DNA of 60,252 nt from a virus. Taxonomy: Duplodnaviria; Caudoviricetes. The position numbers and the translations under genes are program-made. Positions 1-60,252 of this stretch are shown here, piece after piece (positions within the stretch are counted from its first letter, which is position 1; every line of letters starts with the position of its first letter). Below the pieces are notes generated by a model. The model was given only the letters and a program-made list of their open reading frames with translations. It made no database searches and was not told the origin of the DNA. The stretch is taken from positions 1-60,252 of IMG/VR virus record IMGVR_UViG_3300021599_001627; one strand, written 5' to 3'.

Positions 1-416
1 TCGCCCTCGGAGATGCTGCCTTTGCCGCACTTGAGGTCCAGGCGCTCGGCAGCGTCGAGACGGGCTCGGATGTAGGAACGGCTGCGGCCTTGGATGCCGA
101 GTTCGCAGGCGGCGAGGTACTCCTGAGGGGTTAGGGCGTCGTTGCGGTCCATCTTCTTGGCGTAGCCGCTGCCACAACCGCCGTCGCAGGAGCACTTTTC
201 GCCTTTCGTCGCACCACAGCCGCAGTCGCTGTCCATCGGGGCCTTGGTGGACTTGGCGTTCTTGGCGCTGCGCTTGCGGTTGGTCTTGCCCTTCGGCGCG
301 TCGTCAGGCGCGGCGCCTTCGCGGGTCTCTTCAGCGGCGGATTCGGCGCTTTCGTGGGCTTTGCCCTCGCCGGGCTCCATCTCCATCGGTGGGCGCTTTT
401 TGGTGGCGACGGCCAT
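1..416 (-). CDS. Hypothetical head-module protein (partial, runs off left edge)
   Basis: Translated by hand, not in ORF track: ATG at 416, MAVATKKRPPMEMEPGEGKAHESAES...KKMDRNDA...RARLDAAERLDLKCGKGSISEG, open to position 1. Same strand as MuF/portal; TACACT -10-like hexamer at ~453-458. Confidence 0.75.
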   Translation of the reverse strand, partial: MAVATKKRPPMEMEPGEGKAHESAESAAEETREGAAPDDAPKGKTNRKRSAKNAKSTKAPMDSDCGCGATKGEKCSCDGGCGSGYAKKMDRNDALTPQEYLAACELGIQGRSRSYIRARLDAAERLDLKCGKGSISEG

Positions 417-473
417 AGCAGTAGGGCGACGCCGCCCAGGATGTGATAGGCCAGTGTAAGAACCAGTTTCTGT

Positions 474-1346
474 CTAGGACAGCGGTGTGGGTGCAAGTTG
501 CTCGAATACCGCGGCCTTGTTGAGAGAAACAGGCTCGGTGCCTGCGGTGGCGAAAGCCTTGGCCACGTCAGCTTTATGCAGTTTCTGCATAGCCGCGTAG
601 TCCGGGTCCATCGAGGCCACGTCGGCGTCCCACGGGGCGAGGTAGCACCGGCAGCGCGGGTGGAGTGGTGCCTGGAGCTCGGCGCGGCGGTAGATCTGGG
701 CCGCTCTCGGGGCGCAAAACGGGCAGAGGCGGTCGTCGGCGGTGGCGTAGTACATCACCAGCTCGATGCCCTGCGCGGCGTAGTACGTGTTCGATGCGTC
801 GTTGTAGGCGCGCAACGATTCGGTGCGGACAATTGCTTCGGCGCGGGACTTCACCACGCCGAGCCGAGAGCGCATGTCCTGCACCATGGCGTCGGTGGGG
901 CGGCCTTCGGCGATGCCTTGGGCGACGGTTTCGGCTGCGGTCTCGGCGAACTTCTCGCCGTGGCGACGTAGGTAGCCCTTGGCCTGGCCGGCGGCGGTGA
1001 TCGTCGCTTCCAGGGGGATGGAGACATCGACGCGTGGGCCGGTCTTCACCTGACCGGTGAGCTCATCGGCGACGGTGATGCCAAAACGCCCGGCGGTGCC
1101 CACGAGGTTGCGCAGGATGCGGTCGTAGCCGTCCGCAGCGTTGGGGTTGAACGACGGGACCAGCATCCGGAACTCCTGCAGCAGCGCCAAGTTGCGCTGA
1201 GTCGGGTCGCTGTAGCCCGCCTGCATGTGCACCCGAGCGCGACGGACCAGGCGATTGAAGCTCGCGTCGAGGACACGGTTCAGCATGGTGATGGTGCCGC
1301 TCTCGGAGGTGTGGAGGAGGCGGTTGTAGCGCTCAAGCAGGTCCAT
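474..1346 (-). CDS. Minor head morphogenesis protein, MuF / SPP1 gp7 family
   Basis: RAEAIVRTES, DDRLCPFCAPR and PLHPRCRC motifs; start moved to MDLLERY (1346), overlapping the upstream stop. Confidence 0.9.
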   Translation of the reverse strand: MDLLERYNRLLHTSESGTITMLNRVLDASFNRLVRRARVHMQAGYSDPTQRNLALLQEFRMLVPSFNPNAADGYDRILRNLVGTAGRFGITVADELTGQVKTGPRVDVSIPLEATITAAGQAKGYLRRHGEKFAETAAETVAQGIAEGRPTDAMVQDMRSRLGVVKSRAEAIVRTESLRAYNDASNTYYAAQGIELVMYYATADDRLCPFCAPRAAQIYRRAELQAPLHPRCRCYLAPWDADVASMDPDYAAMQKLHKADVAKAFATAGTEPVSLNKAAVFEQLAPTPLS

Positions 1347-4029
1347 AAATGCGCGGCGGCTTCTTCTCATCGACAGCATCACCACGGATCATGTTCCGCA
1401 GCATGTCGAATTGGTCTTCTGGGATCTCGGTGAATTTGCCTTGGTTCTTCAGGGCCCAGAGCTTGTCCCCCTTGAGGCCGGGAATTGCCTTGAACCCGAA
1501 ACCCTCATAGATCGACTTGCGCTTCGCACCCTTGCCGTCGGCCTTATGGGGGACCGCGAAGAGGAAAGCGTCGTCGGGCAGCATGTCCAGCTGCGCCTTG
1601 TACATGGCCTTGGTGGTCCGGAGCAGCTGGCGAGCTTGACCGCTAGGCATACCGCCCTCGGCGTCATAAGTGGTGTTGATTGTGAAGCCCAAGCCGAACT
1701 GAGGGAACTTGCCGATGTTCGCTTTGCGCTCAGCACCGAAGGTCAGCAGGCTGTCTCCAACTGATCCAATCGATAGGTGAGTGCCGTTGGCAGTCACCCA
1801 GGTCGAAAAGTTGTGATCAACGTCGACCGCTTTGATCTGAGCGCCTTGGGCCCGCAAAGCCATGTGCGCTGCGGCCAGCTTGGCATCCCCTACCAACTTG
1901 CGTGCAGGCTCTCGGAACTGTTCGGGCAGTTTGTCTAGCCCGGCTTTCACCTGAGCCGTCGACAGCTTGCGGATTGCCTCCTGACTCAGGCCGGGGACCA
2001 AGGCAGCGCGGTTGCGATAGGCCAGCAGTCCGCCAACGGTCAGACCCGCTCCGGCGGTCAGAGCAACTGCAGCGCCGATAGCCCGTCCTCGTGGGGCTGC
2101 ACCCCTGCTCAGTTGTTCACCGGCACCTCGCCCCTTGCTGCACTCATGCGCCTTCGGGATGTACGAAGCGCCGCAGGGCTTTCCCAGGCGGGGGTTCTCC
2201 TTGAAGTCGGCGCGGGCGGCGAGGTAGGTGGCAGTGCGCACGAGCTCGGGGGCGAAATCGTCTTCGTCACCGCGCCTGGCGATGATCCGGTCGGCCTCGG
2301 CAGCGGCGGCCTCGGGGCTGAGGCCGTTTGTGCCACGCATCAGCATGCTGATCAGCTCGCTGCGTGAACGCAGCCGACGGCGGGCGGGGCGTTCAGCGCC
2401 CGTAGCAGGACGCGCCGGGCGGCTGGCCGCTGCTCCGGAAGGCCGCCGGGCAAGACGTGGAAAGCCGTTGGCGCGCAGGAATTCGACCGCGTCATCGGTA
2501 TTCGAGCCGGTCCAGCCCATGTCCTGGGCTGCGTAGCGGATCGCCCCATCGGAGGTGGCGTTCCAGGTGGAGCGGGTACGACCGCTGTAGTTGCCGGGGA
2601 CCACCTTCTCGTACCAGACCTTTTGCAGGACGAGCTCGGCGTGGTTGGCGCCACGGATCGTGTAGCTGTCCGCCAGGCCGACGTCGCGCTTGACCCGGTT
2701 GGCGGTGCCGACAAGCGCCGTGCGGATCGAAGCGCCGGCTTCACCGCTGGCGATGACGCGGGTGGTCGGAGAGGTGTCCTCTTTGATCGTGCGGGCGAAG
2801 TCGCCAAAGCTCTTGTCGAACCCTTTCTGGGTTTCCTCGAAGATCCCGCTGGCGATTGTGCGCGTGCTGATCTCGTCTTTGCTCGTTTTGCCGACAGAGA
2901 CGATGTCTCGGATGTAGCCGCCAAGCATGTCATTGGCGCCCTGCTGCTGGTCCGGGTTCAGGCCACGCATCCGTGGGGCGGCCGAGGACCGGGCGATCTC
3001 CACGTACCGGTTCACATCGGTGGCATTCTTCGGGTCAAGGCCCCGCTGCAGCATGTCCTGTCGCATGCTGGTGCGCGCCGACGTCAGCGCAGTGCTCAGC
3101 CTGTTCTCGATGTGGAAGCGAGAGCCGGCACCGTCACGATTGGTGATCGTCGAGGGGTCGATGCTGAACTGACGCGCCAGGTGGTGCGCAGTAGCAACTT
3201 CGCTGTACAGGCTCTTGCCGCCTACGTTGGCACCGATTGTTGAACCCATAAGGTCCGATCTGAAATTGGCGTAGTTGCCGCTGCCTTTACGCGCGTACGC
3301 CTCTTTGATTGCGGTGTCCAGGCCGGTGAAGGCACGCCGCTCTCGGGTGCTCACATGTGGGAAATAGCGTTCACCGCCGCCAGCGTTGGCGGGGTCGAAG
3401 GAAAGGTTGCGAGACACAGCGCGACCCAGGCGCTGGGCTTCGAGGCCAGCACGACGGCGCTCCTGTACACGCAGTTGGCCACTGAACGGCACTCGGTCGA
3501 GCCCCCAGCTGACCGCGCTGGTCATGGAGGTCTCGATGTCCCGCCCAATCCCGTTGCGGTACTGCGGGACCAGCAGCTTCATCCCCTCGTGGCCGCGCTG
3601 GAGGGCCCAGATGCCGAAAACAGCTGTCGCAACAGGAAGCAGAACCTTATTGACGTTCTTGCGCAGGGCTTCCTTCTGCTTGATGTTTTGACCGGGTACT
3701 GCCTTGACGATGCCGCGTTCGATAGCAGCTCTGCCGCCTTGGATATCGACAAGACTTCCTTTCTTGAAGCCTGTTACAAGACGGCGGCGGCCTCGGGCGA
3801 TTGAAGCGGCACCGGCCAGTGGGTCACCGGCGACCACCCGCGAGTGCGAGTCAGTGCCTTCGCCTTTGACCCGGCAGTTCCAGTTCGGTGGGATGCAGCG
3901 GTCACCGCAGACACGGTTGGGCGGGTTGCACTTAGGGCCTTTGGCGCTGCGGAAGTCCAGGCGCTCTCGGGCGGCCAGGTACGCCGCGGTGCGGAAGCCG
4001 TCGGGCGTTAGGGGGTGCTGGTTGTCCAT
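1333..4029 (-). CDS. Large (~898 aa) putative virion/head cargo protein with two repeated Cys-motif modules
   Basis: Long ORF between portal and MuF; TGATG stop/start coupling with the portal at 4029; repeated TAxYLAAR..(R)xDF...CG...IP...C motif. Confidence 0.8.
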   Translation of the reverse strand: MDNQHPLTPDGFRTAAYLAARERLDFRSAKGPKCNPPNRVCGDRCIPPNWNCRVKGEGTDSHSRVVAGDPLAGAASIARGRRRLVTGFKKGSLVDIQGGRAAIERGIVKAVPGQNIKQKEALRKNVNKVLLPVATAVFGIWALQRGHEGMKLLVPQYRNGIGRDIETSMTSAVSWGLDRVPFSGQLRVQERRRAGLEAQRLGRAVSRNLSFDPANAGGGERYFPHVSTRERRAFTGLDTAIKEAYARKGSGNYANFRSDLMGSTIGANVGGKSLYSEVATAHHLARQFSIDPSTITNRDGAGSRFHIENRLSTALTSARTSMRQDMLQRGLDPKNATDVNRYVEIARSSAAPRMRGLNPDQQQGANDMLGGYIRDIVSVGKTSKDEISTRTIASGIFEETQKGFDKSFGDFARTIKEDTSPTTRVIASGEAGASIRTALVGTANRVKRDVGLADSYTIRGANHAELVLQKVWYEKVVPGNYSGRTRSTWNATSDGAIRYAAQDMGWTGSNTDDAVEFLRANGFPRLARRPSGAAASRPARPATGAERPARRRLRSRSELISMLMRGTNGLSPEAAAAEADRIIARRGDEDDFAPELVRTATYLAARADFKENPRLGKPCGASYIPKAHECSKGRGAGEQLSRGAAPRGRAIGAAVALTAGAGLTVGGLLAYRNRAALVPGLSQEAIRKLSTAQVKAGLDKLPEQFREPARKLVGDAKLAAAHMALRAQGAQIKAVDVDHNFSTWVTANGTHLSIGSVGDSLLTFGAERKANIGKFPQFGLGFTINTTYDAEGGMPSGQARQLLRTTKAMYKAQLDMLPDDAFLFAVPHKADGKGAKRKSIYEGFGFKAIPGLKGDKLWALKNQGKFTEIPEDQFDMLRNMIRGDAVDEKKPPRIYGPA

Positions 4030-5897
4030 CAGTACACCTCCCATCCGGCGCGGAGGGCCTCAAGTTCGCCCTCGGGGACGGGGGATAGCCCTGCCACATT
4101 CTGCCGAGGGAATAGCGCAGACACGCCTTGCTTGGCGGCGCGCAACGAGGCGAAGCCTGTCACGTAGGGGCCTTCAATCAGGCTGCCGTCCGGTGTGTCG
4201 AAGCGAGCTCGGTACAGCTTGTAGCTGCGGGCGCGGTTGGGGCCGAAGACCATCAGCGGGGCCGCTGCGCTGGAGTCGGTGCGCTGGCCGTCGGGCCCGA
4301 CAAGGTGACCAGCGCGGATCGCACCGGCGGTGTGGGTGACGCGGATCCGCAGGCCGTGGGCCTCGTAGTTGTCGAAGATGTCGCCGCGCTTCGTGGCAGG
4401 AGCAGGCTCAGGTGGGGCTTCGTTCTCGGGGGGCTGCGCTTCCTGCGCCGGCGGGTTCTGCAGCGCCTGGGCCTGAGCCTCGTAGCCCATCATCTGGGAC
4501 TGGAATGACGCGTCGGCCTGTGTCACGAGCTGTTCCGAGACGACGTCGTTCAGCGCGGTCTCGATGCTGTACTCCGTTCCGGCAAAACGGGATTCACGTA
4601 CTTCAATAGCGTTGAGTACTCCGAGGTTCACGTATTGGGCGTCGACCTGGGCCATCTGTAGACGCAGGGCGGCTTTTTCCTCGTTGGTCTCGGTGAATAC
4701 CGAGGGGAAGTGTGTCGCCCAGGACTGCGGTACGCGGCCTCGGGTGGGACCTTCGCGGGAGGCGAGGATGTACGAGAACACCTCGGTAACTGGGGTGCGG
4801 CAGTACACCTCCTGCCATTGCTCGACCAGCGAGGCCCAGACGCGCTCTTCGAAGCGGCCTTCCTTGCCGAGACCGCCGGGGGAGTCGCCCATCAGGATCG
4901 AGGCGGGCCAGCCGGTGGCAGCCTGGAGATCCTTGACGAAGGGGTCGGTCGCGCTCGCGATGTTGGCGAGGGCGCGGTTGAGGAACTGCAGGTCTTCCTC
5001 GACGTCGACCACCATGCCGCCGTAGACCGAGCGGCTGAGGTTGTTGGCCTCCAGGCGCTTGCGCAGGTCGCTCTCGTTGCCGGATGCGATGCGCTGGAAC
5101 AGGCCGGGGATTTTGTGGACGAACAGGTCGGCGTCGGAGGTCATCGACTCCAGGCCCGACATGGCCGACTCGTAGCGCTTGTACGCCGCCCAGATCAGTT
5201 GGAGAACACTGTGGCCCCAGCCGGTGTTGCGGGCACGGAGCTGCCAGGGCAAGTACAGCCCGTCGAAGCGGGCGACGCGGGAGCTGTGGATGCGGACGTT
5301 GACGTAGGGGCCGTCCTGCTCCGGGGTGATGCGCTGACTCGTGGTGATCCGGTAATGACTGGGTTTGGACCAGTCGGTGATTGTGAAGTCCTCGGGAATC
5401 AGCTCGTGGCGGGAGAGTGCGACGTAGCCACGGATTGCGCGGATGCGGCTGGCGTCGACGGGTTCGTCCTCGGGGAGGCCGTCGTCAATGAGCAGCACGA
5501 GGCCAGCGCCGCCGTACAAGCGCTGCAGCTTTATCACCTCAGACAAGGCAGCGTGGAACTGCGTGGCCTTCAGGTACTCCTCGAACGAGGTGGTGACGTC
5601 CTGGGCGCCGGCGTCATCACCCCCGATGGAGATTGTGGCCCGGTGGCGCAGGATGTCGTCGGCGATGGCGTCGACATAGCGACGGGGAACGCCGTGGCTG
5701 TAGAGGGCTTCGAGCTCGCCTTGCGTTAGGAGGTAATTGGAGCCGACTGAGGTAGCAGCTGTTTTGTCTTTTCCGGCAATACCCATGCCGGTGAGGACGT
5801 TGACAAGTGCACCGTCGTTTCTATTACTACTTATATCGTTCCGGAATTTATCGGAAACAAGCGGCTCCACGGCAGGAGTGGGCGGGGGGTCATACAC
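4029..5897 (-). CDS. Portal protein (DUF1073/HI1409 family) with C-terminal extension
   Basis: RLYGGAGLVL, RIHSSRVARFDG, GWGHSVL and P.SILMGDSPGG motifs; located downstream of TerL. Confidence 0.9.
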   Translation of the reverse strand: MYDPPPTPAVEPLVSDKFRNDISSNRNDGALVNVLTGMGIAGKDKTAATSVGSNYLLTQGELEALYSHGVPRRYVDAIADDILRHRATISIGGDDAGAQDVTTSFEEYLKATQFHAALSEVIKLQRLYGGAGLVLLIDDGLPEDEPVDASRIRAIRGYVALSRHELIPEDFTITDWSKPSHYRITTSQRITPEQDGPYVNVRIHSSRVARFDGLYLPWQLRARNTGWGHSVLQLIWAAYKRYESAMSGLESMTSDADLFVHKIPGLFQRIASGNESDLRKRLEANNLSRSVYGGMVVDVEEDLQFLNRALANIASATDPFVKDLQAATGWPASILMGDSPGGLGKEGRFEERVWASLVEQWQEVYCRTPVTEVFSYILASREGPTRGRVPQSWATHFPSVFTETNEEKAALRLQMAQVDAQYVNLGVLNAIEVRESRFAGTEYSIETALNDVVSEQLVTQADASFQSQMMGYEAQAQALQNPPAQEAQPPENEAPPEPAPATKRGDIFDNYEAHGLRIRVTHTAGAIRAGHLVGPDGQRTDSSAAAPLMVFGPNRARSYKLYRARFDTPDGSLIEGPYVTGFASLRAAKQGVSALFPRQNVAGLSPVPEGELEALRAGWEVY

Positions 5898-5951
5898 AGA
5901 GTCTACGAGTTGAGGCTGAATTCTTGTAAGTCACACAGATCGGGAAAAATC

Positions 5952-6035
5952 GAGAGAAACTTAGCTTCAAGGCACAAAAACTTAGAGTCCGGGCACAAGA
6001 ACTCAACTTCGACCTACAAAAACTTAGAGTCGGTT
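5952..6035. repeat. Four imperfect 21-bp tandem repeats (ABAB)
   Basis: gagagaaacttagcttcaagg / cacaaaaacttagagtccggg / cacaagaactcaacttcgacc / tacaaaaacttagagtcggtt. Confidence 0.8.
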
Positions 6036-6082
6036 CTGGCCGTGCTCGGGAGTCCATACGCTGGGTAAGCGGCATTCGGCGC

Positions 6083-6400
6083 ATGGTGGACCATCACATC
6101 GATGGATCCGTCCTCCTTTCGAAGCGTCTTGCCAAGCTGCGGTTCAGGCAGGGAATCCTCGATTCCTGGAAGTGCCTTTGCGCTTACTGCGGTAGGCCGG
6201 CGCGCACGCTCGATCATGTCCGCCCTCGGTGCAGAGGTGGGCACACCGTCGCGCAGAACCTGATCGCGGCTTGCGCAGACTGCAATCGAGCCAAGGGCTC
6301 GGAGTTGGACTGGGTTAGGTGGTTTCGGGCTCAGACGTTCTGGGATCCGGAACGGGAGGCGGACATATGGCTGTGGCTACATCCAGTCCGAACGGCGTAA
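6083..6400 (+). CDS. HNH endonuclease
   Basis: [17 protein letters not shown]...[14 protein letters not shown]. Confidence 0.9.
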
Positions 6401-6626
6401 GTTTCCAGGCGCGGGATCTGGTGCAGTAGTTGGCTTGGCCAGCTAGGCGAAGACGGCGCAGAACACGGTCCACCAGGCGCGCCAGGGGTTCATACTCGAC
6501 GCCCTCGGGGGCGAGGCTGGCGATCGAGCGGGCGAGATGGGCGGTCTGGCCTTCACCGCGTGCGAGGTGCCAGCGCACTTGGTCTGCTGTCCAGTCTTCG
6601 AGCTCGGGGGAGAAGGTGTGGGGCAT
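6315..6626 (-). CDS. Hypothetical protein (possible winged helix)
   Basis: 103-aa ORF starting directly after the tRNA; its 3' end overlaps the HNH gene convergently. Confidence 0.55.
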
Positions 6627-6698
6627 GGGGGCCGCGAGGATCGAACTCGCCTTAGACCGATTATGAGTCGGCTGCTCTCACCAGATAGCTAGACCCCC
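6626..6698 (-). tRNA. tRNA with CAT anticodon (Ile2/lysidine type or elongator Met); CCA not encoded
   Basis: GGGGGTC TA GCTA TCTGGTGA GAGC A GCCGA CTCATAA TCGGT CTAAG GCGAG TTCGATC CTCGC GGCCCCC A folds as a cloverleaf. The paired 1:72 argues against initiator. Confidence 0.93.
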
Positions 6699-6731
6699 TG
6701 GTGTTGGAATTGGAAGCGGTTAAATATACAA

Positions 6732-8213
6732 TTAAATGTGGGCGAAGAACCCCGCAGTATTAGGGGACTCGGGGACGGCGCTGCAGGCGAAAGCCAACGC
6801 CATCACAGTATCGTCATGGGCCCCTGAGGCTGCTTCGCGGGATCCAGATTCCTTTTGCTGGAAAGCACGTAGCTCGTTGGGGATGGCGCCGTTGGGGAAG
6901 ATCAGCTCGTCTCGCTCCATGTAGTACAAGATGCGATCCGTTGCTACTACTTTACTGGGACGGCTAGTGCTGAACGTCTCGATAGCATAGTTAGGCAGGA
7001 TGTTGGCGAGCGCCTCTGCGATTACGGCTCCCATCGCCTGCTTCTCCACGATTACCCGCTCCGGTAGGTAATCCTCGATGAGGGACTTCACATGGCGCAA
7101 GCTGTAATCAGTGCTCTTGCCGTTCTCGTGGTACATGGCTACGACCTCGTAGGGCGTAGCAGTGATGTCCAGTACCAGAGCGGTGAAGTAATCGTTGCCC
7201 CCGGCGTTCGGGTCAATGCCGATCACGTAAGTGCGGCCGATCGAGCCGCACTCGCGCCAGTGGCCGCGGGTGGCACGGCGGATCAGGTCTGTTGGGTAGA
7301 TCTGGGTATCGGTCGCGCCGAAGGCCAGCTCGTATTCGCTGTCCCATGCGGCTTGGGTCATGCGGCGGGACTCGCGGGTCCGCTGCGCCCACTCCGGGTC
7401 AGCCCCGTAGATCGGATGCTGGCTGTAGTGGATCGCGACGCGGTTCCACGAGTCCTGCACTTCGGCCAGGGCCGTGTTCAGCTTGACGATCTCGCGGCGG
7501 CGGACGTGGTCGTACCAGTCGACCGGCGTGCCCTGGTGCCACAGCTGGCCGAACCAGTCGAGCTCGGTGTCGGGGGTCGAGGTGACGATCACCTTGGCCG
7601 CCTCGCCCACCATGGACAAGGTCGGCATGGCGCCCCGGTAGATCTCGGCGGCGCCGTCAAGGAAGGCGCCTTCGTCCATGAACAGAACGGAGCAGCTCGG
7701 GATGCCGCGGGCGGCGCGGGGTGAGGCGGGCAGGAAGTACAGCGTGCCGCGCCCCTCGATGGCGATCTGCGTGTTGCTGTCCGTCAGGTAACGGATCGAT
7801 TCGCCCTCGATGGAGTTGGCCATGGCGCGGACTCGGCGGCCGAGCTCGGAGGCGTCCTGTTGTGTCTTGGAGAAGATCACCGCGGCGAAACCGCGCTCGG
7901 TGAGGGCGCGGCACAGCAGGTAGGAGCAGACCGTCTCCGAGGCGCCCATCTGGCGCGACTTGTTGATGATCGTGTTCGGGTGCGCGTTGATGCTCTCGAC
8001 CAGCGCGATCTGGTACGCGTATGGGTCGAACGGCGCCACCGTGCCGGCCGTGCGGATCCAGGTGCGTCGTGCGAACGACGGCCAGTCGTCCACGCCCGGC
8101 AGCTTCGTTGGGGGTACGGCCGGGTCGAAGTTCGCGGCGCGTGCGGCGCGGCGGGCCAGTTCGAGGCGCAGGCGGTCGGCGCGGCGTTGCAGCTGCGAGA
8201 GGGAGGCGGTCAT
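6732..8213 (-). CDS. terL: Terminase large subunit
   Basis: Walker A-like KSRQMGASE, Walker B VLFMDE, VTSTP, nuclease motifs IGIDP and HDDTVMALA. Confidence 0.95.
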   Translation of the reverse strand: MTASLSQLQRRADRLRLELARRAARAANFDPAVPPTKLPGVDDWPSFARRTWIRTAGTVAPFDPYAYQIALVESINAHPNTIINKSRQMGASETVCSYLLCRALTERGFAAVIFSKTQQDASELGRRVRAMANSIEGESIRYLTDSNTQIAIEGRGTLYFLPASPRAARGIPSCSVLFMDEGAFLDGAAEIYRGAMPTLSMVGEAAKVIVTSTPDTELDWFGQLWHQGTPVDWYDHVRRREIVKLNTALAEVQDSWNRVAIHYSQHPIYGADPEWAQRTRESRRMTQAAWDSEYELAFGATDTQIYPTDLIRRATRGHWRECGSIGRTYVIGIDPNAGGNDYFTALVLDITATPYEVVAMYHENGKSTDYSLRHVKSLIEDYLPERVIVEKQAMGAVIAEALANILPNYAIETFSTSRPSKVVATDRILYYMERDELIFPNGAIPNELRAFQQKESGSREAASGAHDDTVMALAFACSAVPESPNTAGFFAHI

Positions 8214-8225
8214 GGGCGCGGGGCG

Positions 8226-8690
8226 CTACGCGTCCTCGGGGTCGGCAGAGGGCAGGAGCTCGGGGCCGTCGTCCTCGGGGGTGGCGTCGGGGATCTGCAT
8301 CAGGCCGTAGATCTGCGACTCCAGGTCCGAGACGGTGCGCTCCAGCAGCTTGCGCTCCTGGTAGGCGGCGGCGCCGTTCAACAGGGCGCGGGAGGCGGCG
8401 ATGCGGTCGCTGGCGCGGGCGTTCTGGTCGCTCATGATCTCGGTGAGCGTCGCGATGGCGTCAGGCATCAACGCCAGGCCCTTGGACTCGGAGACGTCGA
8501 TCAGCTCCTGCTGCAGGGCGTAGACGGCGCGCTGGACCGCGGGGCGTTTGCGCCAGTTGTAGAGGGCGCGCTCGGAGACGCCGAGGGCGCGGGCAACTTC
8601 GCGGCAGGTCTTACCGCGGGCGAGCAGTTCGGCGGCCATGCGCTCGTTCTCGCGGAGGCCGTCAATGAGGGACGCATTTCGTGCCGGCAT
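8226..8690 (-). CDS. Putative terminase small subunit (N-terminal HTH)
   Basis: HTH TCREVARALGVSERALYNW; directly upstream of terL. Confidence 0.7.
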   Translation of the reverse strand: MPARNASLIDGLRENERMAAELLARGKTCREVARALGVSERALYNWRKRPAVQRAVYALQQELIDVSESKGLALMPDAIATLTEIMSDQNARASDRIAASRALLNGAAAYQERKLLERTVSDLESQIYGLMQIPDATPEDDGPELLPSADPEDA

Positions 8691-8731
8691 GTTCCGAACC
8701 GTGCTGAAGGTTGCCGAAGTTGTGCTTCAGA

Positions 8732-8908
8732 TTAGCGGGGAAAAGTGGGCGTGTTGTCGTCCCATTCGGGCACGAGATGGGCGCTGAGAAAGGTAGTGTT
8801 AGGGCAGAGTTCTTTTGCTGTAGTAATGGCGTGAGGCAGGTCTCGTGCCATTAAGTGCAGCGCAGGAGCGTGGGAGAACGTCACGCAGTAGAGCTGAAGG
8901 TGCTTCAT
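8732..8908 (-). CDS. Hypothetical protein (58 aa)
   Basis: Translated by hand: MKHLQLYCVTFSHAPALHLMARDLPHAITTAKELCP...; fills the operon gap. Confidence 0.6.
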   Translation of the reverse strand: MKHLQLYCVTFSHAPALHLMARDLPHAITTAKELCPNTTFLSAHLVPEWDDNTPTFPR

Positions 8909-8912
8909 TGGC

Positions 8913-9200
8913 TCAGCCCTCGCGCTGTTGTCGTTCTGCGGCGAAGTCCAGGTCGTAGTCCTTGCTGAGCTTCACCATGTCCTCGATTGGGCGGCATTCG
9001 TTGAAGGCCAGCTGGCAGGCGCCGCGCATGATCAGCTTTTCGGTCATGCCGGCAGCTCCGAGGACGCTCTCAAAGACCTTGAACCAGGCATGGATTGAGC
9101 AGTCGTCCATGTCGGCCTCCCAGGTGGTTGTCATCTCGCCGGGTTCGTCGATGGATCCTTGGCGGTAGCGCTCGTCGGTGAGCTTGATTTCGAGTTTCAC
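8913..9200 (-). CDS. Hypothetical protein
   Basis: GTG start overlapping the upstream TGA (GTGA); (M)KLEIKLTDERY... Confidence 0.65.
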   Translation of the reverse strand: MKLEIKLTDERYRQGSIDEPGEMTTTWEADMDDCSIHAWFKVFESVLGAAGMTEKLIMRGACQLAFNECRPIEDMVKLSKDYDLDFAAERQQREG

Positions 9201-9448
9201 TGGCCCTCCAGCTCGGCGGCGATGGCGAGGAGGTCCTTCTGGCAACGGGCAGCACCCTTCAAGAAACCAATCTCAAAGGGTGTCACTCCTGGGCACTCAC
9301 CATTGGTCACATCAAGCTGCTCAGCAGCAGCGCGGAGGGCGGCGGCGACATTCTCACGAAGATCATCCATTTGCAGCCCTGTGTCCTCGCAATCGCCTAG
9401 GAAGGCATCCAGCACCGCCTGCGCGGCGGGGGAGAGAGGTTTAGTCAT
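9197..9448 (-). CDS. Modular-array protein, family G (MTKPLSPAAQAVLDA...AAALRAAA...LAIAAELE)
   Basis: Paralog of 9819-10058; ATGACTAA stop/start overlap. Confidence 0.75.
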   Translation of the reverse strand: MTKPLSPAAQAVLDAFLGDCEDTGLQMDDLRENVAAALRAAAEQLDVTNGECPGVTPFEIGFLKGAARCQKDLLAIAAELEGQ

Positions 9449-9812
9449 TGAGTTGCTCCAAAGCGCGGCGGATGGTGTCAATGCCCGAATCCATGAGCAC
9501 TATTTCGCCAGAGGTGTACCGCTGCAGAACGTCTAGCGCCTGCTCCTTCAAGCTCGGCGGCTCGGGCTGGGCGTGTTGCCAGCGGCTGTCGGGATGGCTC
9601 AAGATTGCCTCAGCCAACGCAGCAGCGCCTTTGTCGTGGTTGCCGTCAACCCTACGGATGATTGCTGCCAAACGCAGAATGTCATCTACTTCGGGCATTG
9701 GCCCCTGCGGCTCGGGCTGGGCCAGAGCGGCGCGGGCGCGGTCCACCAACTCGGCTGGCGCTACCTCTAGCCAGTCCAGCAACTCAGCGCATAGTGCTCG
9801 AAAGTCAGTCAT
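9441..9812 (-). CDS. Modular-array protein, chimera of MTDFRALCAEL/ARAALAQPEPQGP and PPSLKEQAL/DTIRRALEQL modules
   Basis: N-terminal modules shared with 10055-10375; C-terminal modules shared with 10368-10700 and 11409-11735. Confidence 0.8.
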   Translation of the reverse strand: MTDFRALCAELLDWLEVAPAELVDRARAALAQPEPQGPMPEVDDILRLAAIIRRVDGNHDKGAAALAEAILSHPDSRWQHAQPEPPSLKEQALDVLQRYTSGEIVLMDSGIDTIRRALEQLND

Positions 9813-9814
9813 CG

Positions 9815-9855
9815 GTTTTCAGTGGTAGAGGTTTTCAGTGGTAGAGGTTTTCAGT
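9815..9855. repeat. 16-bp tandem repeat, 2.5 copies (gttttcagtggtagag)
   Basis: Exact copies at 9815 and 9831; partial copy at 9847. Confidence 0.9.
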
Positions 9856-10058
9856 TCGGCGGCAATAGCGAGGATGCCTGCTCGCGTGATCTCGCGCTGC
9901 ACCGCAGCAGCGTTATCTGGCGGCCCAAACCGGTTTTCCGGCACCACCTGATCCGCAGCGGCGCGCAGGGCTGCTGCCATTGCATCGACATCCGCTGGCT
10001 CGAAGTCGCCGTAGGCGTCCAGAATTGCCTGCGCGGCGGGGGAGAAAGGTTTAGTCAT
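9819..10058 (-). CDS. Modular-array protein, family G
   Basis: MTKPFSPAAQAILDA...AAALRAAADQV...LAIAAEL. Confidence 0.75.
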   Translation of the reverse strand: MTKPFSPAAQAILDAYGDFEPADVDAMAAALRAAADQVVPENRFGPPDNAAAVQREITRAGILAIAAELKTSTTENLYH

Positions 10059-10375
10059 TGATTCCCCCATCGGGCTAAGACGGCGCGGGCGTACTCCAGT
10101 GCTGAGTGGTTTAAGCAGACACGAAAGATGCCAGGTTTGACCTGGCCGCCAGTCGCATCACTGCAGACCTTGGCCGCATAGCTGAACTCATCCCGCATCG
10201 TTTCGGGCATCAGCTCCAGTAACTCCTCATCCGTCGGCCCCTGCGGCTCGGGCTGGGCCAGAGCGGCGCGGGCATCGGCGGTGCAGATTTCAAAAAGACT
10301 CTTATGCCGCAAGGGCCAGTTGGCTTTTTCCAAGCAGTCAACCAGCTCAGCGCAAAGTGTTCGGAAGTCAGTCAT
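10055..10375 (-). CDS. Modular-array protein (MTDFRTLCAEL...ARAALAQPEPQGPTDEEL...ARAVLARWG)
   Basis: ATGACTGA overlap with the upstream gene; shared modules. Confidence 0.8.
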   Translation of the reverse strand: MTDFRTLCAELVDCLEKANWPLRHKSLFEICTADARAALAQPEPQGPTDEELLELMPETMRDEFSYAAKVCSDATGGQVKPGIFRVCLNHSALEYARAVLARWGNQ

Positions 10376-10700
10376 CAATTTGCTCCAGGGCGCGGCGGAT
10401 GGTGTCACGGTCGCCCTCATTGCCGAATGAATCAACTGCATCCAGAGCATTCAGCGCCTGCTCCTTCAAGCTCGGCGGCCTAGGGCGGCGGCCTTTATGC
10501 AGCAATGAAGCAAGACGTTCGCCTTCGCAAGTGTCCCAGCCAATCAGCCACTCGCAGCACGCCTCCAGCTCCTGGTCGGCGCTCCATTGGGCGGCGTGGT
10601 GGGCAACGTACTCAGTGACAGTGCAGTAGTCCTGATGGCGGCCTTCTGTGTCCCACTGCTGCATCAGCTCCGGCGGTGGGGTGATTGGGTGGTCAGTCAT
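10368..10700 (-). CDS. Modular-array protein (ITPPPEL..QW / AAQW.AD.ELEACCE / PPSLKEQAL / DTIRRALEQ)
   Basis: Paralogous to 10888-11244 and 11409-11735. Confidence 0.8.
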   Translation of the reverse strand: MTDHPITPPPELMQQWDTEGRHQDYCTVTEYVAHHAAQWSADQELEACCEWLIGWDTCEGERLASLLHKGRRPRPPSLKEQALNALDAVDSFGNEGDRDTIRRALEQIDD

Positions 10701-10891
10701 TGATAGATCTCCATCGCTTGGTCGATTAGATCATCGAGTTGTTCTATACCGTGAAAGCCTGTTCCATTTACAGCCAAGCGGTGAGACGGATGGTATTCTT
10801 CACCGGTTTCACGGATCCACTTGACACCCTCTGTACTAAGTACGAGATTCTTCTGTCGTTTAATCCATTGGTAGCGGTCTGCATCAGTCAT
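10697..10891 (-). CDS. Hypothetical protein (MTDADRYQWIKRQ...)
   Basis: ATGA overlaps on both sides. Confidence 0.7.
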   Translation of the reverse strand: MTDADRYQWIKRQKNLVLSTEGVKWIRETGEEYHPSHRLAVNGTGFHGIEQLDDLIDQAMEIYQ

Positions 10892-11244
10892 TCAGGTAGC
10901 GCCTCCAGTGCGCGGCGGATGGTGTCGTAAGCAATGTCGTCAATTTTGTCTTGGTTGTAAACGTCACCAAGCTTGATCAATGCCTGCTTCTTCAGGCTTA
11001 ACGACTTGGGGCGCATCGCTTCTTTCAATGATTCACCTACTGGAGTGATCCTTAGATGCGGCTCATTCAAGGCATTATGATCTAGCCATTTTGCATCTTC
11101 CTCAAGTTGCTGATCAGCACCCCATTGGGAGGCGCAATGGGCGATATGTAATTCATAAAGCCAATCGCGGTCTTCGTAGGCTTTTTCGGAAGCCCATTGC
11201 TCTACCAATTCGCGAGGTGGGACAATGGAATGGCAATCAGTCAT
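10888..11244 (-). CDS. Modular-array protein, divergent lower-GC paralog
   Basis: IVPPRELVEQW / ASQWGADQQLE / SLKKQAL / DTIRRALEALPE. Confidence 0.8.
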   Translation of the reverse strand: MTDCHSIVPPRELVEQWASEKAYEDRDWLYELHIAHCASQWGADQQLEEDAKWLDHNALNEPHLRITPVGESLKEAMRPKSLSLKKQALIKLGDVYNQDKIDDIAYDTIRRALEALPE

Positions 11245-11416
11245 CATTCAGATCCTCCGATTTGTAAGGCGGCCTGAGCTGGCCGTGTTCATCGGTGAAG
11301 CCGGCTTCGTACTAGGCCAGATGCGTTAGCACCTTGGCAATGCCATGGCGAACGCTTTGGCCCTCCTCGAACTCGTCAATCAGGCGTTGGGCGCGGGAGG
11401 TGAGGTGGTCAGTCAT
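11237..11416 (-). pseudogene. Array gene interrupted by an in-frame TAG (11312-11314)
   Basis: MTDHLTSRAQRLIDEFEEGQSVRHGIAKVLTHLA*YEAGFTDEHGQLRPPYKSEDLNDD*; both ends carry the array's ATGACTGA junction. Confidence 0.65.
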
Positions 11417-11735
11417 TGAGTTGCTCCAAGGCGCGGCGGACGACATCCAGATCACTGATGTCCCAGGCTTTCTTGTTGCCTTGGATCAGATCAATCAGGG
11501 CAAGGCTTTGCTCCTTCAAGCTCGGCGGCTTGGGGCGGCGAATCGTACGGAGATCTGTTGCAACATGTTTGCCGTCGCAAATCAATTCACGGGCAAGCAC
11601 CTCACAGCACGCCTCCAGCTCAGTGTCTGCGCCCCATTGGGCGGCGCGGGTGGCGATGTGCCCTGCCGTGAGGCCATCTTCCTCATTGATCCACTGCTGC
11701 ACCAGCTCCGGCGGTGGGGTGATGGCGTCGGTCAT
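11409..11735 (-). CDS. Modular-array protein
   Basis: ITPPPELVQQW / AAQWGADTELEACCE / RRPKPPSLKEQ / RRALEQLND. Confidence 0.8.
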   Translation of the reverse strand: MTDAITPPPELVQQWINEEDGLTAGHIATRAAQWGADTELEACCEVLARELICDGKHVATDLRTIRRPKPPSLKEQSLALIDLIQGNKKAWDISDLDVVRRALEQLND

Positions 11736-12013
11736 TCTTCAACCTCATAGCGCTTGCCGATGGCAGTAGCCCAAGCCACCAGATCACTGGCGCGGACGAG
11801 CTGCACTCCATCTTCAGGGCCATCAGCAACACGCCAGTGGCATGAAGCAGTGTCCCTGAGAGCGCACTCAATGGCAGCCTTGGCGCCCCAGGTTGCAGCC
11901 TTAGCGGCGATGTAGAGGGTCTTGTCGCAATGGGCAGCGCCGTTGGTGTCCCATTCGGCTTCCCATTGGCGGATCACTTCAGCGGGTGGAGAGATGAGTC
12001 GTTGATCAGTCAT
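11732..12013 (-). CDS. Modular-array protein (ISPPAEVIRQW / AATWGA)
   Basis: Start MTDQRLI at 12013 via ATGACTGA overlap. Confidence 0.7.
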   Translation of the reverse strand: MTDQRLISPPAEVIRQWEAEWDTNGAAHCDKTLYIAAKAATWGAKAAIECALRDTASCHWRVADGPEDGVQLVRASDLVAWATAIGKRYEVEE

Positions 12014-12188
12014 CTTCGTTGGGCAGGATTTCAAGAAGGGATGTGATGCAGTGTCCCGTGGTGTTTTCAGCGCCAAGGCAGTAGCGCTCTGCTTCGCGCA
12101 GTGCCATGCGCAGCCGCTCCACAACGGGCCACGGATCGCGCAGTTCGGTGGAGAAGTCTTGGAATGGTGCTGGGTGAAAGCTAGTCAT
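12006..12188 (-). CDS. Hypothetical protein (60 aa)
   Basis: Coupled stop/start overlaps on both sides. Confidence 0.65.
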   Translation of the reverse strand: MTSFHPAPFQDFSTELRDPWPVVERLRMALREAERYCLGAENTTGHCITSLLEILPNEDD

Positions 12189-12601
12189 TGGTTGGCTTGG
12201 TCGTAAAGAGCGTTGACGACGATGCCACGATCGCCGGGGTACAGATCTAAGGGTTCTTCGTTAAGCCACAAGGCCATCTCACGGATTGCGGCTCGGGCTT
12301 CAGATGCCCAGTTGACGGCTTCCTCGTCCCGTTCCAGGCCGTACTCAATCCCGCTGATGGCAAGCGCCACCCGCTCCACCAGCGAACTCCTAATTTGGCT
12401 TTGATTAGGAGTTGGCTTGGAGTTGGCCTCCGCCAGAGTGCAGTAGCTGGTGCCCTCGCTGCTGGTGACGATGTGCGGGCAGGTGGCGTTGGCCTCCAGC
12501 GCCTCGACCTTGGCGCGGAGTTCGAGGAGGCAAGCGCGAGTGTCGGAAGCAAACGCTCCGGCATCAGCCCACTGCTCAGGCGTTGCTCGGTAGTCAGGCA
12601 T
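12185..12601 (-). CDS. Hypothetical protein (ATPEQW...CLLELRAKVEALE...SLVERVA...EARAAIRE)
   Basis: 138-aa ORF with coupled overlaps. Confidence 0.75.
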   Translation of the reverse strand: MPDYRATPEQWADAGAFASDTRACLLELRAKVEALEANATCPHIVTSSEGTSYCTLAEANSKPTPNQSQIRSSLVERVALAISGIEYGLERDEEAVNWASEARAAIREMALWLNEEPLDLYPGDRGIVVNALYDQANQ

Positions 12602-12815
12602 GTCTGACCACCCCCGGCAGGTTCCTAAAGTCTTCTCGTGTCATGGTCAGCGATGAGATCACGTTGACCAAGCGCTCACGTTCTTGCGTGGCACCCCATT
12701 CAGAGGCCAAGCGGGCCAGCTCGTAAGCGGCGAGTTCCGGCTTGTCATCACAGCCGAAGAGCTGAGAGCACCACTGCTGCACCAGCTCCGGTGGTGGGGT
12801 GATGGGATCAGTCAT
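12594..12815 (-). CDS. Modular-array protein (MTDPITPPPELVQQW / ASEWGA)
   Basis: Shares a ~33-bp DNA box with 11691-11723. Confidence 0.75.
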   Translation of the reverse strand: MTDPITPPPELVQQWCSQLFGCDDKPELAAYELARLASEWGATQERERLVNVISSLTMTREDFRNLPGVVRHA

Positions 12816-12889
12816 GACGTTCCTTTCACGTAGAGAATGCCCAATGCGACTGACCAAGCAATCATTAGAACCAGTGTTGTTGTACTCAT
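12812..12889 (-). CDS. Small single-TM peptide (25 aa)
   Basis: MSTTTLVLMIAWSVALGILYVKGTS; ATGA overlaps on both sides. Confidence 0.5.
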   Translation of the reverse strand: MSTTTLVLMIAWSVALGILYVKGTS

Positions 12890-13137
12890 GATGTGACAAG
12901 TGATGCGAAGTAATCCCGAAATAGCGACCAATTCACACGTACGATGCGACCCTGCCAGCGCACTGTTCCTTTCGGAGCGACGATCTCGGTGTGCTGGATG
13001 GTCTGGAAGTGCGATCCGCAGCTCGGACAGTCCCGGCGGCGCCAAAAGTGGCCCTCGGGGGTGCGGTTGGTCCGGTTCACGTCGGTTGTCAGGCAGCCGC
13101 ACTCGGGGCAGGGCGGGCCTTGGCGGTTAATCCCCAT
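12886..13137 (-). CDS. NrdR-like zinc-ribbon protein lacking the ATP-cone
   Basis: CPECG..T.V..T......WRRRDCPSCGSHFQTIQ matches the NrdR N-terminal pattern. Confidence 0.7.
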   Translation of the reverse strand: MGINRQGPPCPECGCLTTDVNRTNRTPEGHFWRRRDCPSCGSHFQTIQHTEIVAPKGTVRWQGRIVRVNWSLFRDYFASLVTS

Positions 13138-13247
13138 CAGTCCAGCCAGGAGTCGGAGGCATCGGAGCTAACCGGCGTGCGGGCCCAGCGGGCGGTGGCG
13201 CCGAGGGCGAGGCCCAGGACGATGGCGAGCAAGGCGTAGCGCTTCAT
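13137..13247 (-). CDS. Small membrane or secreted peptide
   Basis: MKRYALLAIVLGLALGATARW...; coupled overlaps. Confidence 0.5.
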   Translation of the reverse strand: MKRYALLAIVLGLALGATARWARTPVSSDASDSWLD

Positions 13248-13414
13248 GAGGTCGTGGTGGAGGTAAAGGCGCGGAGGAGCTGGGCTTTGCGCTCGTCGAT
13301 CAGGTGGGCCGACGAGACGATGGAGCAAGGGCCGCCCTCGGGGAGGCAGATGCGGTAACAGTCGTGGCCGTGGCGGTCGACGTAGTACTCGACGCTGATG
13401 TCGTCGGGGCTCAT
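13244..13414 (-). CDS. Hypothetical protein
   Basis: MSPDDISVEYYVDRHGHDCYRICL...IVSSAHLI; ATGA overlap. Confidence 0.6.
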   Translation of the reverse strand: MSPDDISVEYYVDRHGHDCYRICLPEGGPCSIVSSAHLIDERKAQLLRAFTSTTTS

Positions 13415-13746
13415 GGCCGCGGGCCAACGCACAGGGCGCGGCGAGAGCGGATGCGGAAGAAGTCGCGCAGCTCCGGTTCGTTCGCCATCAGCAGTCGGGC
13501 GTAGAGCGCGGAGTAGTTGTTGTTCATCTTCCATTCCGCGCACTTGTCCGTTGTCTGCAGGGCACGGTGGAACCGCACGACCTCGAACAGGGCTTTGATG
13601 CCGTAGTGGGTGCGGCCCTTGCGGCGAAAGTGCAGGGCGTGGTCCCGCAGCTCGGTGTAGACCCGCGGGTTGGCGACGTGGAACGCCCAGAAGTCACGTT
13701 CGATCCGGTCGGGCTCGTGGAGCGGAGGAGTGGCTGTGTGGGTCAT
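13411..13746 (-). CDS. Conserved phage hypothetical protein
   Basis: FWAFHVANPRVY...FEVVRF...KMNNNYSALYAR...P.L.DFF..R. Confidence 0.75.
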   Translation of the reverse strand: MTHTATPPLHEPDRIERDFWAFHVANPRVYTELRDHALHFRRKGRTHYGIKALFEVVRFHRALQTTDKCAEWKMNNNYSALYARLLMANEPELRDFFRIRSRRALCVGPRP

Positions 13747-13910
13747 GCGACGTCGGGGTACTTCAGCGCAAGACCCGTGTACAGGCCACGGTTTTCGTGG
13801 TCGATGTGGTCCCGGCCATCCAGCACGTAGAGGCGGTCGAGGCGCTCCTGGCGGGCCTGCTGCGCAACAGGGTCACAAGGCAGTTCGTTCAGGTGAGGGG
13901 TGAGGGTCAT
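13743..13910 (-). CDS. Hypothetical protein (55 aa)
   Basis: Translated by hand: MTLTPHLNELPCDPVAQQARQERLDRLYVLDGRDHIDHENRGLYTGLALKYPDVA. Confidence 0.65.
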   Translation of the reverse strand: MTLTPHLNELPCDPVAQQARQERLDRLYVLDGRDHIDHENRGLYTGLALKYPDVA

Positions 13911-13969
13911 CTCAGGCAGGAAAAGGACAGCAGTTTGTAGTTAGTGAAGACTACAACGGTTGTAAATGC

Positions 13970-14218
13970 TTATTGGCGTAGCAACCGTTTCAGTCGGCGC
14001 TGGAATGCCTTGGAGCGAGCGCGGTCGTAACTCGTCAGGTGCCACTGATAGCACCATGGGCAGGAGTATGCAGTTTCTGCATAACCGCGACGCCGAGTGA
14101 AGGCAACCGCCTCGGCACGGCTGCAGTACGCAGCTTTGGTGCTGCACATTGCTTGCGCACGCTGCAGAAAATCCGCGTCCGATAGGTCCAGTGGGTTGGT
14201 GTGGACGGTCGTACTCAT
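13970..14218 (-). CDS. Small putative Zn-binding protein
   Basis: C.TK.AY.SR.EA...YSCPWC..WHLTS. Confidence 0.7.
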   Translation of the reverse strand: MSTTVHTNPLDLSDADFLQRAQAMCSTKAAYCSRAEAVAFTRRRGYAETAYSCPWCYQWHLTSYDRARSKAFQRRLKRLLRQ

Positions 14219-14397
14219 GCGTCCTCGGCGGAGAGCAGCTGCTCCAGGCGGTCGGAGTCGCTGCGCAGGGCCTGGGTAGAGCGGCCGGCGCGGTCAACGG
14301 CGGTGGCGGTGTCGCCCACGGCGCCGAGAAGGGTGCCAGCCACGGGGGCCAGCTCCTGGCAGTAGGTGGCCAGTGAAGTCCAGAACGAAGCAGCCAT
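14215..14397 (-). CDS. Hypothetical protein
   Basis: ORF track; ATGA overlap. Confidence 0.55.
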   Translation of the reverse strand: MAASFWTSLATYCQELAPVAGTLLGAVGDTATAVDRAGRSTQALRSDSDRLEQLLSAEDA

Positions 14398-14442
14398 GGT
14401 GGGTGAGAACGAGAGGTGTGGATGAGAAAAGCGAAGCGGAGC

Positions 14443-14700
14443 TCAGTCAAGCGTTACTTCGACAATGCGGAGGCCCGGCCAGCCGAGCTCGGCCATCAGG
14501 TGGCCTCGGCGGGCCGCGGTGCTGAAGTCCACGAAGTGGACGGCGTCGCGGTAATCAGGCACGACGGCTACCGGCGGGCCGCTCACACCGGTGCAGGCAG
14601 CAAGGAATCCGTCGTCAGCACGCAGCGTGAAGCGACGGCGAGGAGAACGTGCCGGCCGGTACAAAGCGATTGGTGGAGCCGTTGTTGCGGAGATTGGCAT
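14443..14700 (-). CDS. Hypothetical protein
   Basis: ORF track; operon orientation. Confidence 0.55.
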   Translation of the reverse strand: MPISATTAPPIALYRPARSPRRRFTLRADDGFLAACTGVSGPPVAVVPDYRDAVHFVDFSTAARRGHLMAELGWPGLRIVEVTLD

Positions 14701-14806
14701 TGGCTTTCAGGATTTCGGCTTGGGTGGCAAACGTGCTGTACAGCGCGATGCCGGTGTCGATTTGCATGAACTCGTACGCAGCAAAGCCAGCCATGGCGTA
14801 ATCCAT
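14615..14806 (-). CDS. Hypothetical protein
   Basis: MDYAMAGFAAYEF...ATQAEILKANANL; overlaps the downstream ORF. Confidence 0.45.
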   Translation of the reverse strand: MDYAMAGFAAYEFMQIDTGIALYSTFATQAEILKANANLRNNGSTNRFVPAGTFSSPSLHAAC

Positions 14807-14916
14807 GAGCAACAGGGGGGTATTGGTTGTGCGGAGCACGACCTGCCCTGGTTGGCGGTCTCGGCTCACCTGATCCAGTGTGTCGGGGTGGGTGAGCCGA
14901 GGGAAGGGCCCGATCC

Positions 14917-15324
14917 TTAAGAATCGCCAGGCCCGTGGATGCTGTAGCGACCGGCCTCGGGGGCGTCGGCGGGGACGCCTGGGTTCTCGCCGATGGCGGC
15001 GAGGAGGTGGTTCTGGTACTGGTCCATGCGGGTGAAATGAGCGACGGCGTGGATCCAGTCCGTGTCGAGCTCGTCTTCGGTTTCGATGCGGTTGTACACC
15101 GCTTCGAGCGCTGCTGAGCTCAGGGACTGCCAGGTGTTGACGAGAGTCGACAGCATCTGGGCGAAGGCCGTGTCGGTCAGTTCCCCTTTCAGGAGCTCGG
15201 CGTGGACCAGGCGCACGAGGCGTTGGTCGCGGGCGCTGAGCTCGTCGTACTCGTCGTGGAGAATCGTCAGGGTCGATTCGCTCGACCCCTCGATCAGGGC
15301 TTGCGGGGTGTCAGGGATGGCCAT
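14917..15324 (-). CDS. Hypothetical acidic helical protein
   Basis: 135-aa ORF in operon orientation. Confidence 0.7.
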   Translation of the reverse strand: MAIPDTPQALIEGSSESTLTILHDEYDELSARDQRLVRLVHAELLKGELTDTAFAQMLSTLVNTWQSLSSAALEAVYNRIETEDELDTDWIHAVAHFTRMDQYQNHLLAAIGENPGVPADAPEAGRYSIHGPGDS

Positions 15325-15389
15325 TTGGGCCGGGCGTGGGAAACTGGGAGGGCATGGTCGGTTGACTCACAGCGCCGGTCGTGTGGATG

Positions 15390-15422
15390 AGCGCGCCGGG
15401 CCTGAGAAACCCGGCGCTTTTT
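15390..15422 (+). terminator. GC hairpin plus T-tract (plus-strand/antisense terminator)
   Basis: gcgccggg-cctgagaaa-cccggcgc-ttttt. Confidence 0.55.
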
Positions 15423-15427
15423 GTTGC

Positions 15428-15724
15428 TCACGCCTTGCGGATCCGGTACGTCGCGACCTGGGCGCCCGCGGCATCCATCTCCTGTACTGACAACAGGCCA
15501 CGGTTGAAGCGGTCTCGGTCGTCACGGTCGAGCCGGGGCAGGGTCACCTCAGACAAGCAGTCGGCATAAGCCGCCAACCAGTACGGCAGGTGGCCGTAGA
15601 CGTGGCGGTGCAGGATGTCGTCGGGACGGACGTATTCGAGACATTCGCCGTTGATACCTTTCTCTTTAAGCCACGCCAGGATTGATTCGTTCGTGAAGGT
15701 GATGATCGGAGCGGTCTCGGGCAT
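15428..15724 (-). CDS. Csx16 (VVA1548)-like protein; candidate cyclic-oligoadenylate ring nuclease or binder
   Basis: WLKEKGI...PDDI...VYGHLPYWLAA...RGLLSVQEMDAAGAQVATYRI follows the Csx16 pattern (V.G.LP..LAA; LS.EEM...GA.L..Y.V), recalled from memory. Confidence 0.65.
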   Translation of the reverse strand: MPETAPIITFTNESILAWLKEKGINGECLEYVRPDDILHRHVYGHLPYWLAAYADCLSEVTLPRLDRDDRDRFNRGLLSVQEMDAAGAQVATYRIRKA

Positions 15725-15820
15725 AGCTGAGGTTGTGTAAGTCGGATTGTCTGTTCCAGACTGCCGACGGTGGGCAGAGGGCGAGAGAGGCTGGTCTTAC
15801 GGCGATGCCCGCCAGCGGGG

Positions 15821-16906
15821 TCACACCAGTGCCAGGCAGGCTTCGCGGGCACGGTCGATCCGCTTGGCGCTGCTGCCACCCCAGAGGGCTTCGAGGCGGG
15901 CGCGGGCACGGTCGGTCTCGTCCTTGGCGCGGCCTGCGTCGTGTGTCTCGAACTGGGTGATGGCGTTGTACAGGCCGTACAGCGTGCCGGCGCAACCGGG
16001 CAGGTCTCGGATGCCCAGGCCGGTGTCACCGGCGTAGTGGCTGCGGATGACGTCGATCTCGGGGAGGTCGGCGATTGTGCGCTGGCGTGGCTTGCCGGTG
16101 TCCTTGTCCTTAATTGGAGAAGCAAGCTTGTCGGCGAAGGTGCTCTCCAGAACGCGCCGGGCGAGCTCGGTGGTGAGCTGGACGTTGGTCAGGGAGCGCA
16201 GCTCGTCGATCGACTGGCGGAAGGAGCGGCGCTCCAGGTCGATCAGGTGCGGCAGGTTCTCGGCGAACTGGGTGACTGATGCCGTGTGCTTCATTCGCAG
16301 ACCGGAGCCGTCACGGCTAGCCAACGTGGCGGCCTTGCCGGTCAGGTAGCTCAGCTGGTTGGCGCACCGCAGGCGGACGTCGCTGAAGAACACGCCGAAG
16401 GAGCTGGAGCCGTCGAAGCTGTTGAAGGCGTGGATGTAGCGGCGGACCCGGTCACCTGGGAGTACTTCGTCCTCGGCGCGGATTGAGGCTGTGGCGAAGA
16501 TCTTGCGGCCGTTGCGGATCGAGAGGACGTTTTCGATCTCGATGTCTTCGCGGAGGTAGTCGAGCAGGTTCACCAGGGCCGTGTTCTGGACCGGCGTGTA
16601 GCCCGAGCCGTGGATGCCCAGGAGCTGGTTGGTGTCGCTGCGAACAATCGAGCAGTGCTCGGGGGATTCGATCGGGCCGTCGGGGCCCATGAAGAAGGCG
16701 GGGCGCTTGTCGGCGGTCCAGTCCAGGCCGGCGATGGCGAATGCCTCACAGGCGGAGGCGTTCTCGGGCGTCATGGTGCCGACGCGGCCGATCAGTGGGT
16801 TCACGGCGTAGCCGCGGTCGCGATACCGGCCGTAAACCATCGGGCCGGAGCTGTCGGCGGAGAACGCGGTGCTGACGCGGTTGGGGCTGCTGAGAGTCAT
16901 TTGCAT
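15821..16906 (-). CDS. DUF932 (TIGR03299-like phage/plasmid) protein
   Basis: AGLDW, RSDT..LLG....YTPVQN, NSFDGSSS, VR..CANQL, KHT, GTLYGLYNAIT. Confidence 0.88.
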   Translation of the reverse strand: MQMTLSSPNRVSTAFSADSSGPMVYGRYRDRGYAVNPLIGRVGTMTPENASACEAFAIAGLDWTADKRPAFFMGPDGPIESPEHCSIVRSDTNQLLGIHGSGYTPVQNTALVNLLDYLREDIEIENVLSIRNGRKIFATASIRAEDEVLPGDRVRRYIHAFNSFDGSSSFGVFFSDVRLRCANQLSYLTGKAATLASRDGSGLRMKHTASVTQFAENLPHLIDLERRSFRQSIDELRSLTNVQLTTELARRVLESTFADKLASPIKDKDTGKPRQRTIADLPEIDVIRSHYAGDTGLGIRDLPGCAGTLYGLYNAITQFETHDAGRAKDETDRARARLEALWGGSSAKRIDRAREACLALV

Positions 16907-17035
16907 AGTCCTTGTTGAGAATCGGCGAAGCGCCGGTGTGGATGACGTGCGTTGATCCGAGACGCACCCCTCGGGAGGACGGGCTGTGCGGCCCTGGTCT
17001 GAGCCTAAGGGGGTTGAGGTGAATGGTCAACCTAT

Positions 17036-17194
17036 TCAGGACAAGATTTCCCGCTCCAGGCCGCGTTCGATCAGGTAGGCGGCCAGGTTGGAGATCGAGC
17101 GGCCTTGTTCCGTCGAGACCTGTGCCAGGCGCTGGAAGACGCCGTGGGCCACGGTGACGGCGATGCGTTGGCTGCGACGTTGCATGTCAGTCAT
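17036..17194 (-). CDS. CopG/ribbon-helix-helix DNA-binding protein
   Basis: RIAVTV...VFQRL...STEQGRSISNLAAYLIE. Confidence 0.8.
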   Translation of the reverse strand: MTDMQRRSQRIAVTVAHGVFQRLAQVSTEQGRSISNLAAYLIERGLEREILS

Positions 17195-17466
17195 GAGCAG
17201 GAGTCCATGAACTCGTAGTGGATGTAGGCCGACCAGAACGCGGCGTAGTCGGGGTCCTCGGGGAAAGGGCGCCCTTCGAGCTCCCAGTCGGACTCGTGCA
17301 TGCCGCAGGGGGAGTACCAACCGCCCTCGTCGCAGGTCCAGCCCGCGGCGGTGCGGATGGCGTCGATGCGGTCTTGTTCGGCCATGGCGGCCTCGGCTTG
17401 GCCGAGGTGGTCGTACCAGTTGGGGTGGCGTTCGAGTTGGAGCAGGTTGAAGGCGGGGTTACTCAT
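17191..17466 (-). CDS. Hypothetical protein
   Basis: ORF track; coupled overlaps. Confidence 0.7.
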   Translation of the reverse strand: MSNPAFNLLQLERHPNWYDHLGQAEAAMAEQDRIDAIRTAAGWTCDEGGWYSPCGMHESDWELEGRPFPEDPDYAAFWSAYIHYEFMDSCS

Positions 17467-17738
17467 CAGTCCACAGCAAGGTGCAGCAGATGGGCCTCCA
17501 GGTATTGCTTCAAAGCGCCGAAGTGGAGGCGGGCGCGGTCGCGCTGGGTGCGGGCGGCGTTGAAGGCGTAGTCGCCCTGGACGTAGTAGTCGCGGGCGTT
17601 GAACTCGATCTCGGCGAAGGCGTCACACGCGGTGCAGAGCAGCTTGTAGGCGCTCTGGTAGTCGGCGAGGAGACGCTCGCGGCCGGTGCCGTTGAGGTGG
17701 ATAGACGGCAGCGGGAAGGAGGGGGCGGTGTAGGTCAT
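17466..17738 (-). CDS. Conserved phage hypothetical protein
   Basis: PSIHLNGTG...L...Y...NARDYYVQG..AF..AR. Confidence 0.75.
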   Translation of the reverse strand: MTYTAPSFPLPSIHLNGTGRERLLADYQSAYKLLCTACDAFAEIEFNARDYYVQGDYAFNAARTQRDRARLHFGALKQYLEAHLLHLAVD

Positions 17739-17741
17739 AGC

Positions 17742-17948
17742 TCAGTTGTTCTGCAGATAGAAGAACCTCGAATCCGGGCCGAAGTCCTCCAGGTAATGGG
17801 GGAAGGCGGCCTCGATGCGGGCCTTGTTGCCGGGGTCGGCCTTGTACCAGGCGTTGGCGAGGGCGGCGCAGAAGCCGCCGCCGTGAAGCTCCATCGCCAG
17901 GAAGGTGCGGTGCAGGTCGCCGCGGGAGAGTTGGGTGGTGGTGCTCAT
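17742..17948 (-). CDS. Hypothetical protein
   Basis: ME.HGGGF.AALA.AW..ADP.N.ARIE.AFP. Confidence 0.7.
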   Translation of the reverse strand: MSTTTQLSRGDLHRTFLAMELHGGGFCAALANAWYKADPGNKARIEAAFPHYLEDFGPDSRFFYLQNN

Positions 17949-18304
17949 GACTGGGCCTCTGTGATTGCGGTGTAGTGGGTGGGTGTGTTCTGCGCGATGC
18001 CGTGGGATTGCTCCCACTTCTGGGTGACTTGGAGCGCTTGCATGTCGCGCTCGGTCTCGGGGCTGTATGACCAGCGGCTGCGCTCTTTGAGCACGCAGCG
18101 GATGGCGCCCAGCTCTACGGACTGCAGACCTTGCTGTTGCATGTGGGTCAGCAGCCAGGCCCGCTCGGCGTCGTACAAAGCGGTCAGTTCTTGAATGCGG
18201 AGCTGCAGGGACCGGGCCTCGGCGAGGTGCTTGCCGACGTCGCCGGAGGGGGCGTAGGCGCGTTTGCGCCGGGGCGCGGTGCGCCGGATGAGTGTTGTTG
18301 TCAC
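17945..18304 (-). CDS. Hypothetical coiled-coil protein
   Basis: GTG start at 18304; ...R..WSYS... Confidence 0.6.
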   Translation of the reverse strand: MTTTLIRRTAPRRKRAYAPSGDVGKHLAEARSLQLRIQELTALYDAERAWLLTHMQQQGLQSVELGAIRCVLKERSRWSYSPETERDMQALQVTQKWEQSHGIAQNTPTHYTAITEAQS

Positions 18305-18339
18305 AGCAGAGAGAGGATGAGAGGAAAGAGGCGACCGAT

Positions 18340-18594
18340 TCAGAGATCGGTGCAGTAGGCGTCGGAGTAGTCCTCGCTGGGAGGGCACTCGTCGGGCTCC
18401 ACCAGGAGCTGGCGGAGGGTGTACGGCTCGCCGCGCTCGGCGTAGGCGGCGATCAGTTCGTCCGCTTCTTCAGCGGTCTGGGCCCAGTGCTCGTGCTCCC
18501 AGTCGTCGGATAGGAAGTGCCACACGGCGACGGGCTCGGGCTGGGGTGGGGCATCCGGCGGGCAGAACCGCTCGGCGTAGTGCGTGCTGGTCAT
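18340..18594 (-). CDS. Hypothetical acidic protein
   Basis: ORF track; ATGA overlap. Confidence 0.6.
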   Translation of the reverse strand: MTSTHYAERFCPPDAPPQPEPVAVWHFLSDDWEHEHWAQTAEEADELIAAYAERGEPYTLRQLLVEPDECPPSEDYSDAYCTDL

Positions 18595-18782
18595 GGGCCG
18601 GGGAACTGGGTGAGCGTTTGAGCGGCAGGCAGCGCGCTCGGGGTTGGGGCGGCGGAGCGGCCGTAATCGATCGCCATGGCGGCCAGGGCCAGGCCGAGGC
18701 CCACGCCCCAGGCGTATTCAGCGGCATGCCAGGGGCGCATGGGCGAACGGGTGCGGGTGCTTCTGCAGTGTGCGCGTTTCAT
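18591..18782 (-). CDS. Small membrane protein
   Basis: Hydrophobic stretch AWGVGLGLALAAMAI. Confidence 0.5.
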   Translation of the reverse strand: MKRAHCRSTRTRSPMRPWHAAEYAWGVGLGLALAAMAIDYGRSAAPTPSALPAAQTLTQFPGP

Positions 18783-18807
18783 GGGAAAGAGTCAACCAAA
18801 TCAGGAA

Positions 18808-19518
18808 TCAGTTACGCAAGGCCACGCGAGAGGCGCGGGAGCCGTGGGCGTGGATCACGACGTTGGCCGTCGCGCCGTCGCACAAGGTGCAGGCAGCGCA
18901 GGTGGTTTTATGGCCGCGCTCGGTGGAGGCGGCGCAGTGGACCGTGCCGTCGGGGTCGGGGGTGTCGGCGGGGGTGACGAGGAACGTTGACCAGCCGTGG
19001 GCGGTGGCTTCAAGGTAGTCGGAGAAGCCGTGGCAGCTGGCTTGGAGAACACCGCGGGCCCAGGCGGCCAGCTCGGTGCGCCACTGCTGGGTGTAACCGG
19101 TATGAGCCGCTACGCGGCTGAGCAGAGGAAGCCAGACATCGGCAGGCGCAGCGCAGGGGTCGCCGGCGGAGCCGATCCGCAGGATGCGGTCGTCGAAGTC
19201 GGACGGCTCTGCCGGGGCGTAGCCGGCGCCGTGGTGCCAGCAGTTCCAGACGGCAAGGGGCGCCTGATACCAGCGGACGTAGCAGGTGTCGTTGAGGCGG
19301 TGGAGGCAGTCACCGCAGACGGAGTAGCCGTCCTCGGTGCGGAAGGCGTGGTGCGGGGGGATGTCCTGCCGCAAGATCCACGTCTGGAGCATGCCGCCGG
19401 TCTTGCCGTTGGCGGAGGACTCGGCGAAGCCGGTGGCGATGACGACGATGGGGGCGCCATCGAGCAAGGACGGACCCTCGTAGAGGACCCGCCCGTTGGT
19501 GTTGGTGGTGGTGGGCAT
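18808..19518 (-). CDS. Cys-rich conserved phage protein (possibly GP88/radical-SAM-like)
   Basis: NGKTG.M.QTWI, VCGDC.H....CYV, LRIG..GDP, TGYT.QW, TTCAACTLC. Confidence 0.7.
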   Translation of the reverse strand: MPTTTNTNGRVLYEGPSLLDGAPIVVIATGFAESSANGKTGGMLQTWILRQDIPPHHAFRTEDGYSVCGDCLHRLNDTCYVRWYQAPLAVWNCWHHGAGYAPAEPSDFDDRILRIGSAGDPCAAPADVWLPLLSRVAAHTGYTQQWRTELAAWARGVLQASCHGFSDYLEATAHGWSTFLVTPADTPDPDGTVHCAASTERGHKTTCAACTLCDGATANVVIHAHGSRASRVALRN

Positions 19519-19521
19519 GAG

Positions 19522-19911
19522 TCAGAGCTCGTAATGGAACCAGCCGTAGCCGGGGCGGAAGACGTAGAGGTGCTCGCAGCCGTAGTCGCGCCAGTGGGGT
19601 TCGATGTCGGCCTCGGTGACCGTGCTCGGGGGGTCGCCGTAGTTGCTGCCATCACCGGCGCACCAGGGGCCGGCGCCGCGTTCGTGGTGGTAGAGGGGTT
19701 GGGGGTCGCGGGTGGCGTCGGACTCCCAGATCTGGGAGGTGCGGAGCGACGACATGGATCCCGGTTTGACCAGGGCGCGGACCTTGGGCAGGGAGTTGTA
19801 ATGCTCTTTGAGGATGGGGAGCTGGTGTGACGGGTAGCCGTCCCAGTGGCAGTAGACGGCGCGCACCTTGCCGGATGGCAGGGCGTAGCCGATGGCGGAG
19901 CGGGTGGCCAT
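19522..19911 (-). CDS. Conserved phage protein (YCHWDGYP family)
   Basis: MATRSAIG...VYCHWDGYP...L..HYN...EHLYVF. Confidence 0.8.
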   Translation of the reverse strand: MATRSAIGYALPSGKVRAVYCHWDGYPSHQLPILKEHYNSLPKVRALVKPGSMSSLRTSQIWESDATRDPQPLYHHERGAGPWCAGDGSNYGDPPSTVTEADIEPHWRDYGCEHLYVFRPGYGWFHYEL

Positions 19912-19916
19912 GGCGG

Positions 19917-20120
19917 TCAGGCGCGGGGGTCGGGAGTTAGGCCGAGCGCGGCGAGGGTTGCGCCGGTCGTGGCGTATGGGTTCTGTGCAGCAAGGGGGCC
20001 GCAGAACATCCAGCTGTGGAAGGTGGGAGACCACCAGAGGTCGGAGGGGTCGACACCGACAGAGCGGAGCTGATCGGCAGTCACGGGAGGGATAGCGCGA
20101 TTGGAGAAGTGGGTTTTCAT
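19917..20120 (-). CDS. Hypothetical protein
   Basis: Start MKTHF via ATGA overlap. Confidence 0.55.
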   Translation of the reverse strand: MKTHFSNRAIPPVTADQLRSVGVDPSDLWWSPTFHSWMFCGPLAAQNPYATTGATLAALGLTPDPRA

Positions 20121-20284
20121 CGGCGATGATTCAGGGCAAGGTCCTTGATCTGGTCGATGTAGTCCTGGACGACTTCGAATTCGCCCTCGGTGCAGTAGCC
20201 GTCGTAATGGAACTGGTTTGCACGGGCGAAGTACTTCAGGAGGGCGTCGAAGTCCTCCGCGTGGATGGAGAGTTCTGCGTTCAT
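20117..20284 (-). CDS. Hypothetical protein
   Basis: MNAELSIH...; ATGA overlaps. Confidence 0.6.
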   Translation of the reverse strand: MNAELSIHAEDFDALLKYFARANQFHYDGYCTEGEFEVVQDYIDQIKDLALNHRR

Positions 20285-20478
20285 GCTTTTGCCCAATAGC
20301 CATTGCATTCGTGGCCGTGCTCGGTGCGGCGGTAGCCGTTGTATTGAGAGGGGTCGCGGTAGCGCCAGGTATTCCAGTTGCGGCAGGTGTGCTGCTCGTA
20401 GGCGGCGATGACCGCTTGTGCGGGGGAAAGGGTGTAGGCGAAGGTCTCGCCGGTGTCGATCCGGTGAACGGTGGTCAT
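20281..20478 (-). CDS. Hypothetical protein
   Basis: MTTVHRIDTG...P.QAVIAAYEQ...NWNTW.Y. Confidence 0.65.
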   Translation of the reverse strand: MTTVHRIDTGETFAYTLSPAQAVIAAYEQHTCRNWNTWRYRDPSQYNGYRRTEHGHECNGYWAKA

Positions 20479-20501
20479 AGCGTGTGCGGTTTCTGAATGG
20501 G

Positions 20502-20735
20502 TCAGCGGTGGCGCAAAGCGGGTGGGAGCTGGCGGTTGCGGCGCGTGAGTTCCATGCCGTAGGTCGCGGCTTGGTCGAGGTAGTAGCCCTCGCGGGAAGG
20601 GTTCCAGCCGCACATTCCGGCTGCAGCTTGCTTGCAGTCGGAGATGACGTAGCGCAGGGAGTAGGCGTCCAGGGCTTTGGCGTGAGCTTCCCAGCGGGCG
20701 AAGTCGCGCTCGGTGGCGTGGGTGGTGATCATCAC
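20502..20735 (-). CDS. Hypothetical protein
   Basis: SLRYVISDC..AA......EGYYLDQ..TY..EL.RR. Confidence 0.7.
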   Translation of the reverse strand: MMITTHATERDFARWEAHAKALDAYSLRYVISDCKQAAAGMCGWNPSREGYYLDQAATYGMELTRRNRQLPPALRHR

Positions 20736-20920
20736 TGCACCTCCACAACGCGGGCGCTGTTGCCATCGGCCACGATGGAATACCGCTCAGCCAATGCCTC
20801 AGCCTGGGCTGACGTGCAGTGTTCGGTGTAGGTGACCCACTGTTGGCTCACCGCGTGTTTGAGCTGAACCTCCCAATGGGGGCCAATCAGTGATCCGGGG
20901 GGATACCAGTTGCGTTTCAT
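20732..20920 (-). CDS. Hypothetical protein, first gene of the accessory operon
   Basis: MKRNWYPPG...; GTGA overlap with the next gene. Confidence 0.55.
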   Translation of the reverse strand: MKRNWYPPGSLIGPHWEVQLKHAVSQQWVTYTEHCTSAQAEALAERYSIVADGNSARVVEVQ

Positions 20921-20966
20921 GCTGAAACTCACAGCTAGAGGGATGGAGATGCAAAGCACCTCAGCC

Positions 20967-20997
20967 AAAAGACCCCCGGACGCAGCGCGCCAGGGGG
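20967..20997 (-). terminator. Intrinsic terminator ending the putative large ncRNA
   Basis: Minus strand CCCCCTGGCGC-GCT-GCGTCCGGGGG-TCTTTT (stem with one bulge, then U-tract). Confidence 0.7.
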
Positions 20998-21636
20998 AAC
21001 TTCTGGGGGAGATGGTTTGTGCGTGTTAGGCAGAGCCGAATGCCCATTGCCACGGTCAACACGCGGTGACCGTATGTGCAGAGCCGGGGTAAGCCGGGTT
21101 GCGTATTCCCATAGGTACAGCAAGACAGTCGCGCCCCTGTTCGCCGGGGTTGCGCTGTCAGCTTCACTGCCTGCCCACTAGACAGCTACTAGCTTCGAAG
21201 GGCTCAGAGCCCGCGCCTGCTAGTGCTCACCTAGGCCCGATGGCTCGGGCGTGGGCTCGGCATCATGCCGCTGCACCTATTCCCCCATACCATCCGGGTC
21301 GGTTAGGGCTGAACACCTATCCCTAGGTGCCCTCCTCTGAGAGGCCCGCACAAGGCGGGTCAGCTTGTCCCTCCGGCGAAGCCAGGATTCAGACGATACG
21401 TAGGCCAGACCGCAGGCAAATCGCCGCCCCTGGTACAGACCCCGGCCCTTACGGGCTCATTGTCCGATACGTCTTCCCTCCAAGCTGGGCAGGCTCACCC
21501 GATCACGGGCTCGACACTGCGCTCGGCACGGTTGTTGTTGGTAGGGCGGAGCACAGCTCCGCAACGAGTCATCACATAGGCAGTTCATGAATAGGACGCG
21601 CCGCCGGAGCGGCTGGCCCGACCCTTCCGGATCGGT
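20967..21636 (-). ncRNA. Putative large (~670 nt) structured non-coding RNA of unrecognised class
   Basis: No convincing ORF; upstream promoter and downstream terminator; more than 12 local hairpins plus several long-range complementary pairs (see findings). Confidence 0.7.
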
Positions 21637-21642
21637 GCACCT

Positions 21643-21673
21643 AACCTAGCACCACAGCTGCGCGATCCGTCAA
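21643..21673 (-). promoter_or_regulatory. Promoter TTGACG-N19-TAGGTT (with GGTGC extended -10)
   Basis: Same architecture recurs at 22455-22485. Confidence 0.65.
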
Positions 21674-21853
21674 GCGGACCGGCGGCAGAATCACGAAACC
21701 CGCACAAGGTGGGAAGCGTGATCGGCGCATGGGCGCAGCAAAGCTGCGGGACCCCATGGGCCTGGTGTTCGGTTGTCTAGGTGCGGTAGGGTGACAGCCC
21801 GGACGCCTTCCGCGACGGCATCGCCGTCCGGGTCGTTTCCGGTTGTCGTTGCC

Positions 21854-21881
21854 AACCTAGCACGGCCACCGGGCGGGGCAA
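21854..21881 (-). promoter_or_regulatory. Promoter candidate TTGCCC-N16-TAGGTT (GTGCTAGGTT)
   Basis: Shares GTGCTAGGTT with the 21643 site. Confidence 0.45.
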
Positions 21882-21904
21882 GCATCAGGCGGCTGTGTCT
21901 ATTG

Positions 21905-21960
21905 AGTCTCGGATTGAGACCTTTCGCGCGCGAAAGAGAATAGATGTCTCGTCGAGACTC
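21905..21960. repeat. Cluster of palindromes (GTCTC-N5-GAGAC, CTTTCGCGCGCGAAAG, GTCTC-N3-GAGAC)
   Basis: Seen directly in sequence. Confidence 0.7.
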
Positions 21961-22042
21961 ACGGGTCGCAGACTTGGACAGGCTGCAACGCAGTCAGTAC
22001 ACGTCCAGGACGCTATAAAAAATGTATGTATATGTATTGCTT

Positions 22043-22432
22043 TCAGCTTAGCCTGGCTTTAGTTACAAGCCCGTTAATAATGTCAGGAATACGCACTTTG
22101 CGCTCATCAGCCTGGGCTTGGAGCCATTCAAGGTTCTCTGGCGTAAAGCGGATCGAGCGTCTGTACTTGTGCTCGTCCTCTACGCGCTTTTCACCTCGCT
22201 CTCGGGCGACAGCTTGGCGAGACGCGATGCTCTGGTACTTCTCGACGGCGTCCGAGGTAAGGTCACCTTTCTCGATAGCAGCGCGCAAGCGCAACTGAAC
22301 GGCCTGTCGGCTGATGCCTAGGGTTTTGCCGACCTCGGTCCAGGTGACGAAACCGTCGCGAGCGTAAATCAAGTCGCAGACTGATAGCAGGCGATCCAGA
22401 GAGACTTGTGAGCGCTGGACAGGCGGGCGCAT
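22043..22432 (-). CDS. DNA-binding protein (HTH plus RHH-like C-terminus)
   Basis: TWTEVGKTLGISRQAVQLRL; RSIRFTPENLEWL...IPDIIN. Confidence 0.75.
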   Translation of the reverse strand: MRPPVQRSQVSLDRLLSVCDLIYARDGFVTWTEVGKTLGISRQAVQLRLRAAIEKGDLTSDAVEKYQSIASRQAVARERGEKRVEDEHKYRRSIRFTPENLEWLQAQADERKVRIPDIINGLVTKARLS

Positions 22433-22454
22433 TTAGGAGTGGATGAGGGTATTT

Positions 22455-22485
22455 AGCCTAGCACCGAAGCCCCTGCACTCGTCAA
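22455..22485 (-). promoter_or_regulatory. Promoter TTGACG-N19-TAGGCT
   Basis: Identical -35, spacer length and GGTGCTAGG to the 21643-21673 site. Confidence 0.65.
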
Positions 22486-22661
22486 CCCTCGCGCACGTCT
22501 TCCGCGCTCGGGGCTTGGTACAGCTCTTCGAGTTGGCGGATGAAGTCGGGTTCGGGGGTGACTTGTTCGACCATGATGCGCTCGATGCGTGGGCTAGAAG
22601 CCAGGAGCCGCAGCATCAGTAGTTCGTACCAGCGCAGGGGTACCAGGGGCTCTTTACTCAT
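22482..22661 (-). CDS. Hypothetical protein (59 aa)
   Basis: Translated by hand: [29 protein letters not shown]...[16 protein letters not shown]; ATGA overlap with the sigma gene. Confidence 0.6.
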
Positions 22662-23527
22662 GGTGTGTGACCTTGGCTGCGGAGAATGTTGCGCAGGCGG
22701 TTCAATGCCGTCTTCTGGACCTGGCCGGCGCGGGAGCGGCTGAAGCCCAGTTCGGTAGCGATGTCGCGCAAGGAGCGGTTCTCGAAGAACACGCCGTACA
22801 GGATCTGGGCTTCGACCTCGGGGAGGCGGTTCAGCGCCAGAGTCATCACCTCGCGGTTGTCCTGTAGGCGCAGGGATTCATCGGGGGAGCTGGTGGCGTT
22901 CGCGCTGTCGTAGACGATCAGGTCCATCAGGGCGTTGCCGTCGTCTGTGCACAGCGTGTCGAGCGAGCGGCACGTCGTTGTGGACTGCAGGTCGAGCATG
23001 GCCACGATGCGCTCGGGCGTGGTTTCGCAGTGCGCGGCGATCTCGTCGAAGCTGGGGGCCCGGCCGTTCGTGGCGGTGTACTCGGTAGTGAAGCGCTGCG
23101 CCCGGCCCAGTACTTCGTGGGTGTTGATCGGGAGGCGGATCGGGCGGGCCATGCTGTGGATGGCTCGGGTGATCGCCTGGCGGATCCACCAGTACGCGTA
23201 GGTGGATACCGCGTAGCCGCGCGTCGGGTCGAAGAGTTCGAGGCCGCGGATCAGGCCGAGGTTGCCTTCCTGGATCAGGTCGAGCAGATCCAGGCCCCGG
23301 TTCTGATAGCGCTTGGCGATGGACACGACCAAGCGCAGGTTGGTCTGGACCATGATCGTCATGGCGCGCTCGCCGGCGCGGCGAATGCGCGGCGGGGCGC
23401 TGTCGCGGCCGTCGGCGTGGTGCACCCAGGCGAAGATGCGTTGGCAGTGACGTAGCTGCGCCTCCTTGCTGAGGACGGGGAGCCGACCTACATCGGTCAG
23501 ATAGCTCTGGAGTTCTGTATTGGACAT
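22658..23527 (-). CDS. RNA polymerase sigma-70 factor (RpoD/group 2-like)
   Basis: [26 protein letters not shown]...[36 protein letters not shown], region 4 HTH. Confidence 0.95.
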
Positions 23528-23537
23528 CAGTGCATTG

Positions 23538-23879
23538 TCAACCAGAACTGGATGGGGGAGGGTAAATGAGTGTTGAAGGCTCTGGGATATGGCGCGTAGC
23601 TGGGATGTCCTGCTGAGCGGGGAGCGCGTCGCCCGAGGGCGGATGGACCTCGGGGATGGGAACAGTGTCCGGGGCGTCGTACGGCAGCCAGCCGTTCTCG
23701 GGGTTCAAGTCTCGTGTGAGGTCTTCGCCGAGGTTCCACTGGGCGCGGATGATGTCTTCGAAGCACCGTTCGAGGAGCGGCGCATAGCCTGAGTACGTGA
23801 AGGCGCCGTCAGGGCCATCGTGTAGCTCCCAGCGGTAGTAGCCGTCCTCGGTGGAGCGGATGGTGATGAGGAGGGTCAA
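23538..23879 (-). CDS. Hypothetical protein
   Basis: [11 protein letters not shown]...YSG.A..L..CFE.I. Confidence 0.6.
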
Positions 23880-25546
23880 GGTGCAAGGCGGGCTTTGTGG
23901 AGACGAGTTGAGGCGTACCAGGCCGCGATGGCTGGTGACCAGGCTTCAAAGTGAGGCCAGATCAGATCGCACATCTGCTGGATTTCCTGCTGGGCGTCGC
24001 GCTTGGAACGCAGGTCCAGAAAATGCATCAGCGCTCGCAGCGAGAAGCTCACTACGAAGTGCTGGCGGATGGCGTAGGGGATGAGGTCGCGGGCATGCTC
24101 TTCTGACATGCCGCGGTCCAGGGCGAGCTTGAAGCGAGCGGCCGAGTCGATGCAGATGATGCGGTCGATCGTCCGCTGGTCCTGCGTGTACTCGTAGCTC
24201 TTACCGTTCCGGTCTCGGTAGGTGCCGACAGGGCGCAGGTAGAAGACTTCTTCCGCGTTTCGGGTGCCGTTGACCACGTCGATGATGCGCTGGCTCGTAT
24301 AGCGGCCAGAGTTGTGTACAACGATGCCATCAGCCACAAAGTTGTGATGCGGGGCCTCCATGGCGATGTCGTATGTCTGGACTGTCCCGGCCGGGCGGAT
24401 TGACAAAATGCGAACAGCATGAGCTGCCAGCCGATGACGGAGCTTGTGACAACGGGGGCACAAGACAACTATGTTGCTCGCGTTCGTTGCCAGATCAGGT
24501 CTTTCCAGTACCGGATAGACGTGGTGACAGTGCAATCTTGAATGAGGTTGTGCGCAATCTTGACAAAGGTGCCCAGCCTTTGCAAGAAGCGTTGGCCGAG
24601 CGTACTTCAACCAGTTGTAGGCGCGCTTCTCTATCGGAAGGTCATCCTTCCACGATGGATGTGACGGGCCTTGGTTGAGCTTCCCCTTTTGGAGGCTGGC
24701 AGCGTGGCGTCGGCGTCGGTCGCGCTCGGTTTCGCTGATGTCCAGTTTTTTACCTTCGTGGGAATAGGGGGGTCGTTTACGCCATGTTAGCCCGTAGTGA
24801 TAACTCCACTTTTTAACGGCTTCTGTAGAGACACCAGCAATCAATGCAACCTCCTTAGGTATTAGCCCCTTGGCGTAATGCCGCTCTAGCCACTCTTTGT
24901 TTTGATAAGTGGTGGGTGCTTTTGCGGTTGCCCTGCCATTCACCATCATAGTTTCACCTTCTTTCAGCTCACCAGCAGTCTTCCAGCCGCCTGGGGTCAA
25001 GACACGGTGCTCTGTTGTGCACCGCAAAACCTTGCCGTCAGCCAGGCTTAGTTCAAGAACTGGCTTGAGGCCACCATTGAAGACGGCAAATATGCGGTTG
25101 ACTACAAACTCGTTTCTTTCTTCGTCTAATGAGCGAAGCCTGAGGGCGCGGACCTTGCCTGGGTCCTCGTTCCAGAGAGCGGCAACCTTTTCAAGCGTTA
25201 CGGTTCCTGTCTTGATGCCATTTTTGTCAACAACGGTTATCTCGGAAGCCTGATCAAGACACTGCACGTCGAAGCTCACGCCGACCCGGTGGGTGCGGGC
25301 CTGCTGCATCACCGAGTGGGGGAACCAGCCCACGTTGAAGCTGATCTGCGGGTGCTCCAGGGGGCCGTAGTGGCCACGCTCGCCGGCGAGGAGGTGCTTG
25401 ACGACGATGGCGCCGCACTCGGCATCGGACGGGGGGTCCTCGTTGAAGACGAAGTTTTCGCTGTAGTCCTGGTGCATTGCCCACCAGATCAGCGTCTGGG
25501 GTGTTTCAGTCCGGGCGAGGACTTCGACCTTGAAATACGGGTCCAT
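23876..25546 (-). CDS. thyX: Flavin-dependent thymidylate synthase ThyX containing an intein
   Basis: GHYGPLEH, QARTHRVGVSFDVQ|SGRY, EEHARDLIP, FLDLRSKRDAQ.EI; start MDPYF at 25546. Confidence 0.93.
   Translation of the reverse strand: MDPYFKVEVLARTETPQTLIWWAMHQDYSENFVFNEDPPSDAECGAIVVKHLLAGERGHYGPLEHPQISFNVGWFPHSVMQQARTHRVGVSFDVQCLDQASEITVVDKNGIKTGTVTLEKVAALWNEDPGKVRALRLRSLDEERNEFVVNRIFAVFNGGLKPVLELSLADGKVLRCTTEHRVLTPGGWKTAGELKEGETMMVNGRATAKAPTTYQNKEWLERHYAKGLIPKEVALIAGVSTEAVKKWSYHYGLTWRKRPPYSHEGKKLDISETERDRRRRHAASLQKGKLNQGPSHPSWKDDLPIEKRAYNWLKYARPTLLAKAGHLCQDCAQPHSRLHCHHVYPVLERPDLATNASNIVVLCPRCHKLRHRLAAHAVRILSIRPAGTVQTYDIAMEAPHHNFVADGIVVHNSGRYTSQRIIDVVNGTRNAEEVFYLRPVGTYRDRNGKSYEYTQDQRTIDRIICIDSAARFKLALDRGMSEEHARDLIPYAIRQHFVVSFSLRALMHFLDLRSKRDAQQEIQQMCDLIWPHFEAWSPAIAAWYASTRLHKARLAP
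24311..25261 (-). mobile_element. Intein (317 aa) with HNH-type homing endonuclease
   Basis: Starts CLDQASEI; block B CTTEHRVLTPGGW; ends TYDIAM..PHHNFVADGIVVHN/S; internal CQDC..LHCHH..NIVVLCPRCH. Confidence 0.93.
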
Positions 25547-25782
25547 CAGCCTTTGCGGTACACGATTGGACGGGATGAGCACTCGATCTGTGCCACACGC
25601 CAGGTACGGCCCGCGGGATCGAGCAGCGTGTAATGCGGGAAGCCCAGCCAGAGCTCACCACTGACCACCTTGAAGGTCTCGTCGAAGCCACGACCTCGGA
25701 CGTAGACGCTGTTACCTAGGCGGAAGCGCCAGGGGTGGGTGAGGCGCTCTTCGAACTCGGGAACGTGAGGGTGCGGTGTCAT
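25546..25782 (-). CDS. Hypothetical protein
   Basis: ORF track; coupled overlaps. Confidence 0.65.
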   Translation of the reverse strand: MTPHPHVPEFEERLTHPWRFRLGNSVYVRGRGFDETFKVVSGELWLGFPHYTLLDPAGRTWRVAQIECSSRPIVYRKG

Positions 25783-26354
25783 GACGCAAGCTCGGGGGTG
25801 GTGATGTCGATGACACGGCGCACCGACTGGTACAGGTCGATCAACGTGCCGTTATTCGTCAGGCGGCGGTCGAAGTAGGGGAAGTCGTCGAGCGACCCCT
25901 CGCTGGCGTGGCTGGTGTGACGTCGAGTGCCAGGCCGAGTGACGAGCCAGAGCTCACCGCCAAGCTCGCGGATGGCTTCAGCCTCGTTGGGGAAGCGCAC
26001 GTCGTCGCAGATCACGGGCAGGTCGGAGGTCAGGTAGTACTTGACATTGCGCTTCCAGCACTTGACCCACACATCGGGGCTGATGCATTCGCGACCCCAC
26101 TCGGTGCCAAGGGTCTGCAGCAAGTGGCGAGGACTCACACCGAGCTCGGGGATAACGCGTTCTTTCTGCGCTGGGGTCAGCAGGTCGTCGACTTGGTCGT
26201 ACGTGTAACCGGCGTGTGTCAGAAAGCTGCGAACCATCGCCTTCAGTGGCGAGGCGAAACTGACTGTGCGGTAGCCGTAGGTGCTCAGGTACGACGCGAT
26301 GCTGGACTTGCCGGACTGAGGAGCAGAGCTGTAGAGACCAATCAGGCGTGGCAT
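25779..26354 (-). CDS. Deoxynucleoside monophosphate kinase
   Basis: SGKS, FA.PLK, SPRHLLQTLGTEWGR, DDVRFPNE, HASE. Confidence 0.9.
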   Translation of the reverse strand: MPRLIGLYSSAPQSGKSSIASYLSTYGYRTVSFASPLKAMVRSFLTHAGYTYDQVDDLLTPAQKERVIPELGVSPRHLLQTLGTEWGRECISPDVWVKCWKRNVKYYLTSDLPVICDDVRFPNEAEAIRELGGELWLVTRPGTRRHTSHASEGSLDDFPYFDRRLTNNGTLIDLYQSVRRVIDITTPELAS

Positions 26355-26359
26355 GACAA

Positions 26360-26755
26360 TCAGGGTTGCTTGAAAAACGGTTCGAGAATGTCGGGCGAGA
26401 GAAGGCCGATGAAGGACAAGTGCATGCAGTGCCCGGCGCGGCGGTAAATCTCAGGAGGGCCGCCGCTCTCGGGGTCACCAAGCAGCGTCCACAGGAGGTT
26501 GCCCAGCTCCGTCGCGATGCGGTCCGCGTTATCGGGCTCGATGAACAGGGCTGTCACTGCGTGCAACGTCTGTTCAGCCAGCATCTCGGGGATGATTCCG
26601 ATCTCGCTGAGCTCGGCGCGCAAACTCTGCAGGGCCAAGGAGTTGGGTGCGAGCACTGCCTCGACGCTGATTTCGCGGGCCATCGCCATCTGACCGATCA
26701 ATGAGCCCGCTAAGGCTGAGGTCAGGTAGTCCTGCACAGCAGTTCTGGCAGTCAT
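26360..26755 (-). CDS. Hypothetical protein
   Basis: Start MTARTAV at 26755 (TGATG coupling). Confidence 0.65.
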   Translation of the reverse strand: MTARTAVQDYLTSALAGSLIGQMAMAREISVEAVLAPNSLALQSLRAELSEIGIIPEMLAEQTLHAVTALFIEPDNADRIATELGNLLWTLLGDPESGGPPEIYRRAGHCMHLSFIGLLSPDILEPFFKQP

Positions 26756-27444
26756 CACTTGTGGCCCCCCTTGCGCTTGCGGGCGAAGGTGAAGCGCTGC
26801 AGTCGGGCCAGAAAATGCTTGTACAGCTGCTCCAGGGCGCGAGCGTCGAGGGTCTCGATCTGCGGTGCGCTGTCGGCTATGGCGATGACGATCTTGGCCT
26901 GGGTAATGTTCAGACCCATGTGGCCGTAGACGTAGTTCGCAGCAGCGACGTATGCCGCACACTGCAGCGAGTACTCGTAGATCTTGTCCGGTTTGCGCGG
27001 GCTGTCTGCCGTTTTCCAGTCGCACAAAGTCGGCTGAGCGCCGTCCTCGGGGAGATAGCAGATGGCGTCGAGCGTGCCGGCAAAACCGTCCTTATGCCAG
27101 ACCGCGCCGATGGAGTGAATGAAGCCTTGGGTCGACTTCCAGTACGGCGTCGTGGCCACGCTGTACTCGGGTTCGCTGCCGTCGGTCAGGTAGCGCTCGA
27201 TGTTCAGGTGGTGGCCGTTGCCGCGGAAACAGGCGTACGAGCTGATGAAGTCAGCGCGCTCGGCACCGACGGATTCGCGCCAGAGTTCCAGACCGGAGTT
27301 GTCGCGACTGCCCGAGAGGATGGTGGTAACGCTGTGCAGGCTGCCGGCGGGCGTGCTGTACAGACGTTCGTCGCCCTCGTGGGAGCGGACCGGCTCGTAC
27401 CGGGGCAGAAAGGGGACGCGCCCATCAACGAGTGCGGATGTCAT
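26755..27444 (-). CDS. PD-(D/E)XK exonuclease (RecB/Cas4/MGME1-like)
   Basis: SVTTIL, RG...H..IE.YL, AGTLD, DWKT, Y.LQ.AAY. Confidence 0.85.
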   Translation of the reverse strand: MTSALVDGRVPFLPRYEPVRSHEGDERLYSTPAGSLHSVTTILSGSRDNSGLELWRESVGAERADFISSYACFRGNGHHLNIERYLTDGSEPEYSVATTPYWKSTQGFIHSIGAVWHKDGFAGTLDAICYLPEDGAQPTLCDWKTADSPRKPDKIYEYSLQCAAYVAAANYVYGHMGLNITQAKIVIAIADSAPQIETLDARALEQLYKHFLARLQRFTFARKRKGGHK

Positions 27445-27688
27445 GCGAGTAATCGATACCTGGCTGGGGTAGGAGCAGGTCGTTGGGCTCGCACTCGAAG
27501 AGGCCGAGAAGGGCGACGAATACTTCGGGGTCGAGGTAGCGGCTGCGGGCGAACCGAATGCGGTTCAGGGTGTTGGCGGTGAGGCCGAGCTTGCTGGCAA
27601 GGGCATGGGACGGGATGCCCCGCTTCACCGCTAAAAGCTCGATGTTCCGGGCGTAGATCCGGAGCAGGGGTGGGATGACTGATTCCAT
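27425..27688 (-). CDS. Cro/C1-type HTH transcriptional regulator
   Basis: LASKLGLTANTLNRI...L..LFECEPNDLL. Confidence 0.75.
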   Translation of the reverse strand: MESVIPPLLRIYARNIELLAVKRGIPSHALASKLGLTANTLNRIRFARSRYLDPEVFVALLGLFECEPNDLLLPQPGIDYSHDIRTR

Positions 27689-27699
27689 TGTGGTTCGGG

Positions 27700-27725
27700 A
27701 AAAAGGGGCGGTTACAAGCCGCCCC
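27700..27725 (-). terminator. Intrinsic terminator after ssb
   Basis: GGGGCGG-CTTGTAA-CCGCCCC-TTTTT. Confidence 0.8.
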
Positions 27726-27743
27726 GCTCCGGAACTGGATAGA

Positions 27744-28286
27744 TCAGGCCGAAGCTTCGGCGAAGGGGTCGTCTCCGTCGAACAGGGCCTGGAGGTTGAT
27801 GCGAACGCCGTCTTTCTCGTACGCAGCCTGGATGTCCTTGGCAACAGGACGGGGCGGAGCAGCGAGCAGGGTGTACTCGGTCTTCATGCCCTCGCCGGTT
27901 TTGCTGATCTTGATGTCGTACTGCGTGGCGTCGCCGTACTCGTCGTCCTTGACGTACTTGAAGAGCTGTTCCATCAGCGTCTTCTGCGTCATCTGCAGGA
28001 TCTTGAAGTCCTGAGAGGAGTAGTCGTAAACGACGATGGCAATAAAGCGCTTCAGCGGGGTCTGACCTTCGCGGACCTTGATGTTGGTGGGCAGCTCTGA
28101 AGGCTTGAGCTCCCAGCGGACGGGCTTGTTCTCATCGGTCCAGCCCTCAAAGCCGCTAACGCCGGTACCGAAGAAGCGCAGGCGGATCTCGCCCTCGATC
28201 TTGGACGGGTTGACGTAGCGACCAGAGCCAGAGGACTCCTTGAGGATCTCGTCGATCAGGTCAGCGGAAAGGAATGTGGCAGTCAT
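27744..28286 (-). CDS. Putative single-stranded DNA-binding protein
   Basis: VYDY....KIL..TQKT, YDIKISKTGEG.KTEY, acidic C-terminus LFDGDDPF; next to the exonuclease. Confidence 0.7.
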   Translation of the reverse strand: MTATFLSADLIDEILKESSGSGRYVNPSKIEGEIRLRFFGTGVSGFEGWTDENKPVRWELKPSELPTNIKVREGQTPLKRFIAIVVYDYSSQDFKILQMTQKTLMEQLFKYVKDDEYGDATQYDIKISKTGEGMKTEYTLLAAPPRPVAKDIQAAYEKDGVRINLQALFDGDDPFAEASA

Positions 28287-28513
28287 GGCAGGGTGTCAAT
28301 CAAAAGAGGTGACGTAAGCCGATCAGCGGCAATGGCAGTCGCAATGGCATGGTTCCGAATGACCTGCTCGCAGATCTCGGAGGGAGAGGTGCCGGTGCGT
28401 TGTGCCAGGTCGACGAGGTGTTGGTGCGCCGTGTCTGTGAGGTACAGATGGCGCTTGCGCTTCCGCTCGCCATAGAGGAGATGGGGAGTGCCCAAACCGG
28501 GGGGTCGACTCAC
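28283..28513 (-). CDS. Ribbon-helix-helix DNA-binding protein
   Basis: YGERK.KRHLYLTDTA...L...A...G.S.SE..EQ.IR. Confidence 0.7.
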   Translation of the reverse strand: MSRPPGLGTPHLLYGERKRKRHLYLTDTAHQHLVDLAQRTGTSPSEICEQVIRNHAIATAIAADRLTSPLLIDTLP

Positions 28514-28583
28514 GCCACCCTAGGCGTGAACGGGGAAGGCGTCAACCGATTCAGGTTGACCAATTTGGAAGAAATACCAGTGG

Positions 28584-28940
28584 TCAGCGCCGCGCTGCAA
28601 GTCGGGCGCAAACGCGCTGCCGGATGGCGCCGAGTTCGGGGTAGTCGTAGACCGCGCCGGCGATGCTGAGACTGACGTAGCCATGGGCGCGGTAGACAGG
28701 GACGACAGGGGGTTCGCCGCCTTCGTACGTGGCCTGACGCAGAAGCTCGGCGTAAGGATGCAGGTACTCCAGCTGAGCCGATTCGCAGCGCACGGGAAAG
28801 TAGCCGCTCAGCTCGTCCTCCTCGCAAATCAGCCTGACTTCGCGTGTGTAGCTGTTGTTACTGATCTTTATCGCGACCAATGTTGCGTACTCCCAGCTGA
28901 TGGTCTCGTAGCTGGTGGGGAAGTGGGTCGCGATCTGCAC
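28584..28940 (-). CDS. Hypothetical protein
   Basis: 118-aa ORF in operon orientation. Confidence 0.6.
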   Translation of the reverse strand: MQIATHFPTSYETISWEYATLVAIKISNNSYTREVRLICEEDELSGYFPVRCESAQLEYLHPYAELLRQATYEGGEPPVVPVYRAHGYVSLSIAGAVYDYPELGAIRQRVCARLAARR

Positions 28941-29030
28941 TAAAGGCGGTGCAATGTTGCTGCAATGTACCGGCGCTAACGCTGGCAGGTTTCGTTGGCA
29001 ACACTACTTGTAGTGATTTGCTAACATTGC

Positions 29031-29695
29031 TCAAACGTCAATGGTCCTGAGCAGGGTTTCCTCGTCCTCGGGGCCGCCGAGACTCGCCGTAAACGCAGTG
29101 ATAGCAGGCAGTTCGCGCTGTAGCTCGTTCGGGTTCCACTGGCTGCGGTTCTGAATCACAGCGACGAGCTGAGATACCCGATCGGGCTCGCGGACCGGGT
29201 AATGGGTGCAAATAATGCTGTCCAGCTCCTCGATGATGTCGTGACCCGAGGTGATCAGCAGGCGGCGGATCAGCTTCGCCCAGTTCGCCGTCACAGTGGA
29301 AGCGTGGTCGTCCGTGAAGAAGCGCGTCGTGACGTCAACGTCCCTGGGAACGCGGGCGCCGCAGAAGTGGAGCCGGGTAGTAGGAGCTTCTCTGTGGCGT
29401 AGCGGTGCAGATAGAAGTTCAGCCGCTCGATCGCCATGAAGGTGCGGGGGCCAGGGCTGAGGAGCTTGCCGTGGCGCAGGCCGCTGATCTGGGAGGAGTG
29501 CAGCCAGCCCTTGCCGCCGGGGAGCTGCAGGCAGCCCGCGGCCAGCTGAACCATCACCGGGTGGGACCAGGCGTTGGTGTCCATCCACTTGGTGAACAGG
29601 AAGGAAAAATCCAGCACCCCTCTCTCGAACTGGTCACGGATGGTCGCGTCTGGGCCTAGCCCGCAGTACGGCGCAAGCGTTGCTGGATGGGTCAC
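29031..29695 (-). pseudogene. Frameshifted repressor-like (HTH) gene
   Basis: N-half (...WLHSSQISGLRHGKLLSPGPRTF...LLPGSTS) and C-half (FCGARVP...LLRTIDV) are in different frames, joining at ~29365; divergent from the primase gene. Confidence 0.65.
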
Positions 29696-29843
29696 AGGGC
29701 GTCCCTAGCGTGTTGGGCGACGTCCCAAACATAAAAGAGACAGAAGCGTTTTCGCTACTACATAAGGTTTCTTGCACCTTTTAGTCATTGTCCAGCTTTG
29801 GTTGCGCCGGTAGCGTGACCGGGGCCGGTTGGCCCGGCGCATG

Positions 29844-29867
29844 AAAAAGGGGGCCGATCTGCCCCCT
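29844..29867 (-). terminator. Hairpin plus T-tract (minus strand)
   Basis: AGGGGGC-AGATCG-GCCCCCT-TTTT. Confidence 0.6.
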
Positions 29868-29895
29868 CATGCACCTATAACGCTGCTGAATTTAC

Positions 29896-32829
29896 ATGCT
29901 TGCTTCACAGTCCGCAAGCCTTCCCCCTGACGACCTCAGCGGAAAGGCGATCGATCTGCTGCGTCGTGGCGTCTTCCCCCGCTGGTGGCGCTTTGTGCCG
30001 GTGCACGGCAAGGACACCTACGTCGAGGAATGGCAGAACCGGCCGCTCACCGCCGAGATGTGCATCGAGGCGTACAAGGCCAAGCACTGCTACCGCGGTA
30101 TCGGCGTCGTCACTGGCGAGCACTCGCAGGGCCTGATCGCCCTCGACGTGGATGGTCCGACGGCCGATGAGCGTTACAAGGCCATCGCTGGTGACGAGTA
30201 CGAGCCCTACGGCGAGGAACGCACCATGGCCTGGACCTCGGGGAGGCCGGGGCGCAGGCAGCTCATCTACCAAGTGCCGCGGCAGCTGATTCCGGAGCTG
30301 GACAGCGTCACCAGGCTCAAGCTGACGCTTGATGGCACCTGGCGCCGCGGCTCCAAGGCCAAGGAGCAAGCCGCGGGCCTGGAGCAGAAGGCTCTGGTCG
30401 AGGGCGACCCCGAGTACGAGGAGGTCGTGCTCCGCTTCAACAAGAGTCAGAGCGTGTTGCCGGGCTCGCCACATCCGGATACCGGTGGGCGCTACCACTT
30501 CCTCAATTACAACCAGGGCAGGGTCGAGCCGGCACCGGGCTGGGTGCTCGATGCCCTGCGGCCGTTCCGCAAGCCGGTCCAGTGGCTGCCGGATTCGGTG
30601 CAGCAGGAGCTGGATGCCGAGCTCGGGGGGCAGACCGTGTTGCCGCCCAGGCAGATCCGCGGCTGGTTCTTCAAGGAGGAGGTGCAGGCCAAGCTGCGGC
30701 CTCGGCTGGCGGATCTCGTCTTCCGTCACGAGGCGTTTGAGCGGTACGGCTGGAAGGAGCGCGGCGGTGACAACCCGCAGATGATGTCCGGCTGCCCGTG
30801 GCACGGCGGCAAGAGCGGCACCAGCTTCCAGTTCTCCATGCAGAGCGGCTGCTGGGACTGCAAGGCGTGCGAGGTCGGTGGTGACCTGCTCGACTTCATC
30901 CACAAGATCAAGGTCGACAACCTCTATGCCGGCAAGCCCACCGGGGCAGATCTGGAGAAGTACGTCGCCGACCTCGCGGGGGAGATTGGCTTCAACTACC
31001 CCGAGGACGCCAGGGCCCAGGTCACCAAGGAGGTGCCGCGGCTCGTCATGAACGCCAGGGACTTCCACGAGGCCCTGATCAAGATCCACGACGAGGAGAT
31101 GAACCCCGCGCTGCGGGTGGCCCGGATGGCCGAGCTCGCGGCTGAGACGGGGCGGCGCCTCACCGGGTCGCAGTGCCTCGCGGCGATGGAGGAGTACCGC
31201 TACTACGAGGACTCACGCCGGCAGAACGAGAAGAAGCACTGGTGGCAGGACGTGGAGCGCATGCAGTTCCTCGTGCCCAACCTGCTGATGAAGCCCACCC
31301 AGGTGATGCTTCACGCTGCTGGCGGTCTCGGCAAGACGTCGGCCTGCATGGGCCTGGCCACCGCCGTGGGGCGCGGCACTCCGATGCGGATCCGCGGCAT
31401 TGAGCTGCCGGTCAAGCAGGGCCCGGTGCTCTGGATCCAGAACGACCAGAACCCGGCCAAGCTTTTGCAGGACTGCGAGGACAACGGCATCGATCCGGCC
31501 AGCGATAGCTGGTTCATCGTCAAGCGTGGCTTCCAGATCAACCACACCCACGAGTTCGCCGAGTGGATCCGGCAGTACAAGCCCGCTCTCGTGGTGGTGG
31601 ACTCGATCGGCTCCTGCAGCACCAAGATGCAGTGCGAGGAGAAGGACAAGGGTTTCGCGAGCCCCTTTTATTACTACGCAGAGAAGAACGGGGATCCGGG
31701 CTCTGATGGGTTTCCTCCGACCTCGATCATCTGGATCCACCATGACAACGCCAATGGGGAGGCCAGGGGGACGCGTTACCTCGTGGCGGCGGTCGATGAG
31801 CAGTGGCACCTCAGGACGCTCTCGGAGGATGAGCGGGAGGCGCTGAGGGAGCGGCGGCGTAGTCCAAGTAACTGCCGCATGATCCAGATCAAGAAGTCAC
31901 GCCTGGGGCGGCAGGGTGACCTGCTGGTGGTCGAGCGGGACCACGACTTTGCGTACTCGGTGTGGGACTACACCCCGACGGAGCGGCGCGAGGACCAGGG
32001 GCAGGGTGATCCGGAGCCGAACACCATGGCGCTGCGCATCGTCAAGGACCGGGTGCTGAAGGCTCGGGGTGAGGAGGGCGACGGGAACGACCGGATCACA
32101 GCCAAGGAGGTGTGGGAGCGCCTGGTCGGCGAGATGGGTGGCCAAGGCAGGCAGGCTCCGTCGAGCAGGACCGTGAAGCGGTGGCTGGATCGGTGGGTGA
32201 CGAACGGGGTGCTGAAGGAGGGGAAAAAGCGGATCGTGGCTGGCTCTAAGGCGCCGGTGTCCTCCTACACACTCCCTACCACCACCTCCTCGCGTGCGTT
32301 GCCTGCTGGGGAGTGTCCTTTGATCATCGTTCCTCCAAAACCCTTGCAGGAACAGGAAATAACGATGGACACAGCTCCATCCCCCGAGTACGATGTCCAT
32401 CGTTCTGAAGACGTTCAACCTGTTCCCGAGAACGATGGACACCAACCAGATGCGGAAAAGGATGTCCATCGTTTTTCTTCAGTCGTAGCAGTCGATCTCA
32501 GGGAACGAGGAACAACGGACACTTCCACGCGGGGTAAGAAGGAGCCCGATGGACTGCGAGGACCAGATGCAACAGCGATGGCTCCCGAGCTCGGAGAAGG
32601 CGTGCAAGCGCCTGGCGACGTGGGAGCGGAAGTTCCGGGAGGCCAAGACTCCGGGCGGCCGGCACTGGGCGATGACTCACATCTGGCGGTGCTCGACGGA
32701 CAACCATCCGATCGTCCAGCTGTGGTTGAACCGCGATCCTCGGTTCAACGACATGACGTGGACCTTCCCGTCCTGACGGAGTGGCAGGAGACGCCAGAGG
32801 ACTGGGAGCGTTTTGGTGACCAGTGGTAA
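29896..32829 (+). CDS. Primase-polymerase / Zn-finger / AAA helicase replication protein
   Basis: Prim-Pol IGVVTG..S.GLIALDVDG and SVLPGSPHPDTG; CHC2 finger CPWH...WDCKAC..GGD; Walker A AAGGLGKT; Walker B VVVDS; IHHDN. Confidence 0.92.
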   Translation: MLASQSASLPPDDLSGKAIDLLRRGVFPRWWRFVPVHGKDTYVEEWQNRPLTAEMCIEAYKAKHCYRGIGVVTGEHSQGLIALDVDGPTADERYKAIAGDEYEPYGEERTMAWTSGRPGRRQLIYQVPRQLIPELDSVTRLKLTLDGTWRRGSKAKEQAAGLEQKALVEGDPEYEEVVLRFNKSQSVLPGSPHPDTGGRYHFLNYNQGRVEPAPGWVLDALRPFRKPVQWLPDSVQQELDAELGGQTVLPPRQIRGWFFKEEVQAKLRPRLADLVFRHEAFERYGWKERGGDNPQMMSGCPWHGGKSGTSFQFSMQSGCWDCKACEVGGDLLDFIHKIKVDNLYAGKPTGADLEKYVADLAGEIGFNYPEDARAQVTKEVPRLVMNARDFHEALIKIHDEEMNPALRVARMAELAAETGRRLTGSQCLAAMEEYRYYEDSRRQNEKKHWWQDVERMQFLVPNLLMKPTQVMLHAAGGLGKTSACMGLATAVGRGTPMRIRGIELPVKQGPVLWIQNDQNPAKLLQDCEDNGIDPASDSWFIVKRGFQINHTHEFAEWIRQYKPALVVVDSIGSCSTKMQCEEKDKGFASPFYYYAEKNGDPGSDGFPPTSIIWIHHDNANGEARGTRYLVAAVDEQWHLRTLSEDEREALRERRRSPSNCRMIQIKKSRLGRQGDLLVVERDHDFAYSVWDYTPTERREDQGQGDPEPNTMALRIVKDRVLKARGEEGDGNDRITAKEVWERLVGEMGGQGRQAPSSRTVKRWLDRWVTNGVLKEGKKRIVAGSKAPVSSYTLPTTTSSRALPAGECPLIIVPPKPLQEQEITMDTAPSPEYDVHRSEDVQPVPENDGHQPDAEKDVHRFSSVVAVDLRERGTTDTSTRGKKEPDGLRGPDATAMAPELGEGVQAPGDVGAEVPGGQDSGRPALGDDSHLAVLDGQPSDRPAVVEPRSSVQRHDVDLPVLTEWQETPEDWERFGDQW
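32361..32522. repeat. Alternating inverted repeats, putative replication origin inside the primase 3' end
   Basis: AACGATGGACAC at 32361 and 32431; GATGTCCATCGTT at 32392 and 32461; partial AACGGACAC at 32514. Confidence 0.7.
32549..32776 (+). CDS. Possible overprinted gene within the primase tail
   Basis: 75-aa ORF in another frame, preceded by AAGGAG; protein-like composition. Confidence 0.45.
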   Translation: MDCEDQMQQRWLPSSEKACKRLATWERKFREAKTPGGRHWAMTHIWRCSTDNHPIVQLWLNRDPRFNDMTWTFPS

Positions 32830-32975
32830 CCAGTACCTGAACCGCGACTAGGCTGACCAGAGCAGGGCAAGGGGAGGGGCCGGTCAACCCCCTTCCCCCT
32901 GCGTCACCACCGTTCGCCGCTGGTGGCCGCGTGGCTCTGGAACTCGGAGCCCGCTGGAGCAAGCCTACTGGTCGC

Positions 32976-33176
32976 TCACTCGTAAGGGCAGTAACTGCAC
33001 CGTTCTCGGGTGATGTCCTTCAGTCCCTGCTCCATCAACTGGCAGATCAATGCCTTTGCACTGAAATGACCTTTGATCAGGGAGCGGGCCAAGTTTTTCA
33101 ACTCAGCGATGTCAGCGCAGTCGTCGATCTGCCTGATAGCTGACTCCTCCGCGAATTTCAGCGAGAGGTTGTCCAT
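32976..33176 (-). CDS. NblA-like small helical protein (phycobilisome-degradation adaptor candidate)
   Basis: LSLKFAEESAIRQI..C.D..ELKNL..SL...HF..K.LI.QLM fits NblA length and helix-loop-helix pattern. Confidence 0.45.
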   Translation of the reverse strand: MDNLSLKFAEESAIRQIDDCADIAELKNLARSLIKGHFSAKALICQLMEQGLKDITRERCSYCPYE

Positions 33177-33199
33177 CCACCTACAGCCGTTACTTCACA

Positions 33200-35149
33200 A
33201 TGCCATCGCAATTTGTTGAGGACGCGATCCGCGCACTAGAGAGTCCGGACTACGACGTCATTTCCGGGCCTGCTCACGCGGGCCTGCTTAAGCGTCGTGT
33301 GCAGGAGATCGCAGATACCGCAGCACCTATCGGGGTTGACACCGAGACAACGGGTCTTGATCCGAGGGCGAACCAAGTCCGACTGATCCAGCTGGGAACT
33401 ACAGATTTTGCTCTGATTATTGATCTCGATGGTTGGCGTCGGGAAGGGTGCCGGGCAGTCCCGTGGGAGGTGGACGGGCTACGGCAGCTCAAGGCGCTCC
33501 TCGAAGGAGGATGCCGCAAAGTGCTGCAGAACGCAGCCTTTGACCTCAACTTCCTCAGGGGCGAGGGAGTCGTGCTCGGGGGGCCGATTTTCGACACCAT
33601 GGTTGCCGCCAAGATCATCAACAACGGCACCGGCAAGCCCAACGACCTCGGGGAGATCGTCAAGCGCAATCTGAAGTGGAGCATGCCGAAGGAGCTTCAG
33701 AAGTCCAACTGGTCAGGTGAGCTCACCGCTGAGCAGTTCGTGTACTCCGCGCGAGACACGATCTGTCTGACCCACTTGGCACCACTCTTGCAGGCGAAGT
33801 TGGCTGCTGACATCGTCCGCGGGGACTACACCCTTTGGGACCTGTTCCAGCTGGAGATGCGCGTGCTGCGGCCCATCGCGTTGATGCAGTGGCACGGGTT
33901 CGGCTTCGATCGGCCGGCTGCAGAGGAGCTGCGGGTTTCGCTGACCGAGGAGTCCGAGGCGCTCAAGACCCTTTTCCTGGAGCATCTGGACCAGGAGATT
34001 CGCAACAACTCGCCGGACGACCCGAACTCGTGGTTGCCCCGCGATCCGGACGGAAGCATCAACACCAGGGAGAAGGACAGTGGCTATAAGCGGCTGGGCA
34101 CAAAACTTTACAAAGGCTTCAACCCGAGATCAGCCCAGCAAATGGCGCAGGGGTTCAAGAAGGCCGGCATCCTGCTGCCGGTTGACGAAAAGGGCACCCC
34201 GAGCCTGGACCAGAACCTGTTGGCGTTCCTCCGCAACGACTACGAGTTGATTGATCAATATCTGACGTGGAAAACAGCGATCACCAAGGTATCAAATATT
34301 GAGAAACTGCTTGAATCTATTGGGCCGGACGGACGTATCCACTGCAACTACAGGCAGATGGGCACCGAAACGGGCCGTTTGAGCGCGGCATCACCCAACC
34401 TGCAACAAGTCAATCGTGGAGCGGATTTTCGCAGCAAGTTCGTTGCACTTCCGGGGTATCTGCTGATTGTTGCTGACTTCTCTCAGGTAGAGCTTCGCGT
34501 CGCTGCTGAGCTCTCGGGGGAGCAACGGATGGTCGACGCTTATTTGGCTGGACGTGACTTGCATACGGAGACCGCTTCGTTGATCGCAAAGGTGGGTCTT
34601 GATGAGGTTACTAAGTCACAACGTACCAGTGCTAAAATGGCAAACTTCGGATTGCTATTTGGGGCGGGTCCAGCAACGCTACAAAAGCAAGCCGTCGCTC
34701 AGTACGGCATTGATATGAGTATGGAGGAGGCTAGGGAGATTGTCGAAGGCTTTCGTGAGGCTTATCCCACTCTCTATAAGTGGCAACAAGATCGGGGGTC
34801 GAGGACAACGCCTGCAGTTCACACCGCTCTCGGGCGGCGGCGCATGCTGGTGGGGTTTAATGATAAATACACTACTCGCATCAATACGCAAGTTCAGGGA
34901 ACGGCTGGTGATATTGCTAAAATCGCTATTGCAAAGTTGTGGAATTCACTCGTAAAAGCACCTGCGGATGAAGCGCGCCTCATCGCTATGGTCCACGATG
35001 AAATCGTGCTCGAAGTCAAGGAAGGTCACGAGGAGCACTGGGCGGCGCTGCTGAAGGCATCGATGGAGTCTGCAGGGTCGGAGATTTGTAAAAAGGTGCC
35101 GATCCTTGCTGAGGTGTCGTGGGGGCCGACCTGGGCTGATGCGAAATGA
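33200..35149 (+). CDS. polA: DNA polymerase family A (3'-5' exonuclease plus polymerase)
   Basis: VDTETTGL, QNAAFD, TETGRLS..SPNLQQ, ADFSQVELR, AKMANFGLLFG, VQGTAGD, VHDEIV. Confidence 0.96.
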   Translation: MPSQFVEDAIRALESPDYDVISGPAHAGLLKRRVQEIADTAAPIGVDTETTGLDPRANQVRLIQLGTTDFALIIDLDGWRREGCRAVPWEVDGLRQLKALLEGGCRKVLQNAAFDLNFLRGEGVVLGGPIFDTMVAAKIINNGTGKPNDLGEIVKRNLKWSMPKELQKSNWSGELTAEQFVYSARDTICLTHLAPLLQAKLAADIVRGDYTLWDLFQLEMRVLRPIALMQWHGFGFDRPAAEELRVSLTEESEALKTLFLEHLDQEIRNNSPDDPNSWLPRDPDGSINTREKDSGYKRLGTKLYKGFNPRSAQQMAQGFKKAGILLPVDEKGTPSLDQNLLAFLRNDYELIDQYLTWKTAITKVSNIEKLLESIGPDGRIHCNYRQMGTETGRLSAASPNLQQVNRGADFRSKFVALPGYLLIVADFSQVELRVAAELSGEQRMVDAYLAGRDLHTETASLIAKVGLDEVTKSQRTSAKMANFGLLFGAGPATLQKQAVAQYGIDMSMEEAREIVEGFREAYPTLYKWQQDRGSRTTPAVHTALGRRRMLVGFNDKYTTRINTQVQGTAGDIAKIAIAKLWNSLVKAPADEARLIAMVHDEIVLEVKEGHEEHWAALLKASMESAGSEICKKVPILAEVSWGPTWADAK

Positions 35150-35211
35150 CTGACAGAGGTTTACTGGTGCCTCCATCTGTCCTAATCTGGTCGTTGTTTC
35201 CTCGCTTACCG

Positions 35212-35577
35212 ATGCTGGTTGGCAAAGAGCTTCTCGGTCTGGTCAAAGATCGGGAAAACATGAATCAGACAGAGCTTGCTCGTGAAGCTGGCTATGTCCG
35301 TCAAACCAAAACTGGCAAAGAGCAGGTTCTGGTCAAGCAGTTTTACAACGCACTGCTGCGAGCACAAGGCGTCGCGATTGCTGTGGGTAAAGCCCCTGGC
35401 AAGGTTGCGGCTTATCAGACCACGGTCCACCGCAGCGGTGTGATCCTGCTGGGCAAGACCTACTCGGCAAAGTTCAACCTGCAGCCAGGTGACGCGCTCG
35501 ACATCGTCATTGACGATGACTCCATTCGCCTGGTGCCCAAGCCGGTTGTGCCCGCGGTCAAGGCCGCCAAGGTCTGA
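35212..35577 (+). CDS. Cyanobacterial-type AbrB (cyAbrB) transcriptional regulator
   Basis: LVGKELL..VK....TELAREAGY, FYNALL.A.G, Y.TTVH.SG..LLGK.Y....L.PGD...I. Confidence 0.88.
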   Translation: MLVGKELLGLVKDRENMNQTELAREAGYVRQTKTGKEQVLVKQFYNALLRAQGVAIAVGKAPGKVAAYQTTVHRSGVILLGKTYSAKFNLQPGDALDIVIDDDSIRLVPKPVVPAVKAAKV

Positions 35578-35582
35578 CCTGA

Positions 35583-35801
35583 GTGACCGAGCTAGAAGCC
35601 CGAGCACGGTACTTGCACAGGTTGATCAAGATCGCGGAACGGCTCCCTAACGGACTGCTGCACCGGCTGGTCGATGACGCCCAGTTCTTCCACGACTGGA
35701 ACCTCCGCAAGCGCCGCGCTCGGGCTTCTGCACGTCTGGCGCAGCATCGAGCGTGGGAAGGCAAAGCTGAGGATCGGTACTGGCGCAGTGTGCAGCGCTG
35801 A
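35583..35801 (+). CDS. Hypothetical basic protein
   Basis: Directly follows abrB; GTG start. Confidence 0.6.
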   Translation: MTELEARARYLHRLIKIAERLPNGLLHRLVDDAQFFHDWNLRKRRARASARLAQHRAWEGKAEDRYWRSVQR

Positions 35802-35982
35802 GCGCGGGCGCCGCCATGCGAACGACGACATCTCCGAACTCGTCGGTGCTGGCCTCGTCGAGGACAGTGAGCAGCAGGTTCCACCAGACGAAGGTGTTGT
35901 CCGGCATGTCCTGCCAGTTCGGCAGCCACTCGGTGTGAAGCTTGTGGACCCAGTCCGCAAACGCTTGATCGTCGTTCTTCAC
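35647..35982 (-). CDS. Hypothetical protein
   Basis: GTGA overlap with the xis-like gene; 3' end overlaps the convergent ORF. Confidence 0.45.
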   Translation of the reverse strand: MKNDDQAFADWVHKLHTEWLPNWQDMPDNTFVWWNLLLTVLDEASTDEFGDVVVRMAAPALSAAHCASTDPQLCLPTLDAAPDVQKPERGACGGSSRGRTGRHRPAGAAVR

Positions 35983-36251
35983 TTGGTCGACCTGTTCAGG
36001 AATTGGTCGACCGCTTTGACGCGGTGAAACCGGTAGCGAGGGCGTTGGGCGGTGCCGATGTTGCGCAGGGCGTCGCTGCGGATCACGCCTTTCGACATTT
36101 GGTACGTCAGGGCCTTGGTGTCGTGCAGTCCGACCAGGCGGCAGAACTCCTTGGAGTCCACCCAGTCGTTCTCGGGGGTGGCGGCTGTGGCGCGGATCAG
36201 CTTGTCCAGCATGCGCTCGATGTCGTCCAGGCGATTGAGGATTTCCTCCAT
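35979..36251 (-). CDS. Excisionase-like winged-helix protein
   Basis: WVDSKEFCRLVGL...G....PRYRFH; next to the integrase. Confidence 0.65.
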   Translation of the reverse strand: MEEILNRLDDIERMLDKLIRATAATPENDWVDSKEFCRLVGLHDTKALTYQMSKGVIRSDALRNIGTAQRPRYRFHRVKAVDQFLNRSTK

Positions 36252-36289
36252 CTAGGTCTAACCAGATCTGAACAGACCCTAGCGCAACC

Positions 36290-37420
36290 TCAGAGGGTTA
36301 GGCCGTGCATGGCTTTCTGAATCCGGTCGGCTTCGATCCACCGCTGGTAAGTCGACTGATGCACGGACAGGCTGTGCCCCATCAGTCGGGCGGCCAGGTC
36401 CGCGGCCACACCCTTGCTCATCAGGCGCAACGCGTAGGCGTGCCGCAGGTTGTACGGCTTGATCGTCACCTGATCTCTGGCGAGGGCGTCGGAGAACGCC
36501 TTGCTGAGGCCCTGGGCGGACTGACTCGGCCGACACAAATTGTGAAGATCAAACTGGCTTACCCACGCTCTCGGGCAGGGAGTGACCCGCCGGCTGCCGG
36601 TCTTGGTGGCGTCGGCCACCTCGATCCAGTCGTCCTCCAGCCAGATCAGCTCGGCGCATTCGTGGGGGCGGAGGCCGTAGGCCGCGCACATGGCAAAGGT
36701 CCAGCGCCAGTGCGGCAGAGTGACTTGCTTGAGCGCGGCCTCGATTGCCTCGTCCGACGGGATGTCGCGCTCGGTGAGCTTGTCGACGCCGTAGCCGCGG
36801 CAGGCGGCGAGCAGTGGCTCGTGATCGAGGCCGAGGGAGCGGGCCACCTGGGCCAGCAGGTTGCCCTGGTCGCGCCGGGCGGCAGTGCCCTCGGGGAGCT
36901 TTCGGATGCAGCGGAGCAGGACCCCCTCAGTGATGACCCCCGAGGGCGGCAGTTTGCGTAGGGCCGGCGCCCACTTCTTCGACCAGGCGGCGGTGCCGCG
37001 CTCGGGGGCTTTGGCGTACTTGCTGGCGTGGAGGCCCTGGGCGGCAGCGTGGAAGTCCGACACGGTGATGACGGACGCGTCAGGAGCTTCCCACGCAGTC
37101 CACGTAAAGGTGCTGGTGCGTAACTGGTGGCCCAGCTCGACGGCTTTGCGTTCGGCTTCGGGGAGGGCGGAGAACTCGGCGGGCAGTCCGAGGGCAATGC
37201 GCTGCTGGCGTCGCTGCGACGGATCGTCACGCGTTGGCAGGGTTGCCCTGAGGTGCAGGGAGGCCCCGCGCAGCTCGACAACGCACTTCTGGTGCCCGGC
37301 CTTCAGGCGGGCGTTCAGCTCTTGTAGGGCAGCGTCGAGGGCCAAGGTCTGGACTAAAACCTGGACTACTTTCCCCGTCAGCTTAGGTCTGTTTTGGTCG
37401 AGCCTGGCTGAATTAAGCAA
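36290..37420 (-). CDS. int: Tyrosine integrase (true start probably near 37345)
   Basis: YGLRPHE (R), TKTG.R (K), LRHAYALR (HxxR), LMGHS, H..TY (Y). Confidence 0.93.
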   Translation of the reverse strand: MLNSARLDQNRPKLTGKVVQVLVQTLALDAALQELNARLKAGHQKCVVELRGASLHLRATLPTRDDPSQRRQQRIALGLPAEFSALPEAERKAVELGHQLRTSTFTWTAWEAPDASVITVSDFHAAAQGLHASKYAKAPERGTAAWSKKWAPALRKLPPSGVITEGVLLRCIRKLPEGTAARRDQGNLLAQVARSLGLDHEPLLAACRGYGVDKLTERDIPSDEAIEAALKQVTLPHWRWTFAMCAAYGLRPHECAELIWLEDDWIEVADATKTGSRRVTPCPRAWVSQFDLHNLCRPSQSAQGLSKAFSDALARDQVTIKPYNLRHAYALRLMSKGVAADLAARLMGHSLSVHQSTYQRWIEADRIQKAMHGLTL

Positions 37421-37600
37421 GCCGCCACGGGCCTAAAAGCACTGCGCTGCAAAGAATCCGAGTGCTGGCCTGGAATTTTTCTTCTGGTGGCGTAGATGGA
37501 GTAGGCACTACCCCAAAGTGGTGCGCTACCAAGCTGCGCTACGCCCCGGACTGGGATCTCGGGGGGTGGTCTCCTGGGGTTGGCCTAAAAATGGCCTAGT
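37350..37600. other. attP region: core flanked by arm-type repeats TGG(A/C)CTA
   Basis: tggacta at 37350 and 37362, ggccta at 37430, tggccta at 37581 and 37592, on both sides of the tRNA-derived core. Confidence 0.75.
37506..37548 (-). other. attP core: 5' half of tRNA-Pro(GGG)
   Basis: CGGGGCGTAGCGCAGCTTGGTAGCGCACCACTTTGGGGTAGTG covers acceptor 5' strand, D-arm and anticodon arm; no T-arm follows. Confidence 0.88.
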
Positions 37601-37625
37601 AGGAGGCCCCCGTCGATGGCGTTAT

Positions 37626-37920
37626 TTAAGCAGACGGCCTGCTAGGCCAACGTCGCTTGTCGGCTTCGTTGGCGGAACGGCTGTCGTACCGCAGGTTGCG
37701 CCGACTGTTGTCGGCAGTCCCGGCTGGGCCGTGGCAAACATCGAGACCCGTCGCGGTCGGGGGTGCCTTTCAGTAATTGGCCTCGGCATCGATTAAGGCG
37801 ACCGGTCCCGTCTCGGTTCACCGCCGGGATGTAACGAGGAAGACTGCGCACGCGCCCGAGATCGCTGACCTCATACAGATGCTCCCAGCCCACGACGGGT
37901 CGCCACTGTTCAGCAGTCAC
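37626..37920 (-). pseudogene. NUMOD4-HNH homing endonuclease with internal deletion and frameshift
   Basis: EQWRPVVGWEHLYEVSDLGRVRSL (NUMOD4), then in another frame GLDVCHGPAGTADN...NLRYDSRSANEADK; the usual VHRLV..AF segment is missing. Confidence 0.8.
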
Positions 37921-37978
37921 GCGTGATCCAAAACATGAACAGTATTTAGCCTTAACTCATACCAGTCAGGTTAGGCAC

Positions 37979-39124
37979 ATGGCCAGCTCCAAGCCGAAGG
38001 GGTACACCAACAACTGGTTGGGGGTGCTGGCAGCGGCGAAGGACGCCGGGGCGAAGTTCCCCGAGCTCGTGGCGGCTCAGTGGGCACTGGAGAGCGGCTT
38101 CGGTCAGCACACCAGCGGTGAGTACAACTACTTCGGGCTCAAGGGCAGCGGCACGACTCGGCTCACGACTGAGTACGTCAACGGGGCACGGGTGCATATC
38201 GAGGCGGAGTTCATGGACTTCGCCGACCTCGGGGAGTGCGTGCGGTACCTCGTAACCCGCTGGTACAAGGACTGGGACCAGTACGAGGGGGTCAACCGGG
38301 CACCGACGCGGGCGGCGGCGGCGAAGGAGCTGGTCAAGCAGGGCTACGCCACAGACCCGCGCTACGCAGAGAAGCTGATCAAGCTCATGGACGAGCACCT
38401 ACCGGAGGTGGGCGAGCCGACGGTGGTGACGAAGGCCAAGCCGAAGGCGCTGCTGTTCCAGATCGAGGCGCACCAGGCCACCTGGCTTAAGAAGGAGCCG
38501 AAGCCGGCCACCGAGCTCGGGGATTCCGAGAAGGTTGCCGTGGTGAAGGGCAAGACCTATGGGGTATGCGCGTATAACGAAAGTGTTCAAGACGCTCACG
38601 CGAAGGTTGAGCTGGCTGCGGGGGCCGGGACTTGGTATGTGTATGAGCCGCACTGGTCGAAGGTGCAGGCCAGCGGCGAGGCGATGCCGGCCTCGGTGGA
38701 TTGGGCGGACTTCGGGTGTCTGGTTACGCCGAACCTGACGGTGGGTGAGGTGCTGCAGTGGGATAAGCGCCGGATTCCGGGACCGAACTCGTCGGTGCGA
38801 GCGCGCCTGCTGCGCACTGCCGCGGCGTTCCAGCAGGTTCGCGAGGCGTGGGGGCAGCCGCTGGGAGTGACCAGTTTTTACCGGCCGGAGCCGATCAACG
38901 GTCAGGTTGGTGGGGTGCCGGGCTCGCGCCACACCACGGGCGAGGCGATGGACATCTATCCGACGAACCGGAGCATGGAGGAGTTCTACCGGTGGATCCG
39001 AGCGCGGTGGAGCGGTGGGCTCGGGGATGGCCGCGCTCGGGGGTTCATTCACCTGGACACCCGCGGGGGTGGAGGATTTGTACCGGGTGCGGGGGCTGCG
39101 CCTGCGGCGGAGTGGCTGTACTGA
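37979..39124 (+). CDS. Endolysin: GH73 glucosaminidase-like domain plus peptidase M15 domain
   Basis: AAQWALESGFG..NYFGLKG..GYATDPRY..KL; VTSFYRP..N..VGG..GSRH..G.A.D..GFIHLD. Confidence 0.92.
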   Translation: MASSKPKGYTNNWLGVLAAAKDAGAKFPELVAAQWALESGFGQHTSGEYNYFGLKGSGTTRLTTEYVNGARVHIEAEFMDFADLGECVRYLVTRWYKDWDQYEGVNRAPTRAAAAKELVKQGYATDPRYAEKLIKLMDEHLPEVGEPTVVTKAKPKALLFQIEAHQATWLKKEPKPATELGDSEKVAVVKGKTYGVCAYNESVQDAHAKVELAAGAGTWYVYEPHWSKVQASGEAMPASVDWADFGCLVTPNLTVGEVLQWDKRRIPGPNSSVRARLLRTAAAFQQVREAWGQPLGVTSFYRPEPINGQVGGVPGSRHTTGEAMDIYPTNRSMEEFYRWIRARWSGGLGDGRARGFIHLDTRGGGGFVPGAGAAPAAEWLY

Positions 39125-39532
39125 TCAGCTGATCGTCAGGGCGCCGTTGGTGCCGTCGAAGTCGATTGTGAAGGTTTCGCCTGAGGCGAGGGTGACGTTC
39201 GAGCCGTAGTCGTACCAGCCCAAAAGTTCCTGGCTAGGGGCGGTGCTGTTGTAGAGGGTGATATAGCGGAATGTTGCTACAGCGCCGGAAGCAGTGAGTA
39301 CTAGGTCTTGGAGTACGAGCTTGTAGATACCAGACGTTTGCCCAGAGCTAATGGTAGTAATGTTGCAGCTGCTTAGGTTGGTGTAGCTGATTTGCGTGAT
39401 ATTACTAAGTGTCGAGTTGGTGGCGACTGGAGCTGTCGCGCTCAGGGCCACAGCGAGTTGATCAGCACCGAGATCGTGTTTTTTCTCAGCGAGGGCTTCA
39501 ACCAGAGAGTTGAAGCGGTTAAAGATGGCCAT
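39125..39532 (-). CDS. Putative virion structural protein
   Basis: FRY..LYN.T....L.GWYDYG..VTL..GETFTIDF; tail region. Confidence 0.7.
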   Translation of the reverse strand: MAIFNRFNSLVEALAEKKHDLGADQLAVALSATAPVATNSTLSNITQISYTNLSSCNITTISSGQTSGIYKLVLQDLVLTASGAVATFRYITLYNSTAPSQELLGWYDYGSNVTLASGETFTIDFDGTNGALTIS

Positions 39533-39655
39533 TTATGGGTAGCCCTGGGTTTAGCGGTAGTCTAAGAAGCCCAGCCTGAGAGCTACATAGCTACTACTTA
39601 TGCGGGGCTCTAGTTGGTTACAGCGTCTTGGATCTGCTGGCCAGTGGTGGCTCCT

Positions 39656-39934
39656 TTAGCTCTTCCACGCCCCGCTGGCGCGGGTGCTGATGCTGCTCAC
39701 TGACTTCCACACGCCGCTGACCTTGACGTAGGCGGCGCTGGCTTGTTTCCAAGTGCCGGCAACATTCACCCAGACGTTGAGGCCCGTAGCAGGGCCAACC
39801 GCAACAAACGGCTGGCCTAGATACGCCACATCGAGGGATGTGGTTGTGAGTGCCTTGGCCTCAACCTGAACAAAAGGCTGGCCGAGGTAGGCAACGTCTA
39901 GCGATGTCAGATCGGTATTACTCGGCAGGGGCAT
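39656..39934 (-). CDS. Tail-fibre-associated protein with internal repeats
   Basis: SLDVAYLGQPFV twice; three xxGxWK repeats. Confidence 0.7.
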   Translation of the reverse strand: MPLPSNTDLTSLDVAYLGQPFVQVEAKALTTTSLDVAYLGQPFVAVGPATGLNVWVNVAGTWKQASAAYVKVSGVWKSVSSISTRASGAWKS

Positions 39935-40100
39935 TGGCTACCTCCTGTGCGGCGACAAAGGCTGCTGCTGCCTCCTGAATGGCATCCATGGTTGGGTAGT
40001 CGTTGAACTTGAAGAACTGCGCTTCAGTATTGGTGAGCACGACACGGGCGTACCACTTGCCAGCGAGGTCCTGTTCAACAGCATGGACGTGATAGGTCAT
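39918..40100 (-). CDS. Small tail-region protein
   Basis: ORF track; operon context. Confidence 0.6.
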   Translation of the reverse strand: MTYHVHAVEQDLAGKWYARVVLTNTEAQFFKFNDYPTMDAIQEAAAAFVAAQEVANAPAE

Positions 40101-40102
40101 GG

Positions 40103-42550
40103 TCAGGCTTGCGAGATGGTTAGGTCATCGACCCACCCAGAGAAGGTGGTGCCGCCAAAAGCTTCAGCAGTAATTTCAACTACGCCGGTTTCAGTCGGGG
40201 TGAAGGTGACAGTTTCCTCTTCCCAGGCGTTGACAGCAACTACCGATGATGTTACGTTATTGACAACCCCAGCGATCTGACCGCCTTTGCAGACTAGGCG
40301 CATTGTCAGGCCAGCATTATCGCGTCGCATCCATGCTTTGACGGTTACCAGGGAATTGGCAGCGCAGGCGACTTTGGCAAGACTAAGTGTTACCGGCCAG
40401 TTTGCACTACGCTCGGTGTTGGTCGGTTGAATCTTCCAGCTAATTCCATTATTGGTATTGCGTTGATCCGTAGCGGAACTGACTATGGCACCGTGCATAA
40501 ATATTCTGTGACTATTAGCTGTTTGGTTATCATTTTGAGATGTTACTAAGTAATCCGAATATGAACCAAAGCCTGTAACTGGAGTAGGCGAATTCAGAGC
40601 GACGTCTTTGAGATATTGGAAGCCCGACTGACCAGTATATATATCGGAGGTAGGATTATCTTTGAAAATCAAGCTGGAAATATATGCAGTTCCAGAGGAC
40701 AGGTTGAGCCCGTAGCTGCCGTTATTTGCAAATAAAATTGACGAATTAGCCCCTTTTACATAAGCTATATTTCCGCTAATGAACATGGCGCTGAAATTAC
40801 TAACAAAGGCACCGCTTACGGTAACATTTGGACGTAGTCCCGATATACTCGGGCCACCCGCTGAGACTATAAAGCCAATATTATAAGTGCCGTAGCTAAC
40901 TTGACTTGTAAAGATGGCACTGTTTGTTGAATTATTCGACGCAATAATATCATAAACAATCCAAGAGCCAATATTTGAGCTTATATTGTTATTAAATCGA
41001 GTAAGGGCAAATCCTTGTATTACCATCCAGTTTCTGCTGTCCGCTACTATTCCGTTTCCATTGCCATTCACGCCATCAAGCCAGGTTTCAGAAGTTTTAG
41101 TACTCATATCTGTTCGATTCCAGCCGCCGCTATAAGTCGTAGGACTACCTTCAACGCCACTTTCTAATAAAGATATAACCGCTGTACTTGCCGATGCCGA
41201 GGGTCCAATTTTAATTGTTTCTCTTTTCCATGTTGTTATCGTTTCGCTAATGCCATAGTATCCACGCAATGAAGAAATGCTGGGTATAATATTTGTCTCA
41301 GCATCCAGCATGACGCGAGTACCATTAATACTTTGAATGCCCCAAAATGTTTCAGTTGCCGTATTCTTGCCAATTAAGCTAGTAAGCGTCAGGCTATCGT
41401 CAGCACTACTGGCTTTGCAGGCGATAATATTGGATAACAGGAAAGTTTGCGCACCATTATCAGTATTGACATAAAGTGCGATACTTTGAATGTTGCTGCC
41501 TAGATTTGTGTTCAAATTTACTGTTACTGGCATCCAACGTCCTATGGCAGCCAGGCTTGGGACACTAATAGTATTAACGGCTGTCGTGCCAGTCGTATCT
41601 GAGCATAAACGTAAATCAATAGCACCAGCCGCTCCAATAGTGCCGCCAGTTTGTTGTATCCAAAAACTTACTTGTTGATAGCCAGACAAATCAAGAGTGC
41701 CTGTCGCCCAGAAAGCTGCACGACCTGTTGTAAAGCCTGCAGCAATGGTAATCTGGTCGCTTCGGGCGTGTTCTTTTGTATTAACGGTATTTAGTGAAGC
41801 GGTGACGTTGGCCCCACCCGCCGAAGTCCATGCCGCACGGCCAGGACCAGTACTAGCGATATTTGCGGTAACGGCACTGGTCAAGAGAACGCGCATATTG
41901 TTACACAGTCGCGCTGTACCACTACTGCCTACACCATTTCCTGCGCTGCCGGTAAGTGTAAATGTGTTTACACCGGTATTGGTTATCTCCCAGGTACCGT
42001 TAGCGTTGGTATTTGTTAAATGCCCAGTGATTACAATAGTGTCACCTGTGCTATAGCCGTGCGCGTTGCATGTAACTGAAATTGGCGTAGTATTAGTGCT
42101 GCTGCTAATGGCTTTTGCCGCCTGCTGAATTTGACTTGTCCATACGCCATTTTGACCTAAACTTGTTGGATCTGGACTTGCTATTACGCGAATAGTATCA
42201 CCTGGTATTGTCCTTACTAGCGTGGCACCACTCGCAAAGGTTCTCCAGCGACCACCAATATAGTATTGACGATCTATGGATTGGTTCGCCAGTCCCGTGC
42301 CTCCAGATATTGCAGCAATCGTAAGCGAAGTAGAAGATACCCAGGCTCCAATTCGGTAAACCGCATAAATTGCGCCATTAAAAATACTTAGGTACTGGCC
42401 AATCAGAGATCCGTCGTTTGGAAATGACGCTCCGACACTACTGAATGTCGTACTGGTGATGCGACCATTTGTTCCTTGCGCTAGCGGTGCAAAACTGGTA
42501 CCAGCATAATTATCATTACCGTTCTCGAAATCGATGTACAGAGTAGCCAT
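40103..42550 (-). CDS. Tail fibre/spike or receptor-binding protein (lower GC)
   Basis: 815 aa, T/S/G/N-rich, beta-rich appearance. Confidence 0.7.
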   Translation of the reverse strand: MATLYIDFENGNDNYAGTSFAPLAQGTNGRITSTTFSSVGASFPNDGSLIGQYLSIFNGAIYAVYRIGAWVSSTSLTIAAISGGTGLANQSIDRQYYIGGRWRTFASGATLVRTIPGDTIRVIASPDPTSLGQNGVWTSQIQQAAKAISSSTNTTPISVTCNAHGYSTGDTIVITGHLTNTNANGTWEITNTGVNTFTLTGSAGNGVGSSGTARLCNNMRVLLTSAVTANIASTGPGRAAWTSAGGANVTASLNTVNTKEHARSDQITIAAGFTTGRAAFWATGTLDLSGYQQVSFWIQQTGGTIGAAGAIDLRLCSDTTGTTAVNTISVPSLAAIGRWMPVTVNLNTNLGSNIQSIALYVNTDNGAQTFLLSNIIACKASSADDSLTLTSLIGKNTATETFWGIQSINGTRVMLDAETNIIPSISSLRGYYGISETITTWKRETIKIGPSASASTAVISLLESGVEGSPTTYSGGWNRTDMSTKTSETWLDGVNGNGNGIVADSRNWMVIQGFALTRFNNNISSNIGSWIVYDIIASNNSTNSAIFTSQVSYGTYNIGFIVSAGGPSISGLRPNVTVSGAFVSNFSAMFISGNIAYVKGANSSILFANNGSYGLNLSSGTAYISSLIFKDNPTSDIYTGQSGFQYLKDVALNSPTPVTGFGSYSDYLVTSQNDNQTANSHRIFMHGAIVSSATDQRNTNNGISWKIQPTNTERSANWPVTLSLAKVACAANSLVTVKAWMRRDNAGLTMRLVCKGGQIAGVVNNVTSSVVAVNAWEEETVTFTPTETGVVEITAEAFGGTTFSGWVDDLTISQA

Positions 42551-42558
42551 GCTTTACC

Positions 42559-42768
42559 TCAGGCGGTGTACTTGATCCAAATGTCGCCGTCGATCCCACC
42601 AGTGGGATCGGTAGTACTGGTAGTGATGTTGTTGATCTTCACCATGCTGCCAGCTGCATTCTTCACGTACAACCGACCATTGGTTGAGTCCCAAGCTGGT
42701 TCACCTTCAACAAACGATACTGCGCTCGGTACTGTGCTACCGCGCCGTAACCTCAGCGTGTTAGCCAT
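42559..42768 (-). CDS. Short tail-fibre-like protein
   Basis: MANTLRLRRG...GEPAW.....LY...PTGG.DGDIWIKY. Confidence 0.65.
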   Translation of the reverse strand: MANTLRLRRGSTVPSAVSFVEGEPAWDSTNGRLYVKNAAGSMVKINNITTSTTDPTGGIDGDIWIKYTA

Positions 42769-42770
42769 GT

Positions 42771-43616
42771 TCAGAACGTCCCGCAATCCACGGTGATACC
42801 ATCAAACGTGGTGAGGTTTGTGATTGACCCACCTGTAATTGTGACGTTTATGGCGTCTTGCGTGCTAAGGGTACCCAACCCACTGATGTCCGTGTTGGGG
42901 ATAGTGGCACTCGCTGTCAGCGCTGCAGTGCCGGACCCTTTGACGTAGCCCGTCAAGCTGGTGGCACCCGTTCCCCCATAGGCCACGGAAATTGCCGTGC
43001 CCTGCCACACACCGGTGCCAATGGTGCCAACGCTGGTGAGGCTGGAGCTGGTGACCCCACTGCCCAAAGTGCTGCCGCTGAGCACGCTGGTGCCGTTGAT
43101 GTAGAACGCCTTACCGCTAGCAAGATTCAGGTGCTCGCTGCTAGTCCAGGCATCCGTGGCATCAACCCAGTTGAAGGTCTTATCCGTGGTGCCCTTGAGC
43201 GTAATGCCACCGCCATCCGCACCGGCATCAGTGGGACTAGCAGTGTCCCCAAGAACAATGTTTTTATCGTCAACTGTGATCGTGGTTGAGTTGATCGTTG
43301 TCGTCGTGCCGTTTACAGTCAGATCACCACCGACAGTGATATTGCCTGTAGTGCTGAACGAAGCGATGGTGGCACTACTGAGATCAACGGTGCCGGTAAA
43401 CGTCTTATTGCCGCTGATTGTCTGCGATGTGTCCAGCGTGATGTAGGCGCCGCTGCCGCCGATGGCAACAACACTGGTGGCTGAGCCCCCTGCTCCCCCG
43501 GTTCCAACGCCAATGAACAGCTTGGAGCTGTTCTCCGAATAGGCCAGCTCTGCATTGGCCAGCGTTGAAGGCGCTGCCGTAGCGGTTGAGCGTTTGATTC
43601 TGATCGTGTTCGGCAC
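42771..43616 (-). CDS. Tail fibre-like structural protein
   Basis: IRIKRS..AP..L..AELAY, GDLTVNGTTTTINST...VDDKNI, GGTGAT, VDCGTF. Confidence 0.8.
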   Translation of the reverse strand: MPNTIRIKRSTATAAPSTLANAELAYSENSSKLFIGVGTGGAGGSATSVVAIGGSGAYITLDTSQTISGNKTFTGTVDLSSATIASFSTTGNITVGGDLTVNGTTTTINSTTITVDDKNIVLGDTASPTDAGADGGGITLKGTTDKTFNWVDATDAWTSSEHLNLASGKAFYINGTSVLSGSTLGSGVTSSSLTSVGTIGTGVWQGTAISVAYGGTGATSLTGYVKGSGTAALTASATIPNTDISGLGTLSTQDAINVTITGGSITNLTTFDGITVDCGTF

Positions 43617-43664
43617 GGCGGCCTAAGGCTGAAGCTAGCCCCAGCTTATCGCTGGTCTACGATT

Positions 43665-43928
43665 TCAAAAGTTCCCACCGTCGGTAATAGTCTCTTTGGT
43701 TATAGTGCTATCTACTTTGTAAATGCCAGCGGCTCCATCGTAATAAATAAGGCTTTTATCTGTTTTGTTCGTATCGTTGATGTTGAAATTGCCTGGAGGG
43801 CCTTGCTGCCCTTCGGTGACAAGCGCAACAGTACCTGTAACGCCGGCAGAGGTGACAACAACAGATGAGTTGGCTTCGTCAGTGACAGTTATATCGACTT
43901 TGTCTACCGTAACTACGACTTGGTTCAT
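43665..43928 (-). CDS. Structural hypothetical protein
   Basis: GQQGPPG; C-terminal DGGNF. Confidence 0.65.
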   Translation of the reverse strand: MNQVVVTVDKVDITVTDEANSSVVVTSAGVTGTVALVTEGQQGPPGNFNINDTNKTDKSLIYYDGAAGIYKVDSTITKETITDGGNF

Positions 43929-44266
43929 GGGACTGCGGTATAGCCCTCAGCCACGGTCACGGAGCCTTCGAGGTAGTAATCGCGGTCGCCAGAAGCATTG
44001 ATGACCAGGACATCGTACGCCGCTTCGTTCGGAAGGCTCGATGTCGTTGTGTACATCAACTTCAAGCGGACTTTGCCAAGAGGGCGGCTGATGTACTCGA
44101 CGGTGAAATCGGCGTGCTTGGTCGTGCGGCTAATATCCCAGATCTGGGCGGCGACGGTACTGCCTGTAAGATTTATCGGGTTATTATTGCTATCTTTGAA
44201 CTCCAAAATGACGCTGTAATCAGCGCGGCGCTGCAATTTGATGTTGTAGACCCCAGGCTGAATCAT
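43925..44266 (-). CDS. BppU-like adaptor/structural protein
   Basis: PINLTG.T..AQIW, YDVL....G...YYLEG. Confidence 0.7.
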   Translation of the reverse strand: MIQPGVYNIKLQRRADYSVILEFKDSNNNPINLTGSTVAAQIWDISRTTKHADFTVEYISRPLGKVRLKLMYTTTSSLPNEAAYDVLVINASGDRDYYLEGSVTVAEGYTAVP

Positions 44267-44304
44267 GACGAGCTCCTCCTGGGGCAGTTTATCGAGCTCG
44301 GCTC

Positions 44305-44574
44305 TTAGCGAACAAGATTGCGCAATGCCGCTTTGACCGGGTCATACAAGGTGATGACCGTTTGGATTTGCGCGTCAGTGGCGCGTTTGCCGAGGGCGTC
44401 GTTCACCGCGCTCGCGATGACTCCTTCCACCTTGGCAGGGGGTGCGTTGCGAACGAGCAGCTCGGGAAGCTCCGCGTCGAGTCGCTTGTAGATATACGGC
44501 AGGACACGACGGAGGCTCTCATCGAGCGCGGCGCGCAACAGCAGCTTGCTGACACGCAGGAAGAGCTTTTTCAT
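44305..44574 (-). CDS. Hypothetical protein (lysis-like cluster)
   Basis: Start MKKLF via ATGA overlap. Confidence 0.6.
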   Translation of the reverse strand: MKKLFLRVSKLLLRAALDESLRRVLPYIYKRLDAELPELLVRNAPPAKVEGVIASAVNDALGKRATDAQIQTVITLYDPVKAALRNLVR

Positions 44575-44828
44575 GAGTCTGATGGCGGTGGGGTGCTGCG
44601 AGACCGTCCTCGGGTGGAGGAGGTTTGGCTGGGCGACTCTGTGATGTACGCCCACATTGTCGAGGCAGCGCCGCCGGCGACAGTGAAGGCTTGCGTCCAT
44701 TGGTTTCCGCATTGACCTGGGCGACGCAGTTCGCAGCTGAGGACGTTGGCGGAGGCCATTACTAGCATGTATGAATAACAGCCGACGAGCAGCTTGAAGA
44801 CAAGGGATAAGGCAGCAGGATTATTCAT
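44571..44828 (-). CDS. Putative holin-like membrane protein
   Basis: Two hydrophobic segments with C..C between them. Confidence 0.5.
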   Translation of the reverse strand: MNNPAALSLVFKLLVGCYSYMLVMASANVLSCELRRPGQCGNQWTQAFTVAGGAASTMWAYITESPSQTSSTRGRSRSTPPPSDS

Positions 44829-45093
44829 TGTTTACCCCACATCTGGTAGCCGGCGGAATGACTTCTAGCTTTGATACTCGTTGTTCGATGCTGCCAAGAC
44901 GGCTGAGTGTTTCGCGTCGATCGGCTTTGATGTCGACGTGGAGTGTTTCGAGGCGAGTGGCGACGTTCTCGACGGCGGCTGTCAGCCGGATGACAGCATC
45001 GCGACCCTCACGTGAGCGGCTTCCCATGGCACCCAATCCCATAGCGCCCACAGTGATTGAGGCCCCGAGGGCTGCAGCAATGACCTCAACCAC
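44821..45093 (-). CDS. Membrane-anchored coiled-coil protein (lysis-associated candidate)
   Basis: N-terminal hydrophobic helix followed by RL...EQRVSKLE. Confidence 0.6.
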   Translation of the reverse strand: MVEVIAAALGASITVGAMGLGAMGSRSREGRDAVIRLTAAVENVATRLETLHVDIKADRRETLSRLGSIEQRVSKLEVIPPATRCGVNNE

Positions 45094-45150
45094 GACTAAG
45101 GCGAAGGCGACAACCTCAGGGTATCGGTGTTTCGATTAGAGGGTTGCAGC

Positions 45151-45294
45151 TCAGCGACCTTGGCCGCGGGTCTTTTTGCGTCCTCGGCGGGCTGGGCGCG
45201 AATGTTGACCTTGCCCTTGCGCTGTTGTTTTCGGGGGGCCGGACTGGAATTCGCGGCGGAGGCTAGAGATTCCGGTCTTGCTCTTGGTGGCCAA
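45151..45294 (-). CDS. Small basic protein (47 aa)
   Basis: Translated by hand from TTG: MATKSKTGISSLRREFQSGPPKTTAQGQGQHSRPARRGRKKTRGQGR. Confidence 0.6.
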   Translation of the reverse strand: MATKSKTGISSLRREFQSGPPKTTAQGQGQHSRPARRGRKKTRGQGR

Positions 45295-45330
45295 CGCTTA
45301 GCGGCGACTGATCCAAGCTACAGAGAATGA

Positions 45331-46110
45331 TTAACCGGAGTACACGATGTTGACTGCACCAGCATCGAAGGTATCGGTACCGTTAACAGTTGTAATGCGC
45401 ACGCGGTCAAGAACAGCTGCCAGGGTGACACTGCCCCCAGCGCAGGAAGCCTGGGCAGTGTCGCTACTACCGGTTGCTGATGACATCACCCACTGATTCG
45501 CGTTGATGAGGGTAATGGATGCTTCTCCGTGGGAAATGGTAGTAGCGGCTCGCGCTGCGGTTACCAGCAGACCTGTTGTTGAGTTGGCTGTAGATGCTGT
45601 CGACGTGAAAGCTCCTGAGGTATAGCCAGTTGTTGTTACACCGCTAGATGTGCCCAGTTGAATCTGCAGATTAGACGTGCCACTTGTACTGACACCAGCG
45701 AACATGACAGTAATTCGCTTTGTCCAGCTTGGAATGGTGGTGAAATCGATTGATGCGCCACTTGTGCTGGCCTGTGCGGTTGCACGGATGATGCGCGCGC
45801 GGTCGACCCAGCTCTGAGTGCCGGAACCATCTGTTGCTACGACTTGATCAGCAGTGCCAGAAGCTGTAGGGGCGACCAGCAGGCCCAGGTTGGTGGTTGC
45901 CAGAGTCCCGATAGTGATCCATCCGGTATTGGCGGCGTTACGCAGCTTCAGCAGACCCGTCGTGACGTCAGCCCAAGGCTGGTACGCATACGTCGTGGTC
46001 GGGGCGGTGGCTCCGCTGTTCAGCGATACAGCAGCGGCGAGGGCGTTGTTGAGGTCGGCGCGTACGGCGGCGCCGCTGGCGTTATCGATGATGTAATCGT
46101 GTTGCGCCAT
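45331..46110 (-). CDS. Tail fibre-like protein
   Basis: MAQHDYIIDNASGAAVRADLNNAL..NSG..AP..T.AYQ.WAD...LKLRN; LDRVRITTVNGTDTFDAG. Confidence 0.8.
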   Translation of the reverse strand: MAQHDYIIDNASGAAVRADLNNALAAAVSLNSGATAPTTTYAYQPWADVTTGLLKLRNAANTGWITIGTLATTNLGLLVAPTASGTADQVVATDGSGTQSWVDRARIIRATAQASTSGASIDFTTIPSWTKRITVMFAGVSTSGTSNLQIQLGTSSGVTTTGYTSGAFTSTASTANSTTGLLVTAARAATTISHGEASITLINANQWVMSSATGSSDTAQASCAGGSVTLAAVLDRVRITTVNGTDTFDAGAVNIVYSG

Positions 46111-46112
46111 GG

Positions 46113-47405
46113 TCAGTACCTCCTTCCGTAGCCGACTGCGGTGTAGGTGAAGTCGCGGTTCACAGGATTGTCACCGCTGTCATAGAAGGTTAGCTGGAAG
46201 CCACTTGCGCTGATCGAGGCAAGGGTGAAGTGATCACCACTATTAAGATCGATAGGAGTAATATTAACGGCGGGTGCTTGGTAAAACGCATTTTCAAATG
46301 TCGCTGTGTAAGTGGTGGAACTACTGGTCAGCACAGTGGAGTGCGCGACTCGTTGCTGAAGCTCAGCTGTGACACCGAGCTCGGTCACGACAAGGTTCTG
46401 GTTGATTTGGGCGCTTGTTAGGGCGACTTTGAACTCGAACACCCGTCCTCGGAGGAGGTTGTTGGTGCAGACGCGCCAGGCGCTCCAGCTTGAGCCGTAA
46501 TCAAAATCAGGCCACTCATCGATGGGGGCGGTGTTGCTGTCGACGAGTACGGGTATGGTGCCGCTCTCGGTGGTGCGGACGTAGAGCCCGGCGTTGGCGT
46601 CGGTAATGTCGACACCGTCAAAGTCGCCCCATGTATCGATGTAGGCGATGTTCTCGTCCATCGCCGTGATGATGTTGAACGGCTCGACCGCAAGCCGGCG
46701 GGTCAGGTTCAGGTCGTAGACAGCACCGAGGTCGATTAGAGCGTCAAAGGCGTAGCTTCCTGATGTTTTGACCCCGCCGAGGGAGTCGAGCTCGGCGAGC
46801 CCGTCAAAGTTTCCGTCAAGGGCGAGAGAGTCAAAGTCGTATTTGAGGACCAGCCCGCCTCGCCCTGCGTCGTAGTTAAGCCCCGTGAGATCGCCCAGGA
46901 ACCCTGCGGTGTCTTCTTGAACGTCCTGAACGGTCAGGCGGCGTTGGGGTCTAGGCGGCTTGATTGTGGTGATCGCCGCGGCGCTGGAGCGAACACCAGT
47001 ACTGCTGCTGTACTTGAGGAGGTAAGTGCCCTGCAACAGGGGGACGACTGCAGTGTTCTGGGCTCCGGAGACGCGGGGGATTATCTCGGTGCTGTAGTTC
47101 CAGTCCGAGGCTTCGAGGTTGGGGGAGTGATTGATGATGACTTGGCCGCCCACCGTGACGTTGACGTCATCGGTGCGGTCCCAGGTCAGTAGGCCAGTGG
47201 TTTCATCGAGCGGGGTGATGGAGGCACCGCTGATGGTGAGGGGGACGTTGGCTTGGGGGCTGACGTACTGCTGGACGGAGGTGACGTCGGAGCGCACACC
47301 GAGACCGTTGATCGCGACGACTTCGATCTCGTACAGGCCAGGTGCGATGCCAGCGAGGTCGAGTGTCGGGGACTTGGTTGTGACTGTCTGCCAGTTGTAG
47401 CTCAT
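46113..47405 (-). CDS. Tail tip protein J, C-terminal part
   Basis: Begins within an FN3-like domain (NWQTV...GLYEIEVVAIN..G.RS); ends F...FY..P.V.IT...FTYTAVGYG. Confidence 0.8.
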   Translation of the reverse strand: MSYNWQTVTTKSPTLDLAGIAPGLYEIEVVAINGLGVRSDVTSVQQYVSPQANVPLTISGASITPLDETTGLLTWDRTDDVNVTVGGQVIINHSPNLEASDWNYSTEIIPRVSGAQNTAVVPLLQGTYLLKYSSSTGVRSSAAAITTIKPPRPQRRLTVQDVQEDTAGFLGDLTGLNYDAGRGGLVLKYDFDSLALDGNFDGLAELDSLGGVKTSGSYAFDALIDLGAVYDLNLTRRLAVEPFNIITAMDENIAYIDTWGDFDGVDITDANAGLYVRTTESGTIPVLVDSNTAPIDEWPDFDYGSSWSAWRVCTNNLLRGRVFEFKVALTSAQINQNLVVTELGVTAELQQRVAHSTVLTSSSTTYTATFENAFYQAPAVNITPIDLNSGDHFTLASISASGFQLTFYDSGDNPVNRDFTYTAVGYGRRY

Positions 47406-49516
47406 TAGCTTACGAGGCGGTAACGAACTTCGTACTGGAGAGCGGTGGGATCATCTTGCCAACTGAGATAAAGTTTGTTGGTGACTTGACCGTTAGTCGA
47501 AACAGTCGCTGTTGACGCGGTGACGTTTTTGGGGTCACTGGGCTTGCTAACTGTGAGAGGTAGATACGTCTTAGTATTTAGTGGGACGTCCCGTTCGATG
47601 TAATCGTACTTGCTGGGGTGGTGGGCGACTGCTGTGACGACGTACTCGGTGCCGTTCTGTTCTTGGATGTTCAGCACGCGCCAGAGGGATCTGCGCATGC
47701 TGTCGTTGTTGTAGATGAAGACGCCCCCGGTGAGGGGAGTGGCAGTGAATGCCGTGCTCACTGTGATGCGGTTGCCGCTGACGGCAGAAACGGATCGGAC
47801 ATCGACACCTCCGTTCTCCAGGGTGACGTGGACCGTGGGGTTGCCGGTCAAGGGGAGGTCGGTGGCCTCCGGCGCGTCAATCAAGATGAAGGTGGAGCCA
47901 CCTTTTTTGATTCGGCCACCGCGGCGGGCGCCCGAGCGCAGGGGATCGGAGACGGCGATGATCGTGCCGGGTCGGACCGAGATGCCGGCGTCGATGCTGG
48001 TGGTAAAGCTGACGACCTCGGTCTCGTGTTGCTCGGTGTAGAGGAGCCACTCACCGACGCGGCGGGCTTGGCTTCGGCTGGTGCATGCGAAAGCGGTGAC
48101 CTCGGCTGTTACCACTCCGTACTGCGCGATGGCAGCTGGGTCCTCGACAGATTCAAAGGCTGTCTCCTGGAGATTGGTATCCAGGTAACCGACCACGACG
48201 ACGGAGTGCCGCGTCTTGAGGCTGCTTCCGCTGTACTGAAAGCCTTCCTCGCCGACGTTGGTCTGGTTGAAAACGTAGAGAGGGGCAGAGGGACTGTCCT
48301 GAGAAATGGTCAGGGAGCCGGCGCTCCAGTAGGGCATGGCTCGGAACACCGAGCACATATCGTTGATGAGCTTGTACGCCTCGTCTTGATTCTGGATTGA
48401 GATGTTGCACAGGAAGCGAGGCTCGAGGATAGGCGCGTTGTTGCTGTTGTACAGACCGGACGGTACCAGGGTGTTGCAGTACAGACTTGCGGCGTAAAAC
48501 GACCACTTGTCCAGATTGATTGAATGAATGTGTTGACCAAATCCGTAGCGGCAGTTTGTCAGCAGATCCCATAGGCACCAGGCGGGATCGGCGCACCACT
48601 GGGCGGCACTGAAAGTTCCGTCCCATGTGCCGGAGTAGATCAAAGCTCCGTTCTCGGGGTTAACGGAGGCGTTCGAGGGGATTTTGACCTTGATTCCGCG
48701 GATGCGATAAGACCGCGAAGGAATCGAGGAGAACTCTTTGGCGTTGATCTCCCAAGCGACCATCGCGCTGTTCGGATAGGTCAGTTTGGCATCAACAATT
48801 TCGGTGTAGCTGGTCCATTTGAAGTCGTCTTGAACCTTGACGTTGCTTGTGTCGTCCGTGAGACGTTCGACACGGATTTGGGCCGGGAACGCTCCGTCTA
48901 TAGGTACATTGTGGCTTTTTTGGAATGGGTCTGCTGAACGTCCGCTTACCGCGTGTGTGTCACCTACTTGTTGGAAACTACCACCGGAATACGCAATAAG
49001 GATTTTGTATTTGACCTTGAGCCCTTCAATGTCGCCGTTATCCTCTAGCCTCTGCAGAGCTTGCCAAGTCAAAGTGACCCGAACTCGGTCCACGTTTGTG
49101 TCATTGATCTGGCGGGTGACGGGTGCTTTCTCTTTGACCTCGACATCGACGCCGACTTCGCGCTCAACAGCAGTGAATCCTGGTATGTATTCCTGGTTTT
49201 GTGTGCCCCAGCGAACTTTAAGATCGTTATCGTCTACGCGTTGAAAGTTGTAGTCGGTCTTATTCAGGTCGCTGATCTTAGCCGCGGCTTGGAGGATAGG
49301 CGTCTTGTCGAGGTAGATGTCCTTCAGCATCGCCTTGTCGTAGTCGGCGCTGCCACGGGTGTAGGCGCGTGCGGATGGGAAGCCCTCGATCTCGCCCTCG
49401 CTGATCAGGTCGATGACACGGGCGTAGGCCCGCGAATCAAGGTTGTCCTCATCAGTGGATGGGCTGTAGGAGCCACCACCGCCTTTACCCCCGCCGCCGG
49501 CACCGATGATTGTCAT
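47405..49516 (-). CDS. Tail tip / host-specificity protein J (lambda gpJ-like), N-terminal part
   Basis: IDLISEGEIEG, IRGIKVKIPSN, DPAWCLWDLLT..RYG.G, EPRF.CN, ACTSR.QA.R.G.W. Confidence 0.92.
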   Translation of the reverse strand: MTIIGAGGGGKGGGGSYSPSTDEDNLDSRAYARVIDLISEGEIEGFPSARAYTRGSADYDKAMLKDIYLDKTPILQAAAKISDLNKTDYNFQRVDDNDLKVRWGTQNQEYIPGFTAVEREVGVDVEVKEKAPVTRQINDTNVDRVRVTLTWQALQRLEDNGDIEGLKVKYKILIAYSGGSFQQVGDTHAVSGRSADPFQKSHNVPIDGAFPAQIRVERLTDDTSNVKVQDDFKWTSYTEIVDAKLTYPNSAMVAWEINAKEFSSIPSRSYRIRGIKVKIPSNASVNPENGALIYSGTWDGTFSAAQWCADPAWCLWDLLTNCRYGFGQHIHSINLDKWSFYAASLYCNTLVPSGLYNSNNAPILEPRFLCNISIQNQDEAYKLINDMCSVFRAMPYWSAGSLTISQDSPSAPLYVFNQTNVGEEGFQYSGSSLKTRHSVVVVGYLDTNLQETAFESVEDPAAIAQYGVVTAEVTAFACTSRSQARRVGEWLLYTEQHETEVVSFTTSIDAGISVRPGTIIAVSDPLRSGARRGGRIKKGGSTFILIDAPEATDLPLTGNPTVHVTLENGGVDVRSVSAVSGNRITVSTAFTATPLTGGVFIYNNDSMRRSLWRVLNIQEQNGTEYVVTAVAHHPSKYDYIERDVPLNTKTYLPLTVSKPSDPKNVTASTATVSTNGQVTNKLYLSWQDDPTALQYEVRYRLVS

Positions 49517-50085
49517 GACTTGACGCGCTCGGTGGAGACGCCGGCACTAACCACGATGCTGCCGACGACGGTTTCGCCGTAGACGATGGGGATGGGGAGG
49601 CCAGCACGGCTGACGTTTTGGATGCCGGAGAAGCTGTAGGACTTCTGCTTCGGGTCTTTCTGTTCCTGAGATGTCTGTGGTGTAGGTGCCAGCAGCTGGG
49701 CAACACCCCCGAGAACGAGGCTGGCGCCGATGCCGAAGGCAATGCTCTTGAGTGCAATCCCAGCCAGGAGCGCGGTGCCGGGGATGAAAAAGGAAGCGGC
49801 GACCAGGAGGGCCCCGACGATGATGCGACCGATGGCTCCGGCGCCGGAGAGCACTGGGGTGATGGTGATAACTTCCTCGGCGCCCACGGGGTAGTGGATT
49901 TCGTCCTCGGTGAGGATGTGGCGGCCGGCGCGCACGCGGTAGTGCTGCTCGACCATGTGCACTTCGAGGTGGGGGAAATTGGCGATCAGGAAGCGGACGG
50001 CCTCGGCTACAGATGACACGTCAGCGCGGAAGGTGTGCTGCCCGAGCTCTTTGGCCAACCGTCCGTAGACACGTATGAGGCGCAT
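49513..50085 (-). CDS. Tail assembly protein I (lambda gpI-like)
   Basis: YG.LA..LG, LVLGGVAQLLAP, SYSFSG.QN..R.G.PIP.VYG. Confidence 0.9.
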   Translation of the reverse strand: MRLIRVYGRLAKELGQHTFRADVSSVAEAVRFLIANFPHLEVHMVEQHYRVRAGRHILTEDEIHYPVGAEEVITITPVLSGAGAIGRIIVGALLVAASFFIPGTALLAGIALKSIAFGIGASLVLGGVAQLLAPTPQTSQEQKDPKQKSYSFSGIQNVSRAGLPIPIVYGETVVGSIVVSAGVSTERVKS

Positions 50086-50088
50086 AGT

Positions 50089-50817
50089 TCAGCCGCGCTG
50101 GAGCTTTGTCCAATCGTAATGGCGGATGATTTTTCCGGTACATTTCTGGAGCCAGCCACCGTATAGATCACAGCTACTAAGACGACCACGTAGATGATGT
50201 AGTAAGAGTTGATCGCCTACATAGACACCAATATGGTCGAGCCCCGTACTGTTTAGTGAGAGCAAGATGGCGTCGCCACGTTTTAGTTCGTCGTCCTCGG
50301 GGACACGGGTGAATCCGGCTTCTTGCCAACAGTCGTCGAAAAAGGGTTTTCGCTCGAATTCCAGGGGGTCGATGGGACGGTCCCAGTCACGGATGTGAAC
50401 GCCGTTCTCGGCGTACCAGTCACGCACCAGGGCCCAGCAGTCGGTCAGGCTCCAGACCCATTCGCGGCCGACGAGCGGAGCGCGGAAGCCACACGGTTCG
50501 ATGTGGTCCCAGGTGCTTAGGTCCGGGTTGCAGATGGACCACGGAAGGCCGGACTTTTCGCAACCGACGCGATCAGCTTCGCTGGCGCTGGCGGCGGTGT
50601 ACGGGTGGCTGTGGAAGACCTCGATGATTTGGCCGGCGTCCTCGGTGGCGGCGTAGTCATCAGGATCCAGGATGAACATCTCCGAGGCGTTGGCAGCCCG
50701 GTTGCGGCAGGGGAAGTAGCGCTCACGGCCTTTGACGATGGCTACGAGGCCGCAAGCTTCTCGGGGATGTTCAGCGCGGGCGTGAGCGAGGGCGGCAGCG
50801 CGGGTGTCGTCGTTCAT
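50089..50817 (-). CDS. Tail assembly protein K (JAB/MPN plus NlpC/P60)
   Basis: PREACGL, FHSHP...SEAD, DCWALVRDWY, HIGVY.G..LLHH; start MNDD at 50817. Confidence 0.9.
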   Translation of the reverse strand: MNDDTRAAALAHARAEHPREACGLVAIVKGRERYFPCRNRAANASEMFILDPDDYAATEDAGQIIEVFHSHPYTAASASEADRVGCEKSGLPWSICNPDLSTWDHIEPCGFRAPLVGREWVWSLTDCWALVRDWYAENGVHIRDWDRPIDPLEFERKPFFDDCWQEAGFTRVPEDDELKRGDAILLSLNSTGLDHIGVYVGDQLLLHHLRGRLSSCDLYGGWLQKCTGKIIRHYDWTKLQRG

Positions 50818-51566
50818 CAGACGGTGTACTGACCGATGCCGGGGAAGCCTCCGAAGGGGAGTGATTGATTCACCCCGAAGCGTTTCTCGCAGCTGGTCAC
50901 TCGTTTGCCGCAGACGTCGAGGCTTTCCGAGGGGGTCGTGTTGTCGCTCTCGTCGTAGAAAGCGGTGCCGACGTAGCCACACTCGGTGCTGCGGTACTGC
51001 CACTGGCAGATGTTGCCAATAGTTTGGCGCTTGGGGGCCCGGACACCGGCGAGATCGAACGCAGCGACGAGCTCGAATTCCACGAGGTCGCGTGTCTCGG
51101 TGGCCTTGCGGTCGATGTAGTAGATCTCGTCTGGGAGGGACGCCGTGGAGTCCGGGGTCCCGAACGGATTGGTGTTTCCCTCGAAATTCACGGCGTCGAG
51201 GAAGCGCGCAAGGGTGCGGATTCGTTTGACCTCGGCACCGACGAGGTCGGAATTGGCTGTGATCTGGTTGATCTCCAGCAGGACGGCGGTGATGGTTCCG
51301 TCGACGTTGGCAATGCGGATTTTGGGGCGAGGGAGCGAGCCCTGGCCGGAGTACTCAAAGCCGTCAGCTTCGACTGGCCAGGCGTAGTAAGTTGCGCCAC
51401 CCCAGACGACGTGGCCTGAAACGGCCTTGGCGTTGACGCCGGAGTGGAAGCGGTAGACCTCGCAGGCGCCGTGGAGACGTGGGGAGGTTTTGACTTCGAA
51501 GAGTTCGATCAGCGCACTCGGGTGAAGACTGGCGAGCTCGGTGCGAACCTGGGCGGTGATGGTCAT
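50817..51566 (-). CDS. Minor tail protein L (lambda gpL-like)
   Basis: IELFE, LPRPKI, RTLARFLDAVNF, CQWQYRSTECGY, DVCGKR..SC..RFG...LPFGGFPG. Confidence 0.93.
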   Translation of the reverse strand: MTITAQVRTELASLHPSALIELFEVKTSPRLHGACEVYRFHSGVNAKAVSGHVVWGGATYYAWPVEADGFEYSGQGSLPRPKIRIANVDGTITAVLLEINQITANSDLVGAEVKRIRTLARFLDAVNFEGNTNPFGTPDSTASLPDEIYYIDRKATETRDLVEFELVAAFDLAGVRAPKRQTIGNICQWQYRSTECGYVGTAFYDESDNTTPSESLDVCGKRVTSCEKRFGVNQSLPFGGFPGIGQYTV

Positions 51567-51570
51567 GAGA

Positions 51571-53343
51571 TCACACTAGGTCAGTTGTGTATAAGTTGTA
51601 TTGATAAGTACTGGACGCATCTACACTTGTTCTTGAAAAATAAAAAGGCACTACTGGCCTTAAGGTGGATGCACCATTCATAGTCACTTTTCCTACTGGC
51701 GAATAATACGTTGTTAACGGTGTATTCCGCGAAAATCCCTGAGCTGATGCCGTGTAGATATTTGTCGCTAGCGTTGTGTAGCCACCAACTTTTGAAGCTC
51801 TCCCGCCAAAAGCCTGAAAGACTGGGTAAGTGCCTGTGTTGATATAGGCATTATTAGAGAATGCGTTTCTTGAGGCGACAACCCTGTTAGTGGGAAGATG
51901 ATAGCCGCGATCAGAATGCCAGCCATATGAATCGTTGGACACAAAATTTGTATTGCTTCCGGCGATTATATTCTCAGTGATAAGCGTAGAGAGATCAAAG
52001 CTATATTTGGAAGACTTCATCGAAGCGTTTGGCTGCGGGTAGGATCCGTTGGAGTAAAGATAAATTCCGTCATCTAGAATGGCAATTTCCTTGACAATTG
52101 GTTGCGCTATTGCGGTTTGACTAATGAAGTTTCCAGATTTATCAAAATAGAAAAGCCATTCAGGTGTGGCGACAAGGCACCCAGTCCCGTATCGAACGAC
52201 GGCAACGCCCGACCCGTTTGCGTTGTACCTATCAAAACTATTGGATATTGGTACAAAATCTTCGTCTAAGCGAATGACTAGAAGATATGCGGCTCTTTTG
52301 TCGAATAGTAACGATGTACCATCGTCGAATTGAATAAAAGCCGAAGAATTGGCCGTCCAAACGCTAAGGTAATACAGTCCACCATAGCTGATGTTCCACG
52401 ATGTTACTAAAGTTCCTGTGTTTGCGTTGACGATATCGTAAGTTAAATACCCAAGCTCATGTCGAACCATCATGATGTATTTCTGAAGTCGAATATATTC
52501 CATGCCGATTGTATGGCCCTGCGTAACGGTATTACCAGGTATGCCCATGCCCAGCTTAAATTCTCCGTTTGTGTCGTACACAGCGAACTTATCGTGCCCG
52601 TAGCCAAAGTACGAAGGAAGAAAACAAACAATGCTTTCTTTGTTGTTTCCTATGTCACAAATCAATGTTTCATCAATGTAATCACCAAGTGGTTGCGTAG
52701 TTTGAAAGATATCATTAAAAGCATGCTCCTTTGTCCATATAACTTCCCCGTTAAGCCTTCGCTTTGTTATTGCAAACTTCTCAGTGGTTGTTGACATTAG
52801 GCTATAAGAATTGCCCATCGCGTCTGTGACCAGGCTCGATGATGTAACGGCACCTACGAAATTGGGATTGTACAGCCAAGGGGCGTTAGCGAATGGGGCT
52901 GTCATTACTGACACCCAGAAATCGGTTCCAATGTCTCCGTAATCACCTTCGCATAATATGTCTGATTGGCATGATGCAAGAGCAGGGCTAAGAGTTGGAA
53001 TGTATAGTTCAAATACGCGACGAAAACTTGCACTTAAACGATAGGTAATAGGGTTGTCTTGCTCTATCGTCCACTCATCACAGCGAAAACGAAGCGCAGT
53101 CACCGAATCAGGTGGCTGCCATTCAAACCATTCGCCTGCATCGGCGCGGGCCTGAAGAAAGGTTTCTACTTCTTGTACTGCTTCTAGCTCCAGTAGCCAA
53201 GTTAGGTCCCACTCCGACCTCGGGGTATTAAGACCGAATACCAACGAGGACTCGTATCCATCACCGAGGGCAGTTGTGATGCGTTCCTGATCAGAGCGCT
53301 TACTCGCTGGATAGGTCGGGTTAATCGCGGGAAATGTCGCCAT
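51571..53343 (-). CDS. gpM-like minor tail domain fused to a ~450-aa low-GC extension
   Basis: MATFPAINP.Y, GDGYE....FGLN, FEWQPP, CDEW, A.FRRVFE, then an unrelated AT-richer region. Confidence 0.8.
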   Translation of the reverse strand: MATFPAINPTYPASKRSDQERITTALGDGYESSLVFGLNTPRSEWDLTWLLELEAVQEVETFLQARADAGEWFEWQPPDSVTALRFRCDEWTIEQDNPITYRLSASFRRVFELYIPTLSPALASCQSDILCEGDYGDIGTDFWVSVMTAPFANAPWLYNPNFVGAVTSSSLVTDAMGNSYSLMSTTTEKFAITKRRLNGEVIWTKEHAFNDIFQTTQPLGDYIDETLICDIGNNKESIVCFLPSYFGYGHDKFAVYDTNGEFKLGMGIPGNTVTQGHTIGMEYIRLQKYIMMVRHELGYLTYDIVNANTGTLVTSWNISYGGLYYLSVWTANSSAFIQFDDGTSLLFDKRAAYLLVIRLDEDFVPISNSFDRYNANGSGVAVVRYGTGCLVATPEWLFYFDKSGNFISQTAIAQPIVKEIAILDDGIYLYSNGSYPQPNASMKSSKYSFDLSTLITENIIAGSNTNFVSNDSYGWHSDRGYHLPTNRVVASRNAFSNNAYINTGTYPVFQAFGGRASKVGGYTTLATNIYTASAQGFSRNTPLTTYYSPVGKVTMNGASTLRPVVPFYFSRTSVDASSTYQYNLYTTDLV

Positions 53344-53346
53344 GGC

Positions 53347-53562
53347 TTACCACTTGCTCAACGGACAGCTTGACTGCTGAAAACGCACTTTGACGTAGAC
53401 AAAACAGCCGCAGGCGCCACACTGGTTGATGTAGGGGCGTAGGCGGGCGCAGGACCTACAGATTGTGAGTCGTTCTCGGGCTACTTGGCCGAGTACAACC
53501 AGCCCCGTGCTTGCAGACGGTTCAGAGTCGCAGCAGGTTGTCTGGGACGCCTCTTCCATCAC
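53347..53562 (-). CDS. Small Cys-rich protein (DUF6171-like)
   Basis: RL.IC.SC......QC..CGCF...K......CPL.KW. Confidence 0.7.
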   Translation of the reverse strand: MMEEASQTTCCDSEPSASTGLVVLGQVARERLTICRSCARLRPYINQCGACGCFVYVKVRFQQSSCPLSKW

Positions 53563-56500
53563 GAGTTCGGGAACTGGGCCGTTGGCGGGGTGAAGGCAGC
53601 GGTGTAGCGGGCGATGCCCTTGGTGATGCGGAGGGAGTCGATGTAGCCAGTCATATATTGCTGATCACCATCAGCATTCCGGCCTATAGACATCGCACCA
53701 GTGCCAGAGATATTTGTCGAGACTGTAGTTGTAGCTAGCTGTGTACCATTTAAGAATATATATGCGTTTGTGCCACTTCTGGTCACGGCTAGATGATTCC
53801 ACGTCGCAGTAGAGGGCGCAGTCCAGTTTCCTGTTATTTGGGTTGCATAAGCCGAACCGTTGCCAAACGCACAAACAACTGAAGTAGACGTTGCTTGCAA
53901 CAACCACGCGTAATTCGACGCACTCCAAACGCCAGCGAAAGTTTGGGAGGTCCCTGAAAAGGCAACTGATACATTAAACCAAAGCTCTATGGTGAAATTG
54001 TCAATGCCAAATAACAAACTGGTAGAGCTGCATGATAGATAGTCGCCAGTCCCATCAAACAACGCACTCGCGCCGCCAAACTTGCTCTGCGCCGTCGAGA
54101 TCTGCGCGTTGCCGTTGGCTGTGACCGCCAGGGCGTTGTAACTGTGATCAGGGAAGTACGTGCTTGCGTTTGCTCCATTCATGTGGAGCAGTAGCGAGAC
54201 AGCGCCGAAGTTGGGGTCGATGACGGGGATCGGGTGTGGGGCGACGGGAGGCGTGAAGGCGGCGGTGTAGCGGGCTACGCCTTTTGTGATACGGAGGTCG
54301 TCGATGTAGCCATTGAACGTAAAACTGGTGCTGTAGTAAAGCCCAATGTTGAGCCCGTTGCTTGCATAATTTACGGAATCACTAATTGATGCGCCCTGCG
54401 CGACTCCATTAACATACAATGTTAAAGAACTGGATGCTCTTACTAGCGCTATATGATACCAAACACCACCGGTTACAGTGTACGCCCTCAAATAAGGCGT
54501 GTTGCCTGAATAAATTGCAAAATTGCTGCCATCGTAGCCAAGGGCAATGCCAGCGGTTGAGCTTGGAGGCGTGCCAGGATATAGATGGAAAATCCCTCCA
54601 TTTGTTACTGTATTCCAACGAACCCAACATTCAAATGTAAAGTCACCAGGCAGGTCTAGGGGCGTATTTGGAGAACTATAAAGCCAATCCCCCGTCCCAT
54701 CGAAATACAAACTCGACCCGCCGAACCTGCTCTGCGTCGTGCTGATCTGAGCGTTACCATTGGGCGCCAGCGTCAGGCCGTTGCTGCTGCGGTCTGCGAT
54801 GACCGTGCTCGCGTTGGCGCCGTTGCCGTTCAGCAGTAGCGAGACCGAGCTGAAGCTGGCGTCGGTCTCGGACCAGACGGGATGGGCAATGGTGGGCGGC
54901 AGGAAGTTAGTGGTGTAGCGGGCGACTCCGTTCGTAATCCGATAGTCGTCTAAATACCCATCCATGCCATAGCCGGTCGATGACCAGTCCATGCCAATAC
55001 GAACAGCGGTTCGTGTTAAATTTCCGGCGTTGCTATAGCTAGCGCTTTGAACCGTGCCATTTACAAATACGCGCCAAGCGCTGCCCGCTCGCGTCAGTGC
55101 TACGTGAACCCATGTGTTTAACGGCAAAATATCAGTGCTGACCAAATTAAATCCGGCCAAATATATGAATAATTGCCCAATGGAGTTGACCCCCCAAACA
55201 AAACCAGAGCCGTCGCCATCACTGGTGCGGGACTCATAGAGCATTCGGTAAGTTGCGTAACTTCTCATTCGCACCCACGTTTCAATCGTAAAGTCATTGG
55301 CACCAAAGGCGGCAATCGTGCAAGTCAGATAGTCGCCTGACCCATCGAACGCGCCACTTGCGCCGCCAAACTTCGACTCCGCCGTGCTGATCTTCGCATC
55401 GCCATTGGCGAACACTGCCTTCGGCGTCAGCGAACTATCCGTGAAAGTGGTAGAGTTGTTAGCTCCATCCATCTTCAGCAGCAGCGAGACGTTACTCAGG
55501 TAGGGGTCGCTGCTGGTGTCGGCGTTGATCGGAGCAGTGGGAGGGGTGAAGTTGGTGGTATAGCGGGCGTGGCCCTTGATGATGCGGAGATCGTCGATGT
55601 AGCCGGCAAACCCTGCTGTAACTCCGGTGCGATCTGCGCCAATACCGATGTTATGCGCAGCATTGACTACAAGTGATGCAGAGCTTGTGAAAGTGTTGGT
55701 CTGAGCCCCGTCAACAAATGTTCGGAATGTGGTTCCGGAACGAGTAACTGCCAAGTGGTACCATCTGTTTGCCTGTGGCGCAGGCAGCATTACGACTTGG
55801 CTGGCTATATCCCAGGACGTGTTGTTTGAACTTGAGTAAAAAGCAATACGGTTATTGGGGCCGTCGTAGTAAATAAGCCAAGCTCCATACGCGCCTGACG
55901 TCCATCCCTTTGTCACAATGCCCCTATCGACGCCGCTCCATGCTGTTGCATTAATCCAAAGCTCAACAGTGAAGTCACCGGTTCCAAAATCAAAGCCATC
56001 CGCCGTAGGGATTGTCAGGCCATCCCCGCTCCCGTCAAACGCTGCACTCGTCAGCCCCCACTTGTACTGCGCGTTGCTGATCTTGGCGTTGCCGTAGGTG
56101 GTGACAGGTAGGCGGTCAGCGCGATCGAAGAAGCCGGTGCTGTTGTTCGGCCCCTCCATCGGCATCCAGAGGGTGCTGGCGCCCAGGTAGGGGTCGGCCA
56201 GAGTGCCGTAGTCGGCGTGGGGCAGCGGCGGGATGAAGTTAGCAATGTAGCGGGCTACGCCTTTTGTGATGCGAACATCGTCGATATAACCGGTGTAGGT
56301 GCGTCCTGCGTACTCGATGTCTTGGCCGATGATTACGGAAGAGCTGCCCACTGACGTAGACACGCTTGCCTTTGAAGCAGCCTGCACACCGTCAATAAAC
56401 ATGTAGACAGTGGTGCCACTGCGCACAAATGCGAAGTGATGCCACTTGTTATCATTGAGACCGGTAACACTACTTTTGAAGAAAAGACTATTGCTCCACT

Positions 56501-57704
56501 CACGCCAATAAACCTCAGGAGCGCCGTCACCAGTTGCTCCGTTGAGCGAGATCAGGATGCCGCCAGCGCCGCTATACGGACGTGTAAGCATCGCTGCATA
56601 GTTATTCGTGGCGTTCGACTTGAACCACCATTCGTAGGTGAAGTCACCAGTGCCGAAAGTGAATCCGCTATTTGTGTCTGCGATGGTGAGAAAATCGCCC
56701 GTACCATCGAAATAGGCACTGGATACTCCGTAGCGTTTGTCCGCCGTACTGAGCTTGGCGTCGCCACTTGACGTCACCGTTCTCGCGCCAGGCGATCGAT
56801 CTGTGAACGTCGTGCTGTTGTTGCTGCCATTCAAGGGCAGTAGCAAGCTCACATAGTTATAGAAGGGATCAGCAATGGAAGCTCCATCATTTTCAAACGC
56901 TGCGGTTGGGACGGAGAAAGTCGATGTGTAGCGACAGTAACCCTTCGTAATTCGCAGCTCGTCAATAAAGCCATCAAAGTTACCACCAGTAGAAGCACCA
57001 GTCGGTTCGGCGGCCGAAATAGCAATAGCATTGCCGTATGATGGCGCGACAGCATCAACTGTTGAACTGCCAGATCCCTTTTCTTGGCCGTTTACAAAAA
57101 CTTTTACAGCACTTCCGCTTCTGCTAGCCGCAATGTGATACCACTGTCCAGTTGACATGCCATGCACGCCAGTCGCCGTTGCAGAGCTAAAGTCAGTTAT
57201 ATTAACAACGATATTTGTGCTTGTTAAGTAAAAATCAAACCCTGGGTTGGCATTTGCTGGCCCCCATCCGCATATCCAGAAAGATCCTGGATAGCCACTC
57301 GTTGGCAGGCTGTTGAGGTATACCCAGGCTTCGATTGTAAAATCACCAGCTCCAAACACAAATTCATTTTTAGTGGTTGCAACATTTAGCCGACCACCGC
57401 TGGCGCGGACAAAATTACCCGAGGCACCACCAAATTTTGATTGACTTGTTGTAATCGAAGAACTGACGGCAGTTACAGCAAGATTGCGGAGCGAACTATC
57501 TGCGAATGCTGTTGCTCCATTGCTACCATCCATATGCAGCAGCAACGTCACATATTCGTAGAACTCGTCAAAAGAACCGGCACCAACTGGCCACAGGCCG
57601 GCCGCACGACGAGCAAACACTTGCTCCATCGCCCAGACGCCAGGATTGCTTGCCAGGCTCCAAGTAGGCCGACCGCCCAGGTAGCCGCCCTCAAGGCGCT
57701 TCAT
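53559..57704 (-). CDS. Large virion protein with six tandem LamG/ConA-like lectin domains
   Basis: Six repeats of LLL.M.G.N....F.D.S...FDG.GD.L...DFT.E.W...W.H.A..R.G...G.IDD.RITKG.ARY...F..P. Confidence 0.9.
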   Translation of the reverse strand: MKRLEGGYLGGRPTWSLASNPGVWAMEQVFARRAAGLWPVGAGSFDEFYEYVTLLLHMDGSNGATAFADSSLRNLAVTAVSSSITTSQSKFGGASGNFVRASGGRLNVATTKNEFVFGAGDFTIEAWVYLNSLPTSGYPGSFWICGWGPANANPGFDFYLTSTNIVVNITDFSSATATGVHGMSTGQWYHIAASRSGSAVKVFVNGQEKGSGSSTVDAVAPSYGNAIAISAAEPTGASTGGNFDGFIDELRITKGYCRYTSTFSVPTAAFENDGASIADPFYNYVSLLLPLNGSNNSTTFTDRSPGARTVTSSGDAKLSTADKRYGVSSAYFDGTGDFLTIADTNSGFTFGTGDFTYEWWFKSNATNNYAAMLTRPYSGAGGILISLNGATGDGAPEVYWREWSNSLFFKSSVTGLNDNKWHHFAFVRSGTTVYMFIDGVQAASKASVSTSVGSSSVIIGQDIEYAGRTYTGYIDDVRITKGVARYIANFIPPLPHADYGTLADPYLGASTLWMPMEGPNNSTGFFDRADRLPVTTYGNAKISNAQYKWGLTSAAFDGSGDGLTIPTADGFDFGTGDFTVELWINATAWSGVDRGIVTKGWTSGAYGAWLIYYDGPNNRIAFYSSSNNTSWDIASQVVMLPAPQANRWYHLAVTRSGTTFRTFVDGAQTNTFTSSASLVVNAAHNIGIGADRTGVTAGFAGYIDDLRIIKGHARYTTNFTPPTAPINADTSSDPYLSNVSLLLKMDGANNSTTFTDSSLTPKAVFANGDAKISTAESKFGGASGAFDGSGDYLTCTIAAFGANDFTIETWVRMRSYATYRMLYESRTSDGDGSGFVWGVNSIGQLFIYLAGFNLVSTDILPLNTWVHVALTRAGSAWRVFVNGTVQSASYSNAGNLTRTAVRIGMDWSSTGYGMDGYLDDYRITNGVARYTTNFLPPTIAHPVWSETDASFSSVSLLLNGNGANASTVIADRSSNGLTLAPNGNAQISTTQSRFGGSSLYFDGTGDWLYSSPNTPLDLPGDFTFECWVRWNTVTNGGIFHLYPGTPPSSTAGIALGYDGSNFAIYSGNTPYLRAYTVTGGVWYHIALVRASSSLTLYVNGVAQGASISDSVNYASNGLNIGLYYSTSFTFNGYIDDLRITKGVARYTAAFTPPVAPHPIPVIDPNFGAVSLLLHMNGANASTYFPDHSYNALAVTANGNAQISTAQSKFGGASALFDGTGDYLSCSSTSLLFGIDNFTIELWFNVSVAFSGTSQTFAGVWSASNYAWLLQATSTSVVCAFGNGSAYATQITGNWTAPSTATWNHLAVTRSGTNAYIFLNGTQLATTTVSTNISGTGAMSIGRNADGDQQYMTGYIDSLRITKGIARYTAAFTPPTAQFPNS

Positions 57705-58063
57705 CAGGAAATCTCCTCGTAGCTGATGGTCAGATCAATCTTGCCGCTGGTACTGCCCTTGGCATAGATCGCGTCGCCTTCTTCTAAGTAGATATATTCT
57801 TCTTTTGATAGTACAACTAAGGTTGAATTAACTGGAACTGAAATAGCGTTTGCGATGTAAGTATTAGCAGCGCTGCGGTAAACCGTAATATCAACAGAAA
57901 AAGCAGATGTTGTGTCAATATTGGCCGCGCGAATCGTATTGACTTTCAGTACTTTATTGCTACTAGCCCCATTGCTAAGCGCGGCCGCCAACGTACTCGT
58001 GCACGAGTACGTTGCTGTCTTCCCCGTGATTGTCGCAGGGGCCTTTAGGTTAGGGGCTGTCAT
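57704..58063 (-). CDS. Structural hypothetical protein
   Basis: MTAPNL...KV.K.N.I..ANID...IYLEEGD.I...SYEEIS. Confidence 0.75.
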   Translation of the reverse strand: MTAPNLKAPATITGKTATYSCTSTLAAALSNGASSNKVLKVNTIRAANIDTTSAFSVDITVYRSAANTYIANAISVPVNSTLVVLSKEEYIYLEEGDAIYAKGSTSGKIDLTISYEEIS

Positions 58064-58069
58064 GGCCGT

Positions 58070-58771
58070 TTAATCACCCCACCAATCTACTTGGAAGTCA
58101 CGGTCCCACCCATAGAGCTGATCGCTCATGCTGCCGAAGTAATTGCTACTTAAGCTGAAATAGATCAGCGTAGCTGATGCTCCTGTTGTGCTAATTGTGC
58201 CGAGTTCACTCAGTAGCAACAAGCCTCTGTAGAAAGTGGCATCAGCGCCTGTGATGCTATACGAACCTGTGTCTACGGGTATAGGAATGTCGATCTGGAA
58301 GTAGCTATCAACACCACTTACAGCAATCGTCCCTAAATCGACTGCCATCACATAGTCACGACGAATTCTGAATTCCTTAAATGCAACTTGCACGGACCCG
58401 ACACCCGGCGCCATGCTCGGCAGGTCGAAGCCGAAGACTTGCCTCAGCCGAGCTCGGAGCTCGAAGACTTTGTGATTACTGACGGTCTTCGTCCAGTCAT
58501 CGCATCGGTAGTACCCCTGTACCCCATTGGGCGGTGTCCAGAGGAACCACTCGTTCTGCGCGGCCCGAGTCGCCAAAAAGGTGTCGAGCGTGTTGGCATC
58601 GGTGAACGGCAGCAGCCACTGGACGTCCCACTCAGGTGACGTTTGGTTCAGGCCAACCGTGGCGCGCTGTTCAATTCCCCACGCTGGGCGGCGACTCCCC
58701 CGCACTCGGGGGCGCACCACCTTGCGGATCGGATAAATGGGGGCGAATGGTGGCAGATGAAAATCGCTCAT
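58070..58771 (-). CDS. Second gpM-like minor tail protein with a different C-terminal extension
   Basis: EQR..VGLN...EWD..W, FL..RA...WFLWTPP, RCDDWTK, A.LRQVF. Confidence 0.75.
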   Translation of the reverse strand: MSDFHLPPFAPIYPIRKVVRPRVRGSRRPAWGIEQRATVGLNQTSPEWDVQWLLPFTDANTLDTFLATRAAQNEWFLWTPPNGVQGYYRCDDWTKTVSNHKVFELRARLRQVFGFDLPSMAPGVGSVQVAFKEFRIRRDYVMAVDLGTIAVSGVDSYFQIDIPIPVDTGSYSITGADATFYRGLLLLSELGTISTTGASATLIYFSLSSNYFGSMSDQLYGWDRDFQVDWWGD

Positions 58772-58773
58772 CT

Positions 58774-60252
58774 TCAGCTAGCCAGTAGGCCACCCGGCCG
58801 TTTCATGCGGAGAATCTCCTCCTGTACAGCGCTGGCGATGACCTTGCCGATTTGCTCGCTCTTCTTCGAGTCCCCTTGGGCCTGGGTGCCTTTGGCATCG
58901 ACGTTGACGTTGACGCTGACATTGCCCGAGCTCGTGGCGCCGGAGCGATCGAAGCTGACCGGGATGCTCTTGCCGTCTGGCAACGGTACGAAGGCTTCGG
59001 GTTTGGAGCCCTCGCCGAAGAGCGCCACCTGGGGGCTGTTGGCGATTCCGCCTCCGGCGTAGGAGCGCAGGGGCAGCGGACCATTAGAGGTCATGATGCC
59101 GCCGGAGGCGAAGCCGAACATTGAGCCACCGCCAAGGGGTGACGCAAGGGCTTTGAGCAACGGCTTCAGCACCATCGTTTGGAAGATGATGCGAGTCAGG
59201 TCGGTGAGGATGTTGGCGGCGAGCTGGCGGAAGTTCGTCGTACCTGTCGTCAGCAGCTCGACGAACGCGTTGGACATCGCGCCGAGGGTGTTCTTGGTGA
59301 AGTCCTGCATCTGGCTCTTGAGGGTGCCGAGGCTGGCGGCGTACTCCTCCAGGCCCTGTTTCATCCCACCCCAGGCCGACTCCCAGCGGTTGTCGACCTG
59401 CCACGCGAGCGCGGTTTTTGCTGCCTGTTGAGCGGCAGCGAAGCCTTGAATCGCCAGGATGTTGGAGTTGTACTCGACACGGGCGTCCTCCAGGCTCTTT
59501 TTGAGGTTGTTGAGGGTCTGGATCTCCTGAGCGGTTACTGCAGTACCGGCTGCCCGTTTTGTTGCAATAGCGTCCTCGGCTACTGCAATGTCTTTTTGTA
59601 TCTCAGTGTTCTTGGCATCGTATTCCCGCGCCGCGGCGATGACCTTCATTTGAGTGTCAATCTGTTCAGGGCTAAAGCCCTCAAGCTGCATACGCGTACC
59701 GACCATTAGGTCGTTCTGTTGGTTGCGAATGTCTTTCGTATTGTCTTTGAATGACTTGCGCAGACTTTCAATTACTGTTTGAGCTCGCGTGATGGCGAGG
59801 ATCTGCCCTTCGAGATTTTTGATCTCGGTGAGGTCTTTCTTGCGCTTTTCAATCTGTTCCGTGATCTTCTTCTCTAGTTCGACGAGCTCTGCTTTCTTGA
59901 CGCCCTCGGCTTTGGCGGCGGCTTCCTGGATCTCCTTGCGCTCGCGGTCCATGATCAGAAGCTCTTTCTGATAGCGGACTTCAATTGCAGCGCGATCTGG
60001 GTCGTAGGCGTCCGATTTCGAGCTCGCGAACGCCTTCAGCGAGAGCTGGGCCTCGATCAGTTGATCCTTGTACTGCTCAACCTGCGCTCGCGGGAAGGCG
60101 GCCTTGGCGATTTCTTCGAAGGCCGCTTTGGTCTTGGCTTCAGTCAGAGCGGCCTGCAATGCGCGCAGGCGCTCCATGGCGGATGAGACGTTGCGCACTG
60201 CTGCGGCGTATTTGTCCACCGCGGGAGTCCCGATGGCGTCGAAGTTCGGCGC
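58774..60252 (-). CDS. Tail tape measure protein (C-terminal part; runs off right edge)
   Basis: Long Ala/Glu/Lys helical region; lambda-type C-terminus FASGGIM, A.FGEG..PEA.VPL.DG, ..RPGGLLA. Confidence 0.9.
   Translation of the reverse strand, partial: APNFDAIGTPAVDKYAAAVRNVSSAMERLRALQAALTEAKTKAAFEEIAKAAFPRAQVEQYKDQLIEAQLSLKAFASSKSDAYDPDRAAIEVRYQKELLIMDRERKEIQEAAAKAEGVKKAELVELEKKITEQIEKRKKDLTEIKNLEGQILAITRAQTVIESLRKSFKDNTKDIRNQQNDLMVGTRMQLEGFSPEQIDTQMKVIAAAREYDAKNTEIQKDIAVAEDAIATKRAAGTAVTAQEIQTLNNLKKSLEDARVEYNSNILAIQGFAAAQQAAKTALAWQVDNRWESAWGGMKQGLEEYAASLGTLKSQMQDFTKNTLGAMSNAFVELLTTGTTNFRQLAANILTDLTRIIFQTMVLKPLLKALASPLGGGSMFGFASGGIMTSNGPLPLRSYAGGGIANSPQVALFGEGSKPEAFVPLPDGKSIPVSFDRSGATSSGNVSVNVNVDAKGTQAQGDSKKSEQIGKVIASAVQEEILRMKRPGGLLAS

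Follow-up and report, generated by a model that had tools for sequence, protein, structure and literature searches.

A freshwater Synechococcus/Cyanobium-type siphovirus carries, in the window analysed here (the whole stretch of 60,252 nucleotides), a row of small genes that reuse the same short DNA boxes, which raises the question of whether the segments between the boxes are shuffled and, if so, where, how fast and by what machinery. The original prediction was that short-homology recombination between the boxes does this, as a diversification system of the phage itself. The row comprises 13 translationally coupled small genes on the minus strand from 12815 to 9197. It is operon-like, runs into the terminase genes and is positioned between the replication/nucleotide genes and the small terminase gene, with the tail genes at 46-60 kb. 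The genes, with shared boxes lettered A to G and variable cassettes numbered S1 to S3, are as follows.

g1, 12594-12815, minus strand: 73 aa; box A (12771-12815, 91% identical to the copy in g5), S1 cassette, diverged box B and an unrelated tail
g2, 12185-12601, minus strand: 138 aa; separate family, relatives with conserved ends and a variable middle
g3, 12006-12188, minus strand: 60 aa; relatives in 6 sources
g4, 11732-12013, minus strand: 93 aa; diverged boxes A and B, followed by a C-terminal part found elsewhere as a gene of its own
g5, 11409-11735, minus strand: 108 aa; full A-S1-B-S2-C-S3-D member; boxes A 11691-11723, B 11598-11654, C 11505-11552, D 11412-11441; cassettes S1 11655-11690, S2 11553-11597, S3 11442-11504
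g6, 11312-11416, minus strand: 34 aa; probably a truncated copy
g7, 10888-11247, minus strand: 119 aa; full member with lower GC3 (0.50)
g8, 10697-10891, minus strand: 64 aa; GC3 0.44; no relative in the related viral loci compared
g9, 10368-10700, minus strand: 110 aa; full member; box A within 10653-10697, B within 10546-10609, C within 10443-10487, D within 10370-10407
g10, 10055-10375, minus strand: 106 aa; member of the E/F family with box E 10335-10375, box F 10236-10273 and a further conserved box at the C terminus
g11, 9819-10058, minus strand: 79 aa; member of the G family, which has three boxes and two variable segments; box G 10013-10061 at the N terminus
g12, 9441-9812, minus strand: 123 aa; inter-family chimera; box E 9772-9812, F 9700-9737, spacer, C 9525-9569, D 9443-9480
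g13, 9197-9448, minus strand: 83 aa; G family; box G 9403-9451

As predicted, nine of the 13 genes reuse modules in different combinations: A+B+C+D in g5, g7 and g9, A+B with other sequence in g1 and g4, E+F+C+D in g12, E+F with other sequence in g10, and G in g11 and g13; g2, g3, g6 and g8 have no shared boxes. The predicted combination of near-identical boxes and unrelated spacers was likewise borne out, with the strongest boxes 74-100% identical and the spacers giving no alignment.

Box F: 38 nt, 9700-9737 and 10236-10273, 100% identical
Box A: 45 nt, copies at 10653, 11691 and 12771, 82-91% identical
Box D: 38 nt, four copies, 74-87% identical
Box G: 49 nt, 90% identical
Box C: 37 nt, three copies, 73-89% identical
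Box B: 64 nt, three copies, 63-80% identical

In the 3,703-nt array stretch, repeated 12-mers number 145 and the longest exact repeat measures 38 nt; 200 first-order Markov resamples gave a mean of 0.87 repeated 12-mers (maximum 12) and no repeat longer than 17 nt, and the 33 other stretches of the same size in the window reached maxima of 26 repeated 12-mers and a 25-nt repeat. At least three small-protein families (phrog_32006, E/F and G) share one building plan, in which constant boxes of about 30-57 nt are kept at the nucleotide level and variable cassettes of about 30-66 nt occur as many discrete alleles.

The main family of the array is phrog_32006, a profile of 116 positions that matches g5 (E 3.6e-25, positions 8-114), g9 (E 1.3e-24) and g7 (E 3.7e-17) at full length. 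Partial matches cover positions 2-57 only in g1 (N-terminal half, E 6.9e-06) and g4 (positions 2-52, E 1.2e-05), and positions 76-112 only in g12 (E 0.0049). The family is very diverse and widespread in phages of lake picocyanobacteria: relatives number at least 575 in viral contigs and form 2,655 representative clusters at E<=0.001. Three cultured Synechococcus phages (S-H1, S-CBS2 and S-RIP1) have one copy each, and these three are the only members that do not come from metagenome assemblies. Among cellular genomes, only three MAG contigs, labelled Synechococcus, Cyanobium and 'Fonsibacter', confidently contain the family. The array proteins matched no Pfam family, Foldseek returned nothing at E<=0.001, a separate fold comparison reached a best Z of 5.4, and matches in the Atlas were viral hypothetical proteins only. 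Relatives of g2 occur in 21 sources with split matches, such as residues 1-48 and 68-138 at L021; residues 44-91 of g4 form a separate 70-aa ORF at L033 and L035; and the relative of g6 at L013 has 104 aa. Contigs of runs X1 and X9 have 147 extra bases at 11312/11313.

To follow the cassettes through the family we used 84 members below 85% amino acid identity from 80 viral contigs, the best 80 of at least 575 loci, after dropping 18 duplicate and three near-duplicate sequences. Mean identity was 0.75-0.83 in boxes and 0.10-0.17 in cassettes, and identities in the three cassettes were uncorrelated with one another (Spearman 0.02, -0.05 and 0.03). Pairs of genes alike in one cassette nearly always differed in another: 50 of 53 for S1 then S2, 42 of 43 for S2 then S3, and 33 of 34 for S3 then S1. 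All 84 genes had distinct combinations of 51, 54 and 55 cassette types with adjusted mutual information of at most 0.04; as the types are defined on the very segments whose linkage is measured, what informs here is the missing cross-association together with its decay inside the boxes, where association with cassette type drops from 0.4-0.85 to about zero within one to four codons. The pattern of independent cassettes repeated in 115 representatives, a set clustered at 50% identity and so biased towards discordance.

Individual genes demonstrate the same reassortment. Seven of the nine cassettes in the window have a foreign counterpart at 82% amino acid identity or more (84-96% in DNA) in a gene whose other cassettes are at most 27% identical. 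The three cassettes of g5 match three different foreign genes (L014, L011 and L008) at 95-100% amino acid identity, and in g9 S2 is 100% identical to a gene at L086 and S3 94% to one at L043, the other cassettes reaching at most 21%. S-H1, S-CBS2 and S-RIP1 each have a single cassette in common (92-100%) with a metagenomic gene, the remaining cassettes of that gene being at most 23% identical. The joints of g12 coincide with the edges of boxes F and C: positions 9737 to 9557 are 97.8% identical over 181 nt to 4506-4686 of L025, after which the sequence becomes a g9-like box C. Gene number, order and combinations all differ among relatives, as the original prediction had anticipated, and the breakpoints of reassorting segments fall inside boxes or at their edges.

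Boxes were also found to be conserved in DNA beyond what the protein requires. Across the 84 members the four constant boxes have fixed codons, rare ones included; measured against a codon background drawn from the family genes themselves, P7 is CCA in 91% versus 25%, A42 GCG in 95% versus 20%, L73 TTG in 86% versus 16%, S72 AGC in 90% versus 34% and P68 CCC in 85% versus 23%. Box-edge residues L78, L81, L47 and A36 are equally conserved, yet use background codons. A 20-mer of box C recurs exactly in 42 of 81 foreign loci and a 27-mer of box A in 34 of 81. Within the array, synonymous sites of g7 are near saturation relative to g5 and g9 (same codons at 18 of 44, 16.8 expected); the family as a whole presents the opposite of a fixed gene order with saturated synonymous sites.

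A second kind of joint lies between genes. The word ATGACTGA contains a start codon in frame 0 and TGA in frames +1 and +2, and ATGACTAA is a variant that starts g11 and g13.

ATGACTGA at eight gene starts: 9805, 10368, 10693, 10884, 11237, 11409, 12006 and 12808, minus strand, span 9805 to 12815

The window has 11 copies of ATGACTGA, these eight included, where 1.39 are expected, and 10 of the 12 internal junctions are stop/start overlaps of 4 or 8 nt. Over 740,690 nt the word occurs 216 times on the array strand versus 9 on the opposite strand; it stands at 79 of 160 array gene starts, 148 of which have an ATGA overlap. Box D and ATGACTGA together also serve the following gene as its ribosome site.

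That last property invites a reading in which the boxes are fixed for a translational or RNA reason and have no role in recombination, the cassettes diverging fast by mutation. An SD-like GGAG does occur in each of boxes A to D (AAGGAG in box C), and that of box D sits 7 nt before the next ATG. GGAG leaves the fixed CCA, GCG, TTG, CAA and CCC codons unexplained, however; no RNA fold is conserved in the family (-9.5 kcal/mol, covariation term -0.55), and each alternative frame is open in at most 11 of the 84 members. Nor can divergence yield the same discrete cassette allele in different combinations, and we regard this as the least probable of the alternatives. Barely more probable, and still very unlikely, is that the cassettes are real and their free reassortment was made by short-read assemblers crossing at the boxes of co-occurring phages. 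Depth in box-holding bins rises to 40 times that of unique sequence (844 versus about 20), Logan contigs end at boxes, and many box-to-box joints derive from other genomes. On the other side, the boxes, at 33-57 nt, should fall short of the large k-mers and read lengths that assemblies usually have, and contigs of independent runs (X1 record 5; X9 records 28 and 29) span g9 and g7 each in full with no mismatch. The single-cassette sharing of the three isolates argues the same way, as does the recurrence of the array in 20 runs from 11 studies.

We give equally slim odds to a dedicated nuclease or recombinase that recognises the boxes and drives frequent exchange among paralogs in one genome. 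Box fixation at the nucleotide level down to rare codons, several possible donor paralogs per genome, and an exonuclease and SSB-like gene in the phage speak for such a machine. Paralogs on the same contig are nevertheless not homogenised, with box identity of 0.750 (25 pairs) versus 0.790 between contigs (3,461 pairs), so that the predicted self-contained diversifier within this genome finds no support. Fast turnover fares no better, since the 20 recurrences are almost letter for letter and span 2019-2025, about six years of stability. All genes are on one strand, inverted repeats are only weak (27 nt or less, 74-88%), and no reverse transcriptase or recombinase adjoins the array. The prediction of a system without a reverse transcriptase holds as far as the scanned ORFs go: Pfam detected no such enzyme among the 13 genes of the array or among 36 larger ORFs, in a record about 86% complete. 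It had also named possible helpers, and an exonuclease (26755-27444), an SSB-like protein (27744-28286) and a DUF932 protein (15821-16906) are present, with nothing that ties them to the array; no single-strand annealing protein was identified in the phage.

Together, the sequence comparisons are best explained, and with good probability, by recombination at the boxes that shuffles cassettes between phages over evolutionary time, combining a constant-box/cassette design with exchange at gene junctions. Homologous or short-homology recombination inside the boxes would reassort the cassettes, mostly between different phages meeting in one cell; it would occasionally join halves of different families, as in g12, and whole genes could be swapped at ATGACTGA, which would end the upstream gene in either other frame and then restart translation. 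We infer that phage or host enzymes carry out this exchange by ordinary recombination and that no dedicated machine does so, and that constant exchange and protein constraint keep the boxes identical.

A form for the proteins is suggested by structure prediction. The monomer is predicted with five helices (pLDDT 87.1). The homodimer scores 0.48 (best control 0.00), a mark that 20 of 30 proteins solved as pairs attain, against one of 23 solved as single chains; the contacts agree between runs to at least 52%, and the partner pLDDT is no lower than 62. The predicted interface is residues 27-44, which is box B, and the proteins may be small helical dimers held via box B, with cassettes under diversifying selection that face variable targets in the host or in rival phages. 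A diversified protein of this kind is a good candidate arms-race factor (anti-defence, host take-over or exclusion). A bolder reading, which we hold only tentatively, is that the boxes are kept letter for letter as recombination joints of an evolved framework with swappable cassettes in at least three families, giving a dimeric effector repertoire without reverse transcriptase, and that the array is a viral counterpart of antigenic-variation gene families directed at variable host defences or rival phages. If so, the cassette types of our sample alone (51 x 54 x 55) would offer the phage metapopulation on the order of 10^5 effector versions, paralogs of one array could in addition pair with each other via box B, common to all members, and multiply the repertoire, and the ATGACTGA junction would turn whole genes into frame-independent plug-in units.

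The array shows how viruses can generate many versions of one protein. Its cassettes are virtually unlinked at a distance of just 50 nt and its joints hold rare codons frozen, and it offers a clean natural system for measuring the homology needs of phage recombination and for asking whether sequence can be maintained for recombination's sake. The dual-stop start word is a simple rule that may also aid gene calling in such arrays.

Several known systems resemble this design in part. Diversity-generating retroelements likewise target variation to a defined part of a phage protein; here, the 49 scanned ORFs include no reverse transcriptase, and the variable segments are unrelated alleles that do not align rather than adenine-mutated template copies. 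An invertase shufflon of the Rci/Cin/Min type does not fit 13 of 13 genes on one strand, best inverted repeats of 27 nt at 74% or 14-17 nt at 88-93%, and no adjoining site-specific recombinase, the sole integrase-like ORF of the phage lying at 36290-37420.

In the gp38 tail-fibre adhesins of T2/T6-type phages, Trojet et al. 2011 (PMC3157838) describe glycine-rich motifs that separate hypervariable segments and are thought to form the core, and modular shuffling between the motifs has been proposed. Both are small phage proteins with strictly conserved motifs alternating with hypervariable segments, a likeness of design and not descent; Pfam and fold searches revealed no similarity in sequence or fold. 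As portrayed there, gp38 is a virion adhesin with one copy per genome, whereas the array proteins are helical, multi-copy, outside the tail module and beside two similarly built families, and a gp38-type adhesin does not fit boxes that are not glycine-rich in an array away from the tail genes. Free reassortment and box codon fixation are measured for the array family; we found no such measurements for gp38 in the passages of PMC3157838 consulted.

The hyperplastic regions of T4-type phages contain PeSL cassettes (promoter-early stem-loops), intergenic promoter-plus-terminator units described by Arbiol et al. 2010 (PMC2839356). There too, short repeats serve as recombination joints; they lie between small non-essential genes, which are added, removed and swapped. 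Unlike intergenic PeSLs, the array junction is the overlapping stop/start word ATGACTGA and most joints are inside coding sequence. Region 8600-13400 has sigma-70 promoter-like and terminator-like sites not above expectation (1 against 1.3 and 3 against 4.5), and neighbouring genes there share 4 or 8 nt where they meet.

Descriptions of phage mosaicism usually deal with genes and modules. In lambdoid phages, whose mosaicism involves relaxed homologous recombination and boundary sequences, short or diverged homology suffices and yields sharp-bordered mosaics, mostly at that scale; the array likewise points to short or diverged homology, with exchange units of 30-66 nt, or 10-20 codons, inside a 110-residue protein. 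Hypervariable regions HV1 and HV2 of Neisseria Opa proteins assort independently between conserved frameworks in multi-copy cellular surface antigens that face host immunity. The array family shares with Opa the independently assorting variable regions and the multi-copy organisation but is, unlike Opa, a phage-encoded small protein of cytoplasmic type.

All 13 small genes of the array (g1 to g13) lie on the minus strand and run from 12815 down to 9197, continuing into the small terminase gene. They are assembled from short DNA boxes, A to G, reused in nine of the 13 genes with the module content originally noted. Box F is an exact repeat of 38 nt; identity is 73-91% for boxes A, C, D and G, over 37-49 nt, and 63-80% for box B, over 64 nt. 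As had been noted, the sequence between boxes fails to align. We counted 145 repeated 12-mers in the array stretch, compared with a mean of 0.87 in 200 first-order Markov resamples and a maximum of 26 in 33 other window stretches, which bears out the combinatorial-box observation as a whole. A different 3.7-kb stretch of the window, with at most 26 repeated 12-mers, holds a 25-nt exact direct repeat. Four array genes recur individually below:

9441-9812, minus strand, g12, with boxes of two families
10697-10891, minus strand, g8
10888-11247, minus strand, g7, a full-length family member
11312-11416, minus strand, g6

phrog_32006, a phage family of no known function, is represented at full length by three genes (g5, g7 and g9); in it, boxes A to D alternate with variable cassettes (A-S1-B-S2-C-S3-D). 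Only its first half is present in g1 and g4, and only its end in g12. A second family, with boxes E and F, is common to g10 and g12, and a third, with box G, to g11 and g13; in relatives, both likewise have conserved boxes with variable stretches between them. A Pfam scan of the 13 genes gave sub-threshold matches only, and a literature search by motif strings and keywords, with subscription journals and supplements outside its reach, returned no description of the family. The paper on the cyanosiphovirus S-LBS1 (PMC6157547) makes no mention of paralogs, duplication, repeats, gene families or hypothetical genes, and uses 'mosaic' once. A profile search of 1.84 billion representatives yielded 2,655 phrog_32006-type clusters at E<=0.001, and a scan of viral contigs yielded at least 575 relatives, of which the best 80 loci were fetched. 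These loci and the window supplied 105 full-length ORFs, reduced to 84 for codon and cassette analyses by removing 18 exact duplicates and three at >=85% amino acid identity. Some family representatives of 168-281 aa (P0001-P0011 and others) contain two or three matched stretches each; they are tandem copies fused in one frame, as an in-frame junction would give.

We delimited boxes (A 5-15, B 28-46, C 62-77, D 99-108) and cassettes (S1 16-27, S2 47-61, S3 78-98) by the residues of g5. Across the 84 members, mean amino acid identity is 0.75-0.83 in boxes and 0.10-0.17 in cassettes, and pairwise identities of the three cassettes are uncorrelated (Spearman 0.02, -0.05 and 0.03). Among pairs at least 80% alike in S1, 50 of 53 show no more than 30% likeness in S2; S3 differs in 42 of the 43 pairs that are alike in S2, and S1 in 33 of the 34 that are alike in S3. 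Single-linkage clustering at 60% identity gave 51, 54 and 55 cassette types, whose combinations are distinct in all 84 members, with adjusted mutual information between positions of at most 0.04. Codons associate with cassette type at 0.4-0.85 within a cassette, a value that falls to about 0 one to four codons into the adjoining box. The same pattern held in 115 single-domain representatives among the best 150 of the 2,655 clusters, a set in which 50% clustering biases towards discordance. The three cassettes of g5 match genes of three different viral loci: S1 that of L014 (100% in protein, 92% in DNA), S2 that of L011 (100% and 96%) and S3 that of L008 (95% and 94%). Such a foreign counterpart exists for seven of the nine cassettes of g5, g7 and g9, and the other two cassettes of the matching gene are at most 27% identical.

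An inter-family chimera with mapped joints is formed by g12. Over 181 nt (9737..9557) it is 97.8% identical to part of a 284-aa ORF of the E/F family in the related locus L025, compared with about 79% for the remainder of the two loci. The high-identity tract starts at the first base of box F and stops at ...AGCCCGAGCCGC, past which g12 runs on as a g9-like box C and L025 does not. The joint falls within a few bases of common sequence. L025 also has a hybrid of E/F with box B, and in two further loci (L033 and L035) a separate gene corresponds to the C-terminal part of g4.

Conservation of the boxes reaches the DNA itself, as the original prediction held: box codons are fixed and synonymous sites unsaturated. 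Identical residues share the same codon more often than codon usage predicts in g5-g9 (39 of 55, 22.5 expected), g9-g12 (18 of 23, 8.2 expected), g10-g12 (26 of 41, 15.4 expected) and g11-g13 (22 of 36, 13.0 expected); g7 is at expectation (18 of 44, 16.8 expected) and is synonymously saturated against g5 and g9. The effect is stronger across phages than among window paralogs, and in the 84 members one codon, rare ones included, dominates at conserved in-box residues. Equally conserved residues at box edges (A36, L47, L78 and L81) show background codons, providing an internal control for saturation.

Dominant codons at conserved in-box residues of 84 members, with the background derived from the same family genes
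P7: CCA 91%, background 25%
Q33: CAA 89%, background 47%
A42: GCG 95%, background 20%
P68: CCC 85%, background 23%
S72: AGC 90%, background 34%
L73: TTG 86%, background 16%

A 20-mer of box C recurs exactly in 42 of 81 foreign loci and a 27-mer of box A in 34; none of the 81 has an exact copy of the 38-mer of box F, though 94-97% identical ones occur. Two other causes of box conservation were rejected: RNA structure (the consensus fold has -9.5 kcal/mol and a covariation term of -0.55 over 463 columns) and an overlapping gene, since each alternative frame is open in 11 of the 84 members at most. Box D is conserved in DNA partly because it places GGAG 7 bases ahead of the next ATG.

Gene junctions are similarly stereotyped. 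The window has 11 ATGACTGA words, against 1.39 expected, and eight of them are array gene starts; g11 and g13 begin with ATGACTAA and g5 with ATGACCGA. The word ATGACTGA carries ATG in frame 0 and one stop in each other frame. Upstream genes terminate at ATGA, overlapping the next gene by 4 nt, or at the second stop, overlapping it by 8 nt (...AATGACTGA). Across the 80 related loci, the array strand has 216 copies of the word and the opposite strand 9. Of 160 array gene starts there, 79 use ATGACTGA and 22 ATGACTAA; the ATGA overlap is present at 148 and the second stop at 117. A search around the array for promoters of the PeSL type and for terminators found no excess of such sites.

The main risk to this reading is assembly artefact, in which chimeric joining at boxes would generate the apparent cassette reassortment. 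Contigs do end at boxes, where bin depth rises as high as 844 compared with about 20; boxes are therefore common to many co-occurring genomes, which both gives scope for exchange and makes chimeric assembly the chief hazard. However, for both g9 and g7, contigs from independent runs cover the complete gene, and cultured isolates give the same single-cassette pattern: phages S-H1 and S-CBS2 and the podovirus S-RIP1 have one member each, with exactly one cassette (92-100%) in common with a metagenomic gene and the other cassettes unrelated. Many box-to-box 'joints' occur in contigs, with sides shorter than 40 nt at 90% likeness; other phages are their most likely source, and no conclusion is taken from them or from uncovered parts.

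The reassortment does not look like rapid diversification within one genome. Box DNA identity is 0.750 among paralogs on one contig (25 pairs) and 0.790 between contigs (3,461 pairs), with same-codon fractions of 0.667 and 0.696; we rejected intragenomic gene conversion as the main homogenizer, since within-contig pairs are no more alike than between-contig pairs. The array recurs near-verbatim in 20 runs from 11 studies (2019-2025), and pieces of it recur without any difference in runs of four studies, in a comparison made on contigs with rare variants below its sight. Of the original reading, the repeat observation stands and the interpretation is partly supported: cassettes reassort freely, with linkage decaying inside boxes, and a fast, self-contained diversifying system is not supported. 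Two contigs from different studies (X1 record 5 and X9 record 29) carry 147 extra bases at 11312/11313, exactly the g6 stop codon; g6 is 34 aa in the window and 104 aa in its relative in L013, and the window copy looks like a deletion variant. Third-position GC is 0.50 in g7 and 0.44 in g8 (10697-11247) compared with 0.6-0.9 in neighbors, and the g7-g8 segment was probably acquired recently from a phage of lower GC.

Given the 84-row alignment, AlphaFold2 predicted five helices (9-18, 24-50, 55-66, 73-85 and 93-104; pLDDT 87.1, pTM 0.57), with cassettes spanning helix ends and inter-helix loops. Foldseek against the PDB gave nothing at E<=0.001, a wide VIA-align search peaked at Z 5.4, within noise for helical models, and the ESM Atlas returned viral hypothetical clusters only. 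A predicted homodimer scored 0.48 (best control 0.00). Among proteins of solved structure, 20 of 30 paired ones and 1 of 23 single-chain ones attained this mark. Dimer runs agree in at least 52% of contacts with partner pLDDT of at least 62, and the predicted interface is symmetric and centered on box B (residues 27-44). The model supports two copies of the protein binding each other via box B.

With an estimated completeness of 86%, the window, a linear viral record of 60,252 bases, encodes a portal, large and small terminase, lambda-like tail proteins, an endolysin and an integrase-like ORF, together with a sigma factor, an intein-bearing ThyX, a dNMP kinase, a family A DNA polymerase, a primase-polymerase, an exonuclease, an SSB-like protein and a DUF932 protein. 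A PDB sequence search with the SSB-like ORF found no relative (E 0.37) and identified no annealing protein. The large terminase of the window reaches at best 34% identity to those of cultured cyanophages, among cultured phages the array stretch has only short DNA matches, to Synechococcus phages S-CBS2 and S-H1, and the stretch occurs in runs of lake or freshwater metagenomes. Among cellular genomes, confident relatives of the main family lie on three MAG contigs only, labelled Synechococcus, Cyanobium and 'Fonsibacter'. We read the window as a siphovirus infecting freshwater picocyanobacteria. A MAG contig labelled Candidatus Fonsibacter lacus (L089) has an array 88.5% identical over 462 nt to g3-g4, with several family members, and is most likely a phage contig binned to the wrong organism. 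Other features of the window include:

6626-6698, minus strand, tRNA-Met gene directly downstream of the large terminase gene
15428-15724, 98-aa ORF adjoining the DUF932 gene, with a near-threshold Cas_VVA1548 match (24.8 bits, cut-off 25, E 2.5e-05)
23876-25582, ThyX gene split by an intein with an HNH endonuclease domain
40001-44000 and 52001-58000, regions of much lower GC (0.46-0.53; genome about 0.6) with few long ORFs

In design, the array resembles the gp38 adhesins of T2/T6-type phages, in which conserved motifs lie between hypervariable segments (PMC3157838), much as boxes alternate with cassettes here. PeSL cassettes of T4-type phages have repeated joints (PMC2839356), and those of the array play a similar role. 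The array does not fit the defining features of gp38 adhesins, PeSL cassettes, DGRs or shufflons; it is a case of recombination-driven modular shuffling that is unusually fine-grained and clean.

Follow-up and report, generated by a model that had tools for sequence, protein, structure and literature searches.

A phage-only clade of Csx16-derived proteins without the Arg-His motif, and its possible role in neutralising cA4 signalling

Results

A Csx16-like gene in a phage genome

The window, by which we mean the whole stretch of DNA analysed here, is a linear viral contig of 60,252 bases from IMG/VR, 86% complete as estimated by CheckV. At 15428..15724 on its minus strand, the ORF listing gives an ATG-started reading frame for a protein of 98 residues, which the PF09652 match, hhalign, dN/dS values and AlphaFold2 (AF2) model described below identify as the coding sequence of a Csx16-derived protein. 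Residues 10-14 read FTNES (F10-T-N-E-S14), residues 42-52 read VYGHLPYWLAA (V42, G44, L46, P47, L50, A51 and A52) and residues 78-95, which hold L78 and Y93, read LSVQEMDAAGAQVATYRI; the motifs quoted in the original prediction of a Csx16-like protein (V.G.LP..LAA, LS.QEM.AAGA....YRI and FTNES) are all found in the translation as quoted. By eye, no clear Shine-Dalgarno sequence was seen in the 36 bases before the ATG, and no promoters were called around the gene. A GC-rich hairpin starts at the stop codon (15388..15430, minus strand), with a minimum free energy of -24.6 kcal/mol (z -2.87), and none of 200 shuffles folds as well. It has no U-tract on the strand of the gene, the T-run being on the opposite strand, and it was left uncalled by the terminator scan; the sole terminator-like site, at another place, is no stronger than shuffled sequence would give. 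The upstream neighbour, at 15821..16906 on the minus strand, encodes a DUF932 protein of 361 aa (PF06067, E 5.4e-28; phrog_1221).

The gene had been described as phage-encoded and as having no cas context, and both descriptions hold for this contig. PHROGs recognises the portal (4029-5897), the large and small terminase (6732-8213 and 8226-8690), a primase (29896-32829), a DNA polymerase (33200-35149), an integrase (36290-37420), an endolysin (37979-39124) and, between 45 and 60 kb, tail, tape-measure and host-specificity proteins. Among the ORFs of the window that were scanned, 51 by PHROGs, 34 by Pfam and 41 by PADLOC, no Cas or defence family was found (for PADLOC, 0 of 41 at E <= 1e-5), and the window holds no spaced-repeat (CRISPR) array.

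Elsewhere on the contig, the ThyX (Thy1) gene at 23876-25582 (minus strand) seems to be split by an intein that contains an HNH endonuclease; in a single ORF of 568 aa, Pfam finds Thy1 in two stretches together with Intein_splicing and HNH. The phage also has a gene for a complete sigma-70 family factor (regions 2, 3 and 4) at 22658-23527 (minus strand) and, just downstream of the large terminase gene, a tRNA-Met (CAT) of its own (6626-6698, minus strand); a 21-nt tandem repeat of 3.4 copies stands beside the portal gene (5957-6027). Two large minus-strand ORFs, 40103-42550 and 51571-53343, are much poorer in GC than other parts of the contig: GC3 values of 0.39 and 0.43 compare with about 0.6-0.9 in most other ORFs, and the regional GC is 0.46-0.48. 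Both ORFs look like recent acquisitions and are possibly host-recognition modules; the 815-aa low-GC ORF has no PHROG, Pfam or PADLOC family.

The protein is a divergent homologue of Csx16

PF09652 (Cas_VVA1548) matches the 98-aa protein over profile positions 7-90 of 91, with 24.8 bits (E 2.5e-5) against a gathering score of 25. It is the only family reported for the protein at E <= 10, DUF1874 (AcrIII-1/Crn2) giving no match. Two PADLOC models of Csx16 also match (E 8.6e-5 and 0.0092). TIGR02620 (NCBIfam, cut-off 46.35) gave no match to the protein at E <= 0.01 and, in the 10 clade members scanned, two weak matches of 16.7 and 26.8 bits; the curated cut-offs of both families are therefore not reached by the window copy. 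At E <= 10 no PHROGs family matches the protein, and the known sponge families (Acb2, Tad1, Tad2 and Csx15-type) have no Pfam or PHROG match to it. Sequence-profile matches in the PDB, to DARPins and a designed TIM barrel, were rejected as spurious, being confined to short low-complexity stretches.

The relatives of the protein are more informative than the single sequence. BLASTP returned 28 close homologues of 96-102 aa that are 56-93% identical; aligned with the query, they form the clade discussed here, with 26 invariant columns and the other rows 55-93% identical to the window copy. PF09652 matches 29 of 29 clade sequences at E <= 0.01, with 6.2e-10 as the lowest E-value. When 1.84 billion representatives were searched exhaustively with phmmer, 158 proteins reached E <= 1e-3, of which 62 were scanned; PF09652 was found in 59, in 58 of them above its cut-off, and the three misses are one fragment and two long repetitive proteins. 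Alignment of the clade with 20 canonical Csx16 sequences by hhalign gave a probability of 99.9% (E 5.3e-31, 95 columns, 37% identity). The nearest clusters in the ESM Atlas are all Cas_VVA1548/Csx16, and their taxon-labelled members are 83-100% viral. Since the relatives match PF09652 and hhalign gives 99.9%, the marginal score of the single sequence is settled, and we regard it as secure, from comparison of the sequences, that the protein is a true but divergent Csx16 homologue sharing common descent over the full domain. The assignment to Csx16 made in the original prediction, for which a Pfam or profile search had been named as a check, is thus upheld, albeit with a PF09652 match just under the cut-off.

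The clade occurs on phage DNA only

In IMG/VR, 20 viral contigs encode clade members. In 16 of these 20 viral loci, and in all three contigs of metagenome-assembled genomes (MAGs) that carry the clade, the DUF932 gene is the immediate upstream neighbour of the Csx16-like gene; of the four viral loci that differ, three have their match at the contig edge, and the fourth, L017, has its clade copy in a different phage backbone (Gp157, Mu-F and portal_3), which points to transfer of the Csx16-like gene between phages. The three MAG contigs, all short, are the only ones found in the genome collection and carry the same phage block. The clade therefore occurs on phage DNA only, with no cas genes nearby among the ORFs scanned. 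In one relative, the IMG/VR contig L016 (~4861-6273), the DUF932 and Csx16-like genes stand in one open frame of 430 aa. Given that L015 has the identical Csx16-like protein in an ORF of its own, a frameshift or an error of assembly seems likelier than a true fusion; near the C-terminus of DUF932, the L016 translation departs from the DUF932 protein of the window.

The MAG bins are Rubrivivax, Chitinophagales and Cephaloticoccus, and because the same phage block appears in three different and unrelated phyla, binning was set aside as uninformative about the host. One clade homologue is labelled Betaproteobacteria, which is no more than a hint to the host. The terminase is at most 34% identical to that of any cultured phage, the DUF932 protein has no cultured-phage match, and a search of 50,697 cultured-phage records gave nothing by megablast with 12 kb or by tblastn with the 98-aa protein.

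This context bears on one alternative, namely that the protein answers not to cA4 and type III CRISPR but to another nucleotide signal (cA3, cA6, or another cyclic nucleotide such as that of CBASS), or serves the phage internally in connection with DUF932. The position of the gene immediately downstream of DUF932 in most viral loci would fit such a role, and, as the MAG bins and terminase give no host, they give no repertoire of defences that the phage faces. However, the link to DUF932 is gone in L017 and in the viral relatives that keep Arg-His, and it therefore looks like lineage synteny; we treat DUF932 as a conserved syntenic partner in the phage lineage, that is, as context only. Furthermore, the sole activity known for the family, according to the available text of PMC12409355, is specific for cA4. 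We consider this alternative unlikely; one further point for it, the rebuilt ligand-facing loop and its accompanying insertion, is taken up below.

The Arg-His motif is lost and the rest of the domain is kept

To define what distinguishes the clade, the Csx16 domains of 141 distant representatives were aligned with the 29 clade sequences. Where the family has I-V-T-R-H at positions 8-12, the clade has I-T-F-x-N. Arg11 and His12 are each 93% conserved in the 141 domains; in the clade, Asn occupies position 12 in 29 of 29 rows and position 11 varies (T, S, N, A, V, R, K or Q). In the window copy the corresponding codons, T11-N12, lie at 15689..15694 (minus strand), in the loop after strand 1 and at the start of helix 1, and the hhalign alignment places T11-N12 opposite the R-H of the family. 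A second change affects position 39 (codon 15608..15610, minus strand), which is Gly in 79% of the 141 domains and His in 29 of 29 clade rows. Asn12 and His39 are both kept in 45 of 45 distinct clade sequences, a set made up of the clade set, the copies on viral and MAG contigs and the divergent member L029. The replacement of the RH dipeptide noted in the original prediction is thus borne out by both column statistics and alignment.

By contrast with this loop, the clade keeps 21 of 26 positions whose conservation in the 141 domains is 80% or higher, including G44, L46, P47, R70, M83, G87, A88 and Y93; E82 (74%) and D84 (76%), just under that bar, are kept too. The motif G44-H45-L46-P47 of the window copy (codons 15584..15595, minus strand) is shared with Csx16 at G, L and P (G 99%, L 89%, P 100%), whereas His45 is peculiar to the subclade of the window copy. 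The five positions that are not kept are 9, 11, 12, 28 and 75, the last of which is ambiguous in alignment. The clade also has a four-residue insertion, D71-R-F-N74 in the window copy (codons 15503..15514, minus strand), at positions that are gaps in 82-85% of the 141 domains. A rebuilt ligand-facing loop together with this insertion could change ligand specificity, as the other-signal alternative would have it, but the insertion is found as well in an RH-bearing subfamily (including P0031, P0034, P0037, P0038, P0041 and P0049) and is therefore untied to the change of motif.

The clade comprises two subclades. In one, the motif is V-T/S-[R/K]-N and position 45 is hydrophobic; the other, to which the window copy belongs, reads T-F-x-N with His45, the T/S10 that precedes position 11 being changed to Phe as well. 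Arg or Lys at position 11 (codon 15692-15694) and His at position 45 (codon 15590-15592) are nearly exclusive: 24 sequences have His45 only, 18 have R/K11 only, one has both and two have neither. From the sequences, this exclusivity may reflect compensation, although the pattern tracks the two subclades, amounts to one or two evolutionary events and is confounded by phylogeny.

RH-bearing relatives in other viruses

A profile of RH-bearing sequences found further viral contigs, in which RH is kept in 13 of 15 (L025-L028 and L031-L039); no cas genes were found beside these RH-bearing copies in the 98 neighbouring ORFs scanned, out of 114 ORFs of at least 120 aa. Two cultured viruses carry RH-bearing copies, namely Methanobacterium virus Drs3 (ORF3, annotated Cas_VVA1548) and Bacillus phage Shbh1 (gp42). 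The available text of Hoikkala et al. (PMC12409355) reports Csx16 in 2 of 28,114 phage genomes, and AcrIII-1 in 36; Drs3 and Shbh1 may or may not be those two. The novelty that the original prediction implied for a phage-encoded Csx16 was thus overstated, given this published count and the 13 viral contigs and two cultured viruses found here. RH-bearing Csx16 is thus frequent on phage DNA and, with RH kept in both cultured-virus copies and in 13 of these 15 contigs, phage life as such does not select against it.

Many RH-bearing Csx16 domains are extended at the N- or C-terminus by 50-250 aa that match no Pfam family (P0032, P0033, P0038, P0041, P0049 and P0056 among them). In P0163 the Csx16 domain is fused to a metallo-beta-lactamase-fold domain, and P0058 has two Csx16 stretches.

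The clade arose once and is under purifying selection

FastTree, applied to 170 domains, places the 30 clade tips in a single monophyletic branch (support 0.935) nested in a 55-tip group that consists mostly of insertion-bearing RH sequences (support 0.905). Because of this nesting, the His-to-Asn and Gly-to-His changes can be taken to have arisen once, from an RH-bearing ancestor. Pairwise dN/dS (Nei-Gojobori) was calculated for 21 distinct coding sequences; of 210 pairs, 199 were usable, and in all 199 the ratio is below 1 (median 0.29, highest value 0.89). In the pairs that include the window copy it ranges from 0.12 to 0.53. The ORF is intact in 21 of 21 related loci. The clade is under purifying selection.

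These data speak to the suggestion that a captured Csx16 gene survives here as a remnant, decaying or without function, or that the ORF is no real gene. The loss of the hallmark RH, a Pfam score just under the cut-off and the lack of a clear Shine-Dalgarno sequence before the ATG would be expected of such a remnant. A decaying gene would hardly show 26 invariant columns in 29 sequences, dN/dS below 1 in every usable pair and intact ORFs at all related loci, and the confident AF2 fold and presence of the gene in a second phage backbone (L017) weigh against it too; we consider this explanation very improbable.

A confident fold and a predicted homodimer

AF2, run with an alignment of 73 rows, modelled the protein with a pLDDT of 91 and a pTM of 0.79. 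DSSP assigns to the model three strands of at least three residues and two short bridges, and the strands alternate with helices. Foldseek against the PDB and BFVD found nothing at E <= 0.001, and the sponge proteins Acb2, Tad1 and Tad2 are absent from all structure-search lists. In structure comparison, the model scored 4.7 against AFV3-109, a DUF1874 protein of the AcrIII-1 family (2j6c_A; rmsd 2.9, 73 aligned), 3.6 against Csx1-Crn2 with cA4 (8y7g_B), 3.6 against the Cad1 CARF domain (9c68_A) and 3.2 against Can1 (6sce_A).

A predicted dimer structure had been named as a further check, and a homodimer is indeed predicted, with a score of 0.65 against 0.00 for the best control, at least 95% agreement of contacts across runs and a partner pLDDT of 92. 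The score mark is reached by 20 of 30 solved homo-pairs and by 1 of 23 solved single chains, counts that hold only roughly here as the run used its own alignment and two AMP. The predicted interface comprises residues 45, 48-49, 52, 56-57, 59 and 61 and the C-terminal strand 91-98 (codons 15431..15454, minus strand), which is predicted to pair across the homodimer.

In the AF2 model His39 precedes the strand 41-43. By the usual topology of Rossmann folds, His39 should then lie on the face opposite the loop of residue 12. We considered whether the catalytic histidine had migrated, that is, whether His12 had been lost and His39 gained in the same site; this was not adopted, as the order of the elements puts His39 on the other face.

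Discussion

Ring nucleases are a known viral answer to type III CRISPR signalling. The messenger concerned here, cA4, is a second messenger made by Cas10 of type III CRISPR systems, and AcrIII-1/Crn2 (DUF1874) is a viral cA4 ring nuclease. Csx16 was shown to be a ring nuclease only recently and has been seen in just two cultured viruses. According to the available text of Hoikkala et al. (PMC12409355), Csx16, which is associated with type III CRISPR, is a cA4-specific ring nuclease that fully degrades cA4 and does not degrade cA6; as far as the accessible part of a review goes (PMC8284326), that activity had been predicted owing to its conserved His, Arg and Asp/Glu.

We propose that the protein of the window, a descendant of the Csx16 family of ring nucleases, serves the phage in counter-defence. 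It would be a small Rossmann-like (CARF-like) domain that pairs into a homodimer, as Csx16, and that binds cA4, so that cA4-dependent effectors stay inactive during infection. The cA4 would be held tightly and cleaved slowly or not at all, the protein being a sponge-like or single-turnover inhibitor; slow or absent cleavage is expected because the whole T-R-H loop has been rebuilt to F-x-N and Asn12 is invariant. Judged from sequence relationships, the protein probably neutralises cOA (cA4) signalling in one way or another. The narrower proposal, that it is an anti-type III CRISPR protein in which binding dominates and cA4 is cut slowly or not at all, we put forward only tentatively, while preferring it to the reading of a fast enzyme whose active site has been rebuilt. 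The idea in the original prediction that the protein binds cOA rather than cleaving it is, as an inference, a reasonable one.

By analogy, the binding reading may be argued from a scaffold that is kept while R-H is specifically lost, from occurrence in phages only and from the precedent of Csx15. Several considerations run against it. The Asn variant may still cut, since cleavage may arise easily in proteins that bind cOA; as stated in the accessible part of the report on Crn4, cOA cleavage arises easily in domains that bind cOA in the right geometry (10.1101/2025.07.17.665281). His39, His41 and His45 could supply catalysis. Sponging could be made fruitless by the cOA output of type III systems: the available portion of the Csx15 report suggests that, since these systems make so much cOA, sponging may not pay and that viruses use enzymes (10.64898/2026.01.21.700848). 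In addition, the PF09652 cut-off is missed and TIGR02620 gives no match, and, as the MAG bins and the terminase give no host, a type III target that signals through cA4 is a supposition. In the texts available we found no test of the catalytic role of R-H in Csx16; in that on Crn4, the conserved His of that protein is essential (10.1101/2025.07.17.665281).

The main alternative within cA4 signalling is that the protein is a multiple-turnover ring nuclease, a Csx16-type anti-CRISPR that cuts cA4 with a rebuilt active site in which, for example, Asn12 and Ser14 position the ribose 2'-OH and His39, His41 or His45 is the general acid. The family is enzymatic, as far as the available text describes it (PMC12409355), and the scaffold with R70, E82 and D84 is kept. 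Since Asn12 and His39 are invariant in 45 of 45 sequences, both must be functionally constrained; the near-exclusivity of R/K11 and His45 hints at compensation, and residue 45, which follows the conserved G44, lies at the predicted dimer interface. The view expressed in the available parts of the Crn4 and Csx15 reports, that activity evolves easily and that viruses favour enzymes over sponges, would also lead one to expect an enzyme. However, Asn is unable to act as a general acid or base, His39, if the domain follows the usual Rossmann topology, would face away from the residue-12 loop, and the pattern at positions 11 and 45 represents only one or two evolutionary events. Both cultured-virus copies and 13 of the 15 further viral copies, moreover, keep RH. 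On balance we doubt that the protein is a fast enzyme of this kind, and it is the binding-dominant reading that we carry forward.

In its boldest form, the proposal would make the clade the first naturally occurring viral sponge for the type III messenger, a phage lineage having converted a ring nuclease into a cA4 trap that does not cleave by dismantling its T-R-H loop; we have little expectation that so much will prove correct. In such a trap, with His39 on the opposite face, cA4 might be sandwiched between dimers stacked head to tail, in the manner of Csx15 and Crn3.

Whichever reading is correct, the clade is a conserved phage-only branch in which residues thought to be catalytic have been swapped and the rest of the domain has been kept. 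It is therefore a natural experiment on the role of the Arg-His pair in Csx16, and equally on whether phages soak up cA4 or destroy it; to the question of whether cA4 is soaked up, the current answer of the field is 'probably not'. If the sponge reading were true, sequestration would be workable against type III CRISPR, contrary to the current expectation that only enzymes are equal to the quantities of cOA produced. As clade members fall just under the Pfam and NCBIfam cut-offs, their genes carry the label hypothetical and escape HMM-based surveys for ring nucleases of viruses.

Among known systems, canonical Csx16 is the closest comparison. It is modelled, in the available text of PMC12409355, as a dimer with a five-stranded sheet flanked by helices, and the clade resembles it in size, in the alternation of strands and helices, in the predicted homodimer and in 21 of 26 conserved positions; the window copy and Csx16 share the same weak structural link to AFV3-109. 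In contrast, the clade has x-N in place of R-H, an invariant His in place of Gly39 and the insertion at 71-74, and the window copy is phage-borne without cas genes and lies below both family cut-offs. Given that it reaches neither curated cut-off, that it has no RH motif and that it has no association with CRISPR, we file the protein as a member of a Csx16-derived phage clade and not as a Csx16 ring nuclease. As phage Csx16 has already been published, at least in the text available (PMC12409355), it is the RH-less clade alone that is new; a search of titles and the beginnings of abstracts found no paper devoted to phage Csx16 or to RH-less Csx16.

The RH-bearing viral copies of Csx16, those of Drs3, Shbh1 and the 13 contigs, are like the clade in being phage-borne Csx16 domains away from cas genes, as stand-alone or N-terminally extended domains. 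They keep T/S-R-H and Gly39, whereas the clade of the window has neither, and the insertion-carrying RH subfamily is, in the tree, its nearest relative. Csx15 belongs to another family and offers a functional model, by analogy, for a ring-nuclease-like protein that mainly sequesters cA4. As described in the accessible text, Csx15 is cellular and absent from phage genomes, its members sequester cA4 with little cleavage, and it works by forming head-to-tail filaments (10.64898/2026.01.21.700848).

Follow-up and report, generated by a model that had tools for sequence, protein, structure and literature searches.

A candidate leader RNA with a conserved multi-domain fold and a shared 3' module in the genome of an uncultured freshwater siphovirus

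Genomic context of the ORF-poor region

The window analyzed here, that is, the whole stretch of 60,252 nt, is a linear IMG/VR virus record (IMGVR_UViG_3300021599_001627) that is estimated to be 86% complete and comes from an uncultured freshwater siphovirus. The minus strand carries the majority of the genes, and the gene complement of the window includes portal, tail, primase-polymerase, family-A DNA polymerase, an intein-bearing ThyX and a sigma-70 family gene. When the family-A DNA polymerase (33200-35149) was used as a tblastn query, no relative with more than 30% identity was detected, the best matches being Pseudanabaena phages at 29%; the best NCBIfam match of the sigma factor is a cyanobacterial RpoD-like model, under the cut-off, which gives only a hint of the host. 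The single tRNA gene identified in the window at Rfam gathering scores and by ARAGORN, a tRNA-Met at 6626-6698, lies about 14 kb from the RNA described below.

On the minus strand, an HTH gene (129 aa; 22043-22432) and a gene for a 62-aa protein without a family match (20732..20920, ATG at 20920-20918) form the upstream and downstream borders of a gap in the otherwise coding sequence. The first-pass annotation of the window reported an ORF-poor block of about 670 nt at this place; the block exists, but its true span is 20921-22042 on the minus strand, about 1.1 kb. There is no minus-strand ORF longer than 68 aa between the HTH gene and the ATG at 20920, and the GC skew in 21001-22000 is 0.003, compared to 0.1-0.25 in the flanks. 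Among the homologs described below, no ORF is conserved, the open frames shift from one homolog to another, and the substitutions are spread evenly across the three phases (for example, 62/52/57 and 64/67/64), with no 3-base periodicity found. Repeat arrays were considered and dropped, as no direct-repeat family reached more than three copies.

Promoters and upstream elements

Proceeding in the direction of transcription, a motif match identifies the promoter of the HTH gene itself, TTGACG-N19-TAGGCT with a TGC extension (22455..22485, minus), which lies outside the region of interest and is mentioned for context. Directly 3' of the HTH gene, the alignment of intergenic regions shows an AT-rich block, ATACATATACATACATTTTTT (22017..22037, minus), that is nearly conserved, with some substitutions, across 12 aligned intergenic regions. 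It is followed by two operator-like GAGAC/GTCTC inverted repeats that were read from the sequence (21946-21960 and 21904-21921, minus). The GTCTC repeats return upstream of promoters in other loci and might constitute an operator bound by a protein.

The next two promoters, P1 and P2, are conserved and putatively of the sigma-70 type, for which -35 and -10 hexamers 16-19 nt apart are expected. P1 (CTTGCC-N17-TAGGTT, with the extended -10 element GTGCTAGGTT; 21854..21882, minus), was found by motif search as a direct repeat of the -10 block; it has a weaker -35 element than the other copies and sits 211 nt upstream of the promoter P2. Between the two, a hairpin, CCCAC-CUUGU-GCGGG, followed by UUU (21696..21713, minus) is kept in close relatives and could possibly mark the end of a short P1 transcript. 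P2 (TTGACG-N19-TAGGTT, with an extended -10, TGC; 21643..21673, minus) is the promoter that the first-pass annotation had assigned to the RNA; it is indeed present, with both the -35 and the extended -10 elements kept in relatives whose flanks diverge, and the P2 transcript would start near 21636. The motif TTGAC-N-GTGCTAGGyT occurs just three times in the 60 kb, always on the minus strand and always within 22485-21643. A simple consensus scan listed neither P2 nor the other two promoter copies, which fall below its threshold because TAGGTT matches TATAAT at only three of the six positions.

The same arrangement is found elsewhere: 20 of the 21 representative related loci have one to four tandem promoter copies upstream of the 3' module described below. 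Where there are several, they are spaced by 90-125 nt, each earlier copy leads into a short structured unit of its own, and the last one is located approximately 500-960 nt ahead of the terminator. The layout suggests that the tandem copies are early promoters.

The type A body: a covarying multi-domain fold

The RNA that would start at P2 consists of a variable 5' part, a structured body (hereinafter type A) and a 3' module. The 5' part (21538..21636, minus), which is poorly conserved among the type A homologs, includes the hairpin GCGGAGC-UGU-GCUCCGC (21546-21562) and the start-stop motif AUGUGA (21572-21577). The body proper (21075..21537, minus) begins with CAACAACC and forms a multi-domain core that was delineated using the alignment A1 (15 distinct sequences; region 21549-20912), RNAalifold and pair counts. 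Long-range helices that covary close three domains of this core (21527-21524/21384-21381, 21376-21361/21311-21294 and 21279-21270/21121-21112).

RNAalifold applied to A1 predicts 126 pairs, 23 of these with compensatory changes; a pseudoknot was added to this structure before the pairs were counted, yielding 131 pairs in 23 helices. In this structure, 98.4% of the alignment cells are paired, compared to 38-47% when the partners are slid, and the covariation score is 0.180, compared to 0.03-0.05 in the slid versions. Changes on both sides of a pair occur in 24 of the 131 pairs, against 0-3 in six slid versions and 14.5±2.0 in shuffles, none of 500 of which reach 24; these counts are inflated to some extent given that the pairs were counted on the very alignments from which the structures had been obtained and that many rows are close relatives, an effect that the slid control answers only in part. 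Covariation in homologs, on which the RNA assignment of the first-pass annotation was staked, has accordingly been found. G-U predominates at no fewer than 12 pair positions, and many of these conserved G-U pairs fit the minus strand only, which identifies it as the RNA strand. Furthermore, where a hairpin tip is longer, swapped or missing, the change falls exactly within a closing helix that covaries. As judged from sequence comparison, the minus strand of 21549-20912 carries a conserved, covarying, non-coding RNA fold with several domains.

The detailed pairings originally proposed fared unevenly. Of ten local hairpins, five belong to the covariation-supported consensus (CGGCA/TGCCG, GCCCGA/TCGGGC, GGGCT/AGCCC, GACAG...CTGTC and ACGGTCA/TGACCGT), and the remaining five are variable or absent in homologs: the CCCGC, CCTC and CACCTA hairpins sit in an insert that is missing from some homologs, GCCC-GTAA-GGGC is swapped for a longer hairpin in two loci (L096 and L135), and the GCGGAGC hairpin is absent from three of six close relatives. 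The proposed long-range pairings did not hold up; four of the five were tested, none covaries, and two are broken in divergent homologs. Specifically, 21486-94/21169-77 is paired in 95% of the cells with no double change, 21481-87/21361-67 is 73% paired and broken in divergent sequences, 21439-47/21082-90 is broken in up to 8 of the 15 sequences, and the crossed, pseudoknot-like pairing is 85-93% paired without covariation; the fifth, 21589-95/21276-82, falls beyond the stretch that could be aligned.

The predicted folding energy is better than that of all shuffled sequences (z = -3.1 with 20 shuffles and -2.3 with 60, with 0/20 and 0/60, respectively, folding as well), but three coding controls of equal length do about as well (z of -2.7, -1.8 and -0.3), and therefore the region is not distinguished by its z-score. 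The absolute folding energy, -306 kcal/mol compared to -238 to -271 for the controls, is lower, probably due to the balanced G and C content.

The 3' module: terminator, alternative helices and pseudoknot

The last ~105 nt of the RNA (21021-20918) comprise a module that is common to about 50 phage contigs. In the alignment A2 of 39 distinct module copies, conservation spans the sequence from CACAAACC to the AUG and ends at the AUG. The centerpiece of the module is an extended hairpin of 27 bp (20952..21019, minus; hereinafter state S1), which is supported by the 39 sequences, in which 98.6% of the cells are paired and six pairs show double changes compared to 0-2 in slid versions, and is also the minimum-energy fold of the read-through RNA. 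The top of this hairpin is the terminator core (20997-20973, minus) with its U-tract (20972-20967). The terminator that the first-pass annotation placed at 20997-20967, CCCCCUGGCGCGCUGCGUCCGGGGG followed by UCUUUU, is present as a GC-rich hairpin with a U-tract behind it and is nearly invariant in all 39 distinct modules; the near-invariance of the core is in part set by the search pattern, and a second pattern, outside the core, added only two new members. As with the promoters, a simple scan did not list this terminator, probably because of an internal mismatch. Transcription would be expected to terminate at 20997-20967. With its 27 pairs, S1 is also a candidate RNase III site, a type of hairpin expected to span roughly 20 bp or more and to contain internal loops between parts of a transcript.

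An alternative hairpin, GAGGUGC-UUU-GCAUCUC (20946..20962, minus; hereinafter state S2), is supported by covariation and replaces the lower 10 pairs of S1; in the S2 structure, 98.5% of the cells are paired and six pairs show double changes, and three pairs of the GAGGUGC/GCAUCUC hairpin itself change on both sides. In folding calculations, S2 forms when the RNA begins after the U-tract. The Shine-Dalgarno-like GAGGUG (20962-20957, minus) inside this hairpin (A2 columns 169-174) thus has two mutually exclusive partners, an upstream CAUCUC (columns 117-122) and a downstream CAUCUC (columns 180-185). Substitutions at columns 170 and 173 have their counterpart in either partner and, therefore, both helices are under selection. 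The 17-bp terminator stem is retained in S1 and S2 alike, so that the alternative helix does not compete with the terminator; hence this is not a classical terminator/antiterminator switch.

The apex of the hairpin, GGCGYRCUGCGUC, hardly varies, not even in L017, a distant locus whose two modules have diverged, or in the two members that were found with the pattern outside the apex, which suggests that it may be recognized in a sequence-specific manner. At the other end of the module, a short hairpin, GCUG...CAGC (20935-20921), adjoins the AUG at 20920-18 (feature 20918..20935, minus); inspection by eye shows a compensatory change from GCUG/CAGC to GCAG/CUGC in L095, L124 and L152.

Directly upstream of the module, 21 of the 39 distinct copies have an H-type pseudoknot sub-module (21021..21073, minus; 21 distinct sequences). 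Its stem P1 is formed by 21073-21067/21058-21052, the P1 loop (21064-21059) pairs with 21026-21021, and the hairpin P2 (21046-21027), with the conserved loop GGCUC, is nested inside. In this sub-module, 97.5% of the cells are paired and 7 of the 19 pairs show double changes, compared to 0-1 in slid versions; two of the covarying pairs fall in the pseudoknot helix. A tRNA-like reading of the pseudoknot, P2 and an ACCA was considered and rejected: ARAGORN and Rfam are silent, and the loop UUC is not conserved.

Homologs and mosaic exchange

A search that made use of the neighboring sigma factor yielded 80 viral-contig loci. An ORF-poor gap of about 0.9-1.8 kb is found at the same place in all 13 loci examined. 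In blastn searches with the gap of the window, two loci (L003 and L004) are full-length relatives with 92.6% identity, two more (L005 and L006) are 95-96% identical over 21786-20967, and nine further loci are similar only in the last 43-107 nt, with 83-92% identity, one of these (L012) showing an additional weak match of 331 nt. In the L006 locus, which shares its contig with L104, identity amounts to 95% over 21786-20918, compared to 70-82% in the aligned flanking segments; in L005, the block of high identity extends into the downstream genes. Therefore the conservation of the region in part reflects mosaic exchange.

A pattern derived from the terminator retrieved 50 viral loci. The same pattern had one match among 185,579 species-representative genomes, namely, a MAG contig of 3.4 kb on which the phage RNA itself lies, and this result argues against an origin from a host gene or an attP copy of a host gene end. 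Two body motifs matched nine viral loci each, with the gain of one new contig. An 18-mer scan of metagenomes gave 30 loci, 8 true homologs and 22 chance matches, and among the 48 loci from a 17-mer scan of viral contigs, four were chance matches in coding DNA. The 3' module was absent from all of the distant sigma relatives (L020-L081) searched with nhmmer, and none of 50,697 phage records gave a blastn match to 20900-22100. A profile of the window-type RNA matched the body in 9 of 51 sequences and only the last ~90-150 positions in the rest.

Interchangeable bodies, leaders and downstream genes

Upstream of the 3' module, blastn distinguishes at least six or seven unrelated types of bodies that, in other phages, take the place of type A between a promoter of this kind and the shared 3' module. 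Covariation among the other bodies was computed for one type, type B (alignment A3, 11 sequences), for which 158 pairs are predicted with 97.6% of the cells paired; 31 of these pairs show double changes, compared to 8.0±2.3 in shuffles and 2-8 in slid versions. The leaders have a common trait as well: in 25 of the 31 distinct ones, the first ATG opens a mini-ORF of two to three codons that ends with TAA, TAG or TGA. The genes that follow the module belong to about 10 protein families, nearly all of 41-107 aa, with one of 227 aa, and these first-gene families are shuffled among the body types.

Contigs from environmental DNA and RNA runs

In fifteen DNA runs from nine studies, 78-100% of the words sampled from 20500-22500 are present; all but one of these runs are labeled freshwater or lake, and three possibly derive from the source sample. 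In the four metatranscriptome runs (four studies) whose contigs were compared with the region, these contigs are confined to the RNA body, 21005-21537, with extents of 21005-21537, 21095-21504, 21226-21381 and 21288-21477. The first of these adds 191 nt of a leader of the L096 type, and the second has the variable hairpin swapped. No two of these contigs share an end point, and one stops at 21005. No contigs from the RNA runs cover 20500-20968 or 21640-22500, although contigs cannot prove absence; nor do assembled contigs reveal the strand, the ends or the level, and they may stem from carried-over DNA. The discrete transcript predicted by the first-pass annotation thus receives weak support from contigs of four of the four RNA runs that fall within 21005-21537, and these are no more than suggestive of expression.

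Search for known RNA families

At gathering scores, the Rfam scan of the window gave no match of this RNA to GOLLD, ROOL or any other family; with E up to 10, the segment 20600-22200 produced three weak matches (E of 5.7-8.7), far under the gathering scores, and with E up to 0.1, 14 related loci (51.9 kb) gave nothing. ARAGORN and the Rfam models call no tRNA or tmRNA in 20900-22100, and literature listings and the opening lines of abstracts contained no description of the RNA. The claim of novelty is thus not refuted by Rfam, which has no match in the gathering scan of the window, in 20600-22200 or in the related loci.

A proposed terminated leader RNA and its alternatives

Four tests had been set for the RNA interpretation beforehand (covariation, folding against shuffles, a transcript and Rfam), and none of them refuted it. 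The reading that we favor, with a little better than even confidence, combines a promoter cluster with an abundant early leader RNA that has a terminator gate and is processed upon read-through. The layout points to expression of the region early in infection. Under this scenario, the tandem promoters would fire early and strongly, and most transcripts would halt at the U-tract, giving a stable RNA of about 0.67 kb. In the fraction that reads through, the CAUCUC/GAGGUG pairing would lengthen the terminator stem to 27 bp (S1), and the resulting duplex would then be cut, in the way that RNase III cuts the early RNA of T7. The mRNA end released in this manner could refold into the GAGGUG hairpin (S2), which would protect the end and set the translation of the small downstream genes. 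A job of its own for the body is suggested by its invariant unpaired blocks, its first place in the transcription unit and the cassette exchange; our guess is that it acts in trans on a host or defense factor.

A purely cis-acting leader, that is, a sensor or attenuator of 0.6 kb, riboswitch-like or protein-binding, whose sole task would be to adjust how the next gene is translated and how transcripts terminate at 20997-20967, with no role for a free RNA, appears to us rather unlikely, even if several features speak for it. The module is unbroken up to the next AUG whatever gene comes after, GAGGUG covaries with two exclusive partners, which is a hallmark of regulated leaders, the pseudoknot lies immediately ahead of the terminator, and the apex is nearly invariant in the manner of a binding site. 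However, riboswitches keep the sensor and vary the platform, whereas here the platform is kept and the bodies are unrelated; moreover, the alternative helices leave the terminator stem uncontested and, as a weak argument, the RNA contigs map to the body and none to the downstream gene. The restriction of these contigs to the body, along with the size, the covarying multi-domain fold, the promoter of its own, the hairpin with a U-tract and the cassette-like swapping among phages, would equally be expected of a giant RNA that stands alone and acts in trans like GOLLD or ROOL, with an efficient terminator, an incidental position ahead of the operon and downstream genes expressed in some other way. 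We nevertheless consider such an RNA distinctly improbable: no covariance model of Rfam, those of GOLLD and ROOL included, matches it, 14 kb separate it from the nearest tRNA gene, and the gap between the terminator and the AUG is only 46 nt long, lacks a promoter motif and is conserved throughout. Accordingly, the original proposal of an RNA with its own promoter and terminator is upheld as an interpretation but not as a free-standing gene, given that the 3' module reaches the next AUG.

Two further explanations dispense with an RNA altogether. An element that acts at the DNA level only, a promoter/operator array combined with a recombination hot spot, would account for the tandem promoters, the GTCTC/GAGAC repeats, the mosaic boundaries at 21786 and 20918 and a z-score no better than that of the coding controls, the pairings then being by-products of GC-richness. 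It is nonetheless very improbable in view of the compensatory changes in 24, 31, 7 and 6 pairs of the four alignments, far over the slid controls, the many conserved G-U pairs, which on the opposite strand would turn into A-C mismatches, and the indels, which are limited to hairpin tips. A hidden or decayed protein-coding gene, for which one could cite stop-free stretches of 76-137 codons on both strands, can be practically dismissed: the frames and their positions differ between homologs, the substitutions lack 3-base periodicity, one-base indels separate close relatives, and the GC skew is unlike that of all flanking genes.

Beyond the terminated, processed leader RNA that we favor for this locus, it is conceivable, albeit doubtful, that these phages maintain an RNA-gene slot in which a fixed frame, made up of the promoters, the mini-ORF leader and the 3' module, accommodates interchangeable, trans-acting giant RNAs of six or seven unrelated kinds at the least. 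If so, the RNAs would be made first and in bulk, as a decoy, a sponge or an RNA-only assembly; their targets would be a host or defense factor, and they would diversify in an arms race and be traded in the same way as protein anti-defense genes. Very few RNAs of bacteria or phages that exceed 500 nt are known to fold in a complex and conserved manner, and a function is known for almost none of them. The context of the present RNA is unusually clear, with defined promoters, a two-state 3' module, at least one other body that fills the slot and covaries, and several more candidate bodies. The system makes it possible to test what giant phage RNAs do, how a terminated RNA is coupled to the expression of the genes behind it, and whether RNA genes are exchanged as cassettes.

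Comparison with characterized phage and bacterial RNAs

GOLLD and ROOL are described in a preprint as large ornate RNAs that are frequent in phages (bioRxiv 10.1101/2024.12.08.627333). The likeness to these RNAs that the first-pass annotation had pointed out holds with respect to scale, and not at the level of covariance models, where there is no match. Like GOLLD and ROOL, the present RNA belongs to the class of phage-borne RNAs of 500-800 nt with many covarying helices (here, 131 pairs in 23 helices). GOLLD and ROOL usually adjoin tRNA genes in phage genomes, whereas here the nearest tRNA gene is ~14 kb away; also unlike them, the RNA is an operon leader behind tandem promoters and ends in a module that is common to unrelated bodies.

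In the early region of T7, the tandem host promoters A1-A3 precede a long untranslated leader, and the first gene is preceded by the RNase III site R0.3. The locus described here similarly combines several tandem, presumably strong promoters, approximately 100-125 nt apart, and a long leader, with a long imperfect hairpin right ahead of the first small gene. The T7 leader, however, is not, to our knowledge, a conserved multi-domain fold, and in contrast to R0.3, the hairpin here also has a U-tract and its cleavage is a prediction.

Terminated phage leaders and antitermination elements, such as the lambda PR'-tR' 6S RNA, HK022 put and Bacillus EAR, are 65-200 nt long. They resemble the present system in the constitutive promoter, the structured nascent RNA, the terminator that gates a downstream operon and the structured element directly ahead of the terminator, but the RNA here is 670 nt long and has no match to an Rfam antitermination family. 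The immunity RNAs P4 CI and P1/P7 C4 are cut from the leader of the operon that they control. Common features are the origin from an operon leader and a segment that has complements on both its upstream and its downstream side in the transcript; the complementary segments here, however, are only 6-7 nt long and lie in local helices, there is no match to Rfam C4, and the window shows none of the signs of lysogeny that were looked for.

Finally, STAB-SD is a Shine-Dalgarno-like mRNA stabilizer located far upstream of the start codon (Bacillus thuringiensis cryIIIA). Unlike STAB-SD, the GAGGUG of the 3' module is paired in both predicted states; the two are alike in that GAGGUG lies 36 nt ahead of the AUG, with no start codon in reach, and would sit near the 5' end of the processed mRNA.

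Mini-ORFs and promoter-linked units in the leader region

Many of the leaders, that is, the RNAs between the last promoter and the next gene, contain a mini-ORF with either no codon or a single one between start and stop, ATG-[NNN]-TAA/TAG/TGA, located 20-100 nt downstream of the last promoter (loci L083, L086, L087, L091-L097, L102, L103, L105, L106, L111, L112, L115-L119, L121, L124, L125 and L127). The start of this mini-ORF is the first ATG of the leader in 25 of the 31 distinct leaders; the length of the mini-ORF is maintained, with both the sense codon and the stop being variable, and no Shine-Dalgarno sequence is found upstream of it. In the window, the homologous ATGTGA (21572-21577, minus strand) is not the first ATG of the leader, another one being present upstream.

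Upstream of the last promoter, each of the tandem promoters is followed by a short conserved unit (L083, L086, L087, L095, L097, L106 and other loci). The first of these, CACGCGCGCACAUCAUGCGCGUUU, consists of a GC hairpin and a U-run and lies a few bases past the predicted start; the second spans about 95 nt and contains GGAGCCUAGGCC...GCUCCCC. These promoter-linked units may be separate small RNAs.

In the window, the transcription unit of the HTH gene is preceded by a promoter identified by motif match (22455-22485, minus strand). The sigma gene is followed by a 59-aa ORF (22482-22661), and the promoter is located just beyond the 3' terminus of this ORF, the overlap being limited to the stop codon. 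Given this position of the promoter, the sigma and HTH genes may belong to separate transcription units.

Additional copies of the module and of the RNA

In a few loci, which represent two different body types, an insert of about 64 nt separates the pseudoknot from the terminator (L101 and L176, columns 607-670 of the type A alignment; L083, columns 553-616 of the type B alignment). The insert comprises a repeat of CACAAACCAUCUC and an extra hairpin. It resembles a partly duplicated terminator and translation-start module. L017, a distant relative (43% sigma identity), carries two diverged copies of this module (6718-6775 and 7227-7330), each ahead of a gene; one copy has a proper Shine-Dalgarno sequence, GUGAGG, 8 nt upstream of the AUG.

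A near-identical phage RNA was found in the genome collection on a 3.4-kb contig from a Myxococcota MAG (L132; profile score of 877 vs 893 for the window). This contig is probably a mis-binned phage fragment.

Other features of the window

The ThyX thymidylate synthase gene (23876-25582, minus strand) is split by an intein that carries an HNH endonuclease domain. The GC content, about 0.6 elsewhere, drops to 0.44-0.50 at 39001-43000 and 52001-53000. The former stretch encompasses an 815-aa ORF (40103-42550) with no Pfam match. The low-GC DNA may be acquired.
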